This document shows positions 1 through 64,000 of a stretch of DNA of 64,000 nt, piece after piece. The notes below the pieces were generated by a model. The model searched no databases, had not been told where the DNA came from, and saw only the letters and a list, made by a program, of their open reading frames with translations. How positions within the stretch are numbered: the first letter of the stretch is position 1; each line of letters opens with the position of its first letter. A program made the position numbers and the translations under genes. The stretch comes from an uncultured Gammaproteobacteria bacterium (GTDB lineage Bacteria > Patescibacteriota > Microgenomatia > UBA8517), in NCBI GenBank assembly GCA_964395115.1, contig CAYMZX010000003.1, forward strand, positions 14,111-78,110, read 5' to 3'.

Positions 1-8735: not shown

Positions 8736-10100
8736 TCAAAGGGTCTTTTTTATCCCCAATAAATCCTCTCTTATTTGCACATCGCTCGAGGCTAGTTGGG
8801 TTATTTTTTCCACCGCATGCATAACCGTGGTATGATCTCTTCCAACAACCCTTCCGACCTCCTCTAGAGGAAGACCAAGCTCCCTTCTTAACAAGTACAT
8901 GAGAATTTGACGAGGTCGGGCAATTGGTCGAGCTCGAGAAGGCCCCAAGAGAGAGCGCTTGCCCAAGGAGTAATATTTCGCTACTGCGGAAACAAGATTG
9001 TTTGGGGTGGTTCTAATAACTCCAACGTCTTTTTCCTTCTCCCCTAAAAGTTTTCTAACCAATTCTTCCCCGATTGCGATTTTTTTGAGCCTTGCCTCCG
9101 AAGTCAGGCGGACAAGAAAGCCTTCGATTTTTCTTGCGGTGTCAATATTGCCGGCAATTAGTTGTATTAAGTCCATGGGAAGCTCTAGTCCCCTTTCTTT
9201 GCTTTTAATTTGGAGAATAGCGCAACGAAGCTCAAAATCTGGCGGAGAGATATCCACGATAAGCCCGGCTTCAAAACGACTTCTGAGCCTTTCTTCTAAT
9301 CTGGAAATTTCTGACGGAGGGCGGTCGGACGTCATAATAATTTGCCCGCCCGAAGAAGTAACCGCGTTAAAAGTGTGAAAAAACTCTTCCTGAACAGCAT
9401 CCTTGCCCGCAATAAACTGGATGTCGTCTAAAAGAAGTACCGAGAGCTTTCGATATTTTTCTCGAAAGGATTGGGTTGTTTTATTTCTAATTCCCTCAAC
9501 AATATCGTTTGTAAAGTCTTCCCCGGTGCAAAAAAGAACTTTGGTTCTCGCATCCTTTTTTAAAAGAGCAACCCCCACCGCGTTCATCAAGTGAGTCTTG
9601 CCGACGCCAACGCCTCCCCAGATAAAGAGAGGATTATAAGCGCTGCCGGGGTTTTTGGAAACGGCTTCGGCTGCCGCCCAAGCCATCTGGTTTGAAGAAG
9701 AAACGGCGAAATTTTCAAAGGAAAACCCGGGCCTGACGCCCGTTCTGGCAAATGCGACCCCGAGCTCTTCTTTTTCGTTTTTTTCGCTATCAAAAAGAGG
9801 AAAGGATATTTTGGCCGCTTGCACGTTTTCGGGCTTGGCTTTAACTACAAAGTCTAGGTCGCAAGGAGTACCAAGCGTTTTCATTAAGCTATCCTGAAGA
9901 AGTCCAAAATATCTACTCTCAATTGTTGTCCTAATAAAAGGCGACCTACATCCAACCCGCGCCAGTACCCTTCCCCGATTTCTTTCCAGTTTTTCTAAAT
10001 AAGTTTGGGAAAACCAAGTAGAAAAAATAGCCGGAGAAACGGAAAGCTTTAATATTTCCAAGGTTTCTCTCCAGATTTGATTTTCGTCGAATTTTTTCAT
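8736..10100 (-). CDS. dnaA: Chromosomal replication initiator DnaA
   Basis: Walker A GVGVGKTHLMNAVG and the box VLLLDDIQFIAGK, with a C-terminal DNA-binding domain. 454 aa. Confidence 0.95.
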   Translation of the reverse strand: MKKFDENQIWRETLEILKLSVSPAIFSTWFSQTYLEKLERNRGRVLARVGCRSPFIRTTIESRYFGLLQDSLMKTLGTPCDLDFVVKAKPENVQAAKISFPLFDSEKNEKEELGVAFARTGVRPGFSFENFAVSSSNQMAWAAAEAVSKNPGSAYNPLFIWGGVGVGKTHLMNAVGVALLKKDARTKVLFCTGEDFTNDIVEGIRNKTTQSFREKYRKLSVLLLDDIQFIAGKDAVQEEFFHTFNAVTSSGGQIIMTSDRPPSEISRLEERLRSRFEAGLIVDISPPDFELRCAILQIKSKERGLELPMDLIQLIAGNIDTARKIEGFLVRLTSEARLKKIAIGEELVRKLLGEKEKDVGVIRTTPNNLVSAVAKYYSLGKRSLLGPSRARPIARPRQILMYLLRRELGLPLEEVGRVVGRDHTTVMHAVEKITQLASSDVQIREDLLGIKKTL

Positions 10101-10230
10101 TGTTTACCCTGGGCAGAAGACCCCCAAAAGAAGTACCAGCATAATATTGAAGTTATCCACATCTCGTCAATCCCCAAAAAGAGATCCTTAGAGATTTTAA
10201 TTCGCCTTAGTTACTGATATAATGATGCTC
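10101..10230. promoter_or_regulatory. dnaA/rpmH divergent intergenic region with a perfect DnaA box (candidate oriC / dnaA promoter region)
   Basis: TTATCCACA at 10153-10161, in the classical rpmH<->dnaA origin context. Confidence 0.6.
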
Positions 10231-10374
10231 ATGTCAACAAAAAGAACTTATCGTCCGAGCCGAACAAAACGAGCGAAAACCCATGGATTTCGGATAAGAA
10301 ACCGAACCAGAAAAAGCCGAAAAGTGATTAAAAGACGAAGGCTTAAAAAAAGACAGACACTCGTCCCCGATTAG
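10231..10374 (+). CDS. rpmH: 50S ribosomal protein L34
   Basis: The hand translation [47 protein letters not shown] matches the L34 consensus. It is not in the supplied track because it is under 60 aa. Confidence 0.85.
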
Positions 10375-10376
10375 AA

Positions 10377-10721
10377 ATGTTAGCTCGGAAGTATACTCTC
10401 AGCGACAAAAAAACATTTGAAAGGATTGAAAAAGAAGGAAAGGTTTTCCAATCGGAGTCTTTTGGGTTGGGAATTTATAAAAGGGAAGACGGTGGGCCAT
10501 CGCGGTTCGGATTTGTTGTCTCAACAAAGATATCGAAAGAGGCGGTCCAGAGAAATAGGATTAAGAGAGCCCTAAGCGAAGCCGTTAGGTTTGAAATGTC
10601 ATATATAAAACCGGGGTATGACGTAGTTTTCTTGGCCAAGGGGATAAGCGCCAGAAAACCCACCGATGAACTAATGGGCGAAGTTAGGATGGCGCTAGAA
10701 AAGGCAGGCTTGTCTAAATGA
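10377..10721 (+). CDS. rnpA: RNase P protein component
   Basis: 114 aa, basic, with the RNR-IKR-type motif. It follows rpmH. Confidence 0.85.
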
Positions 10722-10951
10722 AAAAAATTTTATTATCAATTATTGACTTTTATCAAAAGTCGGTCTCGCCCCTCCTCCCTGTTTTGTTTGGTGGGGGATG
10801 CCGGTTTTACCCATCCTGTAGTCAATATACTAAAGAAGCGATTCTCCGACACGGATTATTAAAAGGAATAGCCCTAGGGATGAAGAGGATTCTTTGTTGC
10901 CATCCTTTTGGCGGGCAAGGAGTTGATCCAGCCCCGCAGAAATTACCATGA
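10718..10951 (+). CDS. yidD: Membrane protein insertion efficiency factor YidD
   Basis: [11 protein letters not shown]...[10 protein letters not shown]...CHPFGG is the DUF37 signature. Confidence 0.85.
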
Positions 10952-11760
10952 ATATCTTTACGGCGTTACTCATTCAACCTTTGGCCAACGGCCTTATCCT
11001 TTTTTACCGGCTCTTATGGGGAAACATGGGCCTCGCCATCATTGCTTTTAGCACCGCCCTTAGGTTTTTGACCTTACCCCTGACAAGGACATATTTGGAC
11101 TCGATGAAGAAGATGAAGGAGTTAGAGCCGGCTATAGCTAAACTCAGAGAAAGACACAGAGACGATAAAACAAAACTTCTTCAGGCGCAGTCCGAGTTAT
11201 ACAAACAAAAAGGGGTTAATCCGGGCGCAGGATGCCTTCCATATCTTTTACAGATAGTTATTCTCATCGCCTTGTTTAACGTTTTTTCTAGAGCCCTTGC
11301 TCCCGACGGAGATACAATGTCTAAATTTAATGAGCTGTTATATGCCCCGCTAAAATTTAACTCGGGAGAAACCCTAAATACAAAATTTCTTTACTTGGAT
11401 ATTACCCGCCCCGACGCCTTTAGACTTCCGGGGGTTCCCTTTCCAATTCCGGGCCCGACTTTAATTTTAGCCGCCCTCCTCCAATTTGCTTCGGCCAAAA
11501 TTATGACACCTTACCAGAAAATAGAAGAGAAACTGGCAAAAAGAACCCGGCAAACTGTCGATGATATGCAAGTTGCCATCCAACAAAGCATGGTTTATAC
11601 CTTTCCGCTATTTACCTTAATAATCGGACTTAGTTTCCCGTCGGGCCTTGCCCTTTATTGGTTGCTTTTTTCTTTTTGGCAGTTTTATCAGCAATATAAA
11701 ACCTCGGGGTGGGGAGGCCTAACGCCCTTTCTGGTAAGGATGAAGTTTCTCAAAGATTAA
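10948..11760 (+). CDS. yidC: Membrane protein insertase YidC/Oxa1 family (short, monoderm type)
   Basis: 270 aa, multi-TM, in the rpmH-rnpA-yidD-yidC-jag context. Confidence 0.85.
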
Positions 11761-11761
11761 C

Positions 11762-12226
11762 ATGGGGAAAGATTATTTAAAAGAGATTGAAAACATAGCA
11801 AGTGAGCTTTTGGTCCTGATGGGGACAAAGGCCTCGGCAGTGGCCGAGGAGGATAAAGAAAACGATGCAATTGTTGTTAACATTTCCTCCAAAGAAGAAG
11901 CCGGCCTTTTGATCGGCCACCGGGGTGAAACTCTGAACTCCCTAGAGTTAATTTTAGGAATAATATTTAGGCAAAAGGCTGGTGAATGGAAGAGGATTAT
12001 TGTTAACGTTGGGGATTGGAGGGAAAAGCAAAACTCTTATCTCCGAGATTTGGCCAGAACTGCTGCCGACAGAGTCAAGCAGACGGGCGAACCCCAAATT
12101 CTTTACAACTTGAGCGCCGGAGAGAGGAGGATTATTCACCTTGCTCTTTCGGGGGATCCGGGGGTAGAGACCGGATCACAGGGGGAAGGAGAGGAAAGAT
12201 TCTTGGTTATTAAACCAAAAAAGTGA
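11762..12226 (+). CDS. jag: Jag/KhpB-like RNA-binding protein (KH/R3H domains)
   Basis: Position after yidC and the R3H-like C-terminal region (GERRIIHLALSGDP). Confidence 0.7.
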   Translation: MGKDYLKEIENIASELLVLMGTKASAVAEEDKENDAIVVNISSKEEAGLLIGHRGETLNSLELILGIIFRQKAGEWKRIIVNVGDWREKQNSYLRDLARTAADRVKQTGEPQILYNLSAGERRIIHLALSGDPGVETGSQGEGEERFLVIKPKK

Positions 12227-13464
12227 AAAGGTTCTTAAAAAGGGGCGAGAATTTCCTTTTCTCTCTTATTGTTTTTTTAATTCCATCGCAACTTGGTTAC
12301 CACTTTTTTATTAAGTCCTCTTATGTTTACGGCATCAGAATTGATTATTTGGCCCCCACCATTTATTTGACCGATATTTTGATTTTGGCCCTTTTTATTT
12401 TCTGTCTGGCTCGGGTCCAAAAAATAAAAATTAAGCCTTGGGCTTTGGCCTTGGGAGGATTTGCTTTAATAAACCTTTCTACTTCAAATTTTTCGGCCGC
12501 GAGTATTTACAAATGGATTAAAGTTGGTGAAGCTATCTTTTTTGGGTACTATGTTTTTTCGAAACGAAACCTTCTGATCAAGAAACGGGTTTTACCCCCA
12601 CTGGCATTATCAGTCATTGTTTTTTCGGTGATAGGAATAGTCCAATTTTTTCTCCAAAGATCGATCGGTGGGCTACTCTATTTTTTGGGCGAAAGAACTT
12701 TTAGCTCAACGACTCCAGGAATATCCCTTTTTACAGTTTTTGGCAGGCAATTCCTGAGACCATATTCCACTTTTTCGCACCCGAACTCCATGGCCGGCTT
12801 TATGTTGGTGGCTGTTTTATTTTTGCTCTCCCTTGCAAACTCAGCTAGTAATCGAATAATTAGGACCTCCTTGGTTTTTGGTATCTTTTCAATCTTGATC
12901 TCGGCGTCTCTTTCTTCAATATTAGCCTTCATTACGATGGGAATTTTTAGGTTTCTTATGATTTATAGAAGAGGGTTTGCCAGCAAGATAATCCATGTTT
13001 TCCTCCCGTTCTTGATGGTCTTCAGTATTTTTTTGCCACTTGTCGCCCGAACCTATTTAAAGGCGGGAGATAGCGTTGTCGGCGAGAATATAAAAAAACG
13101 ACTTATTTTGGCCGAGGTTGTTGGAAAAAATTTTTCTGATTCGCCGATTTGGGGGATAGGGTTAAACAATTTTATTCCCAAGCTTCTAAGCTCGGGGAGA
13201 TTGCCAGAATTGGCGTGGTGGCTTCAACCGGTGCATAATATATTCCTTTTAACATTGGCTGAAGCTGGACTAATAGGGCTGGTGATCCTTTTTTTGCTTT
13301 TTCAAAAAGCGATTATATCGGCGATAAGATTTAGCGGCGCAACCGTTTTCCCCCTTTTGGCAATTTTTTTGACCGGCTACGCCGATCATTATTGGCTCAC
13401 TCTTCAGCAGAACGAGATTTTACTCTCTTTTATTTTAGGGCTTTCCTTTAGGAGGACGCTTTGA
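12223..13464 (+). CDS. O-antigen ligase (Wzy_C)-like polytopic membrane protein
   Basis: About 10 TM helices with a central periplasmic-loop region (HPNSMAGFMLVAV...) typical of the WaaL/Wzy_C family. The assignment is approximate. Confidence 0.5.
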   Translation: MKRFLKRGENFLFSLIVFLIPSQLGYHFFIKSSYVYGIRIDYLAPTIYLTDILILALFIFCLARVQKIKIKPWALALGGFALINLSTSNFSAASIYKWIKVGEAIFFGYYVFSKRNLLIKKRVLPPLALSVIVFSVIGIVQFFLQRSIGGLLYFLGERTFSSTTPGISLFTVFGRQFLRPYSTFSHPNSMAGFMLVAVLFLLSLANSASNRIIRTSLVFGIFSILISASLSSILAFITMGIFRFLMIYRRGFASKIIHVFLPFLMVFSIFLPLVARTYLKAGDSVVGENIKKRLILAEVVGKNFSDSPIWGIGLNNFIPKLLSSGRLPELAWWLQPVHNIFLLTLAEAGLIGLVILFLLFQKAIISAIRFSGATVFPLLAIFLTGYADHYWLTLQQNEILLSFILGLSFRRTL

Positions 13465-13478
13465 TAGCCTAATAGACG

Positions 13479-13898
13479 ATGAAAAAAGAACTCACGGTCT
13501 ATTGCGACGGGGGGGCAAGGGGAAATCCTGGTCCGGCAGCGGCCGCATTTGTAGTTGAAAGAGATGGCCGGGTGATACACAAAGAGTCGCGATTTCTAGG
13601 CAGGGCAACCAATAATGAAGCTGAATATGCGGCTGTTCTCTTGGCGGTTCACTGGTTGTTAAAAAACCCAAAAAACTATGACACTGCTGTTCTGCTCGTC
13701 TTGGATTCCGAATTAGTAGCGAAACAACTGTCAGGAATTTTTAAAATCAAAAGCGAAAAATTAAGGAACTATTTTTTTAGTATAAAGGAGCTGGAAAGGA
13801 AGATCCAAGCCGGCCTGTTTTACAAATCAGTATCTCGCAACAAAAACAAACTGGCCGATTTTTTAGTAAACAAAACCTTGGATGAAAATTTTAGATAG
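13479..13898 (+). CDS. rnhA: Ribonuclease HI
   Basis: Conserved blocks TVYCDGGARGNPGPAAAAFVV, NNEAEYAAVLLAV and LDSELVAKQL. Confidence 0.8.
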   Translation: MKKELTVYCDGGARGNPGPAAAAFVVERDGRVIHKESRFLGRATNNEAEYAAVLLAVHWLLKNPKNYDTAVLLVLDSELVAKQLSGIFKIKSEKLRNYFFSIKELERKIQAGLFYKSVSRNKNKLADFLVNKTLDENFR

Positions 13899-14018
13899 TT
13901 TCACGTACCCCTGTTTCAACCCCCGTTTTGTCACTTGAAAAAGTAACTTTTATCGCAAAAACTTTTTGAAAAAATTTTTCAACAAATTGAAAATCTGCGG
14001 TAATTGAAATAGGATAAA

Positions 14019-16679
14019 ATGAATATGGAATACCGACCGCTGGTTTTTCTTTTTGCAAACCCCGACCCGCTATCATTATCAGTCCTCGAAAAAATCTTGG
14101 CTAATCGTTGTTATATAAAAACTATAAGTAACAACGTACGGGACTGGGAAAAAAGGACTTCGCACATCGTCGAATCAAAATTTTTCGAGATATTGGAAGA
14201 GCCTGGCGGGGAGGAATGCGACTACATTATTGTTTCCGACCCCGAGCTTACTATAAAAGATTCAATTTACCAAAGTTTTTTAAATATTTATAGGAAAAAT
14301 AAACCGAAATCCTTATTAATTTTCCCCTATTCGACCGATTCTGAATCTGCCCGGCACCGGCTCAAATTAATTATAGAGACCATTTCACCTCATATTGATG
14401 AGGCAACAACGGTTTTTGTAGGAGACGTTTTCGGGCCAAGAGTAAATCTCTCTTACTCAAGCACCGTTGTTAAGGTACTAACAAGAGCAAAAGAAAGGGG
14501 TAATTTCTCCTACTCGGAAAGAGCCCTGAATTACTATCCGGTCGATAGTGCTACTTTGTCAAAGGAAATAGTCAAATCGCTTTTTTCTTTTGGGCCCCGA
14601 GGCGGCTCATTGGGGATTTTGGGTCCCGCGGTATCCCAAGAGGCGCTGTTTCAAAAATTAAGAAAATATTTTCCCTCGCTAACGATTTCGTATGACCCTT
14701 TTTTAAAACGGACAGAGGTATCTTGCGAATCGAGAATGACGATCCAGGGACATATTGATGTGATGGTTAAAGAAAGTCTTGATTGGCTCGAAGAAAAAAC
14801 AAAAAAACCAGAACGCGAAATAGAGGTACAAAAACTCACATCGATACCCAAGAAAAAAGGCAGGAAAAAAAGACGGTCTTTTAGTGTGGTTGTATTTGGA
14901 GGCCTCTCAGCTTTTTTTCTTGTTTTCGTACTCCCCTTTTTCTTGCTTCTTTTCTCAGGATTTTCACTGTTTTTTGTGGGACAAAAAATAAAAGAGGGAA
15001 GGCTGACTAGCATTAAAGTGTTGTTGCCTGTTAGCAAAACACTTACAACCATAAATCAGAACATTTTTGAAGTTTATTCGAAAACACCTTGGGTTGGGGA
15101 AGTATTTTATGCCGGCTACGGCGTTTCGAAAATTGTCGGGCGGACATATGACTTAATAGAAAGCGGATTGGGGGCGGCCGAAAAAGTGTCCGAACTAATT
15201 TCCGATTCTTTGGGTCGGGAAGATTATAATCCATCCGAAATATGCAAAGAAATCGAGGTTGAACTCGATTGGATCTATAAGGAAAGCGGTTTTCTTCAGG
15301 GCGAGATTTTTCAATTAGATAGCAGATGGGGAAATTTGGCTAAAAAATATTTTTCATCTTCGCGACTTGACGACTTTCGGGAAACTCTCTGGCAACTGAA
15401 AACCATTTTTTCCGAGACCCCGACCTTATTAGGGTCAAGCAAGCCTGCTTCTTATTTAATTCTTTTTCAAAATAATATGGAGCTTCGCCCCACCGGCGGT
15501 TTTATAGGGTCTTTTGCTTTAATCGATTTTGACAGGGGAAGATTGAAAGGGATGAGCGTTTACGACGTGTATTCAGCCGACGGACAGCTTAAAGGACACG
15601 TCGAGCCCCCCAGTGAGATTAAAGAATATCTTGGGGAAGCGAATTGGTATTTGCGGGATTCTAATTGGGACGCCGATTTTCCTACTTCGGCCACCCGGGC
15701 GGAGTGGTTTCTTGGCAAAGAAATGGATAAGTCTGTAGAAGGGGTAATCGCCGTTGACCTGGAAGTGGCCAAAAGGCTTCTCAAGATACTTGGGCCAATT
15801 TCTCTGGCGGATTTCAACGAGGTTATCGATTACACAAATTTATATGAAAAAACACAAAAACAAGTAGAAGAAAATTTCTTCCCGGGTTCGTATAAAAAAA
15901 CTAACTTTTTAACCTCCTTGGCCAGAGAAATAATTAACAGGCTTGTTGTAAGCAGCAAGGAAAAATACCCCTTGCTCATAAAATCTATTTGGGAAAGCTT
16001 GGCTGAACGTCACATACAAATTTTTTTCCACAATTCAACAGCCCAGAGGGCCATAGGGGAATTGGGTTTCGATGGGGAAGTAAAACAACCCAGTTGCGAG
16101 GGAAATTGTTATACAGACTGGTTAGGGATTATCGACGCCAATGTTGGCGTTAATAAGGCTAATTATTTCTTAACGCGGAACGCTTCTCTTTCGGTATACT
16201 TGTCTGGCGATAACCTAAAAAGATACCTGACTATTCAATTTAAAAATAAAGCCGTTTCTAACTTTGGAGAGGCTGGGAGGTATAAATCATATTTAAGAAT
16301 TATGATTCCTGCAGACTCCCAGGTAAACGATGTTGAAATTGCGTCGAGGAACGAGAAAATCAATTTGAAACCGACGGTCCACGAATTAAAAGGGAGGAAA
16401 GAAATTGGAGTTTTAATTGAGGTGTTGCCGAATGAAACAAAGGAAGCCGTTTTTTCTTGGGAGGAGGTCAATAAATTGGCTTTCAATAAAAGTGGAGAGT
16501 ACCGACTTTATTGGAGGAAGCAGGCGGGGACCGAGGGAGATTTAATATCTATTGCTTTAAACTTTCCCCGCAACGCAAGCCCAGCAGCAACGGTACCAGC
16601 CTTTACCTTGACCGAGGATGGGACACTCATTTATAATACAAGTCTTACGCGAGATTTGTTCTCGCGTATTATTTGGTAA
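14019..16679 (+). CDS. Large (886 aa) membrane-anchored extracytoplasmic protein of unknown function, possibly DUF4012-type
   Basis: Internal TM at residues ~285-320 preceded by a KKKGRKKRR stop-transfer. The block LILFQNNMELRPTGGFIGSFALIDFD resembles DUF4012 proteins as I recall them. Confidence 0.6.
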   Translation: MNMEYRPLVFLFANPDPLSLSVLEKILANRCYIKTISNNVRDWEKRTSHIVESKFFEILEEPGGEECDYIIVSDPELTIKDSIYQSFLNIYRKNKPKSLLIFPYSTDSESARHRLKLIIETISPHIDEATTVFVGDVFGPRVNLSYSSTVVKVLTRAKERGNFSYSERALNYYPVDSATLSKEIVKSLFSFGPRGGSLGILGPAVSQEALFQKLRKYFPSLTISYDPFLKRTEVSCESRMTIQGHIDVMVKESLDWLEEKTKKPEREIEVQKLTSIPKKKGRKKRRSFSVVVFGGLSAFFLVFVLPFFLLLFSGFSLFFVGQKIKEGRLTSIKVLLPVSKTLTTINQNIFEVYSKTPWVGEVFYAGYGVSKIVGRTYDLIESGLGAAEKVSELISDSLGREDYNPSEICKEIEVELDWIYKESGFLQGEIFQLDSRWGNLAKKYFSSSRLDDFRETLWQLKTIFSETPTLLGSSKPASYLILFQNNMELRPTGGFIGSFALIDFDRGRLKGMSVYDVYSADGQLKGHVEPPSEIKEYLGEANWYLRDSNWDADFPTSATRAEWFLGKEMDKSVEGVIAVDLEVAKRLLKILGPISLADFNEVIDYTNLYEKTQKQVEENFFPGSYKKTNFLTSLAREIINRLVVSSKEKYPLLIKSIWESLAERHIQIFFHNSTAQRAIGELGFDGEVKQPSCEGNCYTDWLGIIDANVGVNKANYFLTRNASLSVYLSGDNLKRYLTIQFKNKAVSNFGEAGRYKSYLRIMIPADSQVNDVEIASRNEKINLKPTVHELKGRKEIGVLIEVLPNETKEAVFSWEEVNKLAFNKSGEYRLYWRKQAGTEGDLISIALNFPRNASPAATVPAFTLTEDGTLIYNTSLTRDLFSRIIW
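16646..16668 (+). terminator. Perfect 9-bp inverted repeat hairpin (TACGCGAGA-tttgt-TCTCGCGTA) followed by a T-rich tract, lying within the last codons of the 886-aa gene and 14 nt upstream of the rplY start
   Basis: Seen directly in the sequence. Whether it acts as a terminator or attenuator is unproven. Confidence 0.3.
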
Positions 16680-16681
16680 TA

Positions 16682-17386
16682 ATGGACAGACAAATACTTG
16701 AAGGAAAGACCAGAAAAATCCTTGGTAGAAAGGTTAAAACCCTGCGTCGAGAGGGATTTGTGCCGGCTAATATTTACGGCAAAAAGATAAAATCATGCCC
16801 TATTCAGGTCAAAGCCGATGATTTTAAAAGGGTCTTTGCCGAAACCGGGGAAACAGGGCTCATTTCTTTGCGGCTCTCTCGGGAAAAAGGGAAGGAAGAG
16901 CGGACGGTGTTGGTTTCCAATGTTCAATATGATCCCGTTTCCGACACGCCGATTCATGTAGATTTTAGGCAAGTAGACCTCAAAGAAAAAGTTACCGCTG
17001 CGGTACCGATCGAAATTATTGGAGAATCTCCGGCAGAAAAAACAGGTATTGGAACAGTCGTCAAATACATGGACGAGGTCGAGGTAGAAGCCCTCCCAGG
17101 GAATTTTCCCGAAAAGTTTAGTATTGACGCCTCCCTTTTAGGGGAAGTAGATCAATCGGTTAAAGTCAAAGACCTAAATTACGACAAGTCTAAAATAACA
17201 ATAAAATCTGAACCCGAAACAATTATTGTAAAGATTGAGCCTCCGCAAAAAGAGGAAGAAATTGTTCCGCCATCACCCGAAGTCTCGTCCGAAGATGAAG
17301 TTGCAGTCGAAGAGACTCTCGAAGAGCGGGAAATATCAGAAAAAGAAGAAAAAGACTCGGCTGAGGAACCGGACGCGGAAAGATAA
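16682..17386 (+). CDS. rplY: 50S ribosomal protein L25 / general stress protein Ctc with an acidic C-terminal tail
   Basis: MDRQILEGKTRKILGRKVKTLRREGFVPANIYGK matches the L25 N-terminus. I moved the start to the ATG at 16682. Confidence 0.8.
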   Translation: MDRQILEGKTRKILGRKVKTLRREGFVPANIYGKKIKSCPIQVKADDFKRVFAETGETGLISLRLSREKGKEERTVLVSNVQYDPVSDTPIHVDFRQVDLKEKVTAAVPIEIIGESPAEKTGIGTVVKYMDEVEVEALPGNFPEKFSIDASLLGEVDQSVKVKDLNYDKSKITIKSEPETIIVKIEPPQKEEEIVPPSPEVSSEDEVAVEETLEEREISEKEEKDSAEEPDAER

Positions 17387-17767
17387 TTACCTTATTCTGT
17401 TTTCGATAATACGGATCTCCGTAGAATTTGGGTGAATTATTCTTGCCTTATCGTATGCAAAGCGCGCTTCGGCCAGATCGCCAAGATCTAGGTTTATGGT
17501 GGCCAGTTCAATCCACGCGTAAAAATAATTCGGATTTTGTTGAAGAAATTTTTTCCAAAATTCTTCGTTTTTCTTCAAACCAACGAAGACATAATCAGTT
17601 GTTTCAGTGGCTACTCCCAAGACCCGTTTGTGGGACAAATATGAATTAATATTGAAAGAAGTTATCAAAAGAATTAAGCAGGTGGCGCAGCAGGAACAAA
17701 AAAGTATAATTTGTTTTTTAAAATTGTATTTTCGCGAAGAATTTTTCTTTTGTGCAGACTTGACCAT
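17387..17767 (-). CDS. Small membrane-anchored TPR-like protein
   Basis: 126 aa with an N-terminal TM and a TPR-like helix pair (NPNYFYAWIELATINLDLGDLAEARFAYDKA). Confidence 0.45.
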   Translation of the reverse strand: MVKSAQKKNSSRKYNFKKQIILFCSCCATCLILLITSFNINSYLSHKRVLGVATETTDYVFVGLKKNEEFWKKFLQQNPNYFYAWIELATINLDLGDLAEARFAYDKARIIHPNSTEIRIIENRIR

Positions 17768-17806
17768 TGCAATTTTTTGAACCTTTATGTTAAGCTGGTT
17801 TTAAGT

Positions 17807-18310
17807 ATGAATGAGAATACGGGGGAAACGCAAGTCACCGAGCAGAAAACCCAGATACCAAGCGAAGAAAATCCTCAGGCGCCGGCGTTGAAGCAAACAT
17901 CTCCGGCGGGCCCAACGCCCCCGCCCCCTGAACCTCCAGCAGTAGCAACGATGGAGCCGGCTATGACCCCACCGCCGGTTCCAGAACAATTGCCAAGAAA
18001 ATCAAACAAGATTTTGTGGTTCGCAGTTGGCTTTCTAGTTTTATCGATTGTGGGGATAGTAGCGTACGAGATGATTAACAGGGGGTTCTTATCTAAAAAA
18101 ACTGCTTGTACGGAAGAAGTAATGATTTGTCCCGACGGAACAGCCGTTGGGCGGGTTGGTCCAAACTGCGAATTTGCCCCGTGTCCGACACCGCAATTGA
18201 CGCCCGTACCCATTCCGGAGGAAAGCCCTTTGGCAAGCCCTAGTGGAACTTTAACTGCCACTCCTTCAGCCGAACCTATAAGTTCACCGACGGCTAGTCC
18301 TCGCTTTTAG
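17807..18310 (+). CDS. Pro-rich single-pass membrane protein with a small Cys-containing ectodomain
   Basis: I placed the start at MNENTGETQ (ATG at 17807). TM at LWFAVGFLVLSIVGIVAY. Its 3' end overlaps the valS 3' end, a convergent overlap. Confidence 0.45.
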   Translation: MNENTGETQVTEQKTQIPSEENPQAPALKQTSPAGPTPPPPEPPAVATMEPAMTPPPVPEQLPRKSNKILWFAVGFLVLSIVGIVAYEMINRGFLSKKTACTEEVMICPDGTAVGRVGPNCEFAPCPTPQLTPVPIPEESPLASPSGTLTATPSAEPISSPTASPRF

Positions 18311-20435
18311 GCCAAGAAGCCCCTATCAAAGTAGGGGAGTCGAACCTTTCACGTCCTCGCTGCCAGATGGTTTCGGTGACAAAAGGCATGAGGGGATGGA
18401 GAAGTTTTAAGCTTTCTTGTAAGACATATTCTAAATTTTTCTGAGAATCTTCACGACGTTTTTTTGTTTTTTCTAGATAGTCGTCGGCAAATTTGTGCCA
18501 GATAAAATTATATATTTCTTCAGCGGCGTCATTTAGTCGATATCTTTCATAGGCCCTTGTCGTTTTCTTGATTGTTTTTTTAAGCTCTTCAATGATCCAA
18601 ATATCGTCTTTGTCTTTTTTTGCTTTTTCCCCCGCGGGTTTTGAAAATACATAACGAGCAATGTTCCACAGTTTGTTGGCAAAGTTCCGCTGGCCACGAA
18701 TATTGTCTTCGGACAAAGATATATCGTTTTCAATTAGAGCTCCCCAGATTAGCCCCATTCTTAAAGCGTCCGCTCCGTATTTCATAATCATTTCCATTGG
18801 ATCAATAACATTTCCTTTAGATTTTGAAATTTTCTGACCCTCCTTATCCCTGACAAGACCATGAATCAGTACTTTTTCGAAAGGCACCGCGCCGGTTGCA
18901 TAAAGCCCGAGCATTATCATTCTTATCACCCAAAAAGGAATAATATCGTATGCGGTTTCCATCAACGAGGTAGGATAAAAATATTTAAAGTCGTCGGTTG
19001 TGGGAATGTTGATTATTAATCTTGATTTGTCATTTTTTGTTTTTGGTTTCGAACAACTCAAAAGCGTAGCAAACGGCCATTGGCTGGAAGAAAACCAAGT
19101 ATCAAAAGTGTCTACGTCTTGGACGATTTTTTTGCCTCGGCAGTACCGGCATTCTACTGGAGTTTCTCCCTCGGTAACCGTCCACTCTAGACATTTTTGG
19201 CAACGAAAGGCGGGAATACGAATACCCCAAACAATTTGTCTGCTAATGTTCCAATCCTTAAGGTTCCTCAGCCAGTGTTTGGCAACTTTTTCAAATCTAG
19301 GAGATAGGAAAGTAACTCTTTTTTCCTTTATCGCCGCCAGTGCCCTATTGGCAAGGGGGGCAACTTTGATAAACCATTGCTTACAGATTAAAGGCTCAAT
19401 AATAGTTTTATCTCGGTAACAGACATTGACAAGGTGATGGATAGTTTCTCTCTTTAAGATTTTTCCGGCCCTTTCAAGATCATTAACGACTTCTCTACGG
19501 GCATCTGATGCCTTCAATCCGATATATTTTTTAGGTAGATTAATCATTTTTCCTTCATTATCGATTACGGTAATTATGGGCAGATTATGTTTTTTGCCAA
19601 TTTCAAAATCGGTGGCATCGTGGCCTGGGGTTATCTTGAGGGCGCCGGTTCCAAAGTCGATGTCGACAAGGGGATCGGCGATAATCGGAAGTTCTCTTTT
19701 AACTAAAGGCAGAATTGCCCTTTTGCCAATAAGGTTTTTGTATCTAGGGTCTTTGGGGTTAACGGCAATGGCAACATCGGCAAAAATTGTTTCCGGCCGG
19801 GTAGTAGCCACCTTAACCGGACCATAATCGAGATAATAAAGCAGATCGTCTTTTTCGATAATGTCTACTTCGAGCTGAGAATAAGCTGTTCCACAGCGGG
19901 GGCAATAATTGATGATTTTTTCCCCTCGATAAATAAGTCCATCGTCATAAAGTTTTTTGAAAGTCTTATAAACTATTTTTATTATATCTGGGTCCAATGT
20001 AAATTTATTTCTCGACCAGTCGCAGGAAGCACCTAGGGCGCGAAGCTGAGACTCCATATTTTTTTTGTTCTTCTGGACATATTCCCAAATCATTTGATAA
20101 AGAGACTCCCTGTTAAAATCAAAACGACTACGCCCCTCTTTTTCTAGCTTTTTCTCAAAAACATACTGGGTTTCTATCCCGGCATGGTCGGCGCCCGGAA
20201 GCCAAAGGGTCGGTTCGCCCCTCATGCGGTGATACCGAGTTATGGCGTCCTGAATTGTAACAAATCTGGCGTGGCCGATATGAAGATTGTCGTTGGCATT
20301 GGGGGGCGGCATGATCATACAAAAGGGTTTTCGTTTGGGATTCTTCTTTGGACTAAAAACCCCCGACTGCTCCCATAATTTATAAATTTCCAACCCAAAT
20401 TTTTGATGGTCGAATGTTTTGTCCATTCTAGGCAA
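18294..20435 (-). CDS. valS: Valyl-tRNA synthetase (short form lacking the C-terminal coiled coil)
   Basis: MPPPNANDNLHIGHA (HIGH motif), WLPGADHAGIETQ and KISKSKGN (KMSKS motif). 713 aa. Confidence 0.85.
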   Translation of the reverse strand: MPRMDKTFDHQKFGLEIYKLWEQSGVFSPKKNPKRKPFCMIMPPPNANDNLHIGHARFVTIQDAITRYHRMRGEPTLWLPGADHAGIETQYVFEKKLEKEGRSRFDFNRESLYQMIWEYVQKNKKNMESQLRALGASCDWSRNKFTLDPDIIKIVYKTFKKLYDDGLIYRGEKIINYCPRCGTAYSQLEVDIIEKDDLLYYLDYGPVKVATTRPETIFADVAIAVNPKDPRYKNLIGKRAILPLVKRELPIIADPLVDIDFGTGALKITPGHDATDFEIGKKHNLPIITVIDNEGKMINLPKKYIGLKASDARREVVNDLERAGKILKRETIHHLVNVCYRDKTIIEPLICKQWFIKVAPLANRALAAIKEKRVTFLSPRFEKVAKHWLRNLKDWNISRQIVWGIRIPAFRCQKCLEWTVTEGETPVECRYCRGKKIVQDVDTFDTWFSSSQWPFATLLSCSKPKTKNDKSRLIINIPTTDDFKYFYPTSLMETAYDIIPFWVIRMIMLGLYATGAVPFEKVLIHGLVRDKEGQKISKSKGNVIDPMEMIMKYGADALRMGLIWGALIENDISLSEDNIRGQRNFANKLWNIARYVFSKPAGEKAKKDKDDIWIIEELKKTIKKTTRAYERYRLNDAAEEIYNFIWHKFADDYLEKTKKRREDSQKNLEYVLQESLKLLHPLMPFVTETIWQRGRERFDSPTLIGASWPKSED

Positions 20436-20441
20436 AGTATA

Positions 20442-21473
20442 CTAGACTTGGCCGGCAATTGATAATTCGGGGTTGGTTTTGATGTTCCACCACGGAGCGG
20501 GGTGATAATTATAATATGCACAAGCCGCCACGTAGGCAGCATTATCCGTACACAGATTTGGTTCGGGAACTCTAAATTCAATTTTCAATTTAGAATTCTC
20601 GATTCTTTGCATAAAAACCTGACGCAAGCGGGAATTGGCCGAAACCCCGCCCGCGAGGAGAAGAGATTTGGGGCTGAATTTTTTAACCGCGTTCAGGGTT
20701 TTCTTCACTAAAACATCAACAATTGCTTCTTGAATCTCCGCTGCCAGCCTTTCTCTTGGAATTTTGGAGTCAGGATTTTGGACCTCTCTTAAAACGGCAG
20801 TTTTTAGACCCGAAAAACTAAAATCAAAGTTGTCTTCGTCTATCATTGGCCGGGGAAACATCTGTAATTCGTTGTCGGTCAAAGATGGTTCGCTCTGCGA
20901 CTGAACTTTAGACGCCTCGAGGGCTAGTGCTGGCCCGCCAGGATAGGGAAGGCCCAAAAGCCTGGCGGTTTTATCGAAAGCCTCGCCGGCAGCATCATCC
21001 TTCGTCCCTCCTACCCAGCGAATATGACCGTGTCGTTTTATGTACACAAGATCCGTATGTCCGCCCGAAACAACCAGGGCCAGAAGAGGAAAAACAGGTG
21101 CCGGACGGTTTAGCCAATTAGCATAAATATGAGCAAGCAAATGGTTTATGGGAATAAGCGGCTTTTTGTAGAGATAGGCAAGGACTTTAGCGGCCTCAAC
21201 GCCAACTAGTAAAGAACCCATTAGTCCCGGACCGGAGGTAACTGCAACAGCATCAATCTCCGCCATCCGGCATTTGGCGCAGGTAATGGCACCTTCAATT
21301 ACCGGCAAAATGCTTTTGACCTGTTGTCGAGCCGCGTTTTCGGGTATAATTCCTCCCGTCCCAGCGTGAGTTTCGGCCGAGGAAGCAACTACATTAGATA
21401 AGATTTTTTCTCCATTTAAAACAACCGCGGCAGCCGTTTCGTCACATGATGTCTCGATTCCTAAAATTTTCAT
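20442..21473 (-). CDS. tsaD: tRNA N6-adenosine threonylcarbamoyltransferase
   Basis: MKILGIETSCDETAAAVV and the Kae1/TsaD metal-binding blocks. Confidence 0.9.
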   Translation of the reverse strand: MKILGIETSCDETAAAVVLNGEKILSNVVASSAETHAGTGGIIPENAARQQVKSILPVIEGAITCAKCRMAEIDAVAVTSGPGLMGSLLVGVEAAKVLAYLYKKPLIPINHLLAHIYANWLNRPAPVFPLLALVVSGGHTDLVYIKRHGHIRWVGGTKDDAAGEAFDKTARLLGLPYPGGPALALEASKVQSQSEPSLTDNELQMFPRPMIDEDNFDFSFSGLKTAVLREVQNPDSKIPRERLAAEIQEAIVDVLVKKTLNAVKKFSPKSLLLAGGVSANSRLRQVFMQRIENSKLKIEFRVPEPNLCTDNAAYVAACAYYNYHPAPWWNIKTNPELSIAGQV

Positions 21474-21510
21474 CTTGTCTCTGAATTATACTATGTGAGA
21501 AACTTATATA

Positions 21511-22029
21511 ATGTTTCACAGGAAGGAAGCAGAACCATTAGTAGGAGTATTTTCAAGGGCGTGGGCCTTCGAGCCATCACTTCCAGGGGTTTGTAGGCAA
21601 GACTCGAAACTTCGTTGCGGGGTTCTTAAAACCCAACTTTCCTACGGCCTTCGAAAATTTCTTGAGTTACCCAGAAAAAGAAATTATTTAGTTAATATTG
21701 GCGTTTCTGCCCAAGACGGTAATGACGAAAGCACTGCCCAAATATTTGTTGCCACCGAGGGTGCAAGTGCCACATTTTTAGTTAGAGCAAAGAAACAAAA
21801 GAAAGAAGAGAGAATGACAACGGGGTTAATCAGGCATTTGAGGGTAGAAAGAACTTTCCGGGACGGAACCGGCGATATCGAACCTGTTGCCGAGGAACAG
21901 AAAGTCTATGTCGAAGCATTAAAATCGGTTTTGCGCCTATTAGACGACAATATCAAAAAGCTGGAACAACCATCACTTTGTCGGACCTGTCCCGCGCAAA
22001 AAAACAGCCTGCCAAGGTTGATAGTTTGA
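21511..22029 (+). other. Questionable 172-aa ORF filling a ~500-bp gap; alternatively a structured ncRNA region
   Basis: The ORF is Arg/Cys-richer and more GC-rich than its neighbours and overlaps the next gene by 57 bp. The DNA has many short hairpins. I could not confirm RNase P, tmRNA or SRP RNA motifs. Confidence 0.25.
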
Positions 22030-23757
22030 AACGAAAGCTTTTTGGAAAAGGATTTTTCCATCCCTTTCCACTTTGTAATTAAATGTTGTTTTTGCCCCCC
22101 ATGCCTTGTACTCAACTTGTTTAATTGTGCCTAACGGCAAGCTCGGATCCTCTATAAAGAGATCCTCCGGCGGGGGAACAATATCGGTAACGACCGGCTT
22201 GGAGACTGTAGCCACCCTTCCATCCTTCGAACCGTAAATTTCAAAAACTAGCGTTGCTTTTCGAGTATCGATTACTGGCTGAATCAATAGATAGCTGTCA
22301 GTGTCATTTTTAAATTTCAAGTCGGTTGTCGGAGCATAAACAGTAGCATCAATTCCCGGGGGCGAATCTTGTTCATAATATCCAACTCGATAGGAATGGG
22401 CACGCCTCTCAATTATGGGTAAGCCGGCGTTCAGAGCCGCCCGGAAGAGAGTGGTAGAAACTTGACAAACCCCACCGCCATCCCCTAGAATAGTTTTTCC
22501 GTCTTTAATAATGTAAGCCTGCTTATAACCAGTAAAAACGGAGACATCACCAAGGGTCTTATTAAAGGAAAAAATCTCCCCCGGCTTTATCAAGACGCCC
22601 TTAAATCTGGAAGAGGCTAAGTTAATGTTATAAATTCTATTGGGAATAGACCCAACAAAACGGGACGATCCTCGACCGATTAGCTCCTTAATCCCTAAAT
22701 TATTGATATCGCCCGTTTGAATTTTGGGGGCCATTTTTTCGACCGGTACATCGAAAGAAAGGATTTTCTCATCAGAGGTTTCGAGGGTTCTCAGGTTGCC
22801 GCGGATCATATCTTTCAAAAAATCTTTTTTGACGAGAAGACCATCCTTGGCCGGAATGAACTCCTTAACCCTGCCTTCTTTACCTTCCAAAGACGGTAGG
22901 AAAACAAATACAGGCTCTTGGGGTTCTCGGTTGATTTGGGACGCGATTTCCTCGACAGTAATTTCAAGTAAGGCCTCAACGTATTCATTTTTCGGATCAA
23001 GAAATTTAAATAACGAACTGTCTTTATAAACGAAAGTCTGATCTTCAAACATTATGACCAGCGACTTTCCAATAAGTTTTTTTGCTCTCGCCTCAAAAAT
23101 TTTTGCCTCCTCTTCGCTTAATGAAGGATCGATGGAGTTTAAGGGCAGAGAGATTGGACCACCGCTGGCGTAGGCAAGGGCTTTTCCAATTTCTGCTTTC
23201 AGTAGGCGAGTATTAAGCGTTATACCCGGAGATCCCACACTGACAACAATCTCTTTTCCAACAAGTTTTGCCGAAGGATAAACGGGATCAATCGTTATTT
23301 GGCCGGCAATAACCGCTACGGCTTCCTCGAGCTTTTCTTCGTCGAGATTTAATCTAATCCCCAGATTTTCGGGATAGAAAAGGAGACTTATCCTTTTCCA
23401 AAAATCATAAATAAAATTGCCAGTCCTCACAAAGTCGTGCGCATACCAAGTAGATTTGAGAAAATCATATTTGAGGTCTACCTCCTCAGTCGCCAGCTCG
23501 AAAGTTTGCCCGCCTCCGACAATCAGAATTTTTTCTGGAACAGTAATTTTTTTTGATAACTCTTCGGCAGCCGCTTGAGGATATTTTCCCGAAACTGGAA
23601 TTCCGCCAATGTAAACATTTGGGAAAATTAGCCCCCAGAAGTAAATATTATAGAAAAAAATAAGCAGCAGAAAAAATGTTGTAATTGAGTAGAAAACAAT
23701 AACGACCGATTTTTTTCTTGACTTTTTCCCCCCTAAAATATTCTTTAGTATCTTCAT
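21973..23757 (-). CDS. VanW-domain protein with an N-terminal TM anchor
   Basis: The C-terminal block GDGGGVCQVSTTLFRAALNAGLPIIERRAHS is typical of the VanW family. Confidence 0.75.
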   Translation of the reverse strand: MKILKNILGGKKSRKKSVVIVFYSITTFFLLLIFFYNIYFWGLIFPNVYIGGIPVSGKYPQAAAEELSKKITVPEKILIVGGGQTFELATEEVDLKYDFLKSTWYAHDFVRTGNFIYDFWKRISLLFYPENLGIRLNLDEEKLEEAVAVIAGQITIDPVYPSAKLVGKEIVVSVGSPGITLNTRLLKAEIGKALAYASGGPISLPLNSIDPSLSEEEAKIFEARAKKLIGKSLVIMFEDQTFVYKDSSLFKFLDPKNEYVEALLEITVEEIASQINREPQEPVFVFLPSLEGKEGRVKEFIPAKDGLLVKKDFLKDMIRGNLRTLETSDEKILSFDVPVEKMAPKIQTGDINNLGIKELIGRGSSRFVGSIPNRIYNINLASSRFKGVLIKPGEIFSFNKTLGDVSVFTGYKQAYIIKDGKTILGDGGGVCQVSTTLFRAALNAGLPIIERRAHSYRVGYYEQDSPPGIDATVYAPTTDLKFKNDTDSYLLIQPVIDTRKATLVFEIYGSKDGRVATVSKPVVTDIVPPPEDLFIEDPSLPLGTIKQVEYKAWGAKTTFNYKVERDGKILFQKAFVSNYQPWQAVFLRGTGPTK

Positions 23758-23787
23758 AAATGTATGATAACATTAACTTAGGCGCCG

Positions 23788-25212
23788 ATGGATCAAACTA
23801 ATAACTTGCCAACTTCAACTATGCCCCCGGTGGAAGCATATAGACAGACGGGAGGTCAAGAGCAAGCCGCACCTCAGCGGGTGGTAACGCCGCCCCCTCC
23901 TAAAAAAAGCACCTTAAAAAAGGTACTAATTGTTGCGGCTCTTTTTTTGGCGGTAATAATTAGCTATTTAGGGGCGAGAACAGCACTTTCAAAAATTCGG
24001 GGTGGGGGAGAGGTTAAACTCAGCTGGTGGGGACTTTGGGAAGATGAATCGGTAGTGGCCCCCTTAATTGCCGAATATCAACAAAGAAATCCAAAGGTAA
24101 AAATAACTTATATCAAACAATCCCCACAAGACTATCGAGAGCGATTGACAAATGCGCTGGCAAGAGGAGAAGGCCCCGACATTTTCAGGTTCCACAATAC
24201 TTGGGTGCCGATGTTCAGAGAAGAACTATCTTCAATCCCAGCTTCGGTAATGACCGCCAGCGAGTTTGCTCAGGTTTTTTATCCTGTGATGACTGCTGAT
24301 TTAACTAGCGGGGCGGGACTGGTTGGTATCCCTTTGATGTATGACGGCTTGACGCTTTATATCAATGAGGAAATTTTTGAAAGAAGCGGCAAGGCCCCGC
24401 CAACCACATGGGACGACTTGAGACAATTAGCTAAACAACTTACCATTAAGGACGAACAAGGGACAATCATCCAAGCGGGGATTGCCCTTGGAAGAACAGA
24501 AAATGTTGATCACTGGCCGGAGATTTTGGCGTTGATGATGCTCCAAAACGGCGTTTCGCTTTCCGATCTAACGGGAAAGTTAGCCGAAGACGCCTTGGTT
24601 TTTTTTACGCTTTTTTCCTCGATAGACGGTGTTTGGGATGCCTCCCTGCCTCCGTCAACAATTGCCTTCGCGAGCGGAAAGCTGGCAATGTATTTTGCCC
24701 CCAGCTGGAGAGTTTTTGAAATAAAGCAACAAAATCCAAATCTAAGATTTAAAACCGTTCCCCTTCCACAATTGGCCAAGGGAAGCCCCGAAGAGACGGA
24801 TATTTCGTATGCAACATATTGGGTTGAAGGAGTTTGGTCTCGCAGTAAAAATAGAGATGCCGCCTGGGAATTCTTGAAATTTATTTCGAGCAGAGAGTCT
24901 TTGGAGAAAATGTATCAGATTGCCTCAAATCAAAGATTATTTGGTGAGCCCTATCCTCGAACAGAAATGGCCTCCTTACTGGCTGACGACCTTGTTTTAG
25001 GGAGTATTATTTTTCAAGCTCCAAACGCCCAGAGTTGGTATCTTGTGTCGAGGACATTTGATGGCCCGACCGGTATAAATTCGCAAATAATCAAATATTT
25101 TGAAGATGCCATTAACGCTGTAAATAGCGGTAGCCAGGTTAATAAAGCTCTCGAAACCGCCGCCGCCGGAGTCAATCAGGTACTTTCCCAGTACGGAATT
25201 TCAGTACGCTGA
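23788..25212 (+). CDS. ABC transporter extracellular solute-binding protein (family 1, sugar-type), membrane-anchored
   Basis: N-terminal TM then the SBP_bac_1-like fold (KLSWWGLWEDESVVAPLIAEYQQRNPKVKITY...). There are no adjacent permease or ATPase genes. Confidence 0.7.
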   Translation: MDQTNNLPTSTMPPVEAYRQTGGQEQAAPQRVVTPPPPKKSTLKKVLIVAALFLAVIISYLGARTALSKIRGGGEVKLSWWGLWEDESVVAPLIAEYQQRNPKVKITYIKQSPQDYRERLTNALARGEGPDIFRFHNTWVPMFREELSSIPASVMTASEFAQVFYPVMTADLTSGAGLVGIPLMYDGLTLYINEEIFERSGKAPPTTWDDLRQLAKQLTIKDEQGTIIQAGIALGRTENVDHWPEILALMMLQNGVSLSDLTGKLAEDALVFFTLFSSIDGVWDASLPPSTIAFASGKLAMYFAPSWRVFEIKQQNPNLRFKTVPLPQLAKGSPEETDISYATYWVEGVWSRSKNRDAAWEFLKFISSRESLEKMYQIASNQRLFGEPYPRTEMASLLADDLVLGSIIFQAPNAQSWYLVSRTFDGPTGINSQIIKYFEDAINAVNSGSQVNKALETAAAGVNQVLSQYGISVR

Positions 25213-25217
25213 TTAGA

Positions 25218-26117
25218 ATGTTATTTTTCCCGAAGATTTATCCCGCTAAAAGACTCGAAAAGAAAATGCTCGCCGCAGTTTTTTATCACGATATTTTTGA
25301 TTACCCACTGACGGCTAGGGAGTTAATAAAATGGCAAGCGGGAGAGAAGATAAATATTGACAAGAAAATAATTGTTGATTCCAAAAAAGGTTTTTATTTT
25401 TTGAGAGACAGTCGGGGCCTAATTACAAAAAGGCTTTTGAGAAAAAGATTTTCCGCCCAGAAAATGAAAAAAGCCCGAAAAGCCGGGAAGATATTAAATT
25501 TCATACCAACGATAAAGATGGTTGGAGTAACCGGAGCGCTGGCGATGGAAAACGCTCCCCAAGAGGCAGATATCGACCTCCTTTTCATTACTCAAAAAGG
25601 CTTTCTTTGGACAAGCCGTCTAATAGTCCTCCTTCTTTTAAAACTGACAAGATTCCCATTGAGAAAATTTGGAGATAAACAGCAGAAAGACAAGCTTTGT
25701 CTAAATATGTGGATAGACGAAAGAGATTTAGTTTGGCCGGCTAACGACAGAAATGCCTATACTGCCCATGAAATTGCCCAAATAATCCCCTTAATAAATA
25801 GAGATAATGCCTACGAAAAGCTTATTTGGAAAAATAGGTGGATTCTAGATTATTGGCCCTCGGCCGTTAGAATACCAAAAGTAAACTTTAGAAATCAAAA
25901 ATCTAAATCAAAATCTGAAAACCCATCCAATCCTGTTTTGAAAGCATCTTTTCTGCCTATGGCGTCATTTTTGTCAAAATTGATTGAACCAGTTGCTTAT
26001 CGGTTACAATATTTGTACATGAAGAAAAAAATCACCCGCGAGGTAGTTACTCCCACGCGGGCCATTTTTCATCCATATGACTGGGGAAACATTGTTCGGT
26101 CCAGATTAACCTCTTGA
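25218..26117 (+). CDS. Hypothetical protein, possibly a nucleotidyltransferase-fold protein
   Basis: GVTGALAMENAPQEADIDLLFIT resembles a GS...DxD nucleotidyltransferase motif. This is weak evidence. Confidence 0.4.
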   Translation: MLFFPKIYPAKRLEKKMLAAVFYHDIFDYPLTARELIKWQAGEKINIDKKIIVDSKKGFYFLRDSRGLITKRLLRKRFSAQKMKKARKAGKILNFIPTIKMVGVTGALAMENAPQEADIDLLFITQKGFLWTSRLIVLLLLKLTRFPLRKFGDKQQKDKLCLNMWIDERDLVWPANDRNAYTAHEIAQIIPLINRDNAYEKLIWKNRWILDYWPSAVRIPKVNFRNQKSKSKSENPSNPVLKASFLPMASFLSKLIEPVAYRLQYLYMKKKITREVVTPTRAIFHPYDWGNIVRSRLTS

Positions 26118-26167
26118 CAGAGCAAAAACTTATAGCTAAAATAGCACTCACTGTTAGTAATTGCTAA
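26114..26167 (+). promoter_or_regulatory. groES promoter (TTGACA-17-TAAAAT) with a degenerate CIRCE-like inverted repeat
   Basis: TTGACA at 26114-26119 and TAAAAT at 26137-26142. aTAGCACTC-actgttagt-aatTGCTAA at 26141-26167, compared with the CIRCE consensus TTAGCACTC-N9-GAGTGCTAA. Confidence 0.55.
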
Positions 26168-26182
26168 CAGTTTCTTGGTTAT

Positions 26183-26494
26183 ATGTCGAGAAAAACATCA
26201 ACGAAATTAAATCTCCATCCGACTGCTGGATATCTTCTCATAGAACCTCTGGAGGCGGAAGAAAAAACCGCTGCGGGTATCTATCTTCCTGAATCAGTCA
26301 CCGAGAAACCCCAGAAAGGAAAAGTCTTATCCGTTGGACCAGAAGAAATAACAGAATCGGGTCTCAAAAGACAGCCCCCGGCGAAAAAAGGAGATGTTGT
26401 TATTTATAAAAAATGGGGGGGCAATGAAGTCAAAATCGGGAATAAGGAATATTTATTTGCTAAATTTGAGGATATTTTGGCCATTGAAAGCTAA
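26183..26494 (+). CDS. groES: Co-chaperonin GroES
   Basis: [28 protein letters not shown]...KGKVLSVGP. Confidence 0.95.
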
Positions 26495-26496
26495 TT

Positions 26497-28122
26497 ATGG
26501 CAAAGCAACTTAAATTTTCAGATGAAGCAAGACAGTCCCTGATGAGGGGCATCGATAGTGTGGCCAAGGCGGTAGTAACGACTCTTGGGCCAAAGGGGAG
26601 AAATATTGCTTTGGATAAAAAATGGGGCGCTCCGAACATAGTCCATGATGGGGTATCAGTAGCTAAAGAGATCGATCTGGCCGACCCCTTCGAAAACATG
26701 GGGGCCCAGCTTGTCAAAGAAGCGGCCAGTAAGACAAACGATTCTGCGGGAGACGGAACAACAACCGCCACCCTTCTTGCCCAAGTCATGACTTCGTTGG
26801 GAATGAAAAACATTACGGCTGGTGCAAACCCGATGATTATTAAGAGAGGAATAGAAAAATCGGTGGCCGCCGTTATCGAAGAACTTAAAAAGATAGCCAA
26901 GCCCATCAAAAATAGACAGGAAATAACCCAGGTGGCAACTGTCTCGGCAGGGGATGCCGAAATTGGAGCAAAAATTGCCGAAGCACTGGATAAAGTTGGT
27001 CGTGATGGAGTGGTCACGGTTGAAGAGGGAAAAGGTCTGACTATCGATATTGAATACAAAGAAGGGATGGAGTTTGACAGGGGTTACGCCTCAGCCTATT
27101 TTGTTACCAACCCGGAGAAAATGGAAGCGGAGGTAGAAGATGCCTATATATTGTTGACGGACAAAAAGATTTCTTCGATTCAGGACCTGCTTCCCTTTTT
27201 AGAGAAATTTGTCAAGGTTTCAAAAAACCTCGTAATTATTGCCGATGAAATTGAGGGCGAAGCCCTGGCAACATTGGTTGTTAATAAACTAAGGGGTGCC
27301 TTTAATATTTTGGCAATTAAAGCTCCCGGATTTGGCGACAGGCGTAAAGAAATGCTCGAGGATATAGCTATATTGACCGGCGGCACGGTGGTTAGCGAAG
27401 ACACTGGAAGAACATTCGAATCACTTGAAGTGGAAGAGCTGGGCAAAGCAGACAAAGTCTGGGCCGATAAAGAAAACGCTAGGATAATTGGAGGAAAGGG
27501 AGAAAAGTCGGCAATCAATTCCAGAATTGCTTCGATCAAAAGACAAATAGAAGAAACCGACTCGGATTTTGATAGAGAAAAACTGGAAGAGCGCCTGGCT
27601 AAACTTTCGGGTGGGGTGGCCCAAATAAATGTGGGAGCTGCCACAGAGATCGAACTTAACGAAAAGAAAGAAAGAGTCAAGGACGCTGTCGGTGCAACCA
27701 AGGCGGCCATCGAAGAAGGAATATTACCGGGTGGAGGGGTCGCATTACTTAAAGCCAGGAAGATATTGAAAAATATGCCAGTACCGGGAGGTGCCAATAG
27801 CAAAGACGAGCAGACAGCTAGGGATATTGTCTACGAAGCTCTGGAGCAACCATTGCGCTGGTTAGCAAAAAACGCCGGCGAGGACGATGGTTATGTCCTC
27901 AAGAAAATTGAAGAAGCTACGGATGAAGATTTTGGCTTTAACGCCCTAACCGGAGAATTTGGTTCAATGACTAAATTTGGGATATTGGACCCCCTTAAAG
28001 TTACCAGAAGCGCAATTCAAAATGCTGCCTCGGTAGCGATGATGGTACTGACCACGGAGGGTCTAGTTACAGATATTCCTGAAGAAAAGAAAGAGTCTCC
28101 AGCCCCCGCACCGGAGTATTAG
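26497..28122 (+). CDS. groL: Chaperonin GroEL
   Basis: [38 protein letters not shown]..., 541 aa. Confidence 0.97.
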
Positions 28123-28133
28123 ACTGTCACCTA

Positions 28134-28667
28134 ATGACAACAGAGCGGTTCCCCGAAAGAAATAATCGTCAGGTCCAACAAGCCACATTATGTTTCTTAA
28201 TGGAAGGAGATCAGATTTTATTGGCAATGAAGAAAAGAGGTTTTGGGGCGGGTTTTTGGAACGGAGTAGGCGGGAAAGCCAAACTAGGAGAATCAGTGTC
28301 AATAGCGGTTCGCAGAGAGGCTTGGGAGGAAATAGGAATACACGTTATTGAGGCGGAAAAAGTTGCCCTTTTACATTTTTACTTCCCTGAGGATGAAGGG
28401 AAAAAAGATTGGAATCAAGATGTTCATGTTTTCTTTATTAAAAGATGGTTGGGTAAGCCGAAGGAGAGCGAGGAAATGAATCCTCAGTGGTTTAAAATTG
28501 ACGATCTTCCTTTCGAAGAAATGTGGGCTGATGATCGTTTCTGGTTACCGAGGGTGTTGTTAGGAGAGAAGATAGAGGGATGGTTTCGTTTTGATGAGAA
28601 GACTGGGCTTCTGGATCAAGAAATCAAAAATGTGGAAGAAGGCGGAAAAATTTTTGGCGAAGGATAA
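28134..28667 (+). CDS. NUDIX hydrolase (MutT-like)
   Basis: Nudix box GGKAKLGESVSIAVRREAWEEIGI. Confidence 0.8.
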   Translation: MTTERFPERNNRQVQQATLCFLMEGDQILLAMKKRGFGAGFWNGVGGKAKLGESVSIAVRREAWEEIGIHVIEAEKVALLHFYFPEDEGKKDWNQDVHVFFIKRWLGKPKESEEMNPQWFKIDDLPFEEMWADDRFWLPRVLLGEKIEGWFRFDEKTGLLDQEIKNVEEGGKIFGEG

Positions 28668-29217
28668 ATATCTTGGACCGCTAGTTAAAAAATATGGTCC
28701 ATGTAAAATAAGACCAAGCAAAAAAGGAAAGTATTTTTCCACCTTGGTTGGGGCGATTATTTCTCAGCAGATTTCGAGTAAGGCCGCCGCGGCAATCTTT
28801 AGCCGGGTTAAAAAAGGACTGGATAGCAAGATTATTCCCGAAGAGATCTTGTCCACCAGTGAGACAAAATTTAGAAAATGGGGGCTCTCAAAACAAAAAA
28901 TAAACTACCTTAAGGATTTAGCCTACAAAATTGAGAGGAAAGAAATTGAAATAAAGAAATTAGACAGGCAAACCGACGAAGAAATACTTAAAAAGCTTGT
29001 TTCCGTGAAAGGTATCGGTCGTTGGACCGCTGAAATGTTTTTGATGTTTACTTTAGCCAGAAAGGATGTCTTTCCGGCTGATGATTTGGGGATACAAAAG
29101 GGAGTATCTAAATTATTCAAAAGAAATTATAAAATCCATGAAATAGAACAAATTTCTAAAAGGTGGAAGCCGTTTAGAACGGCCGCCTCGTGGTATATTT
29201 GGAAATTTCAGGATTAG
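28630..29217 (+). CDS. HhH-GPD superfamily DNA glycosylase (AlkA/EndoIII-like)
   Basis: Helix-hairpin-helix VKGIGRWTAEMFLMF followed by the Asp-containing FPADDLGIQKG. I chose the start at 28630 (MWKKAEKF); the track start 28591 overlaps the NUDIX gene more. Confidence 0.7.
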   Translation: MWKKAEKFLAKDKYLGPLVKKYGPCKIRPSKKGKYFSTLVGAIISQQISSKAAAAIFSRVKKGLDSKIIPEEILSTSETKFRKWGLSKQKINYLKDLAYKIERKEIEIKKLDRQTDEEILKKLVSVKGIGRWTAEMFLMFTLARKDVFPADDLGIQKGVSKLFKRNYKIHEIEQISKRWKPFRTAASWYIWKFQD

Positions 29218-29882
29218 TATTTTGGAAGTACTGAAAGCGGGTTAATCGGGACTCCATGATCACGGATTTCGAGATGAAGATGGGATCCGGAAGACTGGCC
29301 CGACGAGCCCATTTCACCAATAATTGTATCAGTGGTAACCTCTTGACCGGGCAAAACAGAGATTTTTGAGAGATGGGCATACAAAGAAGTAATTTTTCCT
29401 CCATGGTTAATGATAACTGTATTTCCATAGGCAAATTTTGATTTACCAATCATTTCAACCACCCCGTTTTTAATTGGGCGGATTTCATCTCCGGTTTCTC
29501 CATCAAAATCAAGGCCAGGGTGGAAAAGTTGATATTCCTGACTAATTCTAATCTCGCTGACAGGGTACTGTATGGCGCTTTTAGTAATTAATGGGCTGTT
29601 TGATTCTGTAATAATAACCTGTTCATTTTCAATGTTCGCCAGGCTATTATTAGGAATAAAAGTGCTGATCAAAAGAATTAAGGCTAAATTTGTACCTAGA
29701 AGTTTTTTGATTTTTCTACGTTCAAAAATGAGTCGGAAAAAACGGGAAAGTTTTTGACCCCTTCTGATATTTTTAATTTTCTCGAGATCGGGTAAAAGTG
29801 AATTATCTATGAAAGCCCCCCGCCTTTTTGAGAGCAGAATCTGGAGGCGGTACTTGGGAAACTGAAATGAGAACCTTATCAT
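29214..29882 (-). CDS. M23 family metallopeptidase (peptidoglycan endopeptidase) with an N-terminal TM
   Basis: HPGLDFDG...GNTVIINHGGKITSLYAHL...GSSGQSSGSHLHLEI are the M23 motifs (HxxxD, HxH). Confidence 0.8.
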   Translation of the reverse strand: MIRFSFQFPKYRLQILLSKRRGAFIDNSLLPDLEKIKNIRRGQKLSRFFRLIFERRKIKKLLGTNLALILLISTFIPNNSLANIENEQVIITESNSPLITKSAIQYPVSEIRISQEYQLFHPGLDFDGETGDEIRPIKNGVVEMIGKSKFAYGNTVIINHGGKITSLYAHLSKISVLPGQEVTTDTIIGEMGSSGQSSGSHLHLEIRDHGVPINPLSVLPKY

Positions 29883-29998
29883 TGTCGGGCAGGGGAAAAT
29901 ATAATCCAGAGTAGATACTTTGGATAATTAAAAAATCCCGCACTAGGCGAGATGTGTCGCAATTATAACTTGTGAAATCGGAAATTGCAAATTTTAGG

Positions 29999-30070
29999 AG
30001 GCCGGAGCGGGAATCGAACCCGCGCATCGCGGTTTTGCAGACCGCAGCGTTTCCACTTCGCCATCCGGCC
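29999..30070 (-). tRNA. tRNA-Cys (anticodon GCA)
   Basis: I folded the bottom strand by hand: GGCCGGA acceptor, D-arm, anticodon stem GCGGT/ACCGC with loop CTGCAAA (GCA), T-arm GCGGG-TTCGATT-CCCGC, 3' acceptor TCCGGCC. No encoded CCA. Confidence 0.85.
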
Positions 30071-30162
30071 GTTGATAGGATTTATTTTATCTCAAAGTTG
30101 TGATTAATACAAAATAAAAATCTTGTCAGTTTAGCCAGCCTCGTGTTAAACTTGCCTACGCA

Positions 30163-31017
30163 ATGAAAAAGCTGTGGGGGGTTTTTCTGTTCGTCTTAGG
30201 TTTGGGATTCTTGTCGGTGGCCGGACTTTTTCTTTTGGGATATTTAAATCCAAAAGAGGCTGGGATTCTGATTGAAACGGACCCAGTCAGTCTTGTTTAT
30301 ATCAACGGCCAAGAGGTGGGTCAGACCCCCTTAGAATACAAAACCCGCCCCGGCGAAGCGACGGTCAAACTTGCCCCCCTCTCGGATAATTTTGCTTCCT
30401 TTGAGACAAAAATAACCCTAGTTCCAGGCGTTTTGACAATAATTCGTCGGGAATTGAAGGAAACCGAGGAAGACTCGGCGGGAGAAATAGTTTCCTTCGA
30501 GAAAATCGGCGGGAAGAAGGCAGAAATTGCCGTTGTATCTATTCCTAATTCAGCCGAAGTTTTCTTGGATGGCCATAGTCGCGGCTTTGCGCCGATTAAG
30601 AGTTCTACGGTCGCAGGAAGACACGAAATAAAAGTTTTCGCTACGAATTATCAACAGAGAGTTTTTGAAATAAAAACACTGGTGGGTTACAAAGTGACGG
30701 CGGTTGTCAAACTATCCCCGGCGGTTAAAGAAACAGAAAAAATACCACTTATCCAAGAAGAACAAACCCTAGTAGAGATTCTTTCTACGCCAACGGGTTT
30801 TCTGAGGGTCAGAGACAAGCCAGGATTGGCGGGAGTTGAAATTGCCCAGGTGGGGCCCGGCGAAAAATACCTCTTTTTGGGAGAGGATGAATTAACGGGT
30901 TGGTATAAGATTGAAATTGATAAAGACAGAGAAGGGTGGGTATCAAGTCAGTACGCCAAAAAGGTTCAAGGAATTTTATCTCCGACCCCAAGTCCCGCGG
31001 CTACGCCTAGCCAATAG
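30163..31017 (+). CDS. Membrane-anchored PEGA-domain / SH3b-domain surface protein
   Basis: N-terminal TM. PEGA-like repeats (VYINGQEVGQTP..., VFLDGHSRGFAP...). The C-terminal SH3b-like block is GFLRVRDKPGLAGVEIAQVGPGEKYLFLGEDELTGWYKIEI. Confidence 0.6.
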   Translation: MKKLWGVFLFVLGLGFLSVAGLFLLGYLNPKEAGILIETDPVSLVYINGQEVGQTPLEYKTRPGEATVKLAPLSDNFASFETKITLVPGVLTIIRRELKETEEDSAGEIVSFEKIGGKKAEIAVVSIPNSAEVFLDGHSRGFAPIKSSTVAGRHEIKVFATNYQQRVFEIKTLVGYKVTAVVKLSPAVKETEKIPLIQEEQTLVEILSTPTGFLRVRDKPGLAGVEIAQVGPGEKYLFLGEDELTGWYKIEIDKDREGWVSSQYAKKVQGILSPTPSPAATPSQ

Positions 31018-31957
31018 TCGCCAAACCTCCATAGAAAATCCAAATAATCATAACTAACCATAGGAAAACCGAGGACATCAAGTATATATCAGTCAAGAGG
31101 AGTTTTTCTGGGGATTCGCTCCGGCCTTCAAAAATCAGGCTTTCATATCTCATTATTCCAAATATTGTGACGGGAATGGTAAACATAAGAAGTTTATTGA
31201 TAGTAGTAGTGCGAGATAATTCGGCCAAAAAGAGCCAGACAGGCAAGGAAGCCCGAGGGGACTCAAAGAAGGTAAATAGAGACCAACTCATCCAGGCGGC
31301 ATTCCCGAACATAGTGACATAAGAATTAAGAAGCTCTCTCTGGTAATGGGCCAGGCTTTCCCGGGTTATCCCTTCTTGAGGCAGTAAATTAAGCTCGGCC
31401 CTCCTTTTACCGGCAGCCAGGAAAAGAGAGACGGAGATAACACATAAAAGAAACCAGACTGAAAGATGGGCGTCAATGACAAAGGCGCCGGCATAAACCC
31501 TTATGATAAAGCCGGTGGCGATAATCAAAATATCAATGATCGCTATCTTTTTGAGACCGAGACTATAAAAAAACTGGAGAACCAAATAAGCAATAACGGC
31601 CCAAAAAAACAAGGGATTGAGAGTTTTGGCTAAAACCAGAGAGAAGAGGGTAAAAAGAAAACTGATTAAAATTGCGACTGGGGAGGAAATTTTTCCCGAT
31701 GCCACCGCTCTGAATTTTTTGATTGGATGCAACCTATCATATTTAGCATCCATAACGTCATTAAATGTATAAGAAGCGGAGGAGGCTAAACTGAATCCAA
31801 CAAAGGCCCAAAGAACTTTACTAAACAGAATTTCATTGAAAAGGTTTCCACTAAAAATGATGGCGGCGAAAAGGAAAAGATTTTTGATCCAATGAATTGG
31901 GCGGATGATATTTATTATCGAGCTAATCATCAATATTTTGGACGATAAGTAAGCCAC
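31007..31957 (-). CDS. UbiA-family prenyltransferase, decaprenyl-phosphate phosphoribosyltransferase (DPPR synthase)-like
   Basis: NDVMDAKYDRLHPIKKFRAVASGKIS carries the NDxxDxxxD motif and the DPPR-synthase-like context, with 8-9 TM helices. Confidence 0.8.
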   Translation of the reverse strand: MAYLSSKILMISSIINIIRPIHWIKNLFLFAAIIFSGNLFNEILFSKVLWAFVGFSLASSASYTFNDVMDAKYDRLHPIKKFRAVASGKISSPVAILISFLFTLFSLVLAKTLNPLFFWAVIAYLVLQFFYSLGLKKIAIIDILIIATGFIIRVYAGAFVIDAHLSVWFLLCVISVSLFLAAGKRRAELNLLPQEGITRESLAHYQRELLNSYVTMFGNAAWMSWSLFTFFESPRASLPVWLFLAELSRTTTINKLLMFTIPVTIFGIMRYESLIFEGRSESPEKLLLTDIYLMSSVFLWLVMIIWIFYGGLATIG

Positions 31958-33000
31958 AATATTAATCCTCCCAGAAGAACGGCAACCCCGACCATTGTAT
32001 ACATCTTGGTCGAAGCATTCAAATTAAGGGCCAAAATTCCCAGAAATGCAGAGATAAACCAATAAAATATGGCCACCCGTCTTTTGCCCCAGCCAATATC
32101 CAAAAGCCGATGATGTAAATGGCCGCGGTCGCCCCAGACGGGCGATTTTCCTGATAAAATTCGTCGCACAATAGTATATCCAGTGTCAATTAAAGGAACT
32201 CCTAAGACTACCATCAAGGTTCCCACCTTAGTCGTTGAAAGAATAGCCAAGACTGCTAATAAGTATCCAGCCAAAGTCGAACCTCCATATCCGGGCATAA
32301 TTTTTTGAGGATAAAAATTCCAAGGCAGGAATCCCAAGTAGGCACCGGCGGTTATAGAAGCCAGGATAATAACCGGCCATTGAGTGATGTCGGCCGAAAA
32401 TTTTAAAGAAAGAGCGGCGATAGTAACGGCCGAAACTACCACCACTCCCGGAAGTTGACCATCAACCCCCTTTGCACCCATATTAAGCATATTCATAATA
32501 AAAACTATCCAAATCAAGGCGAAGAGATCTGAGATTATCCAAATACTTCTTTGTTGTCCCCAAAAATTAAAACTTATCTGCGGCCGGGAAAGATCAATCA
32601 GGCCGTCGAAAGGGTTTGAAATATAGGCGATGCCGATTCCGGCGACGATAGGGATAGTGGCGGCGATAAATCCGGTCCCCAGTCTTAGATAAGGATTAAG
32701 GTCGTATTTATCGTCTAATATTCCGATGAGAGAAACAAAGGTTGCCCCGGCCAAAATTCCTACGACGTGCTTGTCTATTGGTAAGAAAACCAAAGAAATA
32801 ATACCGATGGCAAGAAAAGTAGCCAGTCCACCGGCCCGAGGGACGGGGTATGTATGAATAACTTTTGGATGTTTATGGACTTTGGGGTCGTCGATAATAT
32901 TAAATTTTCGAGCGAATCTAATGGCAAGGGGGGTAGTTAGATAAGCCAAAATCCCCGCCATTATACCCGGCAAAAGTGCCAATCTGATTATTTCCATCAA
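31930..33000 (-). CDS. Glycosyltransferase family 4 polyprenyl-phosphate N-acetylhexosamine-1-phosphate transferase (MraY/WecA/WbpL family)
   Basis: GILDDKYDL, FIMNMLNMGAKGVDGQ and a polytopic topology. Confidence 0.8.
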   Translation of the reverse strand: MMEIIRLALLPGIMAGILAYLTTPLAIRFARKFNIIDDPKVHKHPKVIHTYPVPRAGGLATFLAIGIISLVFLPIDKHVVGILAGATFVSLIGILDDKYDLNPYLRLGTGFIAATIPIVAGIGIAYISNPFDGLIDLSRPQISFNFWGQQRSIWIISDLFALIWIVFIMNMLNMGAKGVDGQLPGVVVVSAVTIAALSLKFSADITQWPVIILASITAGAYLGFLPWNFYPQKIMPGYGGSTLAGYLLAVLAILSTTKVGTLMVVLGVPLIDTGYTIVRRILSGKSPVWGDRGHLHHRLLDIGWGKRRVAIFYWFISAFLGILALNLNASTKMYTMVGVAVLLGGLILWLTYRPKY

Positions 33001-33001
33001 T

Positions 33002-33343
33002 TTAAAAACTGCCCACCAAAAAGATTATTTTAAGGGTGGTAATATAGGCAAAAAAGGTTCCCGCCACGCCCCCAAAAATAATTATTTTTTTAAGGAAATC
33101 CTCCTGTATTTTTAAGGCAATTAATGAATTAATTAAGATAATCACTAACGATGCCAGGGCGGGAATCACCAGAAAAAAACTTTTTACAAGTTGGTCCTCC
33201 CCTTCGGCCAATCCATAAAAAAGGGGGACTACCGGAGGAAGAAATTTTTGACTGAGGAGAACGATTCCGGCAAGAACAGCATTTAGAATTACACAAACGA
33301 CAATAAGTCTTCGAAACGGCAGGTCGGCGAGCCCCAATTTCAT
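33002..33343 (-). CDS. Small 3-4 TM membrane protein of unknown function
   Basis: 113 aa, hydrophobic, tightly packed in the glycosylation operon. Confidence 0.5.
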   Translation of the reverse strand: MKLGLADLPFRRLIVVCVILNAVLAGIVLLSQKFLPPVVPLFYGLAEGEDQLVKSFFLVIPALASLVIILINSLIALKIQEDFLKKIIIFGGVAGTFFAYITTLKIIFLVGSF

Positions 33344-33387
33344 AAGAGACTAGCTTCAATTTTACTCGAAGGAAGAGAAAGGAGCAA

Positions 33388-34893
33388 TTAAATTGCCTTG
33401 ACGCTTCCCTTCAGCCGCCAAACTTCTGCCTCGTTAATATTGAAGATAAGCATATAAGATTTTTTTAGAAAAGACAAAAGTTGAGGAAATCCTCCAGCTT
33501 CAGGAAGGATAATGATGAATTTTGGAGGGTTATTCTCAAGAATTCTGACTTCTTTTTCTTTGGAAGAAAAATCGTTAATATGATAATCGGCGACAAATTT
33601 TCCCGGCGGAAGTCTTCTGGATAGAGCATAAACGGCAGAGGAATCGGGCCCCCAAACAAAGATTTTTTCCGAAGGATTAGTTGAGCTCGCAAGAAAACGA
33701 GCAATTTCATAATGGGTCGGAACTTGGCGGCCAAAACTGGCAAGGTACTCCTCTCGAGAGCTTTTGCCGACGGCAAATTTGATAAATCTTGAATAGTAGC
33801 CCGAAGTTGAATAATACCAAAACTTGAAATAAAAGGAAGCGAAAAAGACCAAAACAATGGGCAAGATGACCAACGATTGTTCTAGCGATTTTTCCGCGAA
33901 CAAAATCGCAAAGAGAAAAGAAAGTGGAGCGGCAATCTGAAGTAGATAATGAGGATAAGGGCGTTCGGAGAGAGTAGCGGCAAAAAGCCCGAAAAAGGTC
34001 CAAACAGTCAAAAATATGAATTTATTCGAAAGTTTCGACCTTTTTAAAAAAAGAATTGCCACTCCTACAGCCACGATACCCAATCGAATCAAAAGCGGCA
34101 GATTCCTAAGTGAGAATGGTTTGTTGATATCTTGGGGCCGCCAACTAGACAGATATCCGATATTTTGTAGGAAGGCTGCCCGAATATAATCGCCAAGATT
34201 GCCAGCCAAAAGAAACCAAGCAAGAGATATGCAAATTGGCACTAAAAAACCAGCCACCAAATAGAGTGATTTGGTGAACGTATCTTTCAAGGCTTCCTTT
34301 TTCAAGCCGGAGATGACGAGCCAGAAAACAATGATAACCAGCAAATCAAAGGCCGCTGGAATCTTAAATAGGGCGGCGATTCCGAAAAGAACACCGGCAA
34401 CAAAAATATCTTTTGAATAACCCTTTTTATCCATAAGAAGCAAGAAAGCGGCGACAATTGGGCCAATCATAAAGTTTTCAGCATTGGCAATGTTTCCTTC
34501 CAAAAGCGGAAGGGTCGTGAGAAGGGCAAAAATAACGACGGCAGTTTTTTGAACCTTAGTTTTGTTCGGGAAAAGTTTTTCAGATAGTTTCCAAAAAAGG
34601 ACTATGGTTGCCAGGCTCCAGAAAGCCAAGATTGTCTTAAACCAGAAAACGTTTCCAGCTAAAGCAGCCAGAAGATAAAGCAAAGGAGGCTTATTGTCAT
34701 AAATTCCTGAGTATAGAGGCAGTCCATGTTTTATTCCTTCTCCGACAGAGAGATAAATCATCTCGTCTCCGTAAGAAAAAGGTTCTAGAAAGGAGGGGAT
34801 TCTGAGGACTAAAACCAGGGCCAAAACGAGAATTATCCAACTAGGCAGATGAAGTTTATCTAGAAAGTTTTTCATTGAGCTCGTTCCATCCAA
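33388..34893 (-). CDS. GT-C fold glycosyltransferase (ArnT/PMT-like, GT39/GT83 type)
   Basis: N-terminal FSYGDEMIYLSVGEGIKHGLPLY carries the DE motif after TM1, and the protein is polytopic. Confidence 0.75.
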   Translation of the reverse strand: MDGTSSMKNFLDKLHLPSWIILVLALVLVLRIPSFLEPFSYGDEMIYLSVGEGIKHGLPLYSGIYDNKPPLLYLLAALAGNVFWFKTILAFWSLATIVLFWKLSEKLFPNKTKVQKTAVVIFALLTTLPLLEGNIANAENFMIGPIVAAFLLLMDKKGYSKDIFVAGVLFGIAALFKIPAAFDLLVIIVFWLVISGLKKEALKDTFTKSLYLVAGFLVPICISLAWFLLAGNLGDYIRAAFLQNIGYLSSWRPQDINKPFSLRNLPLLIRLGIVAVGVAILFLKRSKLSNKFIFLTVWTFFGLFAATLSERPYPHYLLQIAAPLSFLFAILFAEKSLEQSLVILPIVLVFFASFYFKFWYYSTSGYYSRFIKFAVGKSSREEYLASFGRQVPTHYEIARFLASSTNPSEKIFVWGPDSSAVYALSRRLPPGKFVADYHINDFSSKEKEVRILENNPPKFIIILPEAGGFPQLLSFLKKSYMLIFNINEAEVWRLKGSVKAI

Positions 34894-36137
34894 ATAATTT
34901 TAAGGGAATCAAATATCTTTTCTTCTTTCTTAGTATATCCGGGTATTTGAATCTCCTCAATAGGGCCACTGGTAATAACTCCAAGGCGGTTAATTTTCTT
35001 GGGAAGAGTTTCTATGACATCATCGGGTCCCATAAGGGCGGTTCCGACATAGAAAGGAAGTTTGTCCCTTCCTTGGGGGACGTATAAGGGCGCCGGTATC
35101 CCGTAGTATTTCGCCTCCCAAAGATGGTGGGCGGCCGAGTTCCAGTTTATTAAAAAATCATCTCCTCGTTTCACCTCCTTTACATACGAAGAAAATTCTC
35201 GAAATGGTCGTTTTGTCGGGCGAGTAAAATAAATAAAATCTACCAAAATAAAAATGGCCAGAATAATGACCAAGATAATGTTAGAAATTTTTCTTCTCTG
35301 GCTCGCTGCCAAAAGCATAGCTGGCGGAATTGTGTAAATTAGATATCTATCATAAAAAAGGGGGGTAAATTTCTGGGATATTCCCCATGACAAGAAAACT
35401 GGTAATGTAGCCCAGAGGAATAGAGGTAATGATTTCCTGAAATTTAGACGCCAATTTCGTAAAGGAAGAAGAAACAGGCTTGCATTAAGATATTTGAAAA
35501 ACAAAAGAGCCAAATCTTTAAACGTCGGTTTTCCCAGCCAAAAACCGCTTTCAACAAGTTTTGTTTGTTTATACAGGGGTATCAACCAAGGGGAATAAAG
35601 AATTCCGACGACCAGAAAAACCTTAAGCATGGTCATTGCCAATTTTCTGTTACCCCCAAACAACTCTCCTAAAAAAAGAAGGGCCTGAACCAAAAGGGCG
35701 AAGAAACAGAAATGCTGAGTATAAAGAGCCATGGTCGTAGTCAAAATATAAAAGCCCCACCTTCTTCTTAGGAAGAAATAAAACGAAGCGGTAACGGTTG
35801 CCACCAGAAGAGAATACATTCTTCCCTCAAAACCATAGGTAAACAAAAAAGGATTAAAAAAAGTAAGAAGGGCGGCAAGTATGGCGGTTTTTTTATCCCA
35901 AAAATACCCCCCTATTTTATAGGTAAAATAAACCGCCCCTAAAAGAAATAAAAAAGCCAAAATCCTAATAGAGACCTCGCTGGCGCCGAAAAGTCTAAAC
36001 CAAAGACTTTCCAGAATATTAAACAAAGGCGGATGCGGCTCATTGGTGGAAATTTTGATTATCTCGGGAATTCCCTTCAAAGAAAGAATAGCGGAGAACG
36101 CCTCGTCCCCCCAAAGGCTGGCAGTAAATTGATTCAC
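34872..36137 (-). CDS. GT-C fold glycosyltransferase (ArnT/PMT-like), paralogous to the neighbouring gene
   Basis: WGDEAFSAILS is a DE motif, with a polytopic membrane topology. Confidence 0.7.
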   Translation of the reverse strand: MNQFTASLWGDEAFSAILSLKGIPEIIKISTNEPHPPLFNILESLWFRLFGASEVSIRILAFLFLLGAVYFTYKIGGYFWDKKTAILAALLTFFNPFLFTYGFEGRMYSLLVATVTASFYFFLRRRWGFYILTTTMALYTQHFCFFALLVQALLFLGELFGGNRKLAMTMLKVFLVVGILYSPWLIPLYKQTKLVESGFWLGKPTFKDLALLFFKYLNASLFLLPLRNWRLNFRKSLPLFLWATLPVFLSWGISQKFTPLFYDRYLIYTIPPAMLLAASQRRKISNIILVIILAIFILVDFIYFTRPTKRPFREFSSYVKEVKRGDDFLINWNSAAHHLWEAKYYGIPAPLYVPQGRDKLPFYVGTALMGPDDVIETLPKKINRLGVITSGPIEEIQIPGYTKKEEKIFDSLKIIWMERAQ

Positions 36138-36144
36138 GTTTTCA

Positions 36145-37635
36145 CTATACCTTTTCGGTTACCCGATATTCAATATATTTCCCTAGCATAAGGCGGGTAT
36201 GGGCGTCGAGACCGGGGAGGGCGGTGAAAAAAAAGCCGGCGATTGGCATAAGAATAAATTCAAATGGGGCAACGAGGGCCTTCCAAAGAGGAACCTCCTT
36301 TGGCCTTTTTGGTTTATAGAAATTATTGATAATTATCATTATTACTAAGAAGCCGAGTGCTACAGTCAACACATAAGAAGAAAGTCGGGGGACGGTATAG
36401 CCGAGGGTAGTTTTGGCAAAAGCGGGGTTTAAAATTGAGGGGATAGTTAATCCTAGCGTGATAATAAACCAATTGACGGGCCACATAAAATGAGCCCAGA
36501 GAGCGTATATTAATCGCATGGTCTTGTCCCAAAAGGGGACCCCGGGCGTTAAAAAGTAATTTTTTATTATCCAGGGGTCATCCGAAACGCCCCAGGCCCA
36601 CCTTTTGTATTGTTCGTATTGATTTTTTAATGTTTTCAGTAAAGAGGTCGATTGAGGCGCATCCGCATGTAGTGGTAGATAAATGGGTTCAACTTCGACC
36701 CCTCCCCGTTTTTTGTAATAGGCCTTAAAGAAGATTCCCCAATCTTCCGGAATTTTATCTGGGTCCCAGTAATCAACCTCATCAAGGAGTTTAAAAGAAA
36801 GAGAGTAGTTTTGCTGGTTGATGAGCCGGTCTTTTCTCGACAATTGGGAAAGATTCCAGATCGAAGAGATTGTGTTGGGAACTCGCGTAATGGCCGGCAA
36901 TTCCCAGATATTGTTGTAAAACATCACTGCCGGTTGCCAGAAATATCGGTAACGATTTGGATTATCAAGGAATTTAAAAGTCAGACATGAGAAGTGTTTG
37001 GGATGATACACGTGGTCGGCATCACAAGAGGTGATAGTTAAATAATTTATATCGTACAATAGTTCGTCTATAAGTTTTTTCTTAGCCCAAATACCAGCAT
37101 AGCGTTCATTAGAAGCCTTTCCTACAACCTCGCCGGGCCCCAGCCTATGGACAGTTACAAAGAAATGGCCGAAGGTTTTACCGAATTTTTTGGTGAGAGC
37201 CAGCGCTTTCCCAAGTCTTTGTTCTTTTTCCTCCTTCTCTTCCATTGCCAGAATTACAATTAGCTGTTTTTTGGGAAAATCCTGCCTGGCTAATGAGGTA
37301 AGTGTTCTTTCCAGGATATAAAGAGGTTCTTTATAGGTGGGGACAATAATTATGTGGTGGACCTTTTTCCAGTCAGAAAATGGTTTGAGATCCCCAAGCC
37401 AATCATAACTCAAAGAAGCCTGAATTTTTAAATGGGAGATAAAGGCGGCGAGAGCTATTTGAAGAGACTGGTAAAACCAATAGATATTAAAAGCAAGAAC
37501 GAAATAAGCAACTACATTAGGAATTATAAAAATTCCCCAATAAGGAAAAAGAATAGCGTTCCAAGAAAAAAGACCGGGGAGAATTTCTAAGAAACGGTGG
37601 ATGAGTTTATCATGCTTTACGAAAAGGTTCCTCAT
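36145..37635 (-). CDS. Membrane GT2 glycosyltransferase of the processive (cellulose/chitin-synthase-like) type
   Basis: IIIVPTYKEP, DAD and QYKRWAWG (the QxxRW motif), with N- and C-terminal TM helices. Confidence 0.8.
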   Translation of the reverse strand: MRNLFVKHDKLIHRFLEILPGLFSWNAILFPYWGIFIIPNVVAYFVLAFNIYWFYQSLQIALAAFISHLKIQASLSYDWLGDLKPFSDWKKVHHIIIVPTYKEPLYILERTLTSLARQDFPKKQLIVILAMEEKEEKEQRLGKALALTKKFGKTFGHFFVTVHRLGPGEVVGKASNERYAGIWAKKKLIDELLYDINYLTITSCDADHVYHPKHFSCLTFKFLDNPNRYRYFWQPAVMFYNNIWELPAITRVPNTISSIWNLSQLSRKDRLINQQNYSLSFKLLDEVDYWDPDKIPEDWGIFFKAYYKKRGGVEVEPIYLPLHADAPQSTSLLKTLKNQYEQYKRWAWGVSDDPWIIKNYFLTPGVPFWDKTMRLIYALWAHFMWPVNWFIITLGLTIPSILNPAFAKTTLGYTVPRLSSYVLTVALGFLVIMIIINNFYKPKRPKEVPLWKALVAPFEFILMPIAGFFFTALPGLDAHTRLMLGKYIEYRVTEKV

Positions 37636-37638
37636 AGA

Positions 37639-39054
37639 TTATCTCAGGCGAGGAAATAAAGGCTCCCCCAGTTTGATTCCAGGTCCACTAAACAGCTTTT
37701 CAATTTTTTCAGAAGTTTCCGGGAGAAAGGGTCTAAGTTGGTTGGCTAAACTTAAAATTTTTTTTACAAGATATCCCAAAACAGCATTCAGTTTTTTTTG
37801 GTTTTTTATCTTCCATGGCTCATTCTTGTCAATATATCGGTTAGCGAGAATTACTTGGCTATGAACATTATTAAGGACTCCATATAGGTCAAGATGTTCA
37901 ATATCTTCACAATAACGTGCGGGTATTTTTTTTGATTGAGATATCTTAATGTTCAAACCTTCACAAAGTTTAGCCACCCTGGAGACTAAATTGCCCAAAG
38001 CGTCGGCAAGATCGGCGTTGTATTTTGCATCGAATCTTTTTAATGAAATATCGCCGTCGTCCCCGAAGGGGTAGGCCGAAATTAACAAGTATCTTGCTCC
38101 ATCGACCCCATATCTATCAACTAATTGTTTGGGGGAAATGATATTTCCTAAGGACTTTGACATCTTTTGGCCATCGATAGTGAAGAATCCATGTGCAAAA
38201 ATTTTCTTCGGCAAATCTACCCCCGCGGCGATTAAAAGCGCTTGCCAAATTACTGCGTGGAACCAAAGAATGTCCTTACCGATTAAATGCAAATCTGCTG
38301 GCCAGAATTTTGTCTTTCCTTCCAAAAATTGGGTAGCCGAATAGTAATTTATTAAAGCATCAACCCAGACGTAAATTGTTTGAGACTTATCCCAGGGAAC
38401 AGGAATTCCCCAAGAAACGCCCCCTCTGGAGATAGAAATATCTTCGACCCTGCTTTTTAATCTGCCGATAACTTCATTTTTCCTCTCTTTGGGCAAGATT
38501 TCATATTCTTCCTCCTCAATTTTTCCTAAAACCTTTTTTGAAAGTTCAGAAAGCCTCAAGAAATAATTGTCCTCTTTCTGTTTTACCGGCTCCTTATTAG
38601 GATGAAGAAGGCAGCGCCCCCCAACAAGATCGCTTTCTGTCAAAAACTTCTCACAACCGATACAGTAAAGACCTTCATACGTTCCTTTATAGATATACCC
38701 TTTGTCGTAAATTTTTTGAAGAAGAGAAGTAACTATTTTTTCGTGTTTAGGATCTGTTGTCCTGATAAAGTAATCATAACTTATATTAAGGAGCCGCCAG
38801 GCATCTTTAAAACGTGAAGTAACTGAATCGGAAAATTCTTTGGGAGAAACCCCTTTCTCTTTGGCCGCTTGGCTAACTTTTTGGCCATGCTCATCTGTTC
38901 CGGTCAGGAAAAAGACGTTTTCTCTACCCAGTTTTTCCCGGTAATATCGGGCCAAAATGTCGGCGGCCAAAGTGGTATAGGCGTGTCCAATGTGCGGAAC
39001 GTCATTGACATAATAAATGGGTGTCGTAACAAAAAATTTCTTGTCCATAGGCAT
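37639..39054 (-). CDS. metG: Methionyl-tRNA synthetase (short form)
   Basis: PIYYVNDVPHIGHAYTTLAADILARY (HIGH motif) and KMSKSLGN. Confidence 0.92.
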   Translation of the reverse strand: MPMDKKFFVTTPIYYVNDVPHIGHAYTTLAADILARYYREKLGRENVFFLTGTDEHGQKVSQAAKEKGVSPKEFSDSVTSRFKDAWRLLNISYDYFIRTTDPKHEKIVTSLLQKIYDKGYIYKGTYEGLYCIGCEKFLTESDLVGGRCLLHPNKEPVKQKEDNYFLRLSELSKKVLGKIEEEEYEILPKERKNEVIGRLKSRVEDISISRGGVSWGIPVPWDKSQTIYVWVDALINYYSATQFLEGKTKFWPADLHLIGKDILWFHAVIWQALLIAAGVDLPKKIFAHGFFTIDGQKMSKSLGNIISPKQLVDRYGVDGARYLLISAYPFGDDGDISLKRFDAKYNADLADALGNLVSRVAKLCEGLNIKISQSKKIPARYCEDIEHLDLYGVLNNVHSQVILANRYIDKNEPWKIKNQKKLNAVLGYLVKKILSLANQLRPFLPETSEKIEKLFSGPGIKLGEPLFPRLR

Positions 39055-39080
39055 ATTTTACAGTTCTGAGAGAAGACTAT

Positions 39081-39434
39081 CTACTTCCTGACAAATTTTC
39101 GTATCTTTTCAGCCCAAACAGCGGCCCATTCCTCGGCCTCAATCTTTTGAAGAGCGAGTTTTAGCCCCGCCTTTTTCGTGAGGCCTTGGACAGAGGCGAT
39201 AGTGGCACTCGAAACTTTTAGATTTTGTTTTATGTTAGCATAGCTTCTCCCTTTTTTTAACCAATAAACGATCGCGAGTCTTTTGGCAAATGTTTCCAAT
39301 TCGTTTTGATTGAAAAAATCCTTCAGGAAAGTTTCCGCTTCCCCGAGATCTTTTAAGTCAGCAAGAGTTTGGGCAAAGGTTTTGACGATCTGGTTCTTTA
39401 AAGACGGATTTAGTTTTTGTTCGGAAATTCGCAT
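39081..39434 (-). CDS. TrpR-like/YerC-YecD family small DNA-binding protein
   Basis: 117 aa. ELETFAKRLAIVYWLKKGRSYANIKQNLKVSSATIASV has an HTH-like pattern. Confidence 0.5.
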   Translation of the reverse strand: MRISEQKLNPSLKNQIVKTFAQTLADLKDLGEAETFLKDFFNQNELETFAKRLAIVYWLKKGRSYANIKQNLKVSSATIASVQGLTKKAGLKLALQKIEAEEWAAVWAEKIRKFVRK

Positions 39435-39506
39435 TTGTTTGTTCGAATAAATTAGCAGAAGTATAACAATTAGGAAAACCTTGTCAACTCTCCGGAAATA
39501 ACGATC

Positions 39507-39842
39507 TTATTTATTGGAAAAGTAGAGCTCGATAGTTGCCACCAAGCCAAGAATAAGAACAAAATTTAAGAAATTTCCTATCCCCAAATAACGAAGAATA
39601 AGAAAAGTGATTAAGGCCATGGAGGCCAAAAATCCCCGCCGAGCGTGGGCAAATGCAAAGGAAAAAGTAAAAACAAGGGCCAGGAAAAGGATAAGAAGGA
39701 AAAGAGGAATTGCCCCAACCGTTTCTGGTTCAACAAAATAGATGATCAAAAAAATCAGTCCCCAAAGTACGACCGTTACCAAAAAAGCAGGAAGGACATT
39801 TTTCCTTAGCTTAATTTTTCTTTTTCGGTTCTCCTTTTTCAA
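39507..39842 (-). CDS. Small 3-TM membrane protein
   Basis: 111 aa, hydrophobic, with a basic N-terminus. Confidence 0.45.
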   Translation of the reverse strand: MKKENRKRKIKLRKNVLPAFLVTVVLWGLIFLIIYFVEPETVGAIPLFLLILFLALVFTFSFAFAHARRGFLASMALITFLILRYLGIGNFLNFVLILGLVATIELYFSNK

Positions 39843-39879
39843 CAGTTTTATTTTAACTGAATCCGATCTATAGTGTAAA

Positions 39880-40878
39880 ATGCTTACAATGGGTCCGCTG
39901 TTGATATTGGTAATTGTAATTTTGATTATTTGGTTACTTTTTATTAATAAAAAGCTTGCCGAGATAAAGGAAGCCCAGAAACCATCAGAGGAATTCTTGG
40001 AGAAGATAATAAAGATGCTTCAGACGGGCTCCAAGGAGGATCGAAAGGTCCTTCTAGAGTCTTTACAAAACAATACCCGGGCTCTCAATGAGAGACTTGA
40101 CAATGCGGCCAGAGTTATCTCCCAGGTTCAAAAAAATATCGGGGAAATGAGCGAAATAGGTCGAGGAATGAAAGACTTACAAGAATTTTTGACGAGTCCG
40201 AAATTAAGGGGAAACATAGGAGAACAAGTTCTAAAAGAACTCCTTAATCAATTTTTGCCTAAACAATCTTTTAATCTGCAGTACACCTTTAAAACAGGGG
40301 ATAAAGTTGATGCAGCCATAAAAACAGCCGCTGGGATTATCCCGGTCGACTCAAAATTTCCTATGGAAAATTTTCGAAAGATGATGGCGGCCCAAAGCGA
40401 TACTGAAAAAAGAGCTCATGAGCGGGAATTTGAAAGAGATGTTAAATCCCACATAGAAACAATCTCTAAAAAATATATCTTGACCGAAGAAGGGACGATT
40501 GATTATGCCCTAATGTATATTCCTTCGGAAGCGGTCTACTATGAAGTAGTCAATAATCCTTCCCTTTTCGAATACGCTGGAGACAAAAGGGTGTTGCCTG
40601 TTTCACCAACAACTTTTTATGCTTACCTACGGGCGATTCTGATGAGCTTTGAGGGCCAAAAGATAGAAGCCAAAACGAGGGAAATTTTGGCCGCCCTTCG
40701 GGCAATACAGAAGGATTACTCAAAGGTGGGAGACAATTTGACTATTCTTCAAAAACATTTAAACAATGCTTTCAATATGATGAACTCGGTCGTTGACTCA
40801 TTCGGTCGGCTAGGGCAAAAGATTATTTCTACAAGGGCCCTTGGACCATCGGAAGTGCCTAAAAAACTGGACGGGTAA
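39880..40878 (+). CDS. rmuC: DNA recombination protein RmuC
   Basis: N-terminal TM, a coiled coil, and the RmuC C-terminal block (LRGNIGEQVLKELL...VPSEAVYYEV). Confidence 0.75.
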   Translation: MLTMGPLLILVIVILIIWLLFINKKLAEIKEAQKPSEEFLEKIIKMLQTGSKEDRKVLLESLQNNTRALNERLDNAARVISQVQKNIGEMSEIGRGMKDLQEFLTSPKLRGNIGEQVLKELLNQFLPKQSFNLQYTFKTGDKVDAAIKTAAGIIPVDSKFPMENFRKMMAAQSDTEKRAHEREFERDVKSHIETISKKYILTEEGTIDYALMYIPSEAVYYEVVNNPSLFEYAGDKRVLPVSPTTFYAYLRAILMSFEGQKIEAKTREILAALRAIQKDYSKVGDNLTILQKHLNNAFNMMNSVVDSFGRLGQKIISTRALGPSEVPKKLDG

Positions 40879-40917
40879 TTTTTCCCCCATTCATTTTATT
40901 TCTGATACAATTACCTC

Positions 40918-43821
40918 GTGATAAAAGATAACAGCCAATTGAAACTTAACAGAGGACAGTGGGCAGCGATCAAATACGGCAAAGGACCTCTCTTGATTAT
41001 TGCCGGAGCCGGGACTGGAAAGACAACGGTCATTACCGAGCGGATTAAATACCTAATCCTATCCAAGTTGGCAAAACCGGATGAAATCTTGGCTCTGACC
41101 TTCACCGAGAAAGCAGCCCGGGAAATGGAGGAAAGAGTCGACGTGGCCATGCCTTATGGCTATACCCAGATGTGGATTTCTACCTTCCATTCCTTTTGCG
41201 ATCGGATACTTCGGAGAGAGGCGTTCCATATCGGACTTGATCCGAAATACAAGTTAGCTTCTGAAGCAGAAACTGTACAGTTTGTTCGAAACAACTTGTT
41301 TGCCTTTGACTTAAATTATTTTAGGCCCTTGGGCAATCCCACGAAATTTATTACCGGAATGCTTCAGCATTTTTCTAGACTTCAAGACGAAGACGTTAGT
41401 CCCGACGAATATCTGTCTTATGCCAAGAATCTTAAAAGAGTCGAAAAAGAAGAAAAAGAAAAAACACTAGAACTGGCTCGGGCCTACAAAAAGTATGACG
41501 AATTGAAAACAAAAGAGGGAATTATGGATTTCGGAGATTTAATAGTTAAGACCCTTCTGCTTTTTCGAAAAAGACCCAACGTTTTAAAAACATACCAAGA
41601 ACAATTCAAATATATTCTTGTTGATGAATTCCAAGATACAAATTACGCCCAAAACGAGTTAGCGATTTTACTTTCGAAGAAAACGAAAAATTTAACTGTT
41701 TGTGGAGATGATGACCAATCTATTTATCGATTCAGAGGGGCGGCCGTTTCTAACATCCTCCAATTTAGAAAAAACTTTGCCAGAGCCAAGGTCGTCGTTT
41801 TAACAAAGAACTATCGATCTACTCAGGAAATTTTGGATAGAGCCTATGAACTTATCCAACACAATAATCCGGATAGGCTTGAGGCGATGGAAAAGATTAA
41901 TAAACACCTTGCTTCGCAAAGAGGGATTAAAGGAGAGGAGATAATTCTTATACACGCCGATAGGGTTGAGAACGAAGCGGACGAGGTGGCACAAAAAATA
42001 GAGGAACTGAAGAAGCAAGAAGGATATGATTGGAATGATTTTGCCATTTTGGTCCGGGCAAATAATCACGCTGAACCCTTCAGCCGGGCTCTTGCCCGCA
42101 GGGGAATTCCTTATCAGTTTTTAGGCCCAGGAAGGCTATTTAAACAACCCGAAATCATCGACCTGATCTCTTATTTGAGGATTCTTTATAACATTGAAGA
42201 TTCGGTGGCTCTTTATCGACTTTTATCGCTTGAATATTTCGGAATCCCCGCTCGCGATCTGGCCGCCATTGGTAGCTATGCCAAGCGCTTAAACAAAACG
42301 CTTTTTGAGGCCTGCGAAAAAATACAAGATATTTTTGTAGAGCCAAAAACCAGAGAGAAAATCAAAAAGATTTTAGAAATTATTGAAAAACACCTGAAAC
42401 TTACCAGAAAAGAAACGGCTGGACAACTTCTCTATTATTTCCTTCAGGATACAGGACTTTTACAGAAACTTCTTTCCCCAGAAAGCGGGGAAGCAGAAAA
42501 GCGCGCCGCTAATATTTCTAAGTTTTTTGATAAATTAAAAACCTACGAAGCAGATCACGAGGATGCCACTGTTCCGGCGGTGGTAGACTGGCTGGAATTA
42601 TCTTCCGAATTAGGGGAGTCTCCCTTGGCGGCCGATTCTGATTGGACCCGGGTTAATGCAGTCAATATTCTAACAGTCCACTCCTCAAAAGGTTTGGAAT
42701 TCCCGGTTGTGTTTTTGGTAAATTTGGTCGCCCAAAGATTTCCAACGGTTGAGCGAAGGGAACAAATTCCGATTCCCGAGGCGATGATAAAGGAGATTTT
42801 GCCGGTTGGGGATTATCATCTCGAGGAGGAAAGGAGACTTTTTTATGTGGGAATAACCAGGGCGATGGATAGGGTTATCTTTAGCGCCGCCGATTATTAT
42901 GGTGAAGGAAAAAGAGAAAAACGTCTTTCCCCTTTTATTTTCGAAGCCCTTGGGGAAAAAGCTGTTTCTTCGGAATTGACGACGACAAGCCATAAACAGC
43001 TAACATTTCTTGACTTCGCAACTTCCAGAGAAAAACAAGAGCCCTCCTTTAAGAGACTGCCATTTCATATCGACTATCTTTCTTATTCCCAAATTGAAAC
43101 CTTTAGGACTTGTCCCCTTCATTACAAACTGAAATATATTTTTAAGGTTCCCACCCCACCCTCGGCCGCCCAAAGTTTTGGAACGACGATTCACGCCGTT
43201 CTTAGGAACTTTTATCTGGCTGTAAAATCCGGAGAAAAACCAACAGAAAAGCTTCTTTACCGATTATTAGAAGAGAATTGGACAAGCGAAGGATTTTCCT
43301 CGAAAGTTCATGAGAAAAAATTCTTTGAAAAAGGGAAACTTTATCTGGCTGGTTTCCTGAAGCAAGAATTCAACCCCCGAAATTTACCAGTATTAATGGA
43401 GGAACCTTTTAACATTTTCCTCGATGATAAAAAAGAAAAAGGATTGAGAATTGGAGGAAAAATAGACAGAGTCGATTGTTTCCCCGATGGAACAATCGAG
43501 ATAATTGATTACAAAACCGGGGCGACGATACCCAGCCAAAAAGAAGTGGATCAAGATCTTCAACTTTCCTTTTATGCACTGGCAGCAACCAATATTCCTT
43601 ATGAACCCTTCGCTAAAAAACCCGAGCAAGCTAGGCTTTCTTTATATTTTCTGGATCAACAAGAGAAATTGACGACTACCAGGACGGCCAAGCAGCTGGA
43701 GGAGGCGGTAAAGGAAATTTTTAAAATTCGCAAAGAAATAGAAAAGTCAGATTTTAAATGTTCCCAGAATATTATTTGCGAGAAATGTGAATACTCGCTT
43801 CTTTGTCGAGCCAGTTTATAG
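40918..43821 (+). CDS. UvrD-family helicase fused to a C-terminal PD-(D/E)xK nuclease with a Cas4/AddB-type 4-Cys (Fe-S) cluster
   Basis: Walker A IIAGAGTGKTTVI. The helicase motifs run through ~650 aa. C-terminal cysteines: CPLHYK ... C-x5-C-x2-C-x5-C (KCSQNIICEKCEYSLLC). Confidence 0.8.
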   Translation: MIKDNSQLKLNRGQWAAIKYGKGPLLIIAGAGTGKTTVITERIKYLILSKLAKPDEILALTFTEKAAREMEERVDVAMPYGYTQMWISTFHSFCDRILRREAFHIGLDPKYKLASEAETVQFVRNNLFAFDLNYFRPLGNPTKFITGMLQHFSRLQDEDVSPDEYLSYAKNLKRVEKEEKEKTLELARAYKKYDELKTKEGIMDFGDLIVKTLLLFRKRPNVLKTYQEQFKYILVDEFQDTNYAQNELAILLSKKTKNLTVCGDDDQSIYRFRGAAVSNILQFRKNFARAKVVVLTKNYRSTQEILDRAYELIQHNNPDRLEAMEKINKHLASQRGIKGEEIILIHADRVENEADEVAQKIEELKKQEGYDWNDFAILVRANNHAEPFSRALARRGIPYQFLGPGRLFKQPEIIDLISYLRILYNIEDSVALYRLLSLEYFGIPARDLAAIGSYAKRLNKTLFEACEKIQDIFVEPKTREKIKKILEIIEKHLKLTRKETAGQLLYYFLQDTGLLQKLLSPESGEAEKRAANISKFFDKLKTYEADHEDATVPAVVDWLELSSELGESPLAADSDWTRVNAVNILTVHSSKGLEFPVVFLVNLVAQRFPTVERREQIPIPEAMIKEILPVGDYHLEEERRLFYVGITRAMDRVIFSAADYYGEGKREKRLSPFIFEALGEKAVSSELTTTSHKQLTFLDFATSREKQEPSFKRLPFHIDYLSYSQIETFRTCPLHYKLKYIFKVPTPPSAAQSFGTTIHAVLRNFYLAVKSGEKPTEKLLYRLLEENWTSEGFSSKVHEKKFFEKGKLYLAGFLKQEFNPRNLPVLMEEPFNIFLDDKKEKGLRIGGKIDRVDCFPDGTIEIIDYKTGATIPSQKEVDQDLQLSFYALAATNIPYEPFAKKPEQARLSLYFLDQQEKLTTTRTAKQLEEAVKEIFKIRKEIEKSDFKCSQNIICEKCEYSLLCRASL

Positions 43822-44670
43822 TTTTCGAAAAGGCAAAAGGTTTTTAATAAAAGTCCCGGGATATTCGACCTCATAGCCGCAAAAACTCTTCTTAAAATGG
43901 GTAAAACCCAACCAAGATTTATTAGGAAAGCGCTCGTCGTAAATCCCTTCAAAGTCAAACACCCTGGCGCCCATTTTTTTTGCCCAAAGAAGCCCCTCCC
44001 AAACGATTTTGTATTGAGCCAAGTTTTGCCTCCCCCCTTTTGAGGTGAAAGACTGCCAGTAATAAGCAACCGAATCGGCCAGTAAAAATATGGCGCCAGA
44101 CGACATTTCTTTGGTTGTCAGAAAAAAAGATTTCTTTTTGAAAGACTTTTTAAGTCGTATCAGGTGGTCCAGACTGGGGACGTATCTTTTTAGGCCAACA
44201 GCCTTTTTCCAAGCATTCCTAAAATCTTTTATTTCTTTCTCGATTTCTTTCTCGCAAGTTTCTAACTTGTTGGTTTTTCTAATTGCCAGCCGGGTTTCTT
44301 TCTTCAGTTTCCTAAAAATTTTTCTTTTTGACCGAGTCAAATCTATCTGCAAAGTTTTGGTGGGGAGAAAAGGGTTTTTGCTTGACTTAAAACCGACAGA
44401 GCTCAAGAATCGAGCATCCAGTTGGGTTTTCGGCTCGATAATTATCTGGAGGGCACGGTACTTTCTGGCTAACTCTCTGATTTTTTGAATTCTTATCTCT
44501 TCCGGTCTTTGTATTTTTATAATCGACCCGACAAGAAAAAGCTTTTTTATAAGCGGAGCTCGCAAAGCCAAAGGCTTTATGAAGTAATTTATTCCGGCGA
44601 ATCTCTCTACTTGCCAACCAATCTTTGATAAATAATTTGCGTAATCGATTGTCTGACGAATATCATTCAT
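43816..44670 (-). CDS. FemAB-family (peptidoglycan interpeptide aminoacyltransferase-like) protein
   Basis: C-terminal YYWQSFTSKGGRQNLAQYKIVWEGLLWAKKMGARVFDFEGI matches the FemAB C-terminal block. Confidence 0.6.
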   Translation of the reverse strand: MNDIRQTIDYANYLSKIGWQVERFAGINYFIKPLALRAPLIKKLFLVGSIIKIQRPEEIRIQKIRELARKYRALQIIIEPKTQLDARFLSSVGFKSSKNPFLPTKTLQIDLTRSKRKIFRKLKKETRLAIRKTNKLETCEKEIEKEIKDFRNAWKKAVGLKRYVPSLDHLIRLKKSFKKKSFFLTTKEMSSGAIFLLADSVAYYWQSFTSKGGRQNLAQYKIVWEGLLWAKKMGARVFDFEGIYDERFPNKSWLGFTHFKKSFCGYEVEYPGTFIKNLLPFRKL

Positions 44671-44671
44671 T

Positions 44672-45688
44672 TTAAAAACTCGGTTTAAAAAATCTGCTCT
44701 TGGCTTTTAAGATTAACCAGCGAATAAATTCTAACAGACGGTAAAACCGGTAGAGAGGGCTGGTTATCAAATCCCAGGTTCCCAAAAACTCGACGACTTC
44801 CGGATTGTAACCTTCTTTAAATCGGGTGAACCCCTTTCCTTCTTCTCGACCCCAAAGGTCAAATGTGGTCAAGCCCAAGGACTTGCCGAAACGGATTGCT
44901 TCCCACATCATCAAGTTATTGGCCATCACTTTTTTGTGTTCTTCGGTAGAGGCTCCATAGGGATAATAGAGGAAGTTGTGCCAGGTAAAAATAATCCAAG
45001 CGGAGATGATCCTTCCTTTATATTTGGCGCAAAGTAAATGGGCGATACCGGCCTTTTTTAAAGTTTCCCACATCAGGCGGTGGTAGCGCTCGGTATGGGC
45101 ATAAAATCGCTGGCGGGCAACTGTCTCCCGAGTAAGCTCGAGATATTTTTCAAAGGCCCTGTCCGAATTATCCTCGTCGACTTCGACCCCGTTTTTCTGG
45201 GCAACCTTGATGTTGTAACGGGTCTTGGGGTGAAATGAAATCAGAAGTTCTTCCTCGGTTTTTCTTAGATCTATCCAAAAAGAGGATGGCGTAAAAAGAT
45301 TTTTTCCAGGAACGGCTCCATGGCGTTTTAAAAGGGAAATAAGCTTTTCGCTTTTTTTTACATTAGGCTCCATTTTGATAAAAAGCAGATTTTTCTTTTT
45401 GGCGAAGCTTTTTAGAAATTCTAGCGTTTCTTTGTTGGGTTCCTGCCCCTTGATAAACATGCCGATTTTACAATTCGTTAAGGGGATTCGATGGAGAGTC
45501 AGTTGTATGGCTTCAATTAGTTTATCTCCTTCAAATCTTCCAAATCTGACAACTTCGTTGCCGGTCTTTTTCCTAAATTCGCCCCATTCCCAAGATTGGA
45601 GGGGGTGGATGGTTACCTCATTGAAAGCATCCTTTTCGGATTCAGAAACTTCTTTGATGGCCATGAGCCTTATTTGATATTGTAGCAC
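44672..45688 (-). CDS. FemAB-family aminoacyltransferase
   Basis: 338 aa with FemAB-like N- and C-terminal blocks (LMWEAIRFGKSLGLTTFDLWG). Confidence 0.7.
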   Translation of the reverse strand: MLQYQIRLMAIKEVSESEKDAFNEVTIHPLQSWEWGEFRKKTGNEVVRFGRFEGDKLIEAIQLTLHRIPLTNCKIGMFIKGQEPNKETLEFLKSFAKKKNLLFIKMEPNVKKSEKLISLLKRHGAVPGKNLFTPSSFWIDLRKTEEELLISFHPKTRYNIKVAQKNGVEVDEDNSDRAFEKYLELTRETVARQRFYAHTERYHRLMWETLKKAGIAHLLCAKYKGRIISAWIIFTWHNFLYYPYGASTEEHKKVMANNLMMWEAIRFGKSLGLTTFDLWGREEGKGFTRFKEGYNPEVVEFLGTWDLITSPLYRFYRLLEFIRWLILKAKSRFFKPSF

Positions 45689-45717
45689 GCCTAATGGTCA
45701 GTAAATTTACCGCCGTT

Positions 45718-47586
45718 TCAATCGCGGATGTATTTTTTGAGGATATGATCAAAACTTAAAAAATCAGGGTTGCCCACATCATTTTTTGTTGAACTCGAGA
45801 TTTTTTCCTCGAGCAATTCTTCCGGGATATCGAGAATAAACCTTGAAGGAGGATTGGAAATTTTTTCGCCGAAGTAAAGACGCCTAGTCGCATAAGATAA
45901 ATATAAAAGCTCTTTGGCGCGAGTCATACCTACATAAGCCAGACGCCTTTCTTCTTCCAACTCGTTGATATCAAAAAGACTGCGAGAGTGGGGAAAAATC
46001 CCTTCTTCCATTCCGACAATAATAACAACCGGAAATTCTAGCCCCTTGGCGGCATGGAGAGTCATCAAAGTCATCCGACCGTGATCGTTGTGCCCGGGCT
46101 TTTCCGGCTGACTGGCGCCTTCCTCGATTAACGCCACCTTTTCTAGAAAGTCATAAATGTTGGGAAATTCGGTGGCTACCGAGCGAAGCTCTTTTATATT
46201 TTCCAATCTGGCTAAATTTCCTTCGGTTTTCTTTTTGTATAAAGAAAGATAGTCCGTTTTTTGGAGAACTTTGTCCAAGAAGTCAAGGGTTGATAAAGAC
46301 TTATCTTTGAATTCTCTTTTAAATTCCATAAATTTTTCATAACGCTTTTTGCCCATTTTTTTGATTCTTCTATAAGAAACTGAATCGTGGCTATTCACCA
46401 AACCCCTAAGAAAAGAAAGAACATCCTTTATCTCTTTGCGCTCGTAAAATCTTGTGCCGCCAACCAGAACATAGGGGATTCCGGAACGAAGTAGGGCCTC
46501 TTCCAAGACGCGAGATTGGGCATTGGTTCGATACAACACTGCGATATCTTTGAAGCAATAACGGCTTAGGACAAGTGAAGAAATCTCATTGACCACAAAT
46601 AAGGCTTCGTCTGAACCGTTTTTGGCGCGGTAAAGTTTTATTCTTTCTCCGGGAAGATTCCGCGTCCAAAGTTTCAGGATTGGATGGGATTTATTTTTGG
46701 AGATAACTGAATTGGCAGCGGAGAGAATGTTTTGGGTTGAACGATAATTCTGTTCCAGATTTATCACCTTTATTCCAGGAAAATCCCTCATTAAATAGGT
46801 AATATTTTTAAAGTCGGCGCCTCGCCAACTATAAATTGATTGAGAAGCGTCTCCAACAGCGGTGATATTTTTGTCCTTATCGGCCAGAAGCCTAGTTAAA
46901 ACATATTGAATTTTATTTGTGTCTTGCCACTCGTCGATGAAAATGTGAGTTAGTCTGTTTTGCCAGTTAACTAGGACTTTAGGACTCTCTTTTAAAAGTT
47001 TTACTGCTTGGAGAAGTAAATCGTCAAAATCCAAGGCCCCTGCCTTTTTTAAAGCCCTTTCATATTCAGTATAAATTTTTAGGAATAACTTTTGTGAATC
47101 GTTTGTTGCGAGATCGGCATACTGACTGGCAGAAAGCATCTGGTTTTTGGTTTCGGATATTTGGGCAACGAAAGAAGCGGGACTGGATGACTTTGAAAGG
47201 TCTAATCCATTGAGGATTTGTTTAATCACCTCTTTTTGATCTTCCTCGTCGTAGATTAAAAAGTCAGGATAAATCCCTATTTCTCGGCCATCAATTCTTA
47301 AAATTTTTGCGCAGAATGAGTGGAATGTTCCAGAAAAAGGAGGCGGAAATTTAGTCAGTCGGGCAATTCTTTCTTTCATTTCGTCGGCAGCCTTGTTAGT
47401 GAAAGTAAGAAGGAGAGCGTTTTGAGGTTGGAGTTTATTTTTGGCGATAAAATAGGCGACGCGGTAGGTGAGAACTTTAGTTTTCCCGCTGCCCGCCCCG
47501 GCCAGAATTAGTAAGGGTCCTCCATCGTAGGTCACTGCCCTTTTTTGCTGTTCATTTAGACCGCAAAGAAGATTATGGAGAGCCAT
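45718..47586 (-). CDS. pcrA: UvrD/PcrA-type DNA helicase (short, 622 aa)
   Basis: LNEQQKRAVTYDGGPLLILAGAGSGKTKVLTYRVAY, a DEWQDT motif II and the remaining SF1 motifs. Confidence 0.85.
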   Translation of the reverse strand: MALHNLLCGLNEQQKRAVTYDGGPLLILAGAGSGKTKVLTYRVAYFIAKNKLQPQNALLLTFTNKAADEMKERIARLTKFPPPFSGTFHSFCAKILRIDGREIGIYPDFLIYDEEDQKEVIKQILNGLDLSKSSSPASFVAQISETKNQMLSASQYADLATNDSQKLFLKIYTEYERALKKAGALDFDDLLLQAVKLLKESPKVLVNWQNRLTHIFIDEWQDTNKIQYVLTRLLADKDKNITAVGDASQSIYSWRGADFKNITYLMRDFPGIKVINLEQNYRSTQNILSAANSVISKNKSHPILKLWTRNLPGERIKLYRAKNGSDEALFVVNEISSLVLSRYCFKDIAVLYRTNAQSRVLEEALLRSGIPYVLVGGTRFYERKEIKDVLSFLRGLVNSHDSVSYRRIKKMGKKRYEKFMEFKREFKDKSLSTLDFLDKVLQKTDYLSLYKKKTEGNLARLENIKELRSVATEFPNIYDFLEKVALIEEGASQPEKPGHNDHGRMTLMTLHAAKGLEFPVVIIVGMEEGIFPHSRSLFDINELEEERRLAYVGMTRAKELLYLSYATRRLYFGEKISNPPSRFILDIPEELLEEKISSSTKNDVGNPDFLSFDHILKKYIRD

Positions 47587-48696
47587 GTTAAAATTGATTC
47601 TAACATGGAGGAGTTGGTAGTAGAAAAGGAACCTGCCCCAAAAAAGAAGTCAAAGTTTTTTCAAAAAACGAAACGTCGTCTTTTAAGACACCTCTGGTTG
47701 GTAAGAATCGGAATTTTGATTTTAGTTTTCTTGGCGGGATATTTTCTCTTTAGTCTTTTAGGATCTTTATTTGCCAGGACAGGATTAGAAAACTATTTAA
47801 AAACCCTAAGCAACTTTATTTGGGACTCTCCTGCTAAAATTGAGACGGCAGAGGGTAGAACGAATATCCTGATTCTGGGTAAGGCCGGGGAGGGATACGG
47901 GGCCAAGGATTTAACCGATACCATAATTTTTGCCTCCATTTCTTATCCAAAATCAAAACTTTCCCTTATCTCTTTGCCTCGAGACATCTGGATTCCGGCC
48001 ATCCGAGCAAAAGTCAACAGCGCTTATTATTGGGGAAACCAGCGAAAAGAAAAAGGAGGGCTTATTCTGGCGAAATCAACCATAGAGGAAATCGTTGGCC
48101 AGCCAATCCACTACGCGGTCGTCATAGATTTTTCAGGATTTACCAAAATAGTTGATGTTATTGGAGGTATTGAGGTTAACGTGGAACGGGAATTTATCGA
48201 CGAAAAATATCCGGTTTCCGGCAAAGAAAACGATTTATGTGACGGAGATCCACTATTGGGTTGTCGCTATCAAACGGTAAAATTTGAAAAAGGTTTACAA
48301 ACAATGGATGGAGAAACCGCCCTCAAATTTGTAAGATCCCGAAATGCCGAGGGGGAGGAAGGTAGCGATCTGGCTAGGGCCAGCCGCCAGCAAAAAGTAA
48401 TTCTGGCTATCAAGCAAAAAATATTAAGCCGGAGCGTTCTTTTTTCCCCAAAGAGAATTTCGGCAATTTTGAAGGTGATCCGAGAATCAGTAGAAACGGA
48501 CATTGAAAGTCAAACAGGAGCGGTTCTAGCCAGATGGATTTTAGAGGCAAAAGATGATGTTTTCACTCATGTTTTAGCGGAGGACTTGCTTATTCATCCC
48601 CCAGTATCCCCCCGTTATGATAATCAATATGTTTTTATTCCCAAGGCTGGAGACTGGAGCAATATCCACCAATGGGTTTCTCAAAGGCTTCCCTAA
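47575..48696 (+). CDS. LytR-CpsA-Psr (LCP) family cell-wall polymer phosphotransferase
   Basis: N-terminal TM, then NILILGKAGEGYGAKDLTDTIIFASISYPKSKLSLISLPRDIW. Confidence 0.85.
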   Translation: MESHVKIDSNMEELVVEKEPAPKKKSKFFQKTKRRLLRHLWLVRIGILILVFLAGYFLFSLLGSLFARTGLENYLKTLSNFIWDSPAKIETAEGRTNILILGKAGEGYGAKDLTDTIIFASISYPKSKLSLISLPRDIWIPAIRAKVNSAYYWGNQRKEKGGLILAKSTIEEIVGQPIHYAVVIDFSGFTKIVDVIGGIEVNVEREFIDEKYPVSGKENDLCDGDPLLGCRYQTVKFEKGLQTMDGETALKFVRSRNAEGEEGSDLARASRQQKVILAIKQKILSRSVLFSPKRISAILKVIRESVETDIESQTGAVLARWILEAKDDVFTHVLAEDLLIHPPVSPRYDNQYVFIPKAGDWSNIHQWVSQRLP

Positions 48697-51092
48697 ATGG
48701 AAAAATGAAAATTCGACGTTACGACAAATATCTATTGCTTCTTTTAGTATTCAGCTTTTTTTTGCGGCTTTCTTTGTATAAAACCGGAACGTTCTGGCTC
48801 GATATAAACAGTTTCATTGCTTGGAGCAATACTTTGATCAAAACCGGTTTCGGCAATTTTTACAACAGTGTCTGGTCTGATTATTTGCCGGGATATCTTT
48901 ATATCTTGTGGCTCTTGGGCAAGATTAAAAATTTGGTTGGCTTTGACCAGCTTTTTCTATTTAAACTCCCGTCAATTTTTTCCGATTTAGCCACTGCCTA
49001 TCTCATTTATTTGATTGCGAAAAAAATTAAAGGCCCAAAAATAGGGTTGATTGCTTCGGCTTTCTACGCTTTGAATCCTGCAATAATATTTAATTCCACC
49101 CTTTGGGGACAGGCAGATTCACTGACCGCCCTTTTTTGTCTTTTGTCAATTTATCTTTTTGGAATAAACCACTTATTATCGTCGCTGGCGCTTTCTCTTG
49201 GGACCGCTTTTAAGCTTCAAGCTGCCTTAGCCGCTCCCATTATCTTGATGATGATGCTTAAGCATCGTTGGAGACCAAAAAAAATTGTAAGTTACATTCT
49301 CTTTTCGGTTGCAGTTTTTTTGTTAATTTTCTTGCCCTTCAATCTTCCGGATAAAAATCCGCCCCTTTTTATCTATGAGAGAATAAGAGTGACGCTGAAT
49401 CAATATCCATACGGTAGCGTCAATGCATTTAATTTTTGGGGCCTTTGGGGTTTTTGGAAACCAGATGGCGGAGGAATCACCCCCCTTAAAATTATAGGAA
49501 TCGGCCTTTTCGGTCTAATTTCAGGTTTAGCCATCGCTAGGTTTTGGCGGGAAAAACGAAGCGAATATTTGCTGGCGGCTATTTTGACGGCAGCTAATTT
49601 CCTCTTCTTTACCAGGATGCACGAGAGACACCTGTTACCCGTTTTTGCTCCATTGGCGGTTTCCGCGATAATCAATCCGGCTCTCTGGGTGTCCTATTTT
49701 GGATTCTCGTCAACCTATGTTTTGAATCTATATTTTGCTTTCGAACAGCAAGCCGTTGTTAAATCGGGAGTTTTTACTCTTCCGACAATCAAGGCGCTAA
49801 TCCTAGCTAATTTTGTTTTTTTTAGCCTCCTTTTTAACAAAACTAGCAAAATTCGCCTTTTCTATTTTTGGCCTAAAAAAAAGGATTTTTTTGAAAAGAT
49901 AAAGCCGAGAAAGAAAAACATTAGAATTTTTCTTGGCACCATTATTCTGTTCGCTTTAATAACAAGGGTTTTCTCATTAGGCTTTCCTCTTAAAGAATAC
50001 TTTGACGAAGTTTATCATGCCTTTACCGCCAGACAGATACTCCACGGAAACCCAATGGCTTGGGAGTGGTGGAATACACCGCCCGAAGGATTTGCTTATG
50101 AGTGGACCCACCCCCCTTTGGCCAAACTTGGTATGGTCGCCGGGATGTTAATTTTCGGAGAAAACCCGTTTGGCTGGAGAATACCAGGGGCTCTTCTAGG
50201 AACCGGGAGCGTTCTTTTGGTTTATCTTATCGCCAGCAAGATTTTTAAAGACGGACTCTCGGGAATTTTGGCCGCCGGAGTTTTTAGTCTTGATGGTCTA
50301 CCTTTGGTCATGTCTAGAATCGGGATGAATGACAGCTATCTATTATTTTTTGTTCTTGCCAGCGTTTATCTTTATTTGGCCGACAAATATTTTTGTTCTG
50401 CTTTGGCGTTTGGGTTGGCGCTCTCATCAAAATGGTCGGCGGCTTGGGCGATTCCTATATTTTTGGTCGCAACCTTAGTTTTTAGGAAAAAAATTCAATT
50501 AAGCCACCTTTGGTTCTTGTTATTGCCGCCACTGATTTATTTGGCAAGCTACCTCCCGATGTTTTTGACGAATCATGATTTTTCAACCTTTTGGGGAATG
50601 CAGAAACAAATGTGGTGGTATCACACCAAACTTAAAGCAACCCACGCTTATACTTCGCCCTGGTGGAGCTGGCCGCTCTTGGCTCGGCCTATTTACCTTT
50701 ATACTTCCAACGAAGCGGGCGGGGTTGTTTCCAGAATTTATGCCATGGGCAACCCTTTTGTTTTCTTGTCCGGAATAATTGCCGTTGTCCTGGCATCTTT
50801 TTTGGTGATAACTGGAAGAATTAAAAGGCTGATCTTTGTGGTTTTTGCGTATCTGATTCTGTTTGTCGGTTGGGCCGCCTCACCCCGAATAATGTTTTTG
50901 TACCACTACTTGCCTTCTCTTCCCTTTATGGCGATCGCGACCGGATATGTTTTGCGTCGTTTTCCCAAAGTTATTCTCCCTTTTTTCATTACTTCGGCTC
51001 TGCTGTTTGTCTATTTTTATCCACACTGGATTGGCTTGAGAATTCCTCTTTGGCTAGACAAAAGCTATTATTGGTTCGCTTCCTGGAGATGA
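48672..51092 (+). CDS. 806-aa two-module GT-C membrane glycosyltransferase (N-terminal DUF2029/mannosyltransferase-like module + C-terminal PMT/ArnT-like module)
   Basis: More than 20 TM helices. The second module starts with FDEVYHAFTARQILHG, a GT39/83 DE motif. It overlaps the LCP gene by 25 bp. Confidence 0.7.
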   Translation: MGFSKASLNGKMKIRRYDKYLLLLLVFSFFLRLSLYKTGTFWLDINSFIAWSNTLIKTGFGNFYNSVWSDYLPGYLYILWLLGKIKNLVGFDQLFLFKLPSIFSDLATAYLIYLIAKKIKGPKIGLIASAFYALNPAIIFNSTLWGQADSLTALFCLLSIYLFGINHLLSSLALSLGTAFKLQAALAAPIILMMMLKHRWRPKKIVSYILFSVAVFLLIFLPFNLPDKNPPLFIYERIRVTLNQYPYGSVNAFNFWGLWGFWKPDGGGITPLKIIGIGLFGLISGLAIARFWREKRSEYLLAAILTAANFLFFTRMHERHLLPVFAPLAVSAIINPALWVSYFGFSSTYVLNLYFAFEQQAVVKSGVFTLPTIKALILANFVFFSLLFNKTSKIRLFYFWPKKKDFFEKIKPRKKNIRIFLGTIILFALITRVFSLGFPLKEYFDEVYHAFTARQILHGNPMAWEWWNTPPEGFAYEWTHPPLAKLGMVAGMLIFGENPFGWRIPGALLGTGSVLLVYLIASKIFKDGLSGILAAGVFSLDGLPLVMSRIGMNDSYLLFFVLASVYLYLADKYFCSALAFGLALSSKWSAAWAIPIFLVATLVFRKKIQLSHLWFLLLPPLIYLASYLPMFLTNHDFSTFWGMQKQMWWYHTKLKATHAYTSPWWSWPLLARPIYLYTSNEAGGVVSRIYAMGNPFVFLSGIIAVVLASFLVITGRIKRLIFVVFAYLILFVGWAASPRIMFLYHYLPSLPFMAIATGYVLRRFPKVILPFFITSALLFVYFYPHWIGLRIPLWLDKSYYWFASWR

Positions 51093-51100
51093 ACTTCTTT

Positions 51101-51544
51101 TTATATTGCTAAAAGCAGAGATATCAAAAGTAGAAAAACTCCCATTCCCAACCAGATAATAGTCGGCCAGGAAATTCCTGCTTCAGGAAGCGATGGCTCC
51201 GCAGTTGGGCTTGCCTGCGCCAATGGACTAGGCGACGGAGAAACGGTCGGCGAAGGCGAAGGTGAAGGTGAAGCGGCGGGACTAGGACTAGGCGACGGAG
51301 AAACGGTCGGTGAAGGTGAAGCGGTTGGACTAGGAGAAGGCGAAACTTGCGTAATAGTAAAGGTAAGTTCCGTGCAAGATTGCGGGGGAGCTGCCTGGGG
51401 TTTACTGGTCGGCGCGGTAGGAGCGACCGGCTGCTGCCTTAACTGGTAAAGCCTATAGGCGGTAAAGACAGCAATTCCCGCCAAAACCAGGGTGGCTAGA
51501 AGGATGAGAACGGTTGCTATTTTGCTTTTAAAAAATGTTTTCAT
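51101..51544 (-). CDS. Ser/Pro-repeat surface protein with an N-terminal signal anchor and a C-terminal LPEAG + hydrophobic segment
   Basis: 147 aa. (SPSPSP/TVSP)n repeats. The C-terminus is SLPEAGISWPTIIWLGMGVFLLLISLLLAI. Confidence 0.55.
   Translation of the reverse strand: MKTFFKSKIATVLILLATLVLAGIAVFTAYRLYQLRQQPVAPTAPTSKPQAAPPQSCTELTFTITQVSPSPSPTASPSPTVSPSPSPSPAASPSPSPSPTVSPSPSPLAQASPTAEPSLPEAGISWPTIIWLGMGVFLLLISLLLAI
51225..51336. repeat. Imperfect ~60-bp tandem direct repeat (2 copies, the second with a 12-bp deletion) encoding the SPSPSP...TVSP stalk
   Basis: ggactaggcgacggagaaacggtcgg recurs at 51225 and 51285. A related GC-rich motif occurs at 52855-52925 in the next surface-protein gene. 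Confidence 0.5.
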
Positions 51545-51564
51545 TTTTGTTATTAATACTCCTT

Positions 51565-52725
51565 TTATTCAGACCAGCCTAAAGTCGTATGATGTATTTG
51601 AGCGCCAATTGTAAAAGTTGTTATGCCAGGCGGGATAGTATATTCATCATAAAACTCTTCCGACCCGGGTTTCTTCTGGGTTACTTCAGGTCGCTGGACG
51701 CCATTAATTTTGAATCTGGCTCTGTCAAATGAGCCCGAAGTGGTTGTACCCGCAACCGCAAAACGAATCGTATCTCCCGGCTTAAGACTTGAGAGTTGAC
51801 TAGAAGATAGTATATTCCAGCTTAAATCGTAGGCCTTTACATTGAGACATTGAGCGGTAGGACTAGCCCCCGGCGGAGGTGCTGTGGGGGCAGGAGAAGA
51901 TGTGGTGGTCACAGTTGTGCCAGCGCACTGGAAGCACCAATTTGGATTAGTTCCACTGCCTCGATTTTCCCAGTTGCAATTTCCTTCCCTAGCTGCAACA
52001 TTTCGATACCCACAATGAGCAATACAGGCCTCTTCCGCGGTATCCCTATTAATACCTCCAGAAATCCAACCGGGCCTACAAGTTTGTACTTGTGGAGTAG
52101 TGGTTGGGGTAGTAGTGGGCGAAGGCTCTTTAGTAGGTCCTTTCGCGGGAGACGGCTCTTTAGTAGGAACGGGAGTGGGTGTCTTAGTCGTCGGACAAGC
52201 TGCACGGCACTCGGTAGGAGTATTCCCCTTTGCTAGACATCCCTCATAACAAGGAAGACAGCAACCAATATTCTGACCGGCAGGCGAGACACAGCCTCCA
52301 GTAGAAGTTCCCATAAAAATATTTCCTGCCTGGTTGCAGGCTGAAAGGGTGCTGCATGTTCCAGAGTACCCACTGACTTTACAATCTTGGCCCGGGCCGG
52401 CCGCTTTTTCTCTTATATCTTGTTGTTGCTTAATAAGAATTACTCCCGCTCCGAGGCCGCCGACCAAAATCAGAAGTCCCAAAATAGTGGCGATTACTTT
52501 TCCGCCGCCGAATTTTTTCTTGGGAGAAATCGGAGTGACAACCGGGGGAAAATCAAAATTTGGAGCGGCCCCTTCTCCTGACATGGCGTCGGCTGGGATC
52601 GTGGAGTTTGTTTCCGGTGGAGGGGGAATGTTATCTGCGGGCAATGGAGGTATTTCGGCAACAACCGTAGGTTCCGCCGCCGGCTGATTTTGAGAGGAGC
52701 TGTTTGGATTATTCGGGCTCGGCAT
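51565..52725 (-). CDS. Type-II-oriented membrane protein with a Pro-rich N-tail and a Cys-rich (24 Cys) ectodomain
   Basis: 386 aa. TM at VIATILGLLILVGGLGAGVILI. Many CxxC/CC pairs and PT-rich linkers. No family recognised. Confidence 0.55.
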   Translation of the reverse strand: MPSPNNPNSSSQNQPAAEPTVVAEIPPLPADNIPPPPETNSTIPADAMSGEGAAPNFDFPPVVTPISPKKKFGGGKVIATILGLLILVGGLGAGVILIKQQQDIREKAAGPGQDCKVSGYSGTCSTLSACNQAGNIFMGTSTGGCVSPAGQNIGCCLPCYEGCLAKGNTPTECRAACPTTKTPTPVPTKEPSPAKGPTKEPSPTTTPTTTPQVQTCRPGWISGGINRDTAEEACIAHCGYRNVAAREGNCNWENRGSGTNPNWCFQCAGTTVTTTSSPAPTAPPPGASPTAQCLNVKAYDLSWNILSSSQLSSLKPGDTIRFAVAGTTTSGSFDRARFKINGVQRPEVTQKKPGSEEFYDEYTIPPGITTFTIGAQIHHTTLGWSE

Positions 52726-52731
52726 TTAGAT

Positions 52732-54078
52732 TTAAATTTCCGTCTTTCTCCAAATTAAAAGACTAACCAAAATTATTCCTACTCCCAGAATAGAGAAAAG
52801 GACTGTGGGAGTCAAGTTGCCAGAATCGTAGACTCCGGAAGAGGTTGACGGGATTGGCGAAATTCTGGGGGTGATGGTTGGAATGGGCGAAACCGTCGGC
52901 GATGGCGACGGCGAGGGGGAAGGTCTGGGAGTAGATGTTGGTGATGCCGAAGGGGTTGCTTCAAAAGAAGGACCTTCCGAAGCTTGGACAATGAAAGTCC
53001 TTCGCAGGGTTCTTAGGATTCCCGAAGCGTCTCTCCAAGAAATAGTTATTGTATGGGTCCCTTCCGCAAGGTTGGAGGGAGGGCTCCATTTCCATTGGCC
53101 GGATGAAGGAATTTTTAATGTTTCGGAAACCGGTTCTGACTCCACGGTGATGGTAATGGTTACTCCTGAAGGTCCTTTGCCAAAAAACTCCGGATCGGTA
53201 GTGGTTATGACTTCCCCTTCCTTAATACTTTCCAAAGTAACGTTTTTGGCCGACGGCGTAGCTGTTTTCTCTTCCACTTTAAAACCGGAAGAAGGAGTCT
53301 TTTCTTCGGGAAGACCGATTGAGGCGCTAGGAATTTGTCCCTTTCCAGCCGGCGGGAGATTTTTGAAATCATGAACTTGGCCAAGAATGATGGATGGAGC
53401 TGGTTTGGCCGATTGAGGATAAATTTGGGCCGAGGCAACATTTCCCAACCCGGCATTGACGGAAATTTCTATCAACGAATTTTTTTCGTCAATCTGGATA
53501 TAATCCTGCAAATCGGCGGTTCTGGCTGAAGATATAGGGGCAACCCAGTTGCCGGTTGCGGAAGTAATGGTTGAAAGAAGACTGCTTCCGCCAATCGTCA
53601 AATAAACCAAAGCATTCTTGGCCGGTTCGCCGGTTGCCGTCAAAATTATTCCAGAAATTAAGACAGTTTTGTTAGGAGTCGCCAGGGCCGAACCGGTTGT
53701 TATTTGCCAGGGAACGCCGTTATTATCGAAATCCTCTCCCCCGGAATTTATTTTAAAAAAATAGGTAGTTTGGGGAGACAGGCCCCTTAGAGTCAGAGTG
53801 TGGGTATGGCTTTGTGTGGCAAGTTCGTCTAATTCGGTTCGCGATAGGGAATTTTGATTTTCCCCCCACCTGACAAACCCGGATGTTTCTCTGTCGGTTA
53901 CCCAAGAAATGGTCAAAGAGGTATCGGTAATATTGGAAATGCGGACATCTTTGGGGGCGAACTCGCCGGTCGCGCCGAGGCGGAAAAAGAGTCGGCTTCT
54001 TATTAACATAACGCCGGCCGCTATCCCAATTACTAAAATTAGAATTCCAAGTAAAGTGGGGATTTTGCTTTTTTTCAT
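52732..54078 (-). CDS. Surface protein with an N-terminal signal anchor, FN3-like domain(s), a PS/PT-rich stalk and a C-terminal TM + basic tail
   Basis: The FN3-like block is VRISNITDTSLTISWVTDRETSGFVRWGENQ...LRGLSPQTTYFFKI. The C-terminus is LFSILGVGIILVSLLIWRKTEI. Confidence 0.55.
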   Translation of the reverse strand: MKKSKIPTLLGILILVIGIAAGVMLIRSRLFFRLGATGEFAPKDVRISNITDTSLTISWVTDRETSGFVRWGENQNSLSRTELDELATQSHTHTLTLRGLSPQTTYFFKINSGGEDFDNNGVPWQITTGSALATPNKTVLISGIILTATGEPAKNALVYLTIGGSSLLSTITSATGNWVAPISSARTADLQDYIQIDEKNSLIEISVNAGLGNVASAQIYPQSAKPAPSIILGQVHDFKNLPPAGKGQIPSASIGLPEEKTPSSGFKVEEKTATPSAKNVTLESIKEGEVITTTDPEFFGKGPSGVTITITVESEPVSETLKIPSSGQWKWSPPSNLAEGTHTITISWRDASGILRTLRRTFIVQASEGPSFEATPSASPTSTPRPSPSPSPSPTVSPIPTITPRISPIPSTSSGVYDSGNLTPTVLFSILGVGIILVSLLIWRKTEI

Positions 54079-54398
54079 GGCGTCGGGGTTGCCGATTCGG
54101 TGGCTACAGGTGTTGGAGTGGTTGTTGGCGACGGTCTAGGGGTTAGAAAAATAAAGGGACTGCTTGTAGGAACAGAAAAGTTACCAATCTCTTCTTCGGA
54201 AAAGAAAAGTCTACCCTCGATGCTATCTAACGACTCGGCATCCAATACTGGATTGAGTGGCTCAATGATGTCGGGCGGGACATTGGGCGATGGTTCATTT
54301 GTAAAAACTCGGTAGACGGTAAATATAGTCCAAAAGACAACCGTTATCATTGTCAAAAAAGCGATTGTAACGAGACTTGGTGTTTTTGAATTTTTCAT
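54075..54398 (-). CDS. Small membrane protein with a Pro/Thr-rich C-terminus (PilP-position protein?)
   Basis: 107 aa, N-terminal TM, positioned immediately after pilO. Confidence 0.45.
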   Translation of the reverse strand: MKNSKTPSLVTIAFLTMITVVFWTIFTVYRVFTNEPSPNVPPDIIEPLNPVLDAESLDSIEGRLFFSEEEIGNFSVPTSSPFIFLTPRPSPTTTPTPVATESATPTP

Positions 54399-55057
54399 TG
54401 CTGCTGCGAAAGGTAGGGAACCCGGCCGGTCACTAAAATTACCAAAACTTTCTCTGCCTCTGTTTTAGTTGCCGAAAATCCAACGTTGTCGACGGCTATC
54501 GGCCTTCTTAATTGTTCTAAGTTGGACAAGAAAGAAAAGAGGGCCGGGTAATCTCCAGAAACGCTCAAGGTAAAAGAAACATCACTGGCGCCCTCGGGAA
54601 GAGGAGTTAAGCCAGGTTCATCCTTTTTGGGCGTTGAGCTCTTACCCAGTAAAGTCACCTGCCCTATAGAAATTCCCAATAAATTGACAGAATTTCTGGT
54701 GGCGAGTCCTTCGATTTGGCGGACAAAAGTTTCAGGGGATGGAGAACTAGGGATTGAGCTCTCAACTAGAGGCAACCTTGCTGCTTCTGAATCCAAAATG
54801 GTCCGGGCCGCTGTCAAATTCTGAATTTTAGTATCCAATTTTGCCACCGTTTCTTCCTTGGATTTAATTTCTCGAGTGAGCGAGATGATGGTAATAACGG
54901 TGGGCTTTAAGGCAAAAGCGGTAAAGAAGGAAATTGTTCCCAAGGAAAGAAGAATTTCCAAAAACATCCGCAAGTCCTGTTTTTGTTTATAAATAGCAAT
55001 TATATTTAGAAAATAATCCTTGTATCTTAAATAACCACTTCTCCATCCAAGAGCCAT
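54395..55057 (-). CDS. pilO: Type IV pilus assembly protein PilO-like
   Basis: 220 aa with an N-terminal TM, a coiled coil and a ferredoxin-like C-domain. It directly follows pilN. Confidence 0.55.
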   Translation of the reverse strand: MALGWRSGYLRYKDYFLNIIAIYKQKQDLRMFLEILLSLGTISFFTAFALKPTVITIISLTREIKSKEETVAKLDTKIQNLTAARTILDSEAARLPLVESSIPSSPSPETFVRQIEGLATRNSVNLLGISIGQVTLLGKSSTPKKDEPGLTPLPEGASDVSFTLSVSGDYPALFSFLSNLEQLRRPIAVDNVGFSATKTEAEKVLVILVTGRVPYLSQQQ

Positions 55058-55062
55058 TTTGG

Positions 55063-55626
55063 TTAAACTCCTTTCTTGATTTTTAACTTTAGAGTAAATG
55101 TCAGCGATCCACTTTCTTGGTTAGTATCGATGTTGGTTAAATTTACTTCGTCAAACATTTTAGAATTTTCCAAGTTTACTATAAATTGAGCAATACTTAA
55201 TTCGCTGGGGGAGGCGCCTTTAACTTGGACAGAATCTTGATTGTAAGAATAGGAAATAAGAAAAATATCAACTGGCAAACGGGAGCTGATTTCTGACAGT
55301 GCTTCGGAGGCTATCCCCCCTTGTGAGGAAAGAGTCGAAAAAATCCGCAACCTCTTTTGAGTATTCCGAAATTCTTTTTCAAAATCAGACGAGGCGGAAA
55401 TAACCGCCATTTTTTCTTTAATAAGATCATTTAAATCGGCATTTCTAGCATCCAACCAAAATCGGGAAAGGAAAGCTGCCATTACGACCATCTCGGTGAT
55501 AATGACGATTATCCTGAAAGTGGACATTGTCCACTTCAAGACTCTTCCCGCCGTAGTCCCTTCAAATTCTTGTTGCGGAAGAAGATTGATTTGGTGTTTC
55601 TTGTCTTTCTGGGCAGCCATAAACAA
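55063..55626 (-). CDS. pilN: Type IV pilus assembly protein PilN
   Basis: Hallmark N-terminal INLLP motif (HQINLLPQQEF) followed by a single TM and a coiled coil. 187 aa. Confidence 0.7.
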   Translation of the reverse strand: MFMAAQKDKKHQINLLPQQEFEGTTAGRVLKWTMSTFRIIVIITEMVVMAAFLSRFWLDARNADLNDLIKEKMAVISASSDFEKEFRNTQKRLRIFSTLSSQGGIASEALSEISSRLPVDIFLISYSYNQDSVQVKGASPSELSIAQFIVNLENSKMFDEVNLTNIDTNQESGSLTFTLKLKIKKGV

Positions 55627-55677
55627 ACGCCTTCGCGTCCATTTCCACTATACCACACAAGACAGATTCGCTGAAGA

Positions 55678-55935
55678 TTATTTTTTCTTTTTAGCTTTCG
55701 CTGCTGGAAGAAGCTTTGTCAAAGATTTTTTTATTCTTGCCGCCTTGTTTTTGTGGATAGCCCTTTTCTTGGCGGCTTTGTCGGCCAAGGAAATAGCTAA
55801 AAGAATTTTTTCTCGGCTCTTGACTTTCTTGGCGGTTCGAATACTCTTTTCTAATTTTGCGATAATTTGTTTATTAACCGTTGCCTTTCTTTTAGAAGCC
55901 GCGAGGGTTCTTTTCGCTGTCTTAGTTACAGGCAT
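55678..55935 (-). CDS. rpsT: 30S ribosomal protein S20
   Basis: MPVTKTAKRTLAASKRKATVNKQ...AIHKNKAARIKKSLTKL. Confidence 0.85.
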   Translation of the reverse strand: MPVTKTAKRTLAASKRKATVNKQIIAKLEKSIRTAKKVKSREKILLAISLADKAAKKRAIHKNKAARIKKSLTKLLPAAKAKKKK

Positions 55936-55991
55936 AGAATTTCTGGATTGTGAGTATAAGCTAAACAGGCTAGAATATCAATACTTAACTT

Positions 55992-64000: not shown

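Follow-up and report, generated by a model that had tools for sequence, protein, structure and literature searches.

Three-component systems for the extracytoplasmic addition of pentofuranoses are exemplified by those of Citrobacter youngae O1/O2, which consist of ORF15, ORF14 and ORF12 and may also include ORF13 (Kelly et al. 2024, PMC11127046). Systems pairing a PPPRS with a GT-C enzyme provide precedent for the addition of Ribf, Xylf or Araf, and in Citrobacter the SDR epimerase ORF13 switches Ribf to Xylf (PMC11127046). In the D-arabinofuranosylation of group IV pilins by Pseudomonas aeruginosa, a PPPRS is combined with homologs of DprE1/2 and the GT-C enzyme TfpW (PMC11127046). The decaprenyl-phospho-arabinose pathway of mycobacteria and corynebacteria comprises Rv3806c, Rv3807c, DprE1/DprE2, the Emb/Aft GT-C enzymes, WecA and Lcp1. 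Synthase-dependent, WecA-primed O-antigen assembly is represented by WbbE/WbbF of Salmonella O:54, and, to our knowledge, all characterised members of the GT-C fold use polyprenyl-phosphate-linked sugar donors and act outside the membrane. Here we describe a gene cluster on a metagenome contig of Woesebacteria (Patescibacteria/CPR), analysed within a 64-kb stretch of DNA termed the window, and propose as its most likely product a cell-surface polymer of sugars with a ribose-type decoration.

The initial annotation of this DNA placed six packed minus-strand genes behind metG after a 4-bp gap. The packing is borne out by the open reading frames, all seven of which lie at the coordinates given below, and by public gene calls for the source contig (JGI 3300022548 Ga0212092_1000194, 74.9 kb), which match them save for a few start codons; the gap, however, is 3 nt. 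From metG to the UbiA gene the successive intergenic distances are 3, 7, -4, 44, 4 and -1 nt, the UbiA gene starting at codon 10 of a longer open reading frame with an ATG that overlaps the GT4 stop codon by 1 nt. A convergent gene encoding a PEGA/SH3 protein overlaps the 3' end of the UbiA gene by 11 nt. The features are as follows:

39460..39487, minus strand: sigma-70-like promoter match, TTGACA-16-TATACT with extended TG (11/12 matches)
39081..39434, minus strand: TrpR/YerC-like small DNA-binding protein (Pfam Trp_repressor, 49 bits)
37639..39048, minus strand: metG, methionine--tRNA ligase, 469 aa, a short form that lacks the C-terminal tRNA-binding domain (TIGR00398, 451 bits, above cut-off)
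36145..37635, minus strand: GT2, membrane-embedded family-2 glycosyltransferase, 496 aa (PF13632, 30 bits)
34872..36137, minus strand: GT-C1, PMT_2-type GT-C glycosyltransferase, 421 aa (PF13231, 37 bits, above cut-off)
33388..34875, minus strand: GT-C2, glycosyltransferase of predicted GT-C fold, 495 aa (assigned by structure)
33002..33343, minus strand: small 3-TM membrane protein, 113 aa (no Pfam family)
31930..32997, minus strand: GT4, atypical MraY/WecA-superfamily member, 355 aa (PF00953, 83 bits)
31007..31930, minus strand: putative UbiA-family polyprenyl-phosphate 5-phosphoribosyltransferase, 307 aa (PF01040 and DPPR-synthase NCBIfam models)
30163..31017, plus strand: membrane-anchored protein with two PEGA domains and SH3_3, 284 aa (PEGA 57 bits, SH3_3 34 bits)

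The family assignment of metG is certain, and its abutment with the glycan genes, which is kept in related loci with a median gap of 8 nt, is best read as operon compaction. A TrpR/YerC-like gene lies upstream of metG in 42 of 80 related loci, and the trpR-like gene, metG and the glycan genes probably form one transcription unit. The promoter match upstream of the TrpR-like gene is the strongest between 30 and 40 kb, but overall the scan shows no enrichment over shuffled sequences; it is a weak indication of where the unit likely starts.

The distribution of the cluster, whose comparison the initial annotation had proposed, was followed across 80 species-representative Woesebacteria genomes, in 77-78 of which GT-C2, the small protein, GT4, UbiA and the convergent PEGA/SH3 gene retain their order; an arrangement so consistently retained is not due to chance. 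Median identities are 52% for GT-C2, 41% for the small protein, 66% for GT4, 64% for UbiA and 43% for the PEGA/SH3 protein, with GT2 about 70% identical across Woesebacteria and metG, despite being a housekeeping gene, just 43%. GT-C2 is a core member (77/80 loci) and GT-C1 an accessory one (37/80). Between GT2 and GT-C2 lies a variable slot, which in 30/80 loci holds an accessory SDR resembling UDP-glucuronate decarboxylase, a nucleotide-sugar enzyme, at least as closely as a lipid-sugar epimerase.

The UbiA-family protein had been placed nearest to decaprenyl-phosphate phosphoribosyltransferase, and the evidence upholds that placement. DPPR-synthase NCBIfam models score 154-199 bits, among them NF008977 (199 bits, cut-off 234) and NF008978 (186 bits, cut-off 207), both just under cut-off, and the sole PDB sequence match is Rv3806c (8j8j, 2e-37). 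Models of quinone, heme and chlorophyll prenyltransferases reach at most 52 bits, and a quinone/heme prenyltransferase, an assignment that would have overturned the original proposal, was rejected. Among 13 substrate-binding residues of Rv3806c, 11 are identical here and invariant (R22, K28, Y70, N73, D77, K87, R90, Q135, Y138, K143 and K191), including the phosphoribose-specific K28, Y70 and Q135. On these grounds the protein is an Rv3806c-type polyprenyl-phosphate phosphoribosyltransferase; with the complete PRPP- and polyprenyl-phosphate-binding site of that enzyme, it should, at the cytoplasmic face, produce polyprenyl-phospho-(5-phospho)ribofuranose.

GT2 resembles the cellulose/hyaluronan-synthase type in its catalytic motifs for processive membrane synthases, in keeping with its original description as a processive QxxRW enzyme: D205xD207 (DAD), E297-D298-W299 (PEDWG) and Q342xxR345W346 (QYKRW) are invariant in 52 homologs. 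The best Foldseek matches of its model are HAS and BcsA, although at a pLDDT of only 64 the model is poor beyond the GT-A core; the predicted role is that of a backbone polymerase. Both proposed GT-C enzymes were recovered, GT-C1 by its PMT_2 HMM match and GT-C2, which had no match in the HMM search, by structure. GT-C1 begins right at the WGDE catalytic loop without the usual first transmembrane helix, and N-termini start at xNQxLWGDE in 36/37 orthologs, the exception (L081) being cut by a contig edge. In its model, GT-C2 adopts a GT-C fold; TM1 and a YGDE loop are present, the TM helices number about 11, and the C-terminus forms an extracytoplasmic alpha/beta domain. Both are genuine GT-C enzymes and appear not to be merely ArnT-type modifiers of lipid A; Patescibacteria are conventionally regarded as monoderm, LPS-free and devoid of lipid A.

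GT4 belongs to the MraY/WecA superfamily, as first annotated, but it is not a standard WecA or MraY. It scores 87 bits with the WecA model and 52 bits with the MraY equivalog model (cut-off 192), both far under the cut-offs, and it falls in a clade of the superfamily that lacks two canonical aspartates throughout. In alignments to three MraY structures, GT4 keeps the DD and HLHH motifs while these two residues, the equivalents of BsMraY D174 and of the catalytic AaMraY D265/BsMraY D231, both essential in MraY, are replaced (K176, Y237); across 78 orthologs, position 176 is K in 75 and S in 3, position 237 is Y in 54 and F in 24, and D occurs at neither. GT4 may therefore be unconventional as a priming enzyme, or inactive. 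The adjoining small protein has a conserved loop, LPPxVPLFYGxPxGxxQL, and its gene lies a median of 3 nt from that of GT4 (≤10 nt in 70/78 loci). A homologous domain is fused N-terminally to GT4 in 21/150 representative relatives and in 80 metagenome loci, and this fusion points to a GT4 partner; a flippase role is not obvious. The two proteins would form one functional unit, with the small protein as partner or subunit.

The gene for the PEGA/SH3 protein, whose C-terminal tail is rich in Ser, Thr and Pro, is present in 77/80 loci, with about a dozen orthologs bearing Pro/Thr/Ser-rich tails (S+T+P ≥33%), and it also lies near the cluster in distant relatives; the protein is a candidate wall-associated acceptor or organiser. 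Genes for wall attachment elsewhere in the window encode an LCP ligase, 9 kb from the cluster, a PMT, MurJ, FemAB and Wzy_C. Neither a 5'-phosphatase (HAD-PRP or PAP2) nor a flippase of the MATE, SMR or GtrA families was found in the cluster, the window or the conserved neighbours.

A lipid-linked pentose or hexose donor used by GT-C enzymes outside the membrane, yielding an envelope glycopolymer or glycosylated protein, was the pathway first proposed, and, with a pentose as the sugar and with due hedging, it is still the best reading. We give roughly an even chance to its specific form, a conserved system of envelope-glycoconjugate assembly in Woesebacteria in which a glycan is decorated with ribofuranose through the UbiA-derived donor and the GT-C enzymes. 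UbiA would make the phosphoribosyl lipid, GT4 and the small protein would prime a lipid-linked acceptor, and the GT2 synthase would extend and export a beta-glycan backbone. An enzyme whose gene lies elsewhere would dephosphorylate the phosphoribosyl lipid, which would then be flipped, allowing the GT-C enzymes to decorate the extracellular glycan with ribofuranose; where the variable slot holds an SDR (30/80 genomes), which parallels Citrobacter ORF13, a different pentose might, speculatively, replace ribofuranose. The LCP ligase might transfer the finished glycan to peptidoglycan or, alternatively, a Wzy_C/O-antigen-ligase-type enzyme might attach it to surface proteins, with the PEGA/SH3 protein as candidate acceptor or organiser.

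The initial annotation had given this pathway an arabinan flavour, for which there is no support: neither the window nor the conserved neighbours of the 80 loci include a DprE1/DprE2-type epimerase, and for that reason the predicted donor is polyprenyl-P-ribofuranose. An actinobacterial-type pathway, in which epimerisation would turn the UbiA product into polyprenyl-P-arabinofuranose and the GT-C enzymes would act as arabinofuranosyltransferases to build an arabinan, is thus very improbable, even though UbiA is homologous to Rv3806c and the region shares with arabinogalactan synthesis a WecA-like enzyme, GT-C enzymes and an LCP ligase. Equally far-fetched is the notion that GT4 is the organism's MraY and the cluster serves peptidoglycan precursor synthesis. 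MraY structures are the best PDB sequence matches of GT4, which is the sole PF00953 gene in the window, but the WecA model outscores the MraY model, the two aspartates are missing in 78/78 orthologs, and the neighbours are glycan enzymes rather than mur or fts genes.

The genes might instead belong to separate pathways (a GT2 exopolysaccharide synthase, GT-C enzymes O-glycosylating proteins from hexose donors, a WecA-like primer enzyme and a phosphoribosyl-lipid synthase) held together solely by genome compaction and inherited synteny. The syntenic metG, trpR-like and groES/EL genes, which lack an obvious functional link, fit such an arrangement, as do the variable slot, the optional GT-C1, and a large PMT-type GT-C and an LCP ligase elsewhere in the window. 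Yet start and stop codons overlap or are coupled, the small protein can be fused to GT4, every member is a membrane glycan-assembly enzyme, and in a distant lineage (L087) GT-C2-like, GT2, small::GT4, UbiA, Wzy_C and PEGA/SH3 genes again occur together at 34-51% identity despite rearranged order and strand, which suggests that selection, not inertia, keeps them together; we regard separate pathways as unlikely, if worth keeping in view. The wider clade with fused small::GT4 bears on this question and on another. GT2 lies directly upstream in 53/62 of its loci and UbiA ≤3 kb downstream in 41/48, so that the conserved core beyond Woesebacteria is GT2, small::GT4 and UbiA. Profiles of GT-C1 and GT-C2 derived from Woesebacteria match only 3 of 80 fused-clade loci (L091, L093 and L096), no other recurrent GT-C-sized family was found in these 80, and a Wzy_C protein is common in place of the GT-C enzymes. 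That most of these loci lack GT-C enzymes favours separate pathways; it also means that the link from UbiA to GT-C enzymes is drawn from Woesebacteria-type loci only and may not reflect the ancestral function of UbiA. The phosphoribosyl lipid could then be a primer or anchor rather than a GT-C donor, GT4 and the 3-TM protein using the 5-phosphate of polyprenyl-P-ribose-5-P, and not bare polyprenyl phosphate, as nucleophile for sugar-1-phosphate transfer, GT2 elongating, and the Woesebacteria GT-C enzymes being later add-ons fed by other donors. This deep three-gene association, the translational coupling of GT4 to UbiA (a 1-nt overlap here, median distance -25 nt), the dispensability of a phosphatase and the loss of two acidic residues from GT4, with a Lys in Woesebacteria compatible with a more anionic acceptor, all accord with a primer. 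Against it, the fused clade has S or N in place of that Lys, and GT-C2 is a core gene of Woesebacteria that is again found with UbiA in L087, L091 and L096. The proposal is purely inferential, we know of no precedent in the MraY/WecA superfamily for transfer onto polyprenyl-P-ribose-5-P, and we consider it doubtful.

On the favoured reading of a ribofuranose-decorated glycan, similarities to the described systems are partial. ArnT-dependent modification of lipid A with L-Ara4N differs: genes for ArnA, B, C or D are absent, and the cluster has just one lipid-sugar synthase, the predicted PRPP-dependent UbiA enzyme. The pairing of an MraY/WecA-family enzyme with a multi-TM, HAS-like processive GT2 that would both polymerise and export recalls Salmonella O:54, although GT4 here lacks two canonical Asp and has an extra 3-TM module, and a phosphoribosyl-lipid synthase belongs to the conserved core. 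With the mycobacterial pathway the locus shares an Rv3806c homolog, identical at 11/13 substrate-contacting residues, and a WecA-like enzyme, GT-C enzymes and an LCP ligase in the same genome region; however, DprE1/DprE2 and a PAP2 phosphatase were not detected here, the GT-C enzymes are small (421-495 aa), without carbohydrate-binding modules and structurally no nearer to Aft/Emb than to mannosyltransferases, and a membrane synthase-type GT2 stands where mycobacteria have soluble GlfT-type polymerases.

In P. aeruginosa a PPPRS feeds a GT-C enzyme that modifies a surface protein, and here a surface protein with a Ser/Thr/Pro tail is a conserved neighbour. Patescibacteria depend on type IV pili, and the window contains a PilN gene, but the Woesebacteria locus has neither epimerase genes nor an adjacent pilin gene. 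Compared with the Citrobacter systems, the Woesebacteria synthase is without a fused HAD phosphoribose-phosphatase domain, the cluster is without a MATE, SMR or GtrA flippase, the locus also includes a synthase-type GT2 and an atypical member of the MraY/WecA family, and the host is a Patescibacteria lineage. As in Citrobacter, however, a UbiA-family polyprenyl-phosphoribose synthase with N-D-x-x-D-x-x-x-D and R/K-x-x-E loops adjoins a GT-C of the ArnT-like structural class, an SDR in some loci could change the pentose, and the pathway is predicted to act extracytoplasmically on a glycan that is already assembled. The cluster would represent a variant, not previously recorded, of the known lipid-linked pentofuranose glycosylation systems.

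A run of six closely spaced minus-strand genes follows metG, much as the initial annotation described it; the run appears alike in the ORF listing and in public gene calls, with only trivial corrections to its layout. The public calls come from the 74.9-kb JGI contig Ga0212092_1000194, whose UbiA protein is 100% identical to the one analyzed here. Except for the convergent gene, the features below are taken from the ORF listing and these public calls.

39081-39434, minus strand: trpR-like gene
37639-39048, minus strand: metG
36145-37635, minus strand: GT2 glycosyltransferase
34872-36137, minus strand: GT-C1
33388-34875, minus strand: GT-C2
33002-33343, minus strand: small membrane protein
31930-32997, minus strand: GT4 family protein
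31007-31930, minus strand: UbiA family protein
30163-31017, plus strand: convergent PEGA and SH3 domain gene, sharing 11 nt with the 3' end of UbiA

Intergenic distances downstream of metG are 3, 7, -4, 44, 4 and -1 nt, and UbiA starts at an ATG that overlaps the GT4 stop codon, not at the start of the longest ORF. A promoter and terminator scan, which overall was not enriched over shuffled sequences, placed the best promoter-like match of the region upstream of the trpR-like gene and yielded no convincing intergenic terminator inside the gene run. Among the named relatives of UbiA, the nearest (67-80% identical) are encoded in MAGs assigned to Candidatus Woesebacteria, Microgenomates and Patescibacteria, and the window itself belongs to a metagenome contig from a Woesebacteria-type member of the Patescibacteria (CPR).

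The UbiA protein had been proposed to lie closest to decaprenyl-phosphate phosphoribosyltransferase, and this assignment is upheld by model scores, by its match to Rv3806c and by active-site residues. UbiA matches PF01040 (85 bits) and, among more specific profiles, the NCBIfam DPPR-synthase models NF008977 (199 bits), NF008978 (186 bits) and NF008976 (154 bits) as well as the HAD-fused 'PRK08238' type model (150 bits), against at most 52 bits for all quinone, heme, chlorophyll and archaeal-lipid prenyltransferase models. Its two best scores fall just under the NCBI equivalog cut-offs of 234 and 207 bits, respectively, which marks it as a divergent family member; some of its orthologs are already named decaprenyl-phosphate phosphoribosyltransferase by NCBI. 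The sole PDB sequence match at E<=1 is Mycobacterium tuberculosis Rv3806c (2e-37). We compared 13 residues that contact PRPP, Mg2+ and decaprenyl phosphate in the cryo-EM study of that enzyme (PMC10994848), and 11 of these (R22, K28, Y70, N73, D77, K87, R90, Q135, Y138, K143 and K191) are identical in UbiA and invariant in 15 homologs. Of the other two, Y157 gives way to F, a substitution also seen in some mycobacteria, and K208 is variable. Because the phosphoribose-binding residues of Rv3806c are absent from true UbiA prenyltransferases (PMC10994848), the residue comparison is a specific one, and it places UbiA with the phosphoribosyltransferases. A quinone or heme prenyltransferase is ruled out by the model scores, the sole PDB match and these residues. 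By residue-level membership UbiA is thus a polyprenyl-phosphate phosphoribosyltransferase (PPPRS), predicted to convert PRPP and polyprenyl phosphate to polyprenyl-phosphate-ribose-5-phosphate.

The description of GT4 as an MraY/WecA-like enzyme holds for the superfamily, to which PF00953 (83 bits), a DD motif and a His-rich cytoplasmic loop assign it, but not for two canonical Asp residues, which are replaced by K176 and Y237. Scores against the WecA (87 bits) and MraY (52 bits) models are both far under the cut-offs. Across 78 orthologs, D95 and D96 of the DD motif and H293, H295 and H296 of the HxHH motif are invariant, position 176 is K in 75 and S in 3, and position 237 is Y in 54 and F in 24; Asp occurs at neither. 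Alignment of the family with three MraY structures equates position 176 with the first Asp of N-x-x-N-x-x-D-G-x-D-G, i.e. BsMraY D174, and position 237 with the Asp of G-D-x-G-S, i.e. BsMraY D231 or AaMraY D265. The latter is a catalytic residue of the Mg2+ site, and BsMraY D174 is likewise listed as essential (PMC5039524). Searched exhaustively with HMMER, a set of 1.84 billion representative sequences yielded 455 GT4 relatives at E<1e-30. Among the best 150 of these, the variant motifs, S-(K/S/N)-G-x-D-G-Q together with P-G-Y-G-G or W-G-F-G-A-T, are common to roughly the nearest 60, and farther relatives have L-D-G-L-D-G-L and G-(D/E)-x-G-S, the canonical forms.

The small protein encoded next to GT4, 113 aa in length, comprises three transmembrane (TM) helices, and one of its loops, LPPxVPLFYGxPxGxxQL, is conserved; a scan of 23 orthologs at E<=10 returned no Pfam family, only scattered noise. 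Of the best 150 GT4 relatives, 21 are proteins of 470-525 aa that begin with ~130 residues homologous to the small protein, including a counterpart of its loop (LPxxIPLWYTxPWGxxQL), and the small protein and GT4 therefore form one functional unit. A flippase role for the small protein was rejected on these fusions and on the lack of any GtrA, SMR or MATE signal. As judged from sequence, this GT4 clade, with its altered active site and obligatory 3-TM partner, could represent new enzymology.

The assignment of GT2 to the QxxRW type is confirmed by residues that are invariant in 52 homologs, all of almost exactly 496 aa: E103, D205/D207 (DxD), E297-D298 (E-D-W) and Q342/R345/W346 (Q-x-x-R-W). 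The protein matches PF13632 (30 bits), comprises a GT-A domain with TM helices at either end, and carries the motif set of processive membrane GT2 synthases of the cellulose, hyaluronan and chitin synthase kind. Its AlphaFold model is poor outside residues 80-235 (pLDDT 64), owing to a shallow alignment of sequences 70-84% identical, and the top Foldseek matches of this weak model, to HAS, BcsA and the minimal cellulose-synthase-like PcManGT (E ~1e-8, TM-scores 0.3-0.4), are only indicative.

The two predicted GT-C enzymes were likewise recovered, GT-C1 by a PMT_2 match above threshold and GT-C2 by its predicted fold. GT-C2 has no HMM match and no PDB sequence match, and PDB sequence and profile searches with GT-C1, GT-C2 and GT2 gave nothing useful. 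The AlphaFold model of GT-C2, built from 56 homologs, is confident (pLDDT 89, pTM 0.88), and its Foldseek matches include STT3, ArnT, DPY19, PglB, AftD and PMT. As in PMT_2/ArnT-like enzymes, the GT-C fold comes with an acidic motif (DE) located in the first loop outside the cytoplasm. By its model, GT-C2 falls in the ArnT-like GT-C class. Structural match figures of 14.5 for AftA, 12.6 for AftD, 11.4 for AftB and 7.9 for EmbA, vs 18-21 for mannosyltransferases and ArnT, bring it no nearer to the arabinofuranosyltransferases, so that the sugar cannot be read from the fold. Among the 37 orthologs of GT-C1, 36 start 5-12 residues ahead of the catalytic W-G-D-E loop, the 37th (locus L081) being clipped by a contig edge; GT-C1 accordingly is without TM1, the helix that usually precedes the DE loop and that GT-C2 has. 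Judging by this sequence, the GT-C1 N-terminus would have to cross the membrane without a signal sequence. The two enzymes show only a remote collinear relation by hhalign (probability 12%) and are thus not recent paralogs.

To follow the locus across related genomes, we scanned one genome per GTDB species and recovered 80 loci, all in Woesebacteria/Microgenomates-type MAGs. Of these, 77-78 carry, in this order, GT-C2, the small protein, GT4, UbiA and the convergent PEGA/SH3 gene, and the upstream trpR-like gene, metG and GT2 are found in most loci long enough to show them. The coupling is kept throughout, with a median small-to-GT4 gap of 3 nt, an overlap between GT4 and UbiA, and a median of 8 nt from metG to GT2. 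Median identities are 70% for GT2, 66% for GT4, 64% for UbiA, 52% for GT-C2, 41% for the small protein and 43% for metG, which indicates that the glycan enzymes are more constrained than the tRNA ligase. GT-C1 is present in only 37/80 loci; what separates GT2 from GT-C2 is a slot of variable content, occupied by GT-C1, by assorted other genes or by both. Inside or next to it, 30/80 loci, though not the window, encode an oppositely oriented extended SDR of the NAD epimerase/dehydratase family (312-329 aa, with TGxxGxxG and YxxxK motifs; e.g. L009:2283-3272, minus strand). The SDR resembles UDP-glucuronate decarboxylase/UDP-xylose synthase, and its scores against the NCBIfam dTDP-glucose dehydratase, GalE and UDP-xylose synthase models are all under cut-off.

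Beyond this group, distant relatives encode the fused small protein and GT4. One such locus, L087, carries metG, a gene resembling GT-C2 on the opposite strand (34% identity), GT2 (51%), the fusion and UbiA (41%), followed by a CYTH gene and, beyond it, Wzy_C, PEGA/SH3 and groEL; in L088 the fusion is accompanied by GT2 and UbiA, in L089 by GT2 only. Across 80 metagenome loci with the fusion, GT2 abuts it upstream in 53/62, and in 41/48 the 3 kb downstream include a UbiA of the PPPRS type. The Woesebacteria-derived GT-C1 and GT-C2 profiles matched only 3/80 of these loci, and ORF clustering revealed no other recurrent GT-C-sized family among them. These contexts identify GT2, the fused small protein and GT4, and UbiA as the deepest conserved core, with the GT-Cs a Woesebacteria-type feature. 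A Wzy_C (O-antigen-ligase family) protein is encoded in 31/80 and a PEGA/SH3 protein in 34/80 of the fusion loci. Two further conserved small membrane proteins without known family occur in the fused-GT4 lineages, between or after the fusion and UbiA: one of ~159 aa in 33 loci (e.g. L107:4496-4975, minus strand) and one of ~187 aa in 42 (e.g. L100:12877-13443, minus strand).

Elsewhere the window is rich in envelope functions, and the following genes were located in addition to the operon.

1154-6861, plus strand: TraC-like, DUF87/AAA_10 and TraG P-loop genes and a 736-aa protein without family
12223-13464, plus strand: Wzy_C (O-antigen ligase family) membrane protein, downstream of rnpA-yidD-yidC-jag
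14019-16679: DUF4012 protein, 884 aa
47575-48696, plus strand: LCP (LytR-CpsA-Psr) glycopolymer-peptidoglycan ligase, a 373-aa ORF
within 47575-51092, plus strand: large PMT/GT39-type GT-C, an 806-aa ORF with PMT, PMT_2 and PMT_4TMC domains
60890-61963, minus strand: nucleotide-sugar (UDP-glucose-type) dehydrogenase, covering only profile positions 71-296 of 413

The LCP ligase ORF overlaps the start of the 806-aa GT-C by ~25 nt, and the pair makes up another GT-C system, complete with a wall ligase and distinct from the operon, which is 9 kb away. In the more distant relatives, L087 and the 31 metagenome loci, Wzy_C is one of the genes within the GT2-GT4-UbiA cluster. The Wzy_C protein may be the ligase or O-oligosaccharyltransferase of the operon's pathway. 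The convergent PEGA/SH3 protein, with two PEGA domains and an SH3_3 domain, ends in SPTPSPAATPSQ, and about a dozen orthologs (e.g. in L007, L028, L059 and L084) have long C-terminal tails rich in Pro, Thr and Ser (S+T+P at least 33%). Such tails are typical O-glycosylation sites or wall-spanning linkers. Also encoded are two members of the FemAB family, which serves the interpeptide bridge of peptidoglycan, MurJ and a run of pilus genes that includes PilN (43816-45688, minus; 55992-57719, plus; 54395-55626, minus strand). The first ~65 residues of the dehydrogenase match a LexA-type DNA-binding domain, an odd fusion or truncation. The TraC-like run adjoins dnaN-dnaA (7447-10100, minus strand), near a cumulative GC skew minimum at 8-10 kb, and could be a conjugation/type-IV-secretion-like module or mobile element beside the replication origin.

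We propose a pathway in which GT4 with its small partner and the GT2 synthase would make and export a lipid-primed backbone, UbiA would provide polyprenyl-phosphate-ribofuranose, GT-C2, with or without GT-C1, would decorate the glycan outside the cell, and the LCP ligase or alternatively the Wzy_C enzyme would attach the product; taken as a whole, we give this scheme an even chance of being correct. The identities, folds and active-site residues of the individual proteins are shown by the analysis; we infer the sequence of the steps, the acceptor, and the phosphatase and flippase that the locus is missing. UbiA, at 307 aa, has no extra domain, and neither the window nor the conserved neighbors include a HAD or PAP2 gene for the 5'-phosphoribose phosphatase, which may be encoded elsewhere. 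The 64-kb window likewise has no MATE or SMR/GtrA flippase, and no phosphatase, flippase or DprE1/2-like gene is found among the recurrent neighbors of the 80 Woesebacteria loci. A gene for a CYTH protein (triphosphate-tunnel phosphohydrolase) lies directly after UbiA in L087 (10440-11096, plus strand) and in the slot of Woesebacteria locus L070 (4845-5423, minus strand); its product is a candidate for the missing phosphohydrolase step.

Other readings of the locus give its enzymes different roles. Besides being a donor for the GT-Cs, the phosphoribosyl lipid could itself serve the altered GT4 as a primer or anchor. The cellulose-synthase-like GT2, the re-wired GT4, which lacks the Mg2+-site Asp and one Asp of the uridine pocket, with its fused or separate 3-TM partner, and PPPRS would then constitute a widespread, Patescibacteria-specific glycan machine, its product a wall polymer linked through ribose phosphate or else a glycan carried by the PEGA/SH3 surface protein. 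Such a role would fit the deeper GT2-GT4-UbiA linkage, the absence of a phosphatase and GT4's loss of acidic residues, yet it is without precedent, and we judge it unlikely; if true, it would constitute a new reaction for the MraY/WecA superfamily, with a product central to the episymbiont envelope. That the co-located genes belong to separate pathways seems to us rather doubtful. An arabinan pathway is rejected as very improbable, as DprE1/E2 were not found in the 64-kb window or among the recurrent families of 160 related loci, and there is equally little chance that GT4 is MraY, an identity against which its HMM scores and the missing catalytic Asp speak. ArnT-type lipid-A modification is dismissed because the Arn genes are absent and Patescibacteria are not known to have lipid A.

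Much of bacterial diversity falls within the Patescibacteria (CPR), whose members live attached to other microbes. In a recent study of Saccharibacteria their glycosylation is still called 'unexplored' (PMC11623550), and the surface chemistry of the CPR is thus essentially uncharted. The locus is among the most conserved non-housekeeping blocks in Woesebacteria, and with GT2, GT4 and UbiA at 64-70% identity vs 43% for metG, it puts forward specific genes as candidates for the making of a core glycoconjugate of the cell surface. The locus provides a highly conserved, testable handle on CPR surface chemistry in which one enzyme may have new chemistry, and the key activities are open to heterologous expression with existing assays. 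Our literature search found no description of the locus, the GT4 variant or the fusion in Patescibacteria.

Among known systems, the closest comparison is the three-component pentofuranose system, in which a PPPRS makes undecaprenyl-phosphate-ribose-5-phosphate from PRPP, a phosphatase takes off the 5-phosphate, a flippase exports the lipid-sugar and a GT-C adds alpha-Ribf to the finished glycan, with the sugar diversified to Xylf or Araf by an SDR epimerase (ORF13) or DprE1/2 (PMC11127046). The Woesebacteria locus shares the first and last of these components, PPPRS and GT-C (UbiA and GT-C2 lie within 2.5 kb of each other in 77/80 loci), and 30/80 Woesebacteria genomes have a possible counterpart of the SDR epimerase, which by analogy could vary the pentose like Citrobacter ORF13, or else produce UDP-xylose. 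However, two defining features, a recognizable phosphatase and flippase, are missing at the locus, which in turn has a synthase-type GT2, an atypical MraY/WecA-superfamily enzyme with a 3-TM partner and a PEGA/SH3 neighbor as extras. The actinobacterial DPA/arabinan pathway differs in its DprE1/DprE2 epimerase pair, which converts polyprenyl-phosphate-ribose to polyprenyl-phosphate-arabinose and has no counterpart in the window or among the recurrent families of the 160 related loci. Judged by these comparisons, the locus appears to work like known lipid-pentofuranose pathways and is not categorically new; it extends the PRPP-dependent route to the CPR, beyond Actinobacteria and the O-antigen and pilin systems of Gram-negative bacteria.

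Follow-up and report, generated by a model that had tools for sequence, protein, structure and literature searches.

The large protein encoded directly downstream of a LytR-CpsA-Psr (LCP) gene in an uncultured Woesebacteria-type bacterium is a fusion of two GT-C glycosyltransferase modules. The explanation preferred here, with about an even chance of being correct (roughly 0.5), is that the C-terminal PMT module of this 795-aa protein starts, and its N-terminal module (N module) extends, an O-glycan on Ser/Thr/Pro-rich envelope proteins. The features discussed are collected in Table 1, where positions are those of the window, i.e. the whole 64-kb stretch of DNA that was analysed.

Table 1. Positions of the features in the window
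Feature	Position	Strand	Remarks
Separate glyco-cluster	31007..37635	-	UbiA, GT4, two ORFs without family, PMT_2 GT-C, GT2
LCP (LytR-CpsA-Psr) gene	47575..48696	+	373-aa ORF; alternative start 47605
Junction of LCP and GT-C genes	48672..48705	+	ATG 48672 (longest ORF) and ATG 48705 (homologue-supported)
Two-module GT-C glycosyltransferase gene	48705..51092	+	795 aa (ATG 48705) or 806 aa (48672)
N-terminal GT-C module, aa 1-381	48705..49847	+	Similar to ALG6, ALG3, PIG-M, PimE
D33-x6-W40, first outside loop of N module	48801..48824	+	Aligns with ALG6 GDFEAQRHW
H306-E307-R308-H309 motif, N module	49620..49631	+	Aligns with ALG6 HEK
Inter-module linker, aa 382-402	49848..49910	+	Lys/Arg-rich, predicted cytoplasmic, low model confidence
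C-terminal GT39/PMT-like module, aa 403-795	49911..51089	+	MIR-less; Pfam, Foldseek and profile
DE motif F433-D434-E435, first outside loop of PMT module	50001..50009	+	Aligns with fungal FDEV
Four convergent genes (147, 386, 448, 107 aa)	51101..54398	-	Membrane-anchored/secreted, Ser/Thr/Pro-rich tracts; conserved synteny

Gene structure and the two GT-C modules

The assignment of the upstream gene to the LCP family, made in the original prediction, was confirmed by matches of its 373-aa ORF to Pfam LytR_cpsA_psr (4.2e-32) and TIGR00350 (96.5 bits, cut-off 62.3). In this protein the LCP domain (aa 114-284) comes after an N-terminal membrane anchor, and its nearest solved relatives are TagV, MsrR, Cps2A and TagT. 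The 25-bp overlap described earlier is true of the longest GT-C ORF (48672..51092, plus strand, 806 aa, corresponding to the existing call P0285), which shares positions 48672-48696 with the LCP ORF, and arises only with that start. An identical protein in a public gene call (P0001) has 795 aa and begins at ATG 48705, the equivalent Met is the start in homologues, and from this codon the gap to the LCP stop is 8 nt; the JGI call, in which the LCP product starts at 47605 and has 363 aa, likewise leaves 8 nt between the two genes. Whether overlapping by 25 bp or spaced by 8 nt, the LCP and GT-C genes are tightly coupled, and they would be co-transcribed, or nearly so.

The possibility that the large protein consists of unrelated ORFs fused by an assembly artefact was rejected, as 1116 homologues were found and relatives are present in 324 species-level genomes; the best 120 of the 1116 are almost all 730-830 aa long with a query coverage of 93-100%, one exception among them being a 686-aa match with a coverage of 54%. 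Clostridia also carry the fusion of N and PMT modules, there with extra domains. The AlphaFold2 model (mean pLDDT 85.4) displays about 25 long hydrophobic helices, in agreement with the more than 20 transmembrane helices expected, and the expected pair of GT-C modules was borne out by family and fold assignments. Both modules have a common GT-C core and are distantly related to each other (hhalign E 2.8e-9, 137 columns). Since the N-terminus and the inter-module linker are rich in Lys and Arg, the positive-inside rule would place D33 as well as D434/E435 outside the membrane.

By sequence and fold, the C-terminal module belongs to the GT39/PMT family and lacks a MIR domain. It matches Pfam PMT (1.6e-11) and PMT_4TMC (1.2e-15), both above the cut-offs; Foldseek ranked Pmt4 and Pmt1-Pmt2 highest (E 3e-12 to 1e-7), and its profile retrieved CtPmt4 (9.4e-15) and ScPmt1 (9.9e-11) among PDB sequences. 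The motif FDEVYHAFTARQILHG, on which a GT39-type second half had been proposed, is indeed found from nt 50001 on, and its residues F433-D434-E435 (numbering of the 795-aa protein) are invariant in 58 homologues and match FDEV of fungal PMTs. Equally invariant in these 58 homologues are R492, corresponding to R138 of Pmt1, and the motif residues of SKW and R..FL.HYLP, with SKW aligning with SSKW and PRIMFLYHYLP with RQMFLHHYLP. The curated actinobacterial Pmt model gives 62.9 bits against a cut-off of 800, and therefore the acceptor specificity could differ.

The first half, originally likened to DUF2029/mannosyltransferase-type modules, is a GT-C module as well (AF2 mean pLDDT 91), but in the window protein it falls below the Pfam GT87 threshold, its closest likeness being to ALG6, ALG3 and PIG-M. 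A broad profile of the N family matches ALG6 almost end to end (7.7e-11), and the similarity to GPI mannosyltransferase 1 (PIG-M) is about 1e-11 at profile level. In the alignment with ALG6, K170-P-Q172 corresponds to FKQ and H306-E-R308 to HEK. Across 73 diverse family members (27-45% identity), no variation is seen at D33, W40, Q136 and R308, and conservation is at least 90% at K170, H306 and E307. D33 is the putative catalytic base, and H306-E307-R308-H309 a putative lipid-phosphate binding site.

PIG-U is a GT-C-fold scaffold of the GPI transamidase, and the N module might be non-catalytic in a similar manner, replacing the second protomer of a PMT dimer and aiding the binding of lipid donor or acceptor, with one sugar only being transferred. 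The GT-C core of both modules and the dimeric state of fungal PMT structures (PMC12757957; PDB entry titles) would be consistent with such a role; however, the ALG6-aligned Asp, Lys and His-Glu-Arg are invariant or nearly so in a very large family. Most of its members stand alone, with about 400 aa, and some belong to Gtr-like systems, which argues for catalysis and makes the scaffold improbable. The N module is probably an independent and active GT-C.

Pairing of the modules and the LCP neighbourhood

Both modules also occur as separate neighbouring genes in the same order, with 42-44% identity (L090/L091 and L092/L093). The N and PMT modules form a functional unit, because they are found as split adjacent genes in relatives with or without an LCP gene nearby. 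The context of L092 is unrelated and LCP is absent from it; indeed, no LCP gene was found in the available flanks of the N+PMT unit in L085, L087 and L092. In L090, which has three N-type paralogues, an LCP gene leads a run of five GT-C genes that overlap or lie close together, the PMT gene being the last, and in the window, too, LCP heads a same-strand gene string.

These gene strings bear on the original prediction that the double GT-C protein builds an LCP-anchored wall glycopolymer, which was not established. According to this explanation, the GT-C modules and the other GT-Cs of the locus would extend or decorate an arabinogalactan- or teichoic-like glycopolymer linked to polyprenyl diphosphate, and LCP would ligate the polymer to peptidoglycan. 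The tight junction with the LCP gene and the five-gene string of L090 speak for it, as does the presence of a same-strand LCP gene at most 6 kb upstream of the GT-C gene in 63 of 66 species loci. The distance in Woesebacteria is usually 1-4 kb (median 2.5 kb), and the gap in relatives holds a variable GT-C island (PMT_2, PIG-V-like, DUF2298, TMEM260-like and YfhO), a further point in its favour together with the FemAB genes and MurJ that flank the block. The extra GT-C genes and the three paralogues of L090 suggest a glycan longer than a disaccharide, which a polymer would fit too. On the other hand, LCP is directly adjacent to the GT-C gene in only 2 of the 63 LCP-bearing loci, and its synteny is not specific, as the unrelated UvrD gene is just as tightly linked (66/66 loci). 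LCP is part of the same envelope-assembly neighbourhood, but the N+PMT unit would not require it. Furthermore, the C module has kept the PMT-specific motifs, and the characterised GT39 enzymes all glycosylate proteins (PMC12757957, PMC6151902).

The glyco-cluster at 31-38 kb had been invoked as a partner in polymer synthesis. In mycobacteria, arabinogalactan assembly involves WecA, GT2 galactan synthases, UbiA/DPPR synthase, GT-C arabinosyltransferases and the ligase Lcp1. Ingredients of this kind are present in the window, namely LCP, several GT-Cs, a UbiA resembling DPPR synthase (decaprenyl-phosphate phosphoribosyltransferase; 199 bits, cut-off 234), a WecA-like GT4 and GT2, and here as well LCP and GT-C genes share one gene string. 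A link to the GT-C gene was not found, however: these ingredients are divided between two clusters that are more than 10 kb apart and not linked, tblastn placed no gene of the 31-38 kb cluster within 8 kb of the GT-C gene in 80 relatives, and no epimerase or phosphatase gene of the DPA pathway was identified. The wall glycopolymer is the less likely product of the double GT-C protein, but it is still a serious rival to protein O-glycosylation.

Candidate acceptors and comparison with known systems

For protein O-glycosylation, the four Ser/Thr/Pro-rich proteins encoded just downstream are candidate acceptors, we infer. Their 30-aa windows reach 70-87% Ser/Thr/Pro, as compared with at most 43% in housekeeping proteins, and the 448-aa protein is encoded downstream of the GT-C gene in 62 of 62 related loci. 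PilO-like and PilN genes come after the four genes. These lie on the strand opposite to the GT-C gene, and their linkage to it cannot be distinguished from the synteny that holds for the block as a whole.

In the 147-aa protein a Ser/Pro-rich tract is followed by LPEAG, an LPxxG-like C-terminal signal, and a hydrophobic tail. Such a protein could receive a lipid-linked glycan built by the GT-Cs if LCP acted as a glycan-to-protein transferase like LcpA of Actinomyces oris, which mediates glycosylation of a wall-anchored protein (PMC6381275). This is very improbable: no gene for a sortase was identified in the vicinity, enzymes of the PMT type glycosylate proteins without the help of an LCP, and the N+PMT pair is found without LCP.

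A close parallel to the proposed two-step O-glycosylation is offered by actinobacteria (M. tuberculosis Rv1002c, S. coelicolor Pmt), in which O-mannose chains on proteins are started by PMT and lengthened by the GT87 enzyme PimE, with polyprenyl-P-mannose as the donor of both (PMC12757957). GT-C steps outside the membrane with a polyprenyl-phosphate-sugar donor would be common to both systems, as would Ser/Thr/Pro-rich targets (linkers there, candidates here); the MIR domain is absent in both, and the C module retains the DE motif, the lysine of SKW and, at the C-terminal end, R..FL.HYLP, as well as an equivalent of R138. In contrast, the host here is a member of the Patescibacteria, the modules are combined in a single protein (in relatives, they are encoded by neighbouring genes that overlap), the curated Pmt model is missed by a wide margin, and the N module is nearer to ALG6, ALG3 and PIG-M than to PimE. 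GT39 of the Firmicute Caldicellulosiruptor bescii (Cbes_1864) is an example from outside the actinobacteria. Glycosylation of secreted enzymes requires it, among them the cellulase CelA with its Thr/Pro linker, and the GT39 gene is close to that of this likely acceptor, comparable to the downstream candidates in the window. The C. bescii enzyme, of 556 aa, contains only one GT-C module, together with a CBM-like loop domain (PMC6151902).

Resemblance of the N module to the ER enzymes ALG6/ALG8 (GT57), ALG3 (GT58) and PIG-M (GT50) extends to the catalytic Asp, FKQ and HE(K/R) motifs of ALG6; the eukaryotic enzymes, however, extend Dol-PP-oligosaccharide or GPI lipids, with an identity of 12-19%, and neither of these pathways was identified in the window. 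The best-known acceptors of ALG6, ALG3, PIG-M and PimE are lipid-linked, and in this respect these enzymes, structurally the closest to the N module, count against a protein-linked glycan.

The three-component Gtr systems of Gram-positive bacteria (GtrA flippase, GtrB GT2 and a GT-C, for example YfhO or PgtC2) follow the same logic, in that a GT-C outside the membrane uses a monosaccharide carried on a lipid phosphate. In streptococci, PgtC2 and GtrB add glucose to disordered regions of membrane proteins that are rich in Ser/Thr (PMC12041528). In L094 a standalone N-family gene adjoins BacA, a 234-aa GT2 and a GtrA-family gene, a layout like the classic three-component system that by analogy would favour a lipid-phosphate-sugar donor. 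The GT-C described here differs in being a PMT-type fusion, not of the YfhO/PgtC2 type, and no polyprenyl-phosphate-sugar synthase, GtrA-like flippase or GtrB gene was found in the 64-kb window.

The 795-aa protein is thus a natural fusion of two GT-Cs, which are proposed to depend on polyprenyl-phosphate sugars and to have their catalytic loops outside. Most likely, the C module would transfer the first hexose from polyprenyl-phosphate-hexose to Ser/Thr of exported envelope proteins, with the downstream-encoded proteins as the obvious candidates, and the N module would elongate the chain by adding the next sugar. The mycobacterial two-step scheme, initiation by PMT and extension by PimE, would then be placed in one polypeptide.

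The double GT-C protein and its two modules

In the mechanical ORF list, the LCP gene and the double GT-C gene downstream of it have 25 bp in common (see the table), as in the original prediction. However, the identical database protein P0001 is called as 795 aa from ATG 48705, the codon equivalent to the methionine at which homologues of the large protein start, and the JGI call gives an LCP protein of 363 aa and an 8-nt gap to the glycosyltransferase gene; the 806-aa call is likewise present in other sources. The overlap is therefore one of two possible readings, the gap being the other, and under both sets of gene calls the two genes are tightly coupled. Promoter and terminator scans of 47000-51700 returned fewer sites than in shuffled sequence and are thus uninformative on operon structure.

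Coordinates of the features discussed, in positions of the window
Feature	Coordinates	Strand	Description
Stretch with conjugation/type-IV-secretion-like genes, dnaN and dnaA	1154-10100		PrgI-like, TraG/VirB4-like P-loop ATPase
dnaN	7447-8556		beside conjugation-like genes
dnaA	8736-10100		beside conjugation-like genes
Wzy_C-domain gene	12223-13464	+	413 aa
UbiA-family gene	31007-33000	-	overlaps WecA-like GT4 gene
Tandem FemAB-family genes	43816-45688	-	two genes, upstream of UvrD
LCP ORF	47575-48696	+	373 aa, mechanical ORF list
DLTD segment of LCP	47900-47920		aa ~110-116
Double GT-C ORF	48672-51092	+	806 aa, mechanical ORF list
Gene for 147-aa protein	51101-51544	-	Ser/Pro-rich tract
Gene for 357-aa protein	60890-61963	-	LexA-type domain and dehydrogenase domains

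Database searching with the large protein retrieved 1116 relatives. Among the best 120 of these almost all were 730-830 aa long and covered 93-100% of the query at 52-71% identity, the exception being one 686-aa match with 54% cover; the named sources were Woesebacteria or Patescibacteria and the label was "glycosyltransferase family 39 protein". Of the species genomes scanned, one for each species, 324 contained a relative, and nearly all of the 80 kept were close to full length, a few being cut by contig ends. An assembly or frameshift artefact that fused two ORFs is rejected by the 120 best matches, almost all of them full-length, and by the 324 genomes with a relative, and is also countered by split versions of the protein in independent assemblies. 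The AlphaFold2 model of the whole protein had a mean pLDDT of 85.4 and a pTM of 0.70, versus a pTM of 0.92 for the N half modelled alone (mean pLDDT 91.2). Alignment of the two halves by hhalign gave a probability of 96% (E 2.8e-9), but a recent internal duplication was rejected, since they match over a core of 137 columns only, at 29% identity, and have different nearest structures. Both modules show the features of the GT-C superfamily: they cross the membrane many times, contain its conserved helical core and carry an acidic residue in their first outside loop. Both acidic loops are predicted to face the outside of the membrane because the N-terminus and the inter-module linker are rich in Lys/Arg (positive-inside rule).

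The C module (aa 403-795; residues are numbered on the 795-aa form) matched Pfam PMT with 44.7 bits (cut-off 22.7) and PMT_4TMC with 58 bits (cut-off 32.4). The best Foldseek matches of the whole-protein AlphaFold2 model in the PDB were fungal Pmt4 and Pmt1-Pmt2 (E 3e-12 to 1e-7, target TM-score up to 0.67), and a profile of 58 homologues matched the PDB sequences of CtPmt4 (9.4e-15) and ScPmt1 (9.9e-11). The DE motif expected in the second half was confirmed as F433-D434-E435 in the first outside loop, which is invariant and pairs with FDEV of CtPmt4. Furthermore, in the profile alignments to ScPmt1 and CtPmt4, R492 pairs with Pmt1 R138, SKW with SSKW and PRIMFLYHYLP with RQMFLHHYLP, and R492, K576, R728, H734 and Y735 are invariant in the 58 homologues. 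The MIR domain, which eukaryotic PMTs carry in their large outside loop, is absent from the C module, where the loop of about 60 residues (aa 621-683) has two short strands; this fits the bacterial branch, since actinobacterial PMTs are described as proteins of about 550 aa and the Streptomyces coelicolor PMT is drawn with a different loop domain where yeast PMT1 has MIR (PMC12757957). The NCBIfam equivalog for actinobacterial Pmt, NF058602, was not reached (62.9 bits; cut-off 800). Judged by these profile scores, the large protein is a member of the GT39/PMT family and not an orthologue of actinobacterial Pmt; by family membership only, the C module would transfer mannose from polyprenyl-P-mannose to protein Ser/Thr.

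The N module (aa 1-381) belongs to a family for which there is no dedicated Pfam model. The N half of the window protein gave sub-threshold Pfam matches only, to PMT_2 (25.4 bits, cut-off 26.1) and Mannosyl_trans4, and did not reach the Pfam GT87 threshold. Among 16 orthologous N halves, the matches were to PMT_2 in nine, Mannosyl_trans4 in three, PIG-U in two and GT87 in one (5.2e-8), and a standalone paralogue in the related locus L082 matched GT87 with 29.1 bits (cut-off 25). An exhaustive profile search showed how large the family is: at E <= 1e-3 it has 7954 representatives, or about 8,000 clusters at 50% identity, and at E <= 1e-30 there are still 1174. The typical member is a standalone protein of some 400 aa, and IMG labels some of them "Gpi18-like mannosyltransferase". 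Against the PDB, a profile of 73 diverse members found GPI mannosyltransferase 1 (1.9e-11) and ALG6 (7.7e-11), the latter aligned over nearly its full length. In this alignment D33-x6-W40 pairs with GDFEAQRHW of ALG6, the aspartate of which is the catalytic base of ALG6, K170-P-Q172 with FKQ and H306-E307-R308 with HEK. Across the 73 members, at 27-45% identity, four residues never vary (D33, W40, Q136, R308) and three more show at least 90% conservation (K170, H306, E307). The N module thus has the profile and fold similarity and the aligned catalytic motifs of GT57 (ALG6/ALG8) and GT50 (PIG-M). From these conserved residues it looks catalytically competent; that it is instead a non-catalytic, PIG-U-like module is a minor alternative. 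The label GT-C_B was tried for this module and discarded, since PimE, ALG6, ArnT and PglB are all placed in subclass GT-C_A (PMC12041525). The first half had been described as DUF2029/mannosyltransferase-like; it may share a PimE-type fold, in which the catalytic Asp lies on the first juxtamembrane helix and Lys and His serve for the phosphate.

The LCP gene and the Woesebacteria neighbourhood

The product of the 373-aa ORF matched Pfam LytR_cpsA_psr (PF03816) along practically its full length (4.2e-32; profile positions 2-149 of 150) and TIGR00350 with 96.5 bits (cut-off 62.3), and its nearest solved structures in the PDB were TagV, MsrR, Cps2A and TagT, with values down to 7e-14. As read from its sequence, a Lys/Arg-rich N-terminus is followed by a single hydrophobic segment (about aa 38-66) and then by the domain, that is, by the membrane anchor and extracytoplasmic domain typical of the family. 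By these matches it is a bona fide LCP protein, as had been proposed, and its family makes it a predicted transferase of polyprenyl-PP-linked polymer to peptidoglycan; LcpA-like transfer of glycan to protein is a minor alternative. Of the conserved Arg and Asp residues with which LCP proteins bind the lipid pyrophosphate, the PRD, R-x-R and R..RQ positions are retained in alignment with TagV. The arginine of the TagV 'RSD' is replaced by leucine (DLTD), and the same substitution is found in the orthologue in the related locus L090 (1185-2291 of that locus).

The gene order is almost invariant in 80 species loci: FemAB(-), UvrD(-), LCP(+), a gap of 0-4.2 kb, double GT-C(+), Ser/Thr/Pro-rich proteins(-), PilO(-), PilN(-) and MurJ(+). 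In 63 of 66 loci an LCP gene precedes the double GT-C gene on the same strand, at a distance of no more than 6 kb; the two are directly adjacent in two of the 63, and the median gap is 2.5 kb. The expected synteny of LCP and GT-C genes is thus found, but UvrD is equally constant (66 of 66), as are the 448-aa downstream protein (62 of 62) and PilN (61 of 62), and the LCP link is therefore inseparable from the synteny of the whole block. The two tandem FemAB-family genes of the window lie within this conserved block with LCP and MurJ; FemAB proteins build peptidoglycan interpeptide bridges.

In most Woesebacteria (loci L001-L084) the interval between LCP and double GT-C holds a variable island with one to three extra GT-C genes; that of the window is without such an island. 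Recurrent island genes were PMT_2-like of about 390 aa (60), DUF2298 (19) and PIG-V-like (17), and rarer ones weak PMT_2 (7), PMT_2/PMT (4), TMEM260-like (3) and YfhO (1). In L082 and L090 the gap also holds standalone N-module paralogues, two or three in number. The island and these paralogues mark the locus as a hot spot of GT-C enzymes predicted to act outside the membrane.

Many of the contigs carrying the locus (L005, L009, L012 and others) are labelled, for example, 'uncultured Gammaproteobacteria bacterium'; because of their gene content and synteny, such labels appear to be placeholders or errors. Elsewhere in the window, dnaN and dnaA lie next to the conjugation-like genes, so that the region of the replication origin probably falls inside the window.

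Pairing of the modules and the wall-polymer model

Loci L090 and L091 have the same neighbourhood as the window (UvrD, LCP and surface proteins), with the two modules as separate genes in the same order, an N module of 399 aa (P0134) and a standalone PMT of 428 aa with 42% identity to the C half of the window protein; the two genes overlap by 22 nt. In L092 and L093, the context of which is unrelated to that of the window, a standalone N module with a Pfam GT87 match adjoins a standalone PMT (44% identity), and no LCP gene was found in the flanks of the pair. Fusions of N and PMT with extra domains occur in Clostridia (P0255, 1322 aa) and elsewhere. One of them is surrounded by chemotaxis and PTS genes, and neither an LCP gene nor a further glycosyltransferase gene lies close to it. 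This fusion/split relationship, observed alongside the architecture, homology and residue conservation of the double GT-C, points to the N and PMT modules as a functional unit. In L094 a standalone N-family gene is found with BacA, a 234-aa GT2 and a GtrA-family gene, which is the classic three-component arrangement for lipid-phosphate sugars; Pfam searches, and tblastn with the L094 genes, found neither a polyprenyl-P-sugar synthase nor GtrA in the window.

According to the original prediction, the GT-C modules and a gene cluster at 31-38 kb build a wall glycopolymer that is anchored by the LCP protein. In line with this, LCP is the first gene of the string both here and in L090, the double GT-C locus is rich in GT-C genes, and the window also has WecA-like GT4, PMT_2 GT-C, GT2 and DPPR-type UbiA genes. 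The nearest match of the UbiA-family gene is decaprenyl-phosphate phosphoribosyltransferase (199 bits, just short of the cut-off of 234), and the gene overlaps that for GT4; together these are a hint that a Patescibacteria genome may encode a donor of lipid-linked pentose. Arabinogalactan-like genes are thus present, but they are not linked to LCP and GT-C: WecA, UbiA/DPPR synthase and GT2 lie 10-17 kb away in the window, and tblastn found none of them within 8 kb of the double GT-C in 80 related loci. Since, furthermore, the C module retains PMT-specific motifs and the N+PMT unit occurs elsewhere independently of LCP, the wall-polymer model is considered the less likely reading, although it stays plausible, with an appreciable share of the probability.

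The 357-aa protein encoded near the end of the window is an unusual fusion, in which a LexA-type DNA-binding domain (aa 2-59) is joined to the NAD-binding and central domains of UDP-glucose/GDP-mannose dehydrogenases; the dehydrogenase C-terminal domain gave no match in it.

Proposed glycosylation of surface proteins and its implications

We infer the donor, acceptor and order of action of the double GT-C from precedent, the closest worked-out system to the N and PMT pair being actinobacterial protein O-mannosylation. There PMT (GT39) attaches the first mannose from polyprenyl-P-mannose, which also serves PimE (GT87) as donor when it lengthens the chain (PMC12757957). In a Firmicute, secreted enzymes depend on a GT39 for their glycosylation; one of them is the Thr/Pro-linker cellulase CelA, whose gene lies near that of the GT39 (PMC6151902). 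The Caldicellulosiruptor bescii GT39 was considered as a two-module enzyme, which would match the reported disaccharide, and was rejected as such, being a single module of 556 aa. In the window, the products of the four genes directly downstream are anchored or secreted, and Ser/Thr/Pro make up 70-87% of their richest 30-aa segments, the maximum in housekeeping proteins being 43%; tracts such as SPSPSPTASPSPTVSPSPSPSP and TPSASPTSTPRPSPSPSPSPTVSPIPTITP are similar to the linkers of actinobacteria that PMC12757957 quotes as heavily mannosylated. On these precedents and neighbours, the favoured reading is that the PMT module would initiate a glycan on Ser/Thr/Pro-rich proteins and that the N module would elongate it.

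The 147-aa protein encoded just downstream of the double GT-C combines an N-terminal membrane helix with a long tract rich in Ser/Pro, and its C-terminus, LPEAG and then a hydrophobic tail, looks like a sortase-type sorting signal. In the 413-aa protein a Wzy_C (O-antigen ligase) domain was matched (3.9e-11); this family also contains the PglL/TfpO O-oligosaccharyltransferases of pilin glycosylation, and the protein could represent a second protein-glycosylation route.

A wider proposal, against which we would put long odds, is an assembly line resembling that of the ER but sited on the outer side of the membrane, in which a PMT initiator and one or more ALG6/PIG-M-like elongators, fused or in an LCP-led operon, would place glycans on Ser/Thr-rich surface or pilus-associated proteins, LCP might tie the product to peptidoglycan, and the N family would be the prokaryotic sister of ALG6/ALG8 and PIG-M. 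If true, it would extend over Woesebacteria and related Patescibacteria, with one to several elongators making oligo- or polysaccharides.

To our knowledge, bacterial systems of the protein O-mannosylation type have been studied almost solely in Actinobacteria, and almost nothing is known of the envelope chemistry of uncultured Patescibacteria. A literature search found no paper on this fusion or on GT-C/PMT enzymes in the Candidate Phyla Radiation, and database labels for such proteins are GT39 or "Gpi18-like" only. The fusion and the split pair tie a PMT-type initiator to a second GT-C by evidence independent of gene neighbourhood, and therefore allow a prediction of which enzyme extends the glycan; the double GT-C would be a compact two-step system that could be expressed in a surrogate host. 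The N family also comes to light as a bacterial GT-C family that is very large and poorly annotated; its catalytic motifs, aligned with those of eukaryotic ALG6 and PIG-M, bear on how the glycosylation enzymes of the ER arose. The LCP link, if real, would suggest a wall-bound glycoconjugate in ultra-small bacteria.

Follow-up and report, generated by a model that had tools for sequence, protein, structure and literature searches.

A compact operon that begins with pilN and pilO and continues into four envelope protein genes was characterized on the minus strand of a 64,000-nt stretch of DNA (the window). The six genes overlap translationally and are co-inherited across Woesebacteria, which belong to the ultra-small Patescibacteria, and PilN and PilO are homologs of type IV pilus (T4P) proteins. 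On balance, we lean slightly toward reading the pair as PilN-PilO of the organism's own T4P machine, split from the other T4P genes and co-expressed with lineage-specific envelope proteins that would extend the alignment module outward through a Gram-positive-type wall. The features of the locus, counted from the first letter of the window, were as follows.

51101-55626, minus strand: operon of six ORFs, order PilN-PilO-p107-p448-p386-p147
55678..55935, minus strand: rpsT (ribosomal protein S20); PF01649 29.8 bits (cutoff 29.5), TIGR00029 33.9 bits (cutoff 33)
55953..55981, minus strand: best sigma-70-like promoter match, TTGATA-17-TATACT, 10/12 matches, upstream of rpsT
55992..57719, plus strand: murJ (lipid II flippase), divergent from rpsT; PF03023 on the identical gene in locus L001
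48672..51092, plus strand: convergent PMT-family GT-C glycosyltransferase, 806 aa, ending 8 nt from the operon end; PF02366/PF13231/PF16192 on the identical gene in loci L001-L003

The six genes were separated by 5, -4, -4, 6 and 20 nt, read 5' to 3' from pilN, and pilN lies 51 nt after rpsT. The ORFs and their spacing confirmed the first-pass annotation, which had described six tightly packed minus-strand genes following rpsT. The same placement of rpsT immediately upstream of pilN was seen in Woesebacteria loci. No terminator-like site was detected between rpsT and pilN on the minus strand, and a transcript running from rpsT to p147 could begin at the sigma-70-like site, as judged by consensus match only. 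A PMT or DUF2298 GT-C gene was also located downstream of the operon in loci L004-L008, and the PMT-family enzyme is a possible candidate for glycosylating the S/T/P-rich stalks of the operon proteins, to which it may be functionally linked.

In Shapirobacteria and Microgenomates loci, murJ was directly upstream of pilN and co-oriented with it, in the order murJ, pilN, pilO in L079-L081. In the examined loci, the operon always lay among wall-biogenesis genes (murJ, GT-C/PMT, LCP, FemAB and UbiA). The flanks dnaK-grpE-hrcA-murJ-rpsT and PMT/DUF2298-LCP-uvrD-femAB were likewise conserved across Woesebacteria. Because this whole neighbourhood (murJ, GT-C, LCP, FemAB) is syntenic there, part of the operon linkage could reflect inherited gene order.

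The gene order recurred in about 150 independent related loci, far beyond chance. It was complete in 46 of 74 species loci, most of the others lying on truncated contigs, and the median gaps across loci were 2, -4, -4, 5 and 4 nt. Among 63 loci that were selected through PilN and had enough downstream DNA, PilO was found in 62, p107 in 62, p448 in 55, p386C in 58 and p147 in 61. In the reverse direction, PilN-PilO-p107 was present upstream in all 44 loci selected through p448, and the operon context was seen in 6/6 loci selected through p386 homologs. The co-conservation of the downstream genes with pilNO, on which the first-pass annotation had made its reading depend, therefore held in both directions (55-62/63 and 44/44). 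Shapirobacteria retained a four-gene core of PilN, PilO, a small TM protein and p448, and this core was contiguous in L079-L081 with changed flanks, murJ being upstream and UbiA/GT-C downstream.

The identity of the first two genes was evaluated by profile searches.

55063..55626, minus strand: PilN, 187 aa from TTG, or 185 aa from ATG at 55620
55576-55590, minus strand: INLLP PilM-binding motif of PilN, residues 13-17
55459-55521, minus strand: single TM of PilN, residues 36-56
54395..55057, minus strand: PilO-like protein, 220 aa, bitopic
54893-54967, minus strand: single TM of the PilO-like protein, residues 31-55

PilN scored 47 bits against PF05137 (cutoff 22.8), and the sole significant PDB match of its ortholog profile was M. 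xanthus PilN (3jc8_N, E 6e-4). The PilO-like protein, whose gene starts 5 nt after pilN, passed PF04350 marginally (23.1 bits, cutoff 22). Its ortholog profile matched only M. xanthus PilO in the PDB (3jc8_O, E 9e-5), and of six orthologs in Pfam, three matched PilO (best E 6e-7) and three T2SSM_b. Thus, the earlier calls of a pilN with INLLP and of a PilO-like gene behind it both survived, PilO marginally. INLLP was kept in 68 of 78 PilN orthologs, and the motif in Shapirobacteria was ISLL(G/Q) instead. In characterised systems, the INLLP peptide of PilN binds cytoplasmic PilM.

Neither pilM, pilB/T/C/D nor class III signal peptides were found within the 64-kb window, and these Pfam and signal scans agreed with the first-pass statement that pilM, prepilin, pilB/T and prepilin peptidase are missing there. 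Precomputed Pfam matches showed neither T4P core genes nor prepilins on the rest of the source contig, and regex-level searches of 161 loci likewise revealed none of them up to 10 kb from the operon. The called operon neighbours gave no PilM_2 Pfam match; rpsT or murJ was upstream in all loci examined. Because no T4P core gene was linked to the operon, the T4P connection rests on homology and one short motif. The window contained no sortase gene, and the operon proteins did not match sorting-signal families other than the LPXTG-type curated models. One complete Microgenomates genome encodes a sortase and a T4P locus in which PilM is present but PilN/O are not listed (PMC7143001). Sortase occurs nearly throughout Microgenomates, MdbA/VKOR disulfide machinery is enriched in CPR, and CPR bacteria generally have T4P components, PilN/PilO among them (PMC6744442).

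The small gene after pilO was examined next to its orthologs.

54075..54398, minus strand: p107, small bitopic protein, 107 aa, TM at 54306-54374
54201-54281, minus strand: conserved 27-residue motif of p107, VP.EIL.PL.P.LD..L..IE.R.FF

p107 overlaps pilO and p448 by 4 nt each. Its TM and PT-rich tail fit the small PT-rich membrane protein described earlier, and the tail, which is disordered, appears dispensable and not conserved since some orthologs are only 64-67 aa long. Pfam and PDB searches returned no relatives of p107 except spurious TM matches. PilP carries a lipoprotein signal and a C-terminal beta-sandwich (HR) domain that binds PilQ N0. p107 as PilP was rejected, as it has no lipobox, no PilP beta-domain and an uncleaved-type TM; only its gene position is analogous.

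The fourth gene encodes a multidomain protein with an S/P-rich stalk.

52732..54078, minus strand: p448, 448 aa, FN3 + transthyretin-like + Ig protein
53971-54078, minus strand: N-terminal anchor of p448
53698-53952, minus strand: FN3 domain of p448, fn3/Pur_ac_phosph_N domain match
53359-53661, minus strand: transthyretin/CarboxypepD_reg-like domain of p448
52987-53187, minus strand: Big_13 Ig domain of p448
52735-52833, minus strand: sorting-signal remnant of p448, VYDSG + hydrophobic segment + WRK

The p448 family was uniform in length and evolved as slowly as PilN (median identity 50% vs 49%). At its C-terminus, a [LVI]P.[TS]G motif is followed by a hydrophobic stretch and then a basic tail. 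The LPXTG-type motif was present in 52 of 56 members and the basic tail in 53 of 56, the window copy (VYDSG) being degenerate. Against TIGR01167 (cutoff 15.9), one ortholog C-terminus scored 18.1 and others 13.8-14.9; the window p448 gave no match. The FN3 character, stalk and C-terminal hydrophobic segment reported previously were retained, but the "TM + RK tail" is better described as the remnant of an LPXTG-type signal. From these sequence features, p448 looks like a structural machine part with a sortase-type wall anchor.

The last two genes encode a pair of Cys-containing proteins.

51565..52725, minus strand: p386, type II membrane protein, 386 aa, TM at about residues 78-100
52402-52563, minus strand: Pro-rich cytoplasmic tail of p386 with conserved motif, plus TM
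51925-52383, minus strand: hypervariable Cys-rich region of p386, 16 Cys
51568-51864, minus strand: conserved Ig-like C-terminal domain of p386
51847-51849, minus strand: C293 of p386, invariant unpaired Cys
51101..51544, minus strand: p147, 147 aa, SP-rich
51395-51544, minus strand: conserved N-terminal TM/juxtamembrane module of p147
51350-51379, minus strand: lone Cys-strand of p147, SCTELTFTIT; C57 is the sole Cys of p147
51209-51349, minus strand: SP repeats of p147
51104-51190, minus strand: LPEAG + hydrophobic C-terminus of p147, LPxAG type

The type II topology of p386 agreed with the first-pass annotation, but 17 Cys were counted rather than the 24 it had given. p147 is SP-rich, as it had noted, and also has an N-terminal TM and an LPEAG-hydrophobic C-terminus that had gone unnoticed. 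In the p147 family, LPxxG was found in 64/64 orthologs and a basic tail in 1/64; the window p147 scored 13.8 bits against TIGR01167, below the cutoff of 15.9. The N-terminal anchor of p448 is homologous to that of p386, and the p448 C-terminus to that of p147. Apart from the Cys count of p386 and the nature of the p448 C-terminus, nearly all details of the earlier description stood.

The p147 gene always directly followed the p386C gene, and in L053 and L058 the two genes were duplicated together. In each of the two proteins the ends are conserved, the Cys-rich inserts are hypervariable, and a single unpaired Cys is invariant. Cys parity was odd across loci, locus L034 had exactly one ectodomain Cys in each partner, and the other operon proteins were essentially Cys-free. 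The p147 Cys-strand was present in 61/61 cases with a p386C neighbour and in 0/3 without; in an independent set the values were 31/32 and 2/9, the partnerless p147 proteins of L151 and L152 retaining the strand. Very few evolutionary events may underlie this association, because the p147 proteins that have no partner seem to belong to a single subfamily. The obligate adjacency, the conserved ends and the single invariant unpaired Cys in each protein suggest that p386 and p147 form a disulfide-linked heterodimer. In the AF2 model, the C-terminal domain of p386 was a seemingly complete beta-sandwich, so strand complementation would not be required.

The operon was compared to known systems. It shares homologous PilN/PilO and a retained INLLP with the diderm T4aP module PilM-PilN-PilO-PilP(-PilQ) (P. 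aeruginosa; M. xanthus, PDB 3jc8), and its order of pilN, pilO, a small anchored protein and a large beta-rich outward protein parallels pilN-pilO-pilP-pilQ. However, it lacks an adjacent pilM, is apart from all other T4P genes and occurs without an outer membrane, and p448 is an FN3-TTR-Ig protein with an LPXTG-type signal rather than a secretin. The T4P loci of Clostridium and Streptococcus sanguinis contain contiguous pilM-pilN-pilO. In Saccharibacteria TM7x, pilMNO lies within a complete T4P locus with pilB/C/D/T and pilins (PMC11623550). Such monoderm and CPR loci share the wall-bearing, secretin-less setting, and the PilN/PilO families are widespread in CPR (PMC6744442), but here pilNO is split off beside rpsT/murJ, in an operon with four non-pilin envelope proteins.

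The p448-family C-terminus, the S/T/P-rich stalks and the nearby LCP and FemAB genes resemble those of Gram-positive sortase-dependent LPXTG proteins (TIGR01167/PF00746). They differ in an extended shared motif (G-x-L/W-T/P-P-T), in the missing basic tail of p147, in the degenerate motif of the window p448 and in conserved N-terminal anchors that look retained, not cleaved. Actinomyces oris GspA is an LCP-glycosylated, sortase-dependent LPXTG surface protein. The Pam pili of CPR form by donor-strand exchange and have chaperones anchored in the membrane as well as PamR, an FnIII anchor protein (10.64898/2026.03.03.709456). They occur in the same lineages, including Microgenomatia, and share Ig-like/FnIII proteins with C-terminal TM helices, paired cysteines, possible glycosylation, and a highly conserved C-terminal Ig-like domain with a conserved single strand in the partner. 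In contrast, pam adjoins ATP synthase genes, relies on Sec signal peptides and lacks PilN/PilO, which sets the two apart by description; the six operon proteins gave no PapD/FimC-like chaperone Pfam match, and their neighbours were rpsT/murJ/PMT, not ATP synthase. The PilM/N/O homologs of the flagellar motor cage (PMC10823254) are a precedent for a PilNO module working with new partners outside the pilus machine; no flagellar gene was found at the operon, and the parallel is conceptual only.

Under the T4P-machine reading, PilM encoded elsewhere would dock on PilN, and p107, in the gene position of diderm pilP, would join the PilN-PilO dimer. The N-terminal helix of p448 would stay in the membrane while sortase joins its LPXTG-type C-terminus to peptidoglycan, which would tether the machine to the wall. 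In diderms, this tethering is performed by PilP-PilQ with TsaP/FimV. In Woesebacteria, membrane-anchored p386 and wall-sorted p147 would pair via the Ig-like C-terminal domain and the lone Cys-strand, be locked by a C293-C57 disulfide, and present hypervariable Cys-rich modules, the probable binding sites for host or substrate. The adjoining PMT-type and LCP enzymes may glycosylate the S/T/P stalks. Of the earlier proposal of a competence-related alignment complex coupled to novel surface adhesins, the PilN/PilO part holds, adhesin-like modules were confined to p386/p147, and the competence link found no support.

It is also possible, although we doubt it, that PilN/PilO no longer serve a T4P and were co-opted as the membrane platform of a Microgenomates-specific, sortase-anchored, wall-spanning complex of p107, p448, p386 and p147. 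The operon was never near T4P genes (161 loci and the source contig) and always amid the wall-biogenesis genes named above, the overlaps that join pilO, p107 and p448 hint at a dedicated complex of fixed stoichiometry, and the linkage of p448 to PilNO was absolute (44/44). Recruitment of PilMNO has a precedent in the flagellar motor cage of Campylobacterota (PMC10823254), and Microgenomatia also make Pam pili, which are not T4P, out of Ig-like proteins anchored in the membrane (10.64898/2026.03.03.709456). However, an INLLP kept in 68/78 orthologs is hard to explain without PilM, PilM is a T4P-locus gene in one described Microgenomates genome where no other PilN/O was reported (PMC7143001), and PilN/PilO are among the general CPR T4P components (PMC6744442). 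A bolder version, which we likewise doubt, would place PilN/PilO at the membrane base of a non-T4P envelope organelle that has so far gone unrecognised, with p448/p147 sortase-fixed to peptidoglycan, a p386-p147 disulfide heterodimer with hypervariable Cys-rich heads, and perhaps wiring to the cytoplasm via INLLP and the p386 motif.

Synteny by itself seems an unlikely explanation, in which pilN-pilO would be T4P genes of the usual kind and the four genes behind them would encode unrelated surface proteins (wall-anchored or glycosylated coat proteins and adhesins) in a vertically inherited neighbourhood, perhaps on one transcript. The conserved flanks imply that gene order is generally stable in Woesebacteria, no known T4P system has such partners, and the p386/p147 inserts are hypervariable as in free-standing adhesins. 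Against this, 4-nt start/stop overlaps join pilO-p107-p448, the four-gene core stayed contiguous despite the flank change in L079-L081, independently selected p448 homologs had PilN-PilO-p107 upstream in 44/44 loci, and the p448 ectodomain matches PilN in constraint, which sets it apart from typical coat proteins or adhesins. It is very improbable that the downstream proteins are atypical pilus subunits assembled into a fibre by the PilNO machine. In all four, a Lys-rich start leads into a conserved hydrophobic helix of 20-22 residues that contains Gly/Ala and is superficially like pilin alpha1-N, but none has the class III Gly at -1 or Glu at +5, and no such signal was found in the window. 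Moreover, p386 has a 75-residue cytoplasmic extension ahead of the helix, and the C-terminal membrane/sorting segments of p448 and p147 are incompatible with extraction into a type IV filament.

The operon thus provides concrete, lineage-wide candidates for holding the T4P machine in the secretin-less, wall-bearing envelope of Patescibacteria, in whose host-dependent lifestyle pili are presumed to play a central part. These candidates are a putatively wall-tethered (covalently bound) FN3-Ig protein (p448) and a mini-protein (p107), both genetically inseparable from PilN/PilO. p386 and p147 would form a paired, probably disulfide-linked surface module, and its variable heads are the obvious candidates for recognising a host. 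The operon also points to a CPR version of the LPXTG sorting signal, and four "hypothetical" membrane protein families typical of Woesebacteria and other Microgenomates gain a context and testable roles.

The first-pass annotation had placed pilN, a PilO-like gene and four further genes directly after rpsT, and this packed arrangement was confirmed by ORF coordinates and spacing. The four downstream proteins are named by their lengths in amino acids.

55678-55935, minus strand, rpsT (S20), directly upstream of pilN; S20 models just above cutoff
55063-55626, minus strand, PilN ORF
54395-55057, minus strand, ORF of the PilO-like gene
54075-54398, minus strand, p107 ORF
52732-54078, minus strand, p448 ORF
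51565-52725, minus strand, p386 ORF
51101-51544, minus strand, p147 ORF

The gap from rpsT to pilN is 51 nt, the subsequent gaps are 5, -4, -4, 6 and 20 nt, and just 8 nt separate p147 from the end of a convergent gene of the PMT family. By consensus matching only, the best promoter-like site on the minus strand sits 5' of rpsT, and no terminator-like site was found between rpsT and pilN. The earlier descriptions of the downstream proteins (a small PT-rich membrane protein, an FN3-like stalk protein, a Cys-rich type-II membrane protein and an SP-repeat protein) were upheld except that the Cys count of p386 is 17, not 24. The PilN start is ambiguous between TTG 55626 (longest ORF, 187 aa) and ATG 55620 (185 aa, MAAQKDKK...); the ATG agreed better with the ortholog alignment and with publicly available gene calls, and the 185-aa form is on record while the 187-aa form is not. 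In some sources p107 is called as 91 aa, which would cut the conserved TM, and the orthologs back the 107-aa start. No DNA-level tandem repeats were detected in the SP/PT regions at TRF default thresholds.

Wall and envelope genes are dense around the operon (43816-51092 and 31007-37635), a gene set that would fit stalk proteins rich in S/T/P being glycosylated and attached to the wall.

48672-51092, PMT-type GT-C
47575-48696, LytR-CpsA-Psr
43816-45688, two FemAB-family genes
36145-37635, GT2
33388-36137, two large unannotated polytopic proteins
31930-33000, MraY/WecA-like
31007-31957, UbiA prenyltransferase

In addition, 14019-16679 (+) encodes an 886-aa DUF4012 protein (PF13196, 89.8 bits), and an O-antigen-ligase-like (Wzy_C) gene lies upstream of it, at 12223-13464.

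PilN matched PF05137 with 47 bits (cutoff 22.8) and carries the PilM-binding peptide INLLP (residues 13-17) ahead of a single TM. PilO matched PF04350 with 23.1 bits (cutoff 22), matches to T2SSM_b, GspM and DivIC were weaker, and 3/6 PilO orthologs matched PF04350 individually. Six-ortholog profiles compared with the whole PDB gave M. xanthus PilO (E 9e-5) and PilN (E 6e-4) as sole matches. Both proteins thus passed the profile searches proposed for them, and on these matches the two assignments stand, with PilO as a divergent member. PilP was considered for p107 and rejected, as p107 has no lipobox, no beta-domain and no profile match.

Contigs from JGI, ENA, NCBI and Logan, the longest of 116.8 kb, encode identical proteins. 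The operon proteins of the window had no name in any public source checked, and the named homologs belong to Woesebacteria, Microgenomates or Patescibacteria. The order rpsT-pilN-pilO-small gene-(p448)-p386-like-p147-like was present in 6/6 contexts picked through p386 homologs of falling identity. A PilN alignment scan of species-representative genomes then gave 74 loci, in which gene order was read with custom HMMs, including those for the C-terminal domain of p386 (p386C) and the N-terminal module of p147 (p147N). The full order PilN-PilO-p107-p448-p386C-p147N was found in 46/74 loci, and the exceptions were mostly truncated contigs. In the 63 loci whose downstream DNA reached 5.5 kb or more, PilO occurred in 62, p107 in 62, p448 in 55, p386C in 58 and p147 in 61. 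Across loci, the genes were separated by a median of 2, -4, -4, 5 and 4 nt. The reverse test used a divergent p448 alignment and gave 79 metagenome loci; PilN-PilO-p107 lay immediately 5' of p448 in all 44 with enough upstream DNA. The conservation in relatives that had been suggested as a check was therefore found.

The flanks differ in three loci from Shapirobacteria and other Microgenomates (L079-L081), with murJ directly upstream and UbiA/GT-C downstream. These loci keep PilN, PilO, a small TM protein and a p448-like protein together (the latter with 30% identity, the same architecture and IPN[TS]G + TM) without p386 or p147, which indicates a four-gene core and a Woesebacteria-specific pair.

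The p448 family comprised 584 matches of uniform length at identities of at least 50%. In the same genomes, median identity was 50.3% for the p448 ectodomain, 49.0% for PilN and 42.9% for PilO. The p448 ectodomain is thus as conserved as PilN, which is how a component of a machine behaves and not how a variable adhesin does; the earlier label of surface adhesins does not suit p448. The C-terminus of the orthologs carries [LVITAM]-P-x-[TSA]-G in 52/56, then x-L-T-P-T, about 20 hydrophobic residues and, in 53/56, a basic tail, and is predicted to be an LPXTG-type sorting signal. Curated models matched by these C-termini were of LPXTG type only; for TIGR01167 (cutoff 15.9), one ortholog scored 18.1 and others 13.8-14.9. 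The p448 of the window has VYDSG at residues 416-420 (52819-52833) in place of the pentapeptide and no curated-model score, and in this organism it may stay membrane-anchored and not wall-linked. Fold matches were generic FN3 and transthyretin-like, and a specific p448 function was not assigned from them.

In the p386 family, a Pro-rich cytoplasmic tail with the conserved motif ..AP..D.PPV.T...PKKKFGG.K accompanies a TM followed by QQQDIREKA. For the Cys-rich middle of p386, no other species gave an alignment (0 loci). The C-terminal domain of about 95 aa showed a median identity of 52% and a maximum of 80%. In the p147 family, the N-terminal TM/juxtamembrane module is highly conserved, at 62% median identity. 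Besides this module, the proteins contain a lone strand of the pattern C-x(1-2)-h-x-F-x-h, inserts of low complexity or rich in Cys that vary, and a C-terminal LP-x-[SA]-G-x-x-W-P-T with a hydrophobic segment (motif in 64/64, basic tail in 1/64). The first ~40 positions of the p448 HMM aligned to the p386 anchor and the last ~80 to the p147 C-terminus; thus the three families share N- and C-terminal modules, which were found nowhere else in the window.

The SP repeats of p147 (51209-51349) were compared with the homologous loci L001 (11182-11685) and L002 (1267-1770). p147 is 147 aa long in the window and an ENA contig and 167 aa in two JGI contigs with identical p386; the longer form has 20 residues of its SPSPSP repeat duplicated, and repeat length is thus polymorphic between populations. 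Separately, the ORF at 17807-18310 (+) (listed as 17711-18310) encodes another small protein of surface type, which combines a Pro-rich N-terminal region, a TM and a 4-Cys module (CTEEVMICPDGTAVGRVGPNCEFAPC) and has a PT-rich tail after the module. Inserts in p147-family proteins of other species (L046, L068) closely resemble this Cys module, suggesting that a Cys-rich module has been shuffled.

Where the pair occurs, the p147-family gene always lies directly 3' of the p386C gene. In L053 and L058 the two genes have been duplicated together, giving two pairs in each, and in L159 (metagenome contig Ga0209542_10052212) p448 is followed by four p386C-like ORFs; these expansions point to local amplification of a variable-head module. 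Six alignment columns are invariant among 78 sequences, and C293, in the first strand of the p386 C-terminal domain, belongs to them. Ectodomain Cys counts were odd in 60/62 p386 orthologs (38/41 in an independent set) and in 60/64 p147 proteins, where they cluster at 1, 3, 9, 17 and 25. One locus (L034) has exactly one ectodomain Cys per partner; in the window, p147 has the single Cys C57, and PilN, PilO, p107 and p448 have none.

The isolated Cys-strand was present in 61/61 p147 proteins with a p386C neighbour versus 0/3 without (Fisher 2.4e-5, no phylogeny correction), and in the metagenome set in 31/32 versus 2/9 (1.2e-5, likewise uncorrected). Since the proteins without a partner appear to form a single subfamily, few independent events lie behind this association. 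Exceptions are L151 and L152, metagenome loci whose p147-family proteins (306-317 aa, 15 Cys) directly follow p448 without p386C and keep the strand. The simplest reading of these patterns is a C293-C57 disulfide-linked p386-p147 heterodimer. Such a disulfide would be chemically plausible, since MdbA/VKOR are enriched in CPR (PMC6744442). A thioester domain was rejected for the conserved Cys because the domain spans just about 95 aa and Pfam gave no TED-like match.

The reported absence of pilM, prepilin, pilB/T and prepilin peptidase was borne out: neither these, pilC nor class III signal peptides (any frame) were found in the window, nor in the rest of the source contig. At the regex level, no T4P ATPase signature or prepilin-like ORF lay within 10 kb in 161 loci. 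Left of the window edge, a conjugation-type T4SS was found instead of pilM or a T4P core. The adjoining contig DNA on that side (L083, 1-9890) carries a tandem array of eight small T4SS_pilin (PF18895) genes as well as three large proteins with no annotation. Inside the window, a Gram-positive-like T4SS module adjoins dnaN/dnaA at 1154-6861 (+).

1154-2203, plus strand, PrgI-like protein
2200-2859, plus strand, TraC-like protein
2856-4646, plus strand, VirB4/TraG P-loop ATPase
within 1154-6861, plus strand, 736-aa unknown protein

Saccharibacteria carry pilM-pilN-pilO side by side within complete T4P loci (PMC11623550). For Microgenomates, the one complete genome described has a single T4P locus with PilA, minor pilins, PilD, PilB, PilT, PilC and PilM; PilN/PilO are not listed there, and the genome has a sortase (PMC7143001), an enzyme near-ubiquitous in Microgenomates (PMC6744442).

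We lean slightly towards a PilN-PilO module of a T4P machine, detached from pilM and placed in an operon with lineage-specific envelope partners. INLLP is kept in 68/78 PilN orthologs, which argues that these proteins would still bind PilM. The missing T4P ATPase signatures and prepilin-like ORFs within 10 kb (161 loci, regex level) and an operon neighbourhood of mostly wall-biogenesis genes count against a T4P link, and PilNO might have been co-opted into a non-pilus envelope organelle, to which we give a low probability. Mere synteny with unrelated surface proteins appears just as doubtful: conserved order could arise in this way, but the genes overlap, the core survives rearrangement, and the reverse linkage held in 44/44 loci. 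That the downstream proteins are atypical pilins is hardly credible because class III signals are absent from every frame of the window. Membership in a Pam pilus operon was rejected on gene content and neighbourhood.

Under the favoured T4P-module reading, p107 would be a mini-adaptor at the pilP gene position, and p448 a membrane-to-peptidoglycan tether attached via sortase. In Woesebacteria, a disulfide-linked p386-p147 module would display hypervariable heads.

Each element is of a known kind, be it PilN, PilO, the sortase signals or the Ig/FN3 surface proteins, and the combination of PilNO with four partners was not described in the literature searched. What appears new from the compared loci is a split pilNO operon inseparable from a predicted sortase-signal FN3-Ig protein and a mini-protein, together with an obligate gene pair with one unpaired Cys per partner. 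The comparative-genomic pattern is well supported, and the proposed mechanism is testable.
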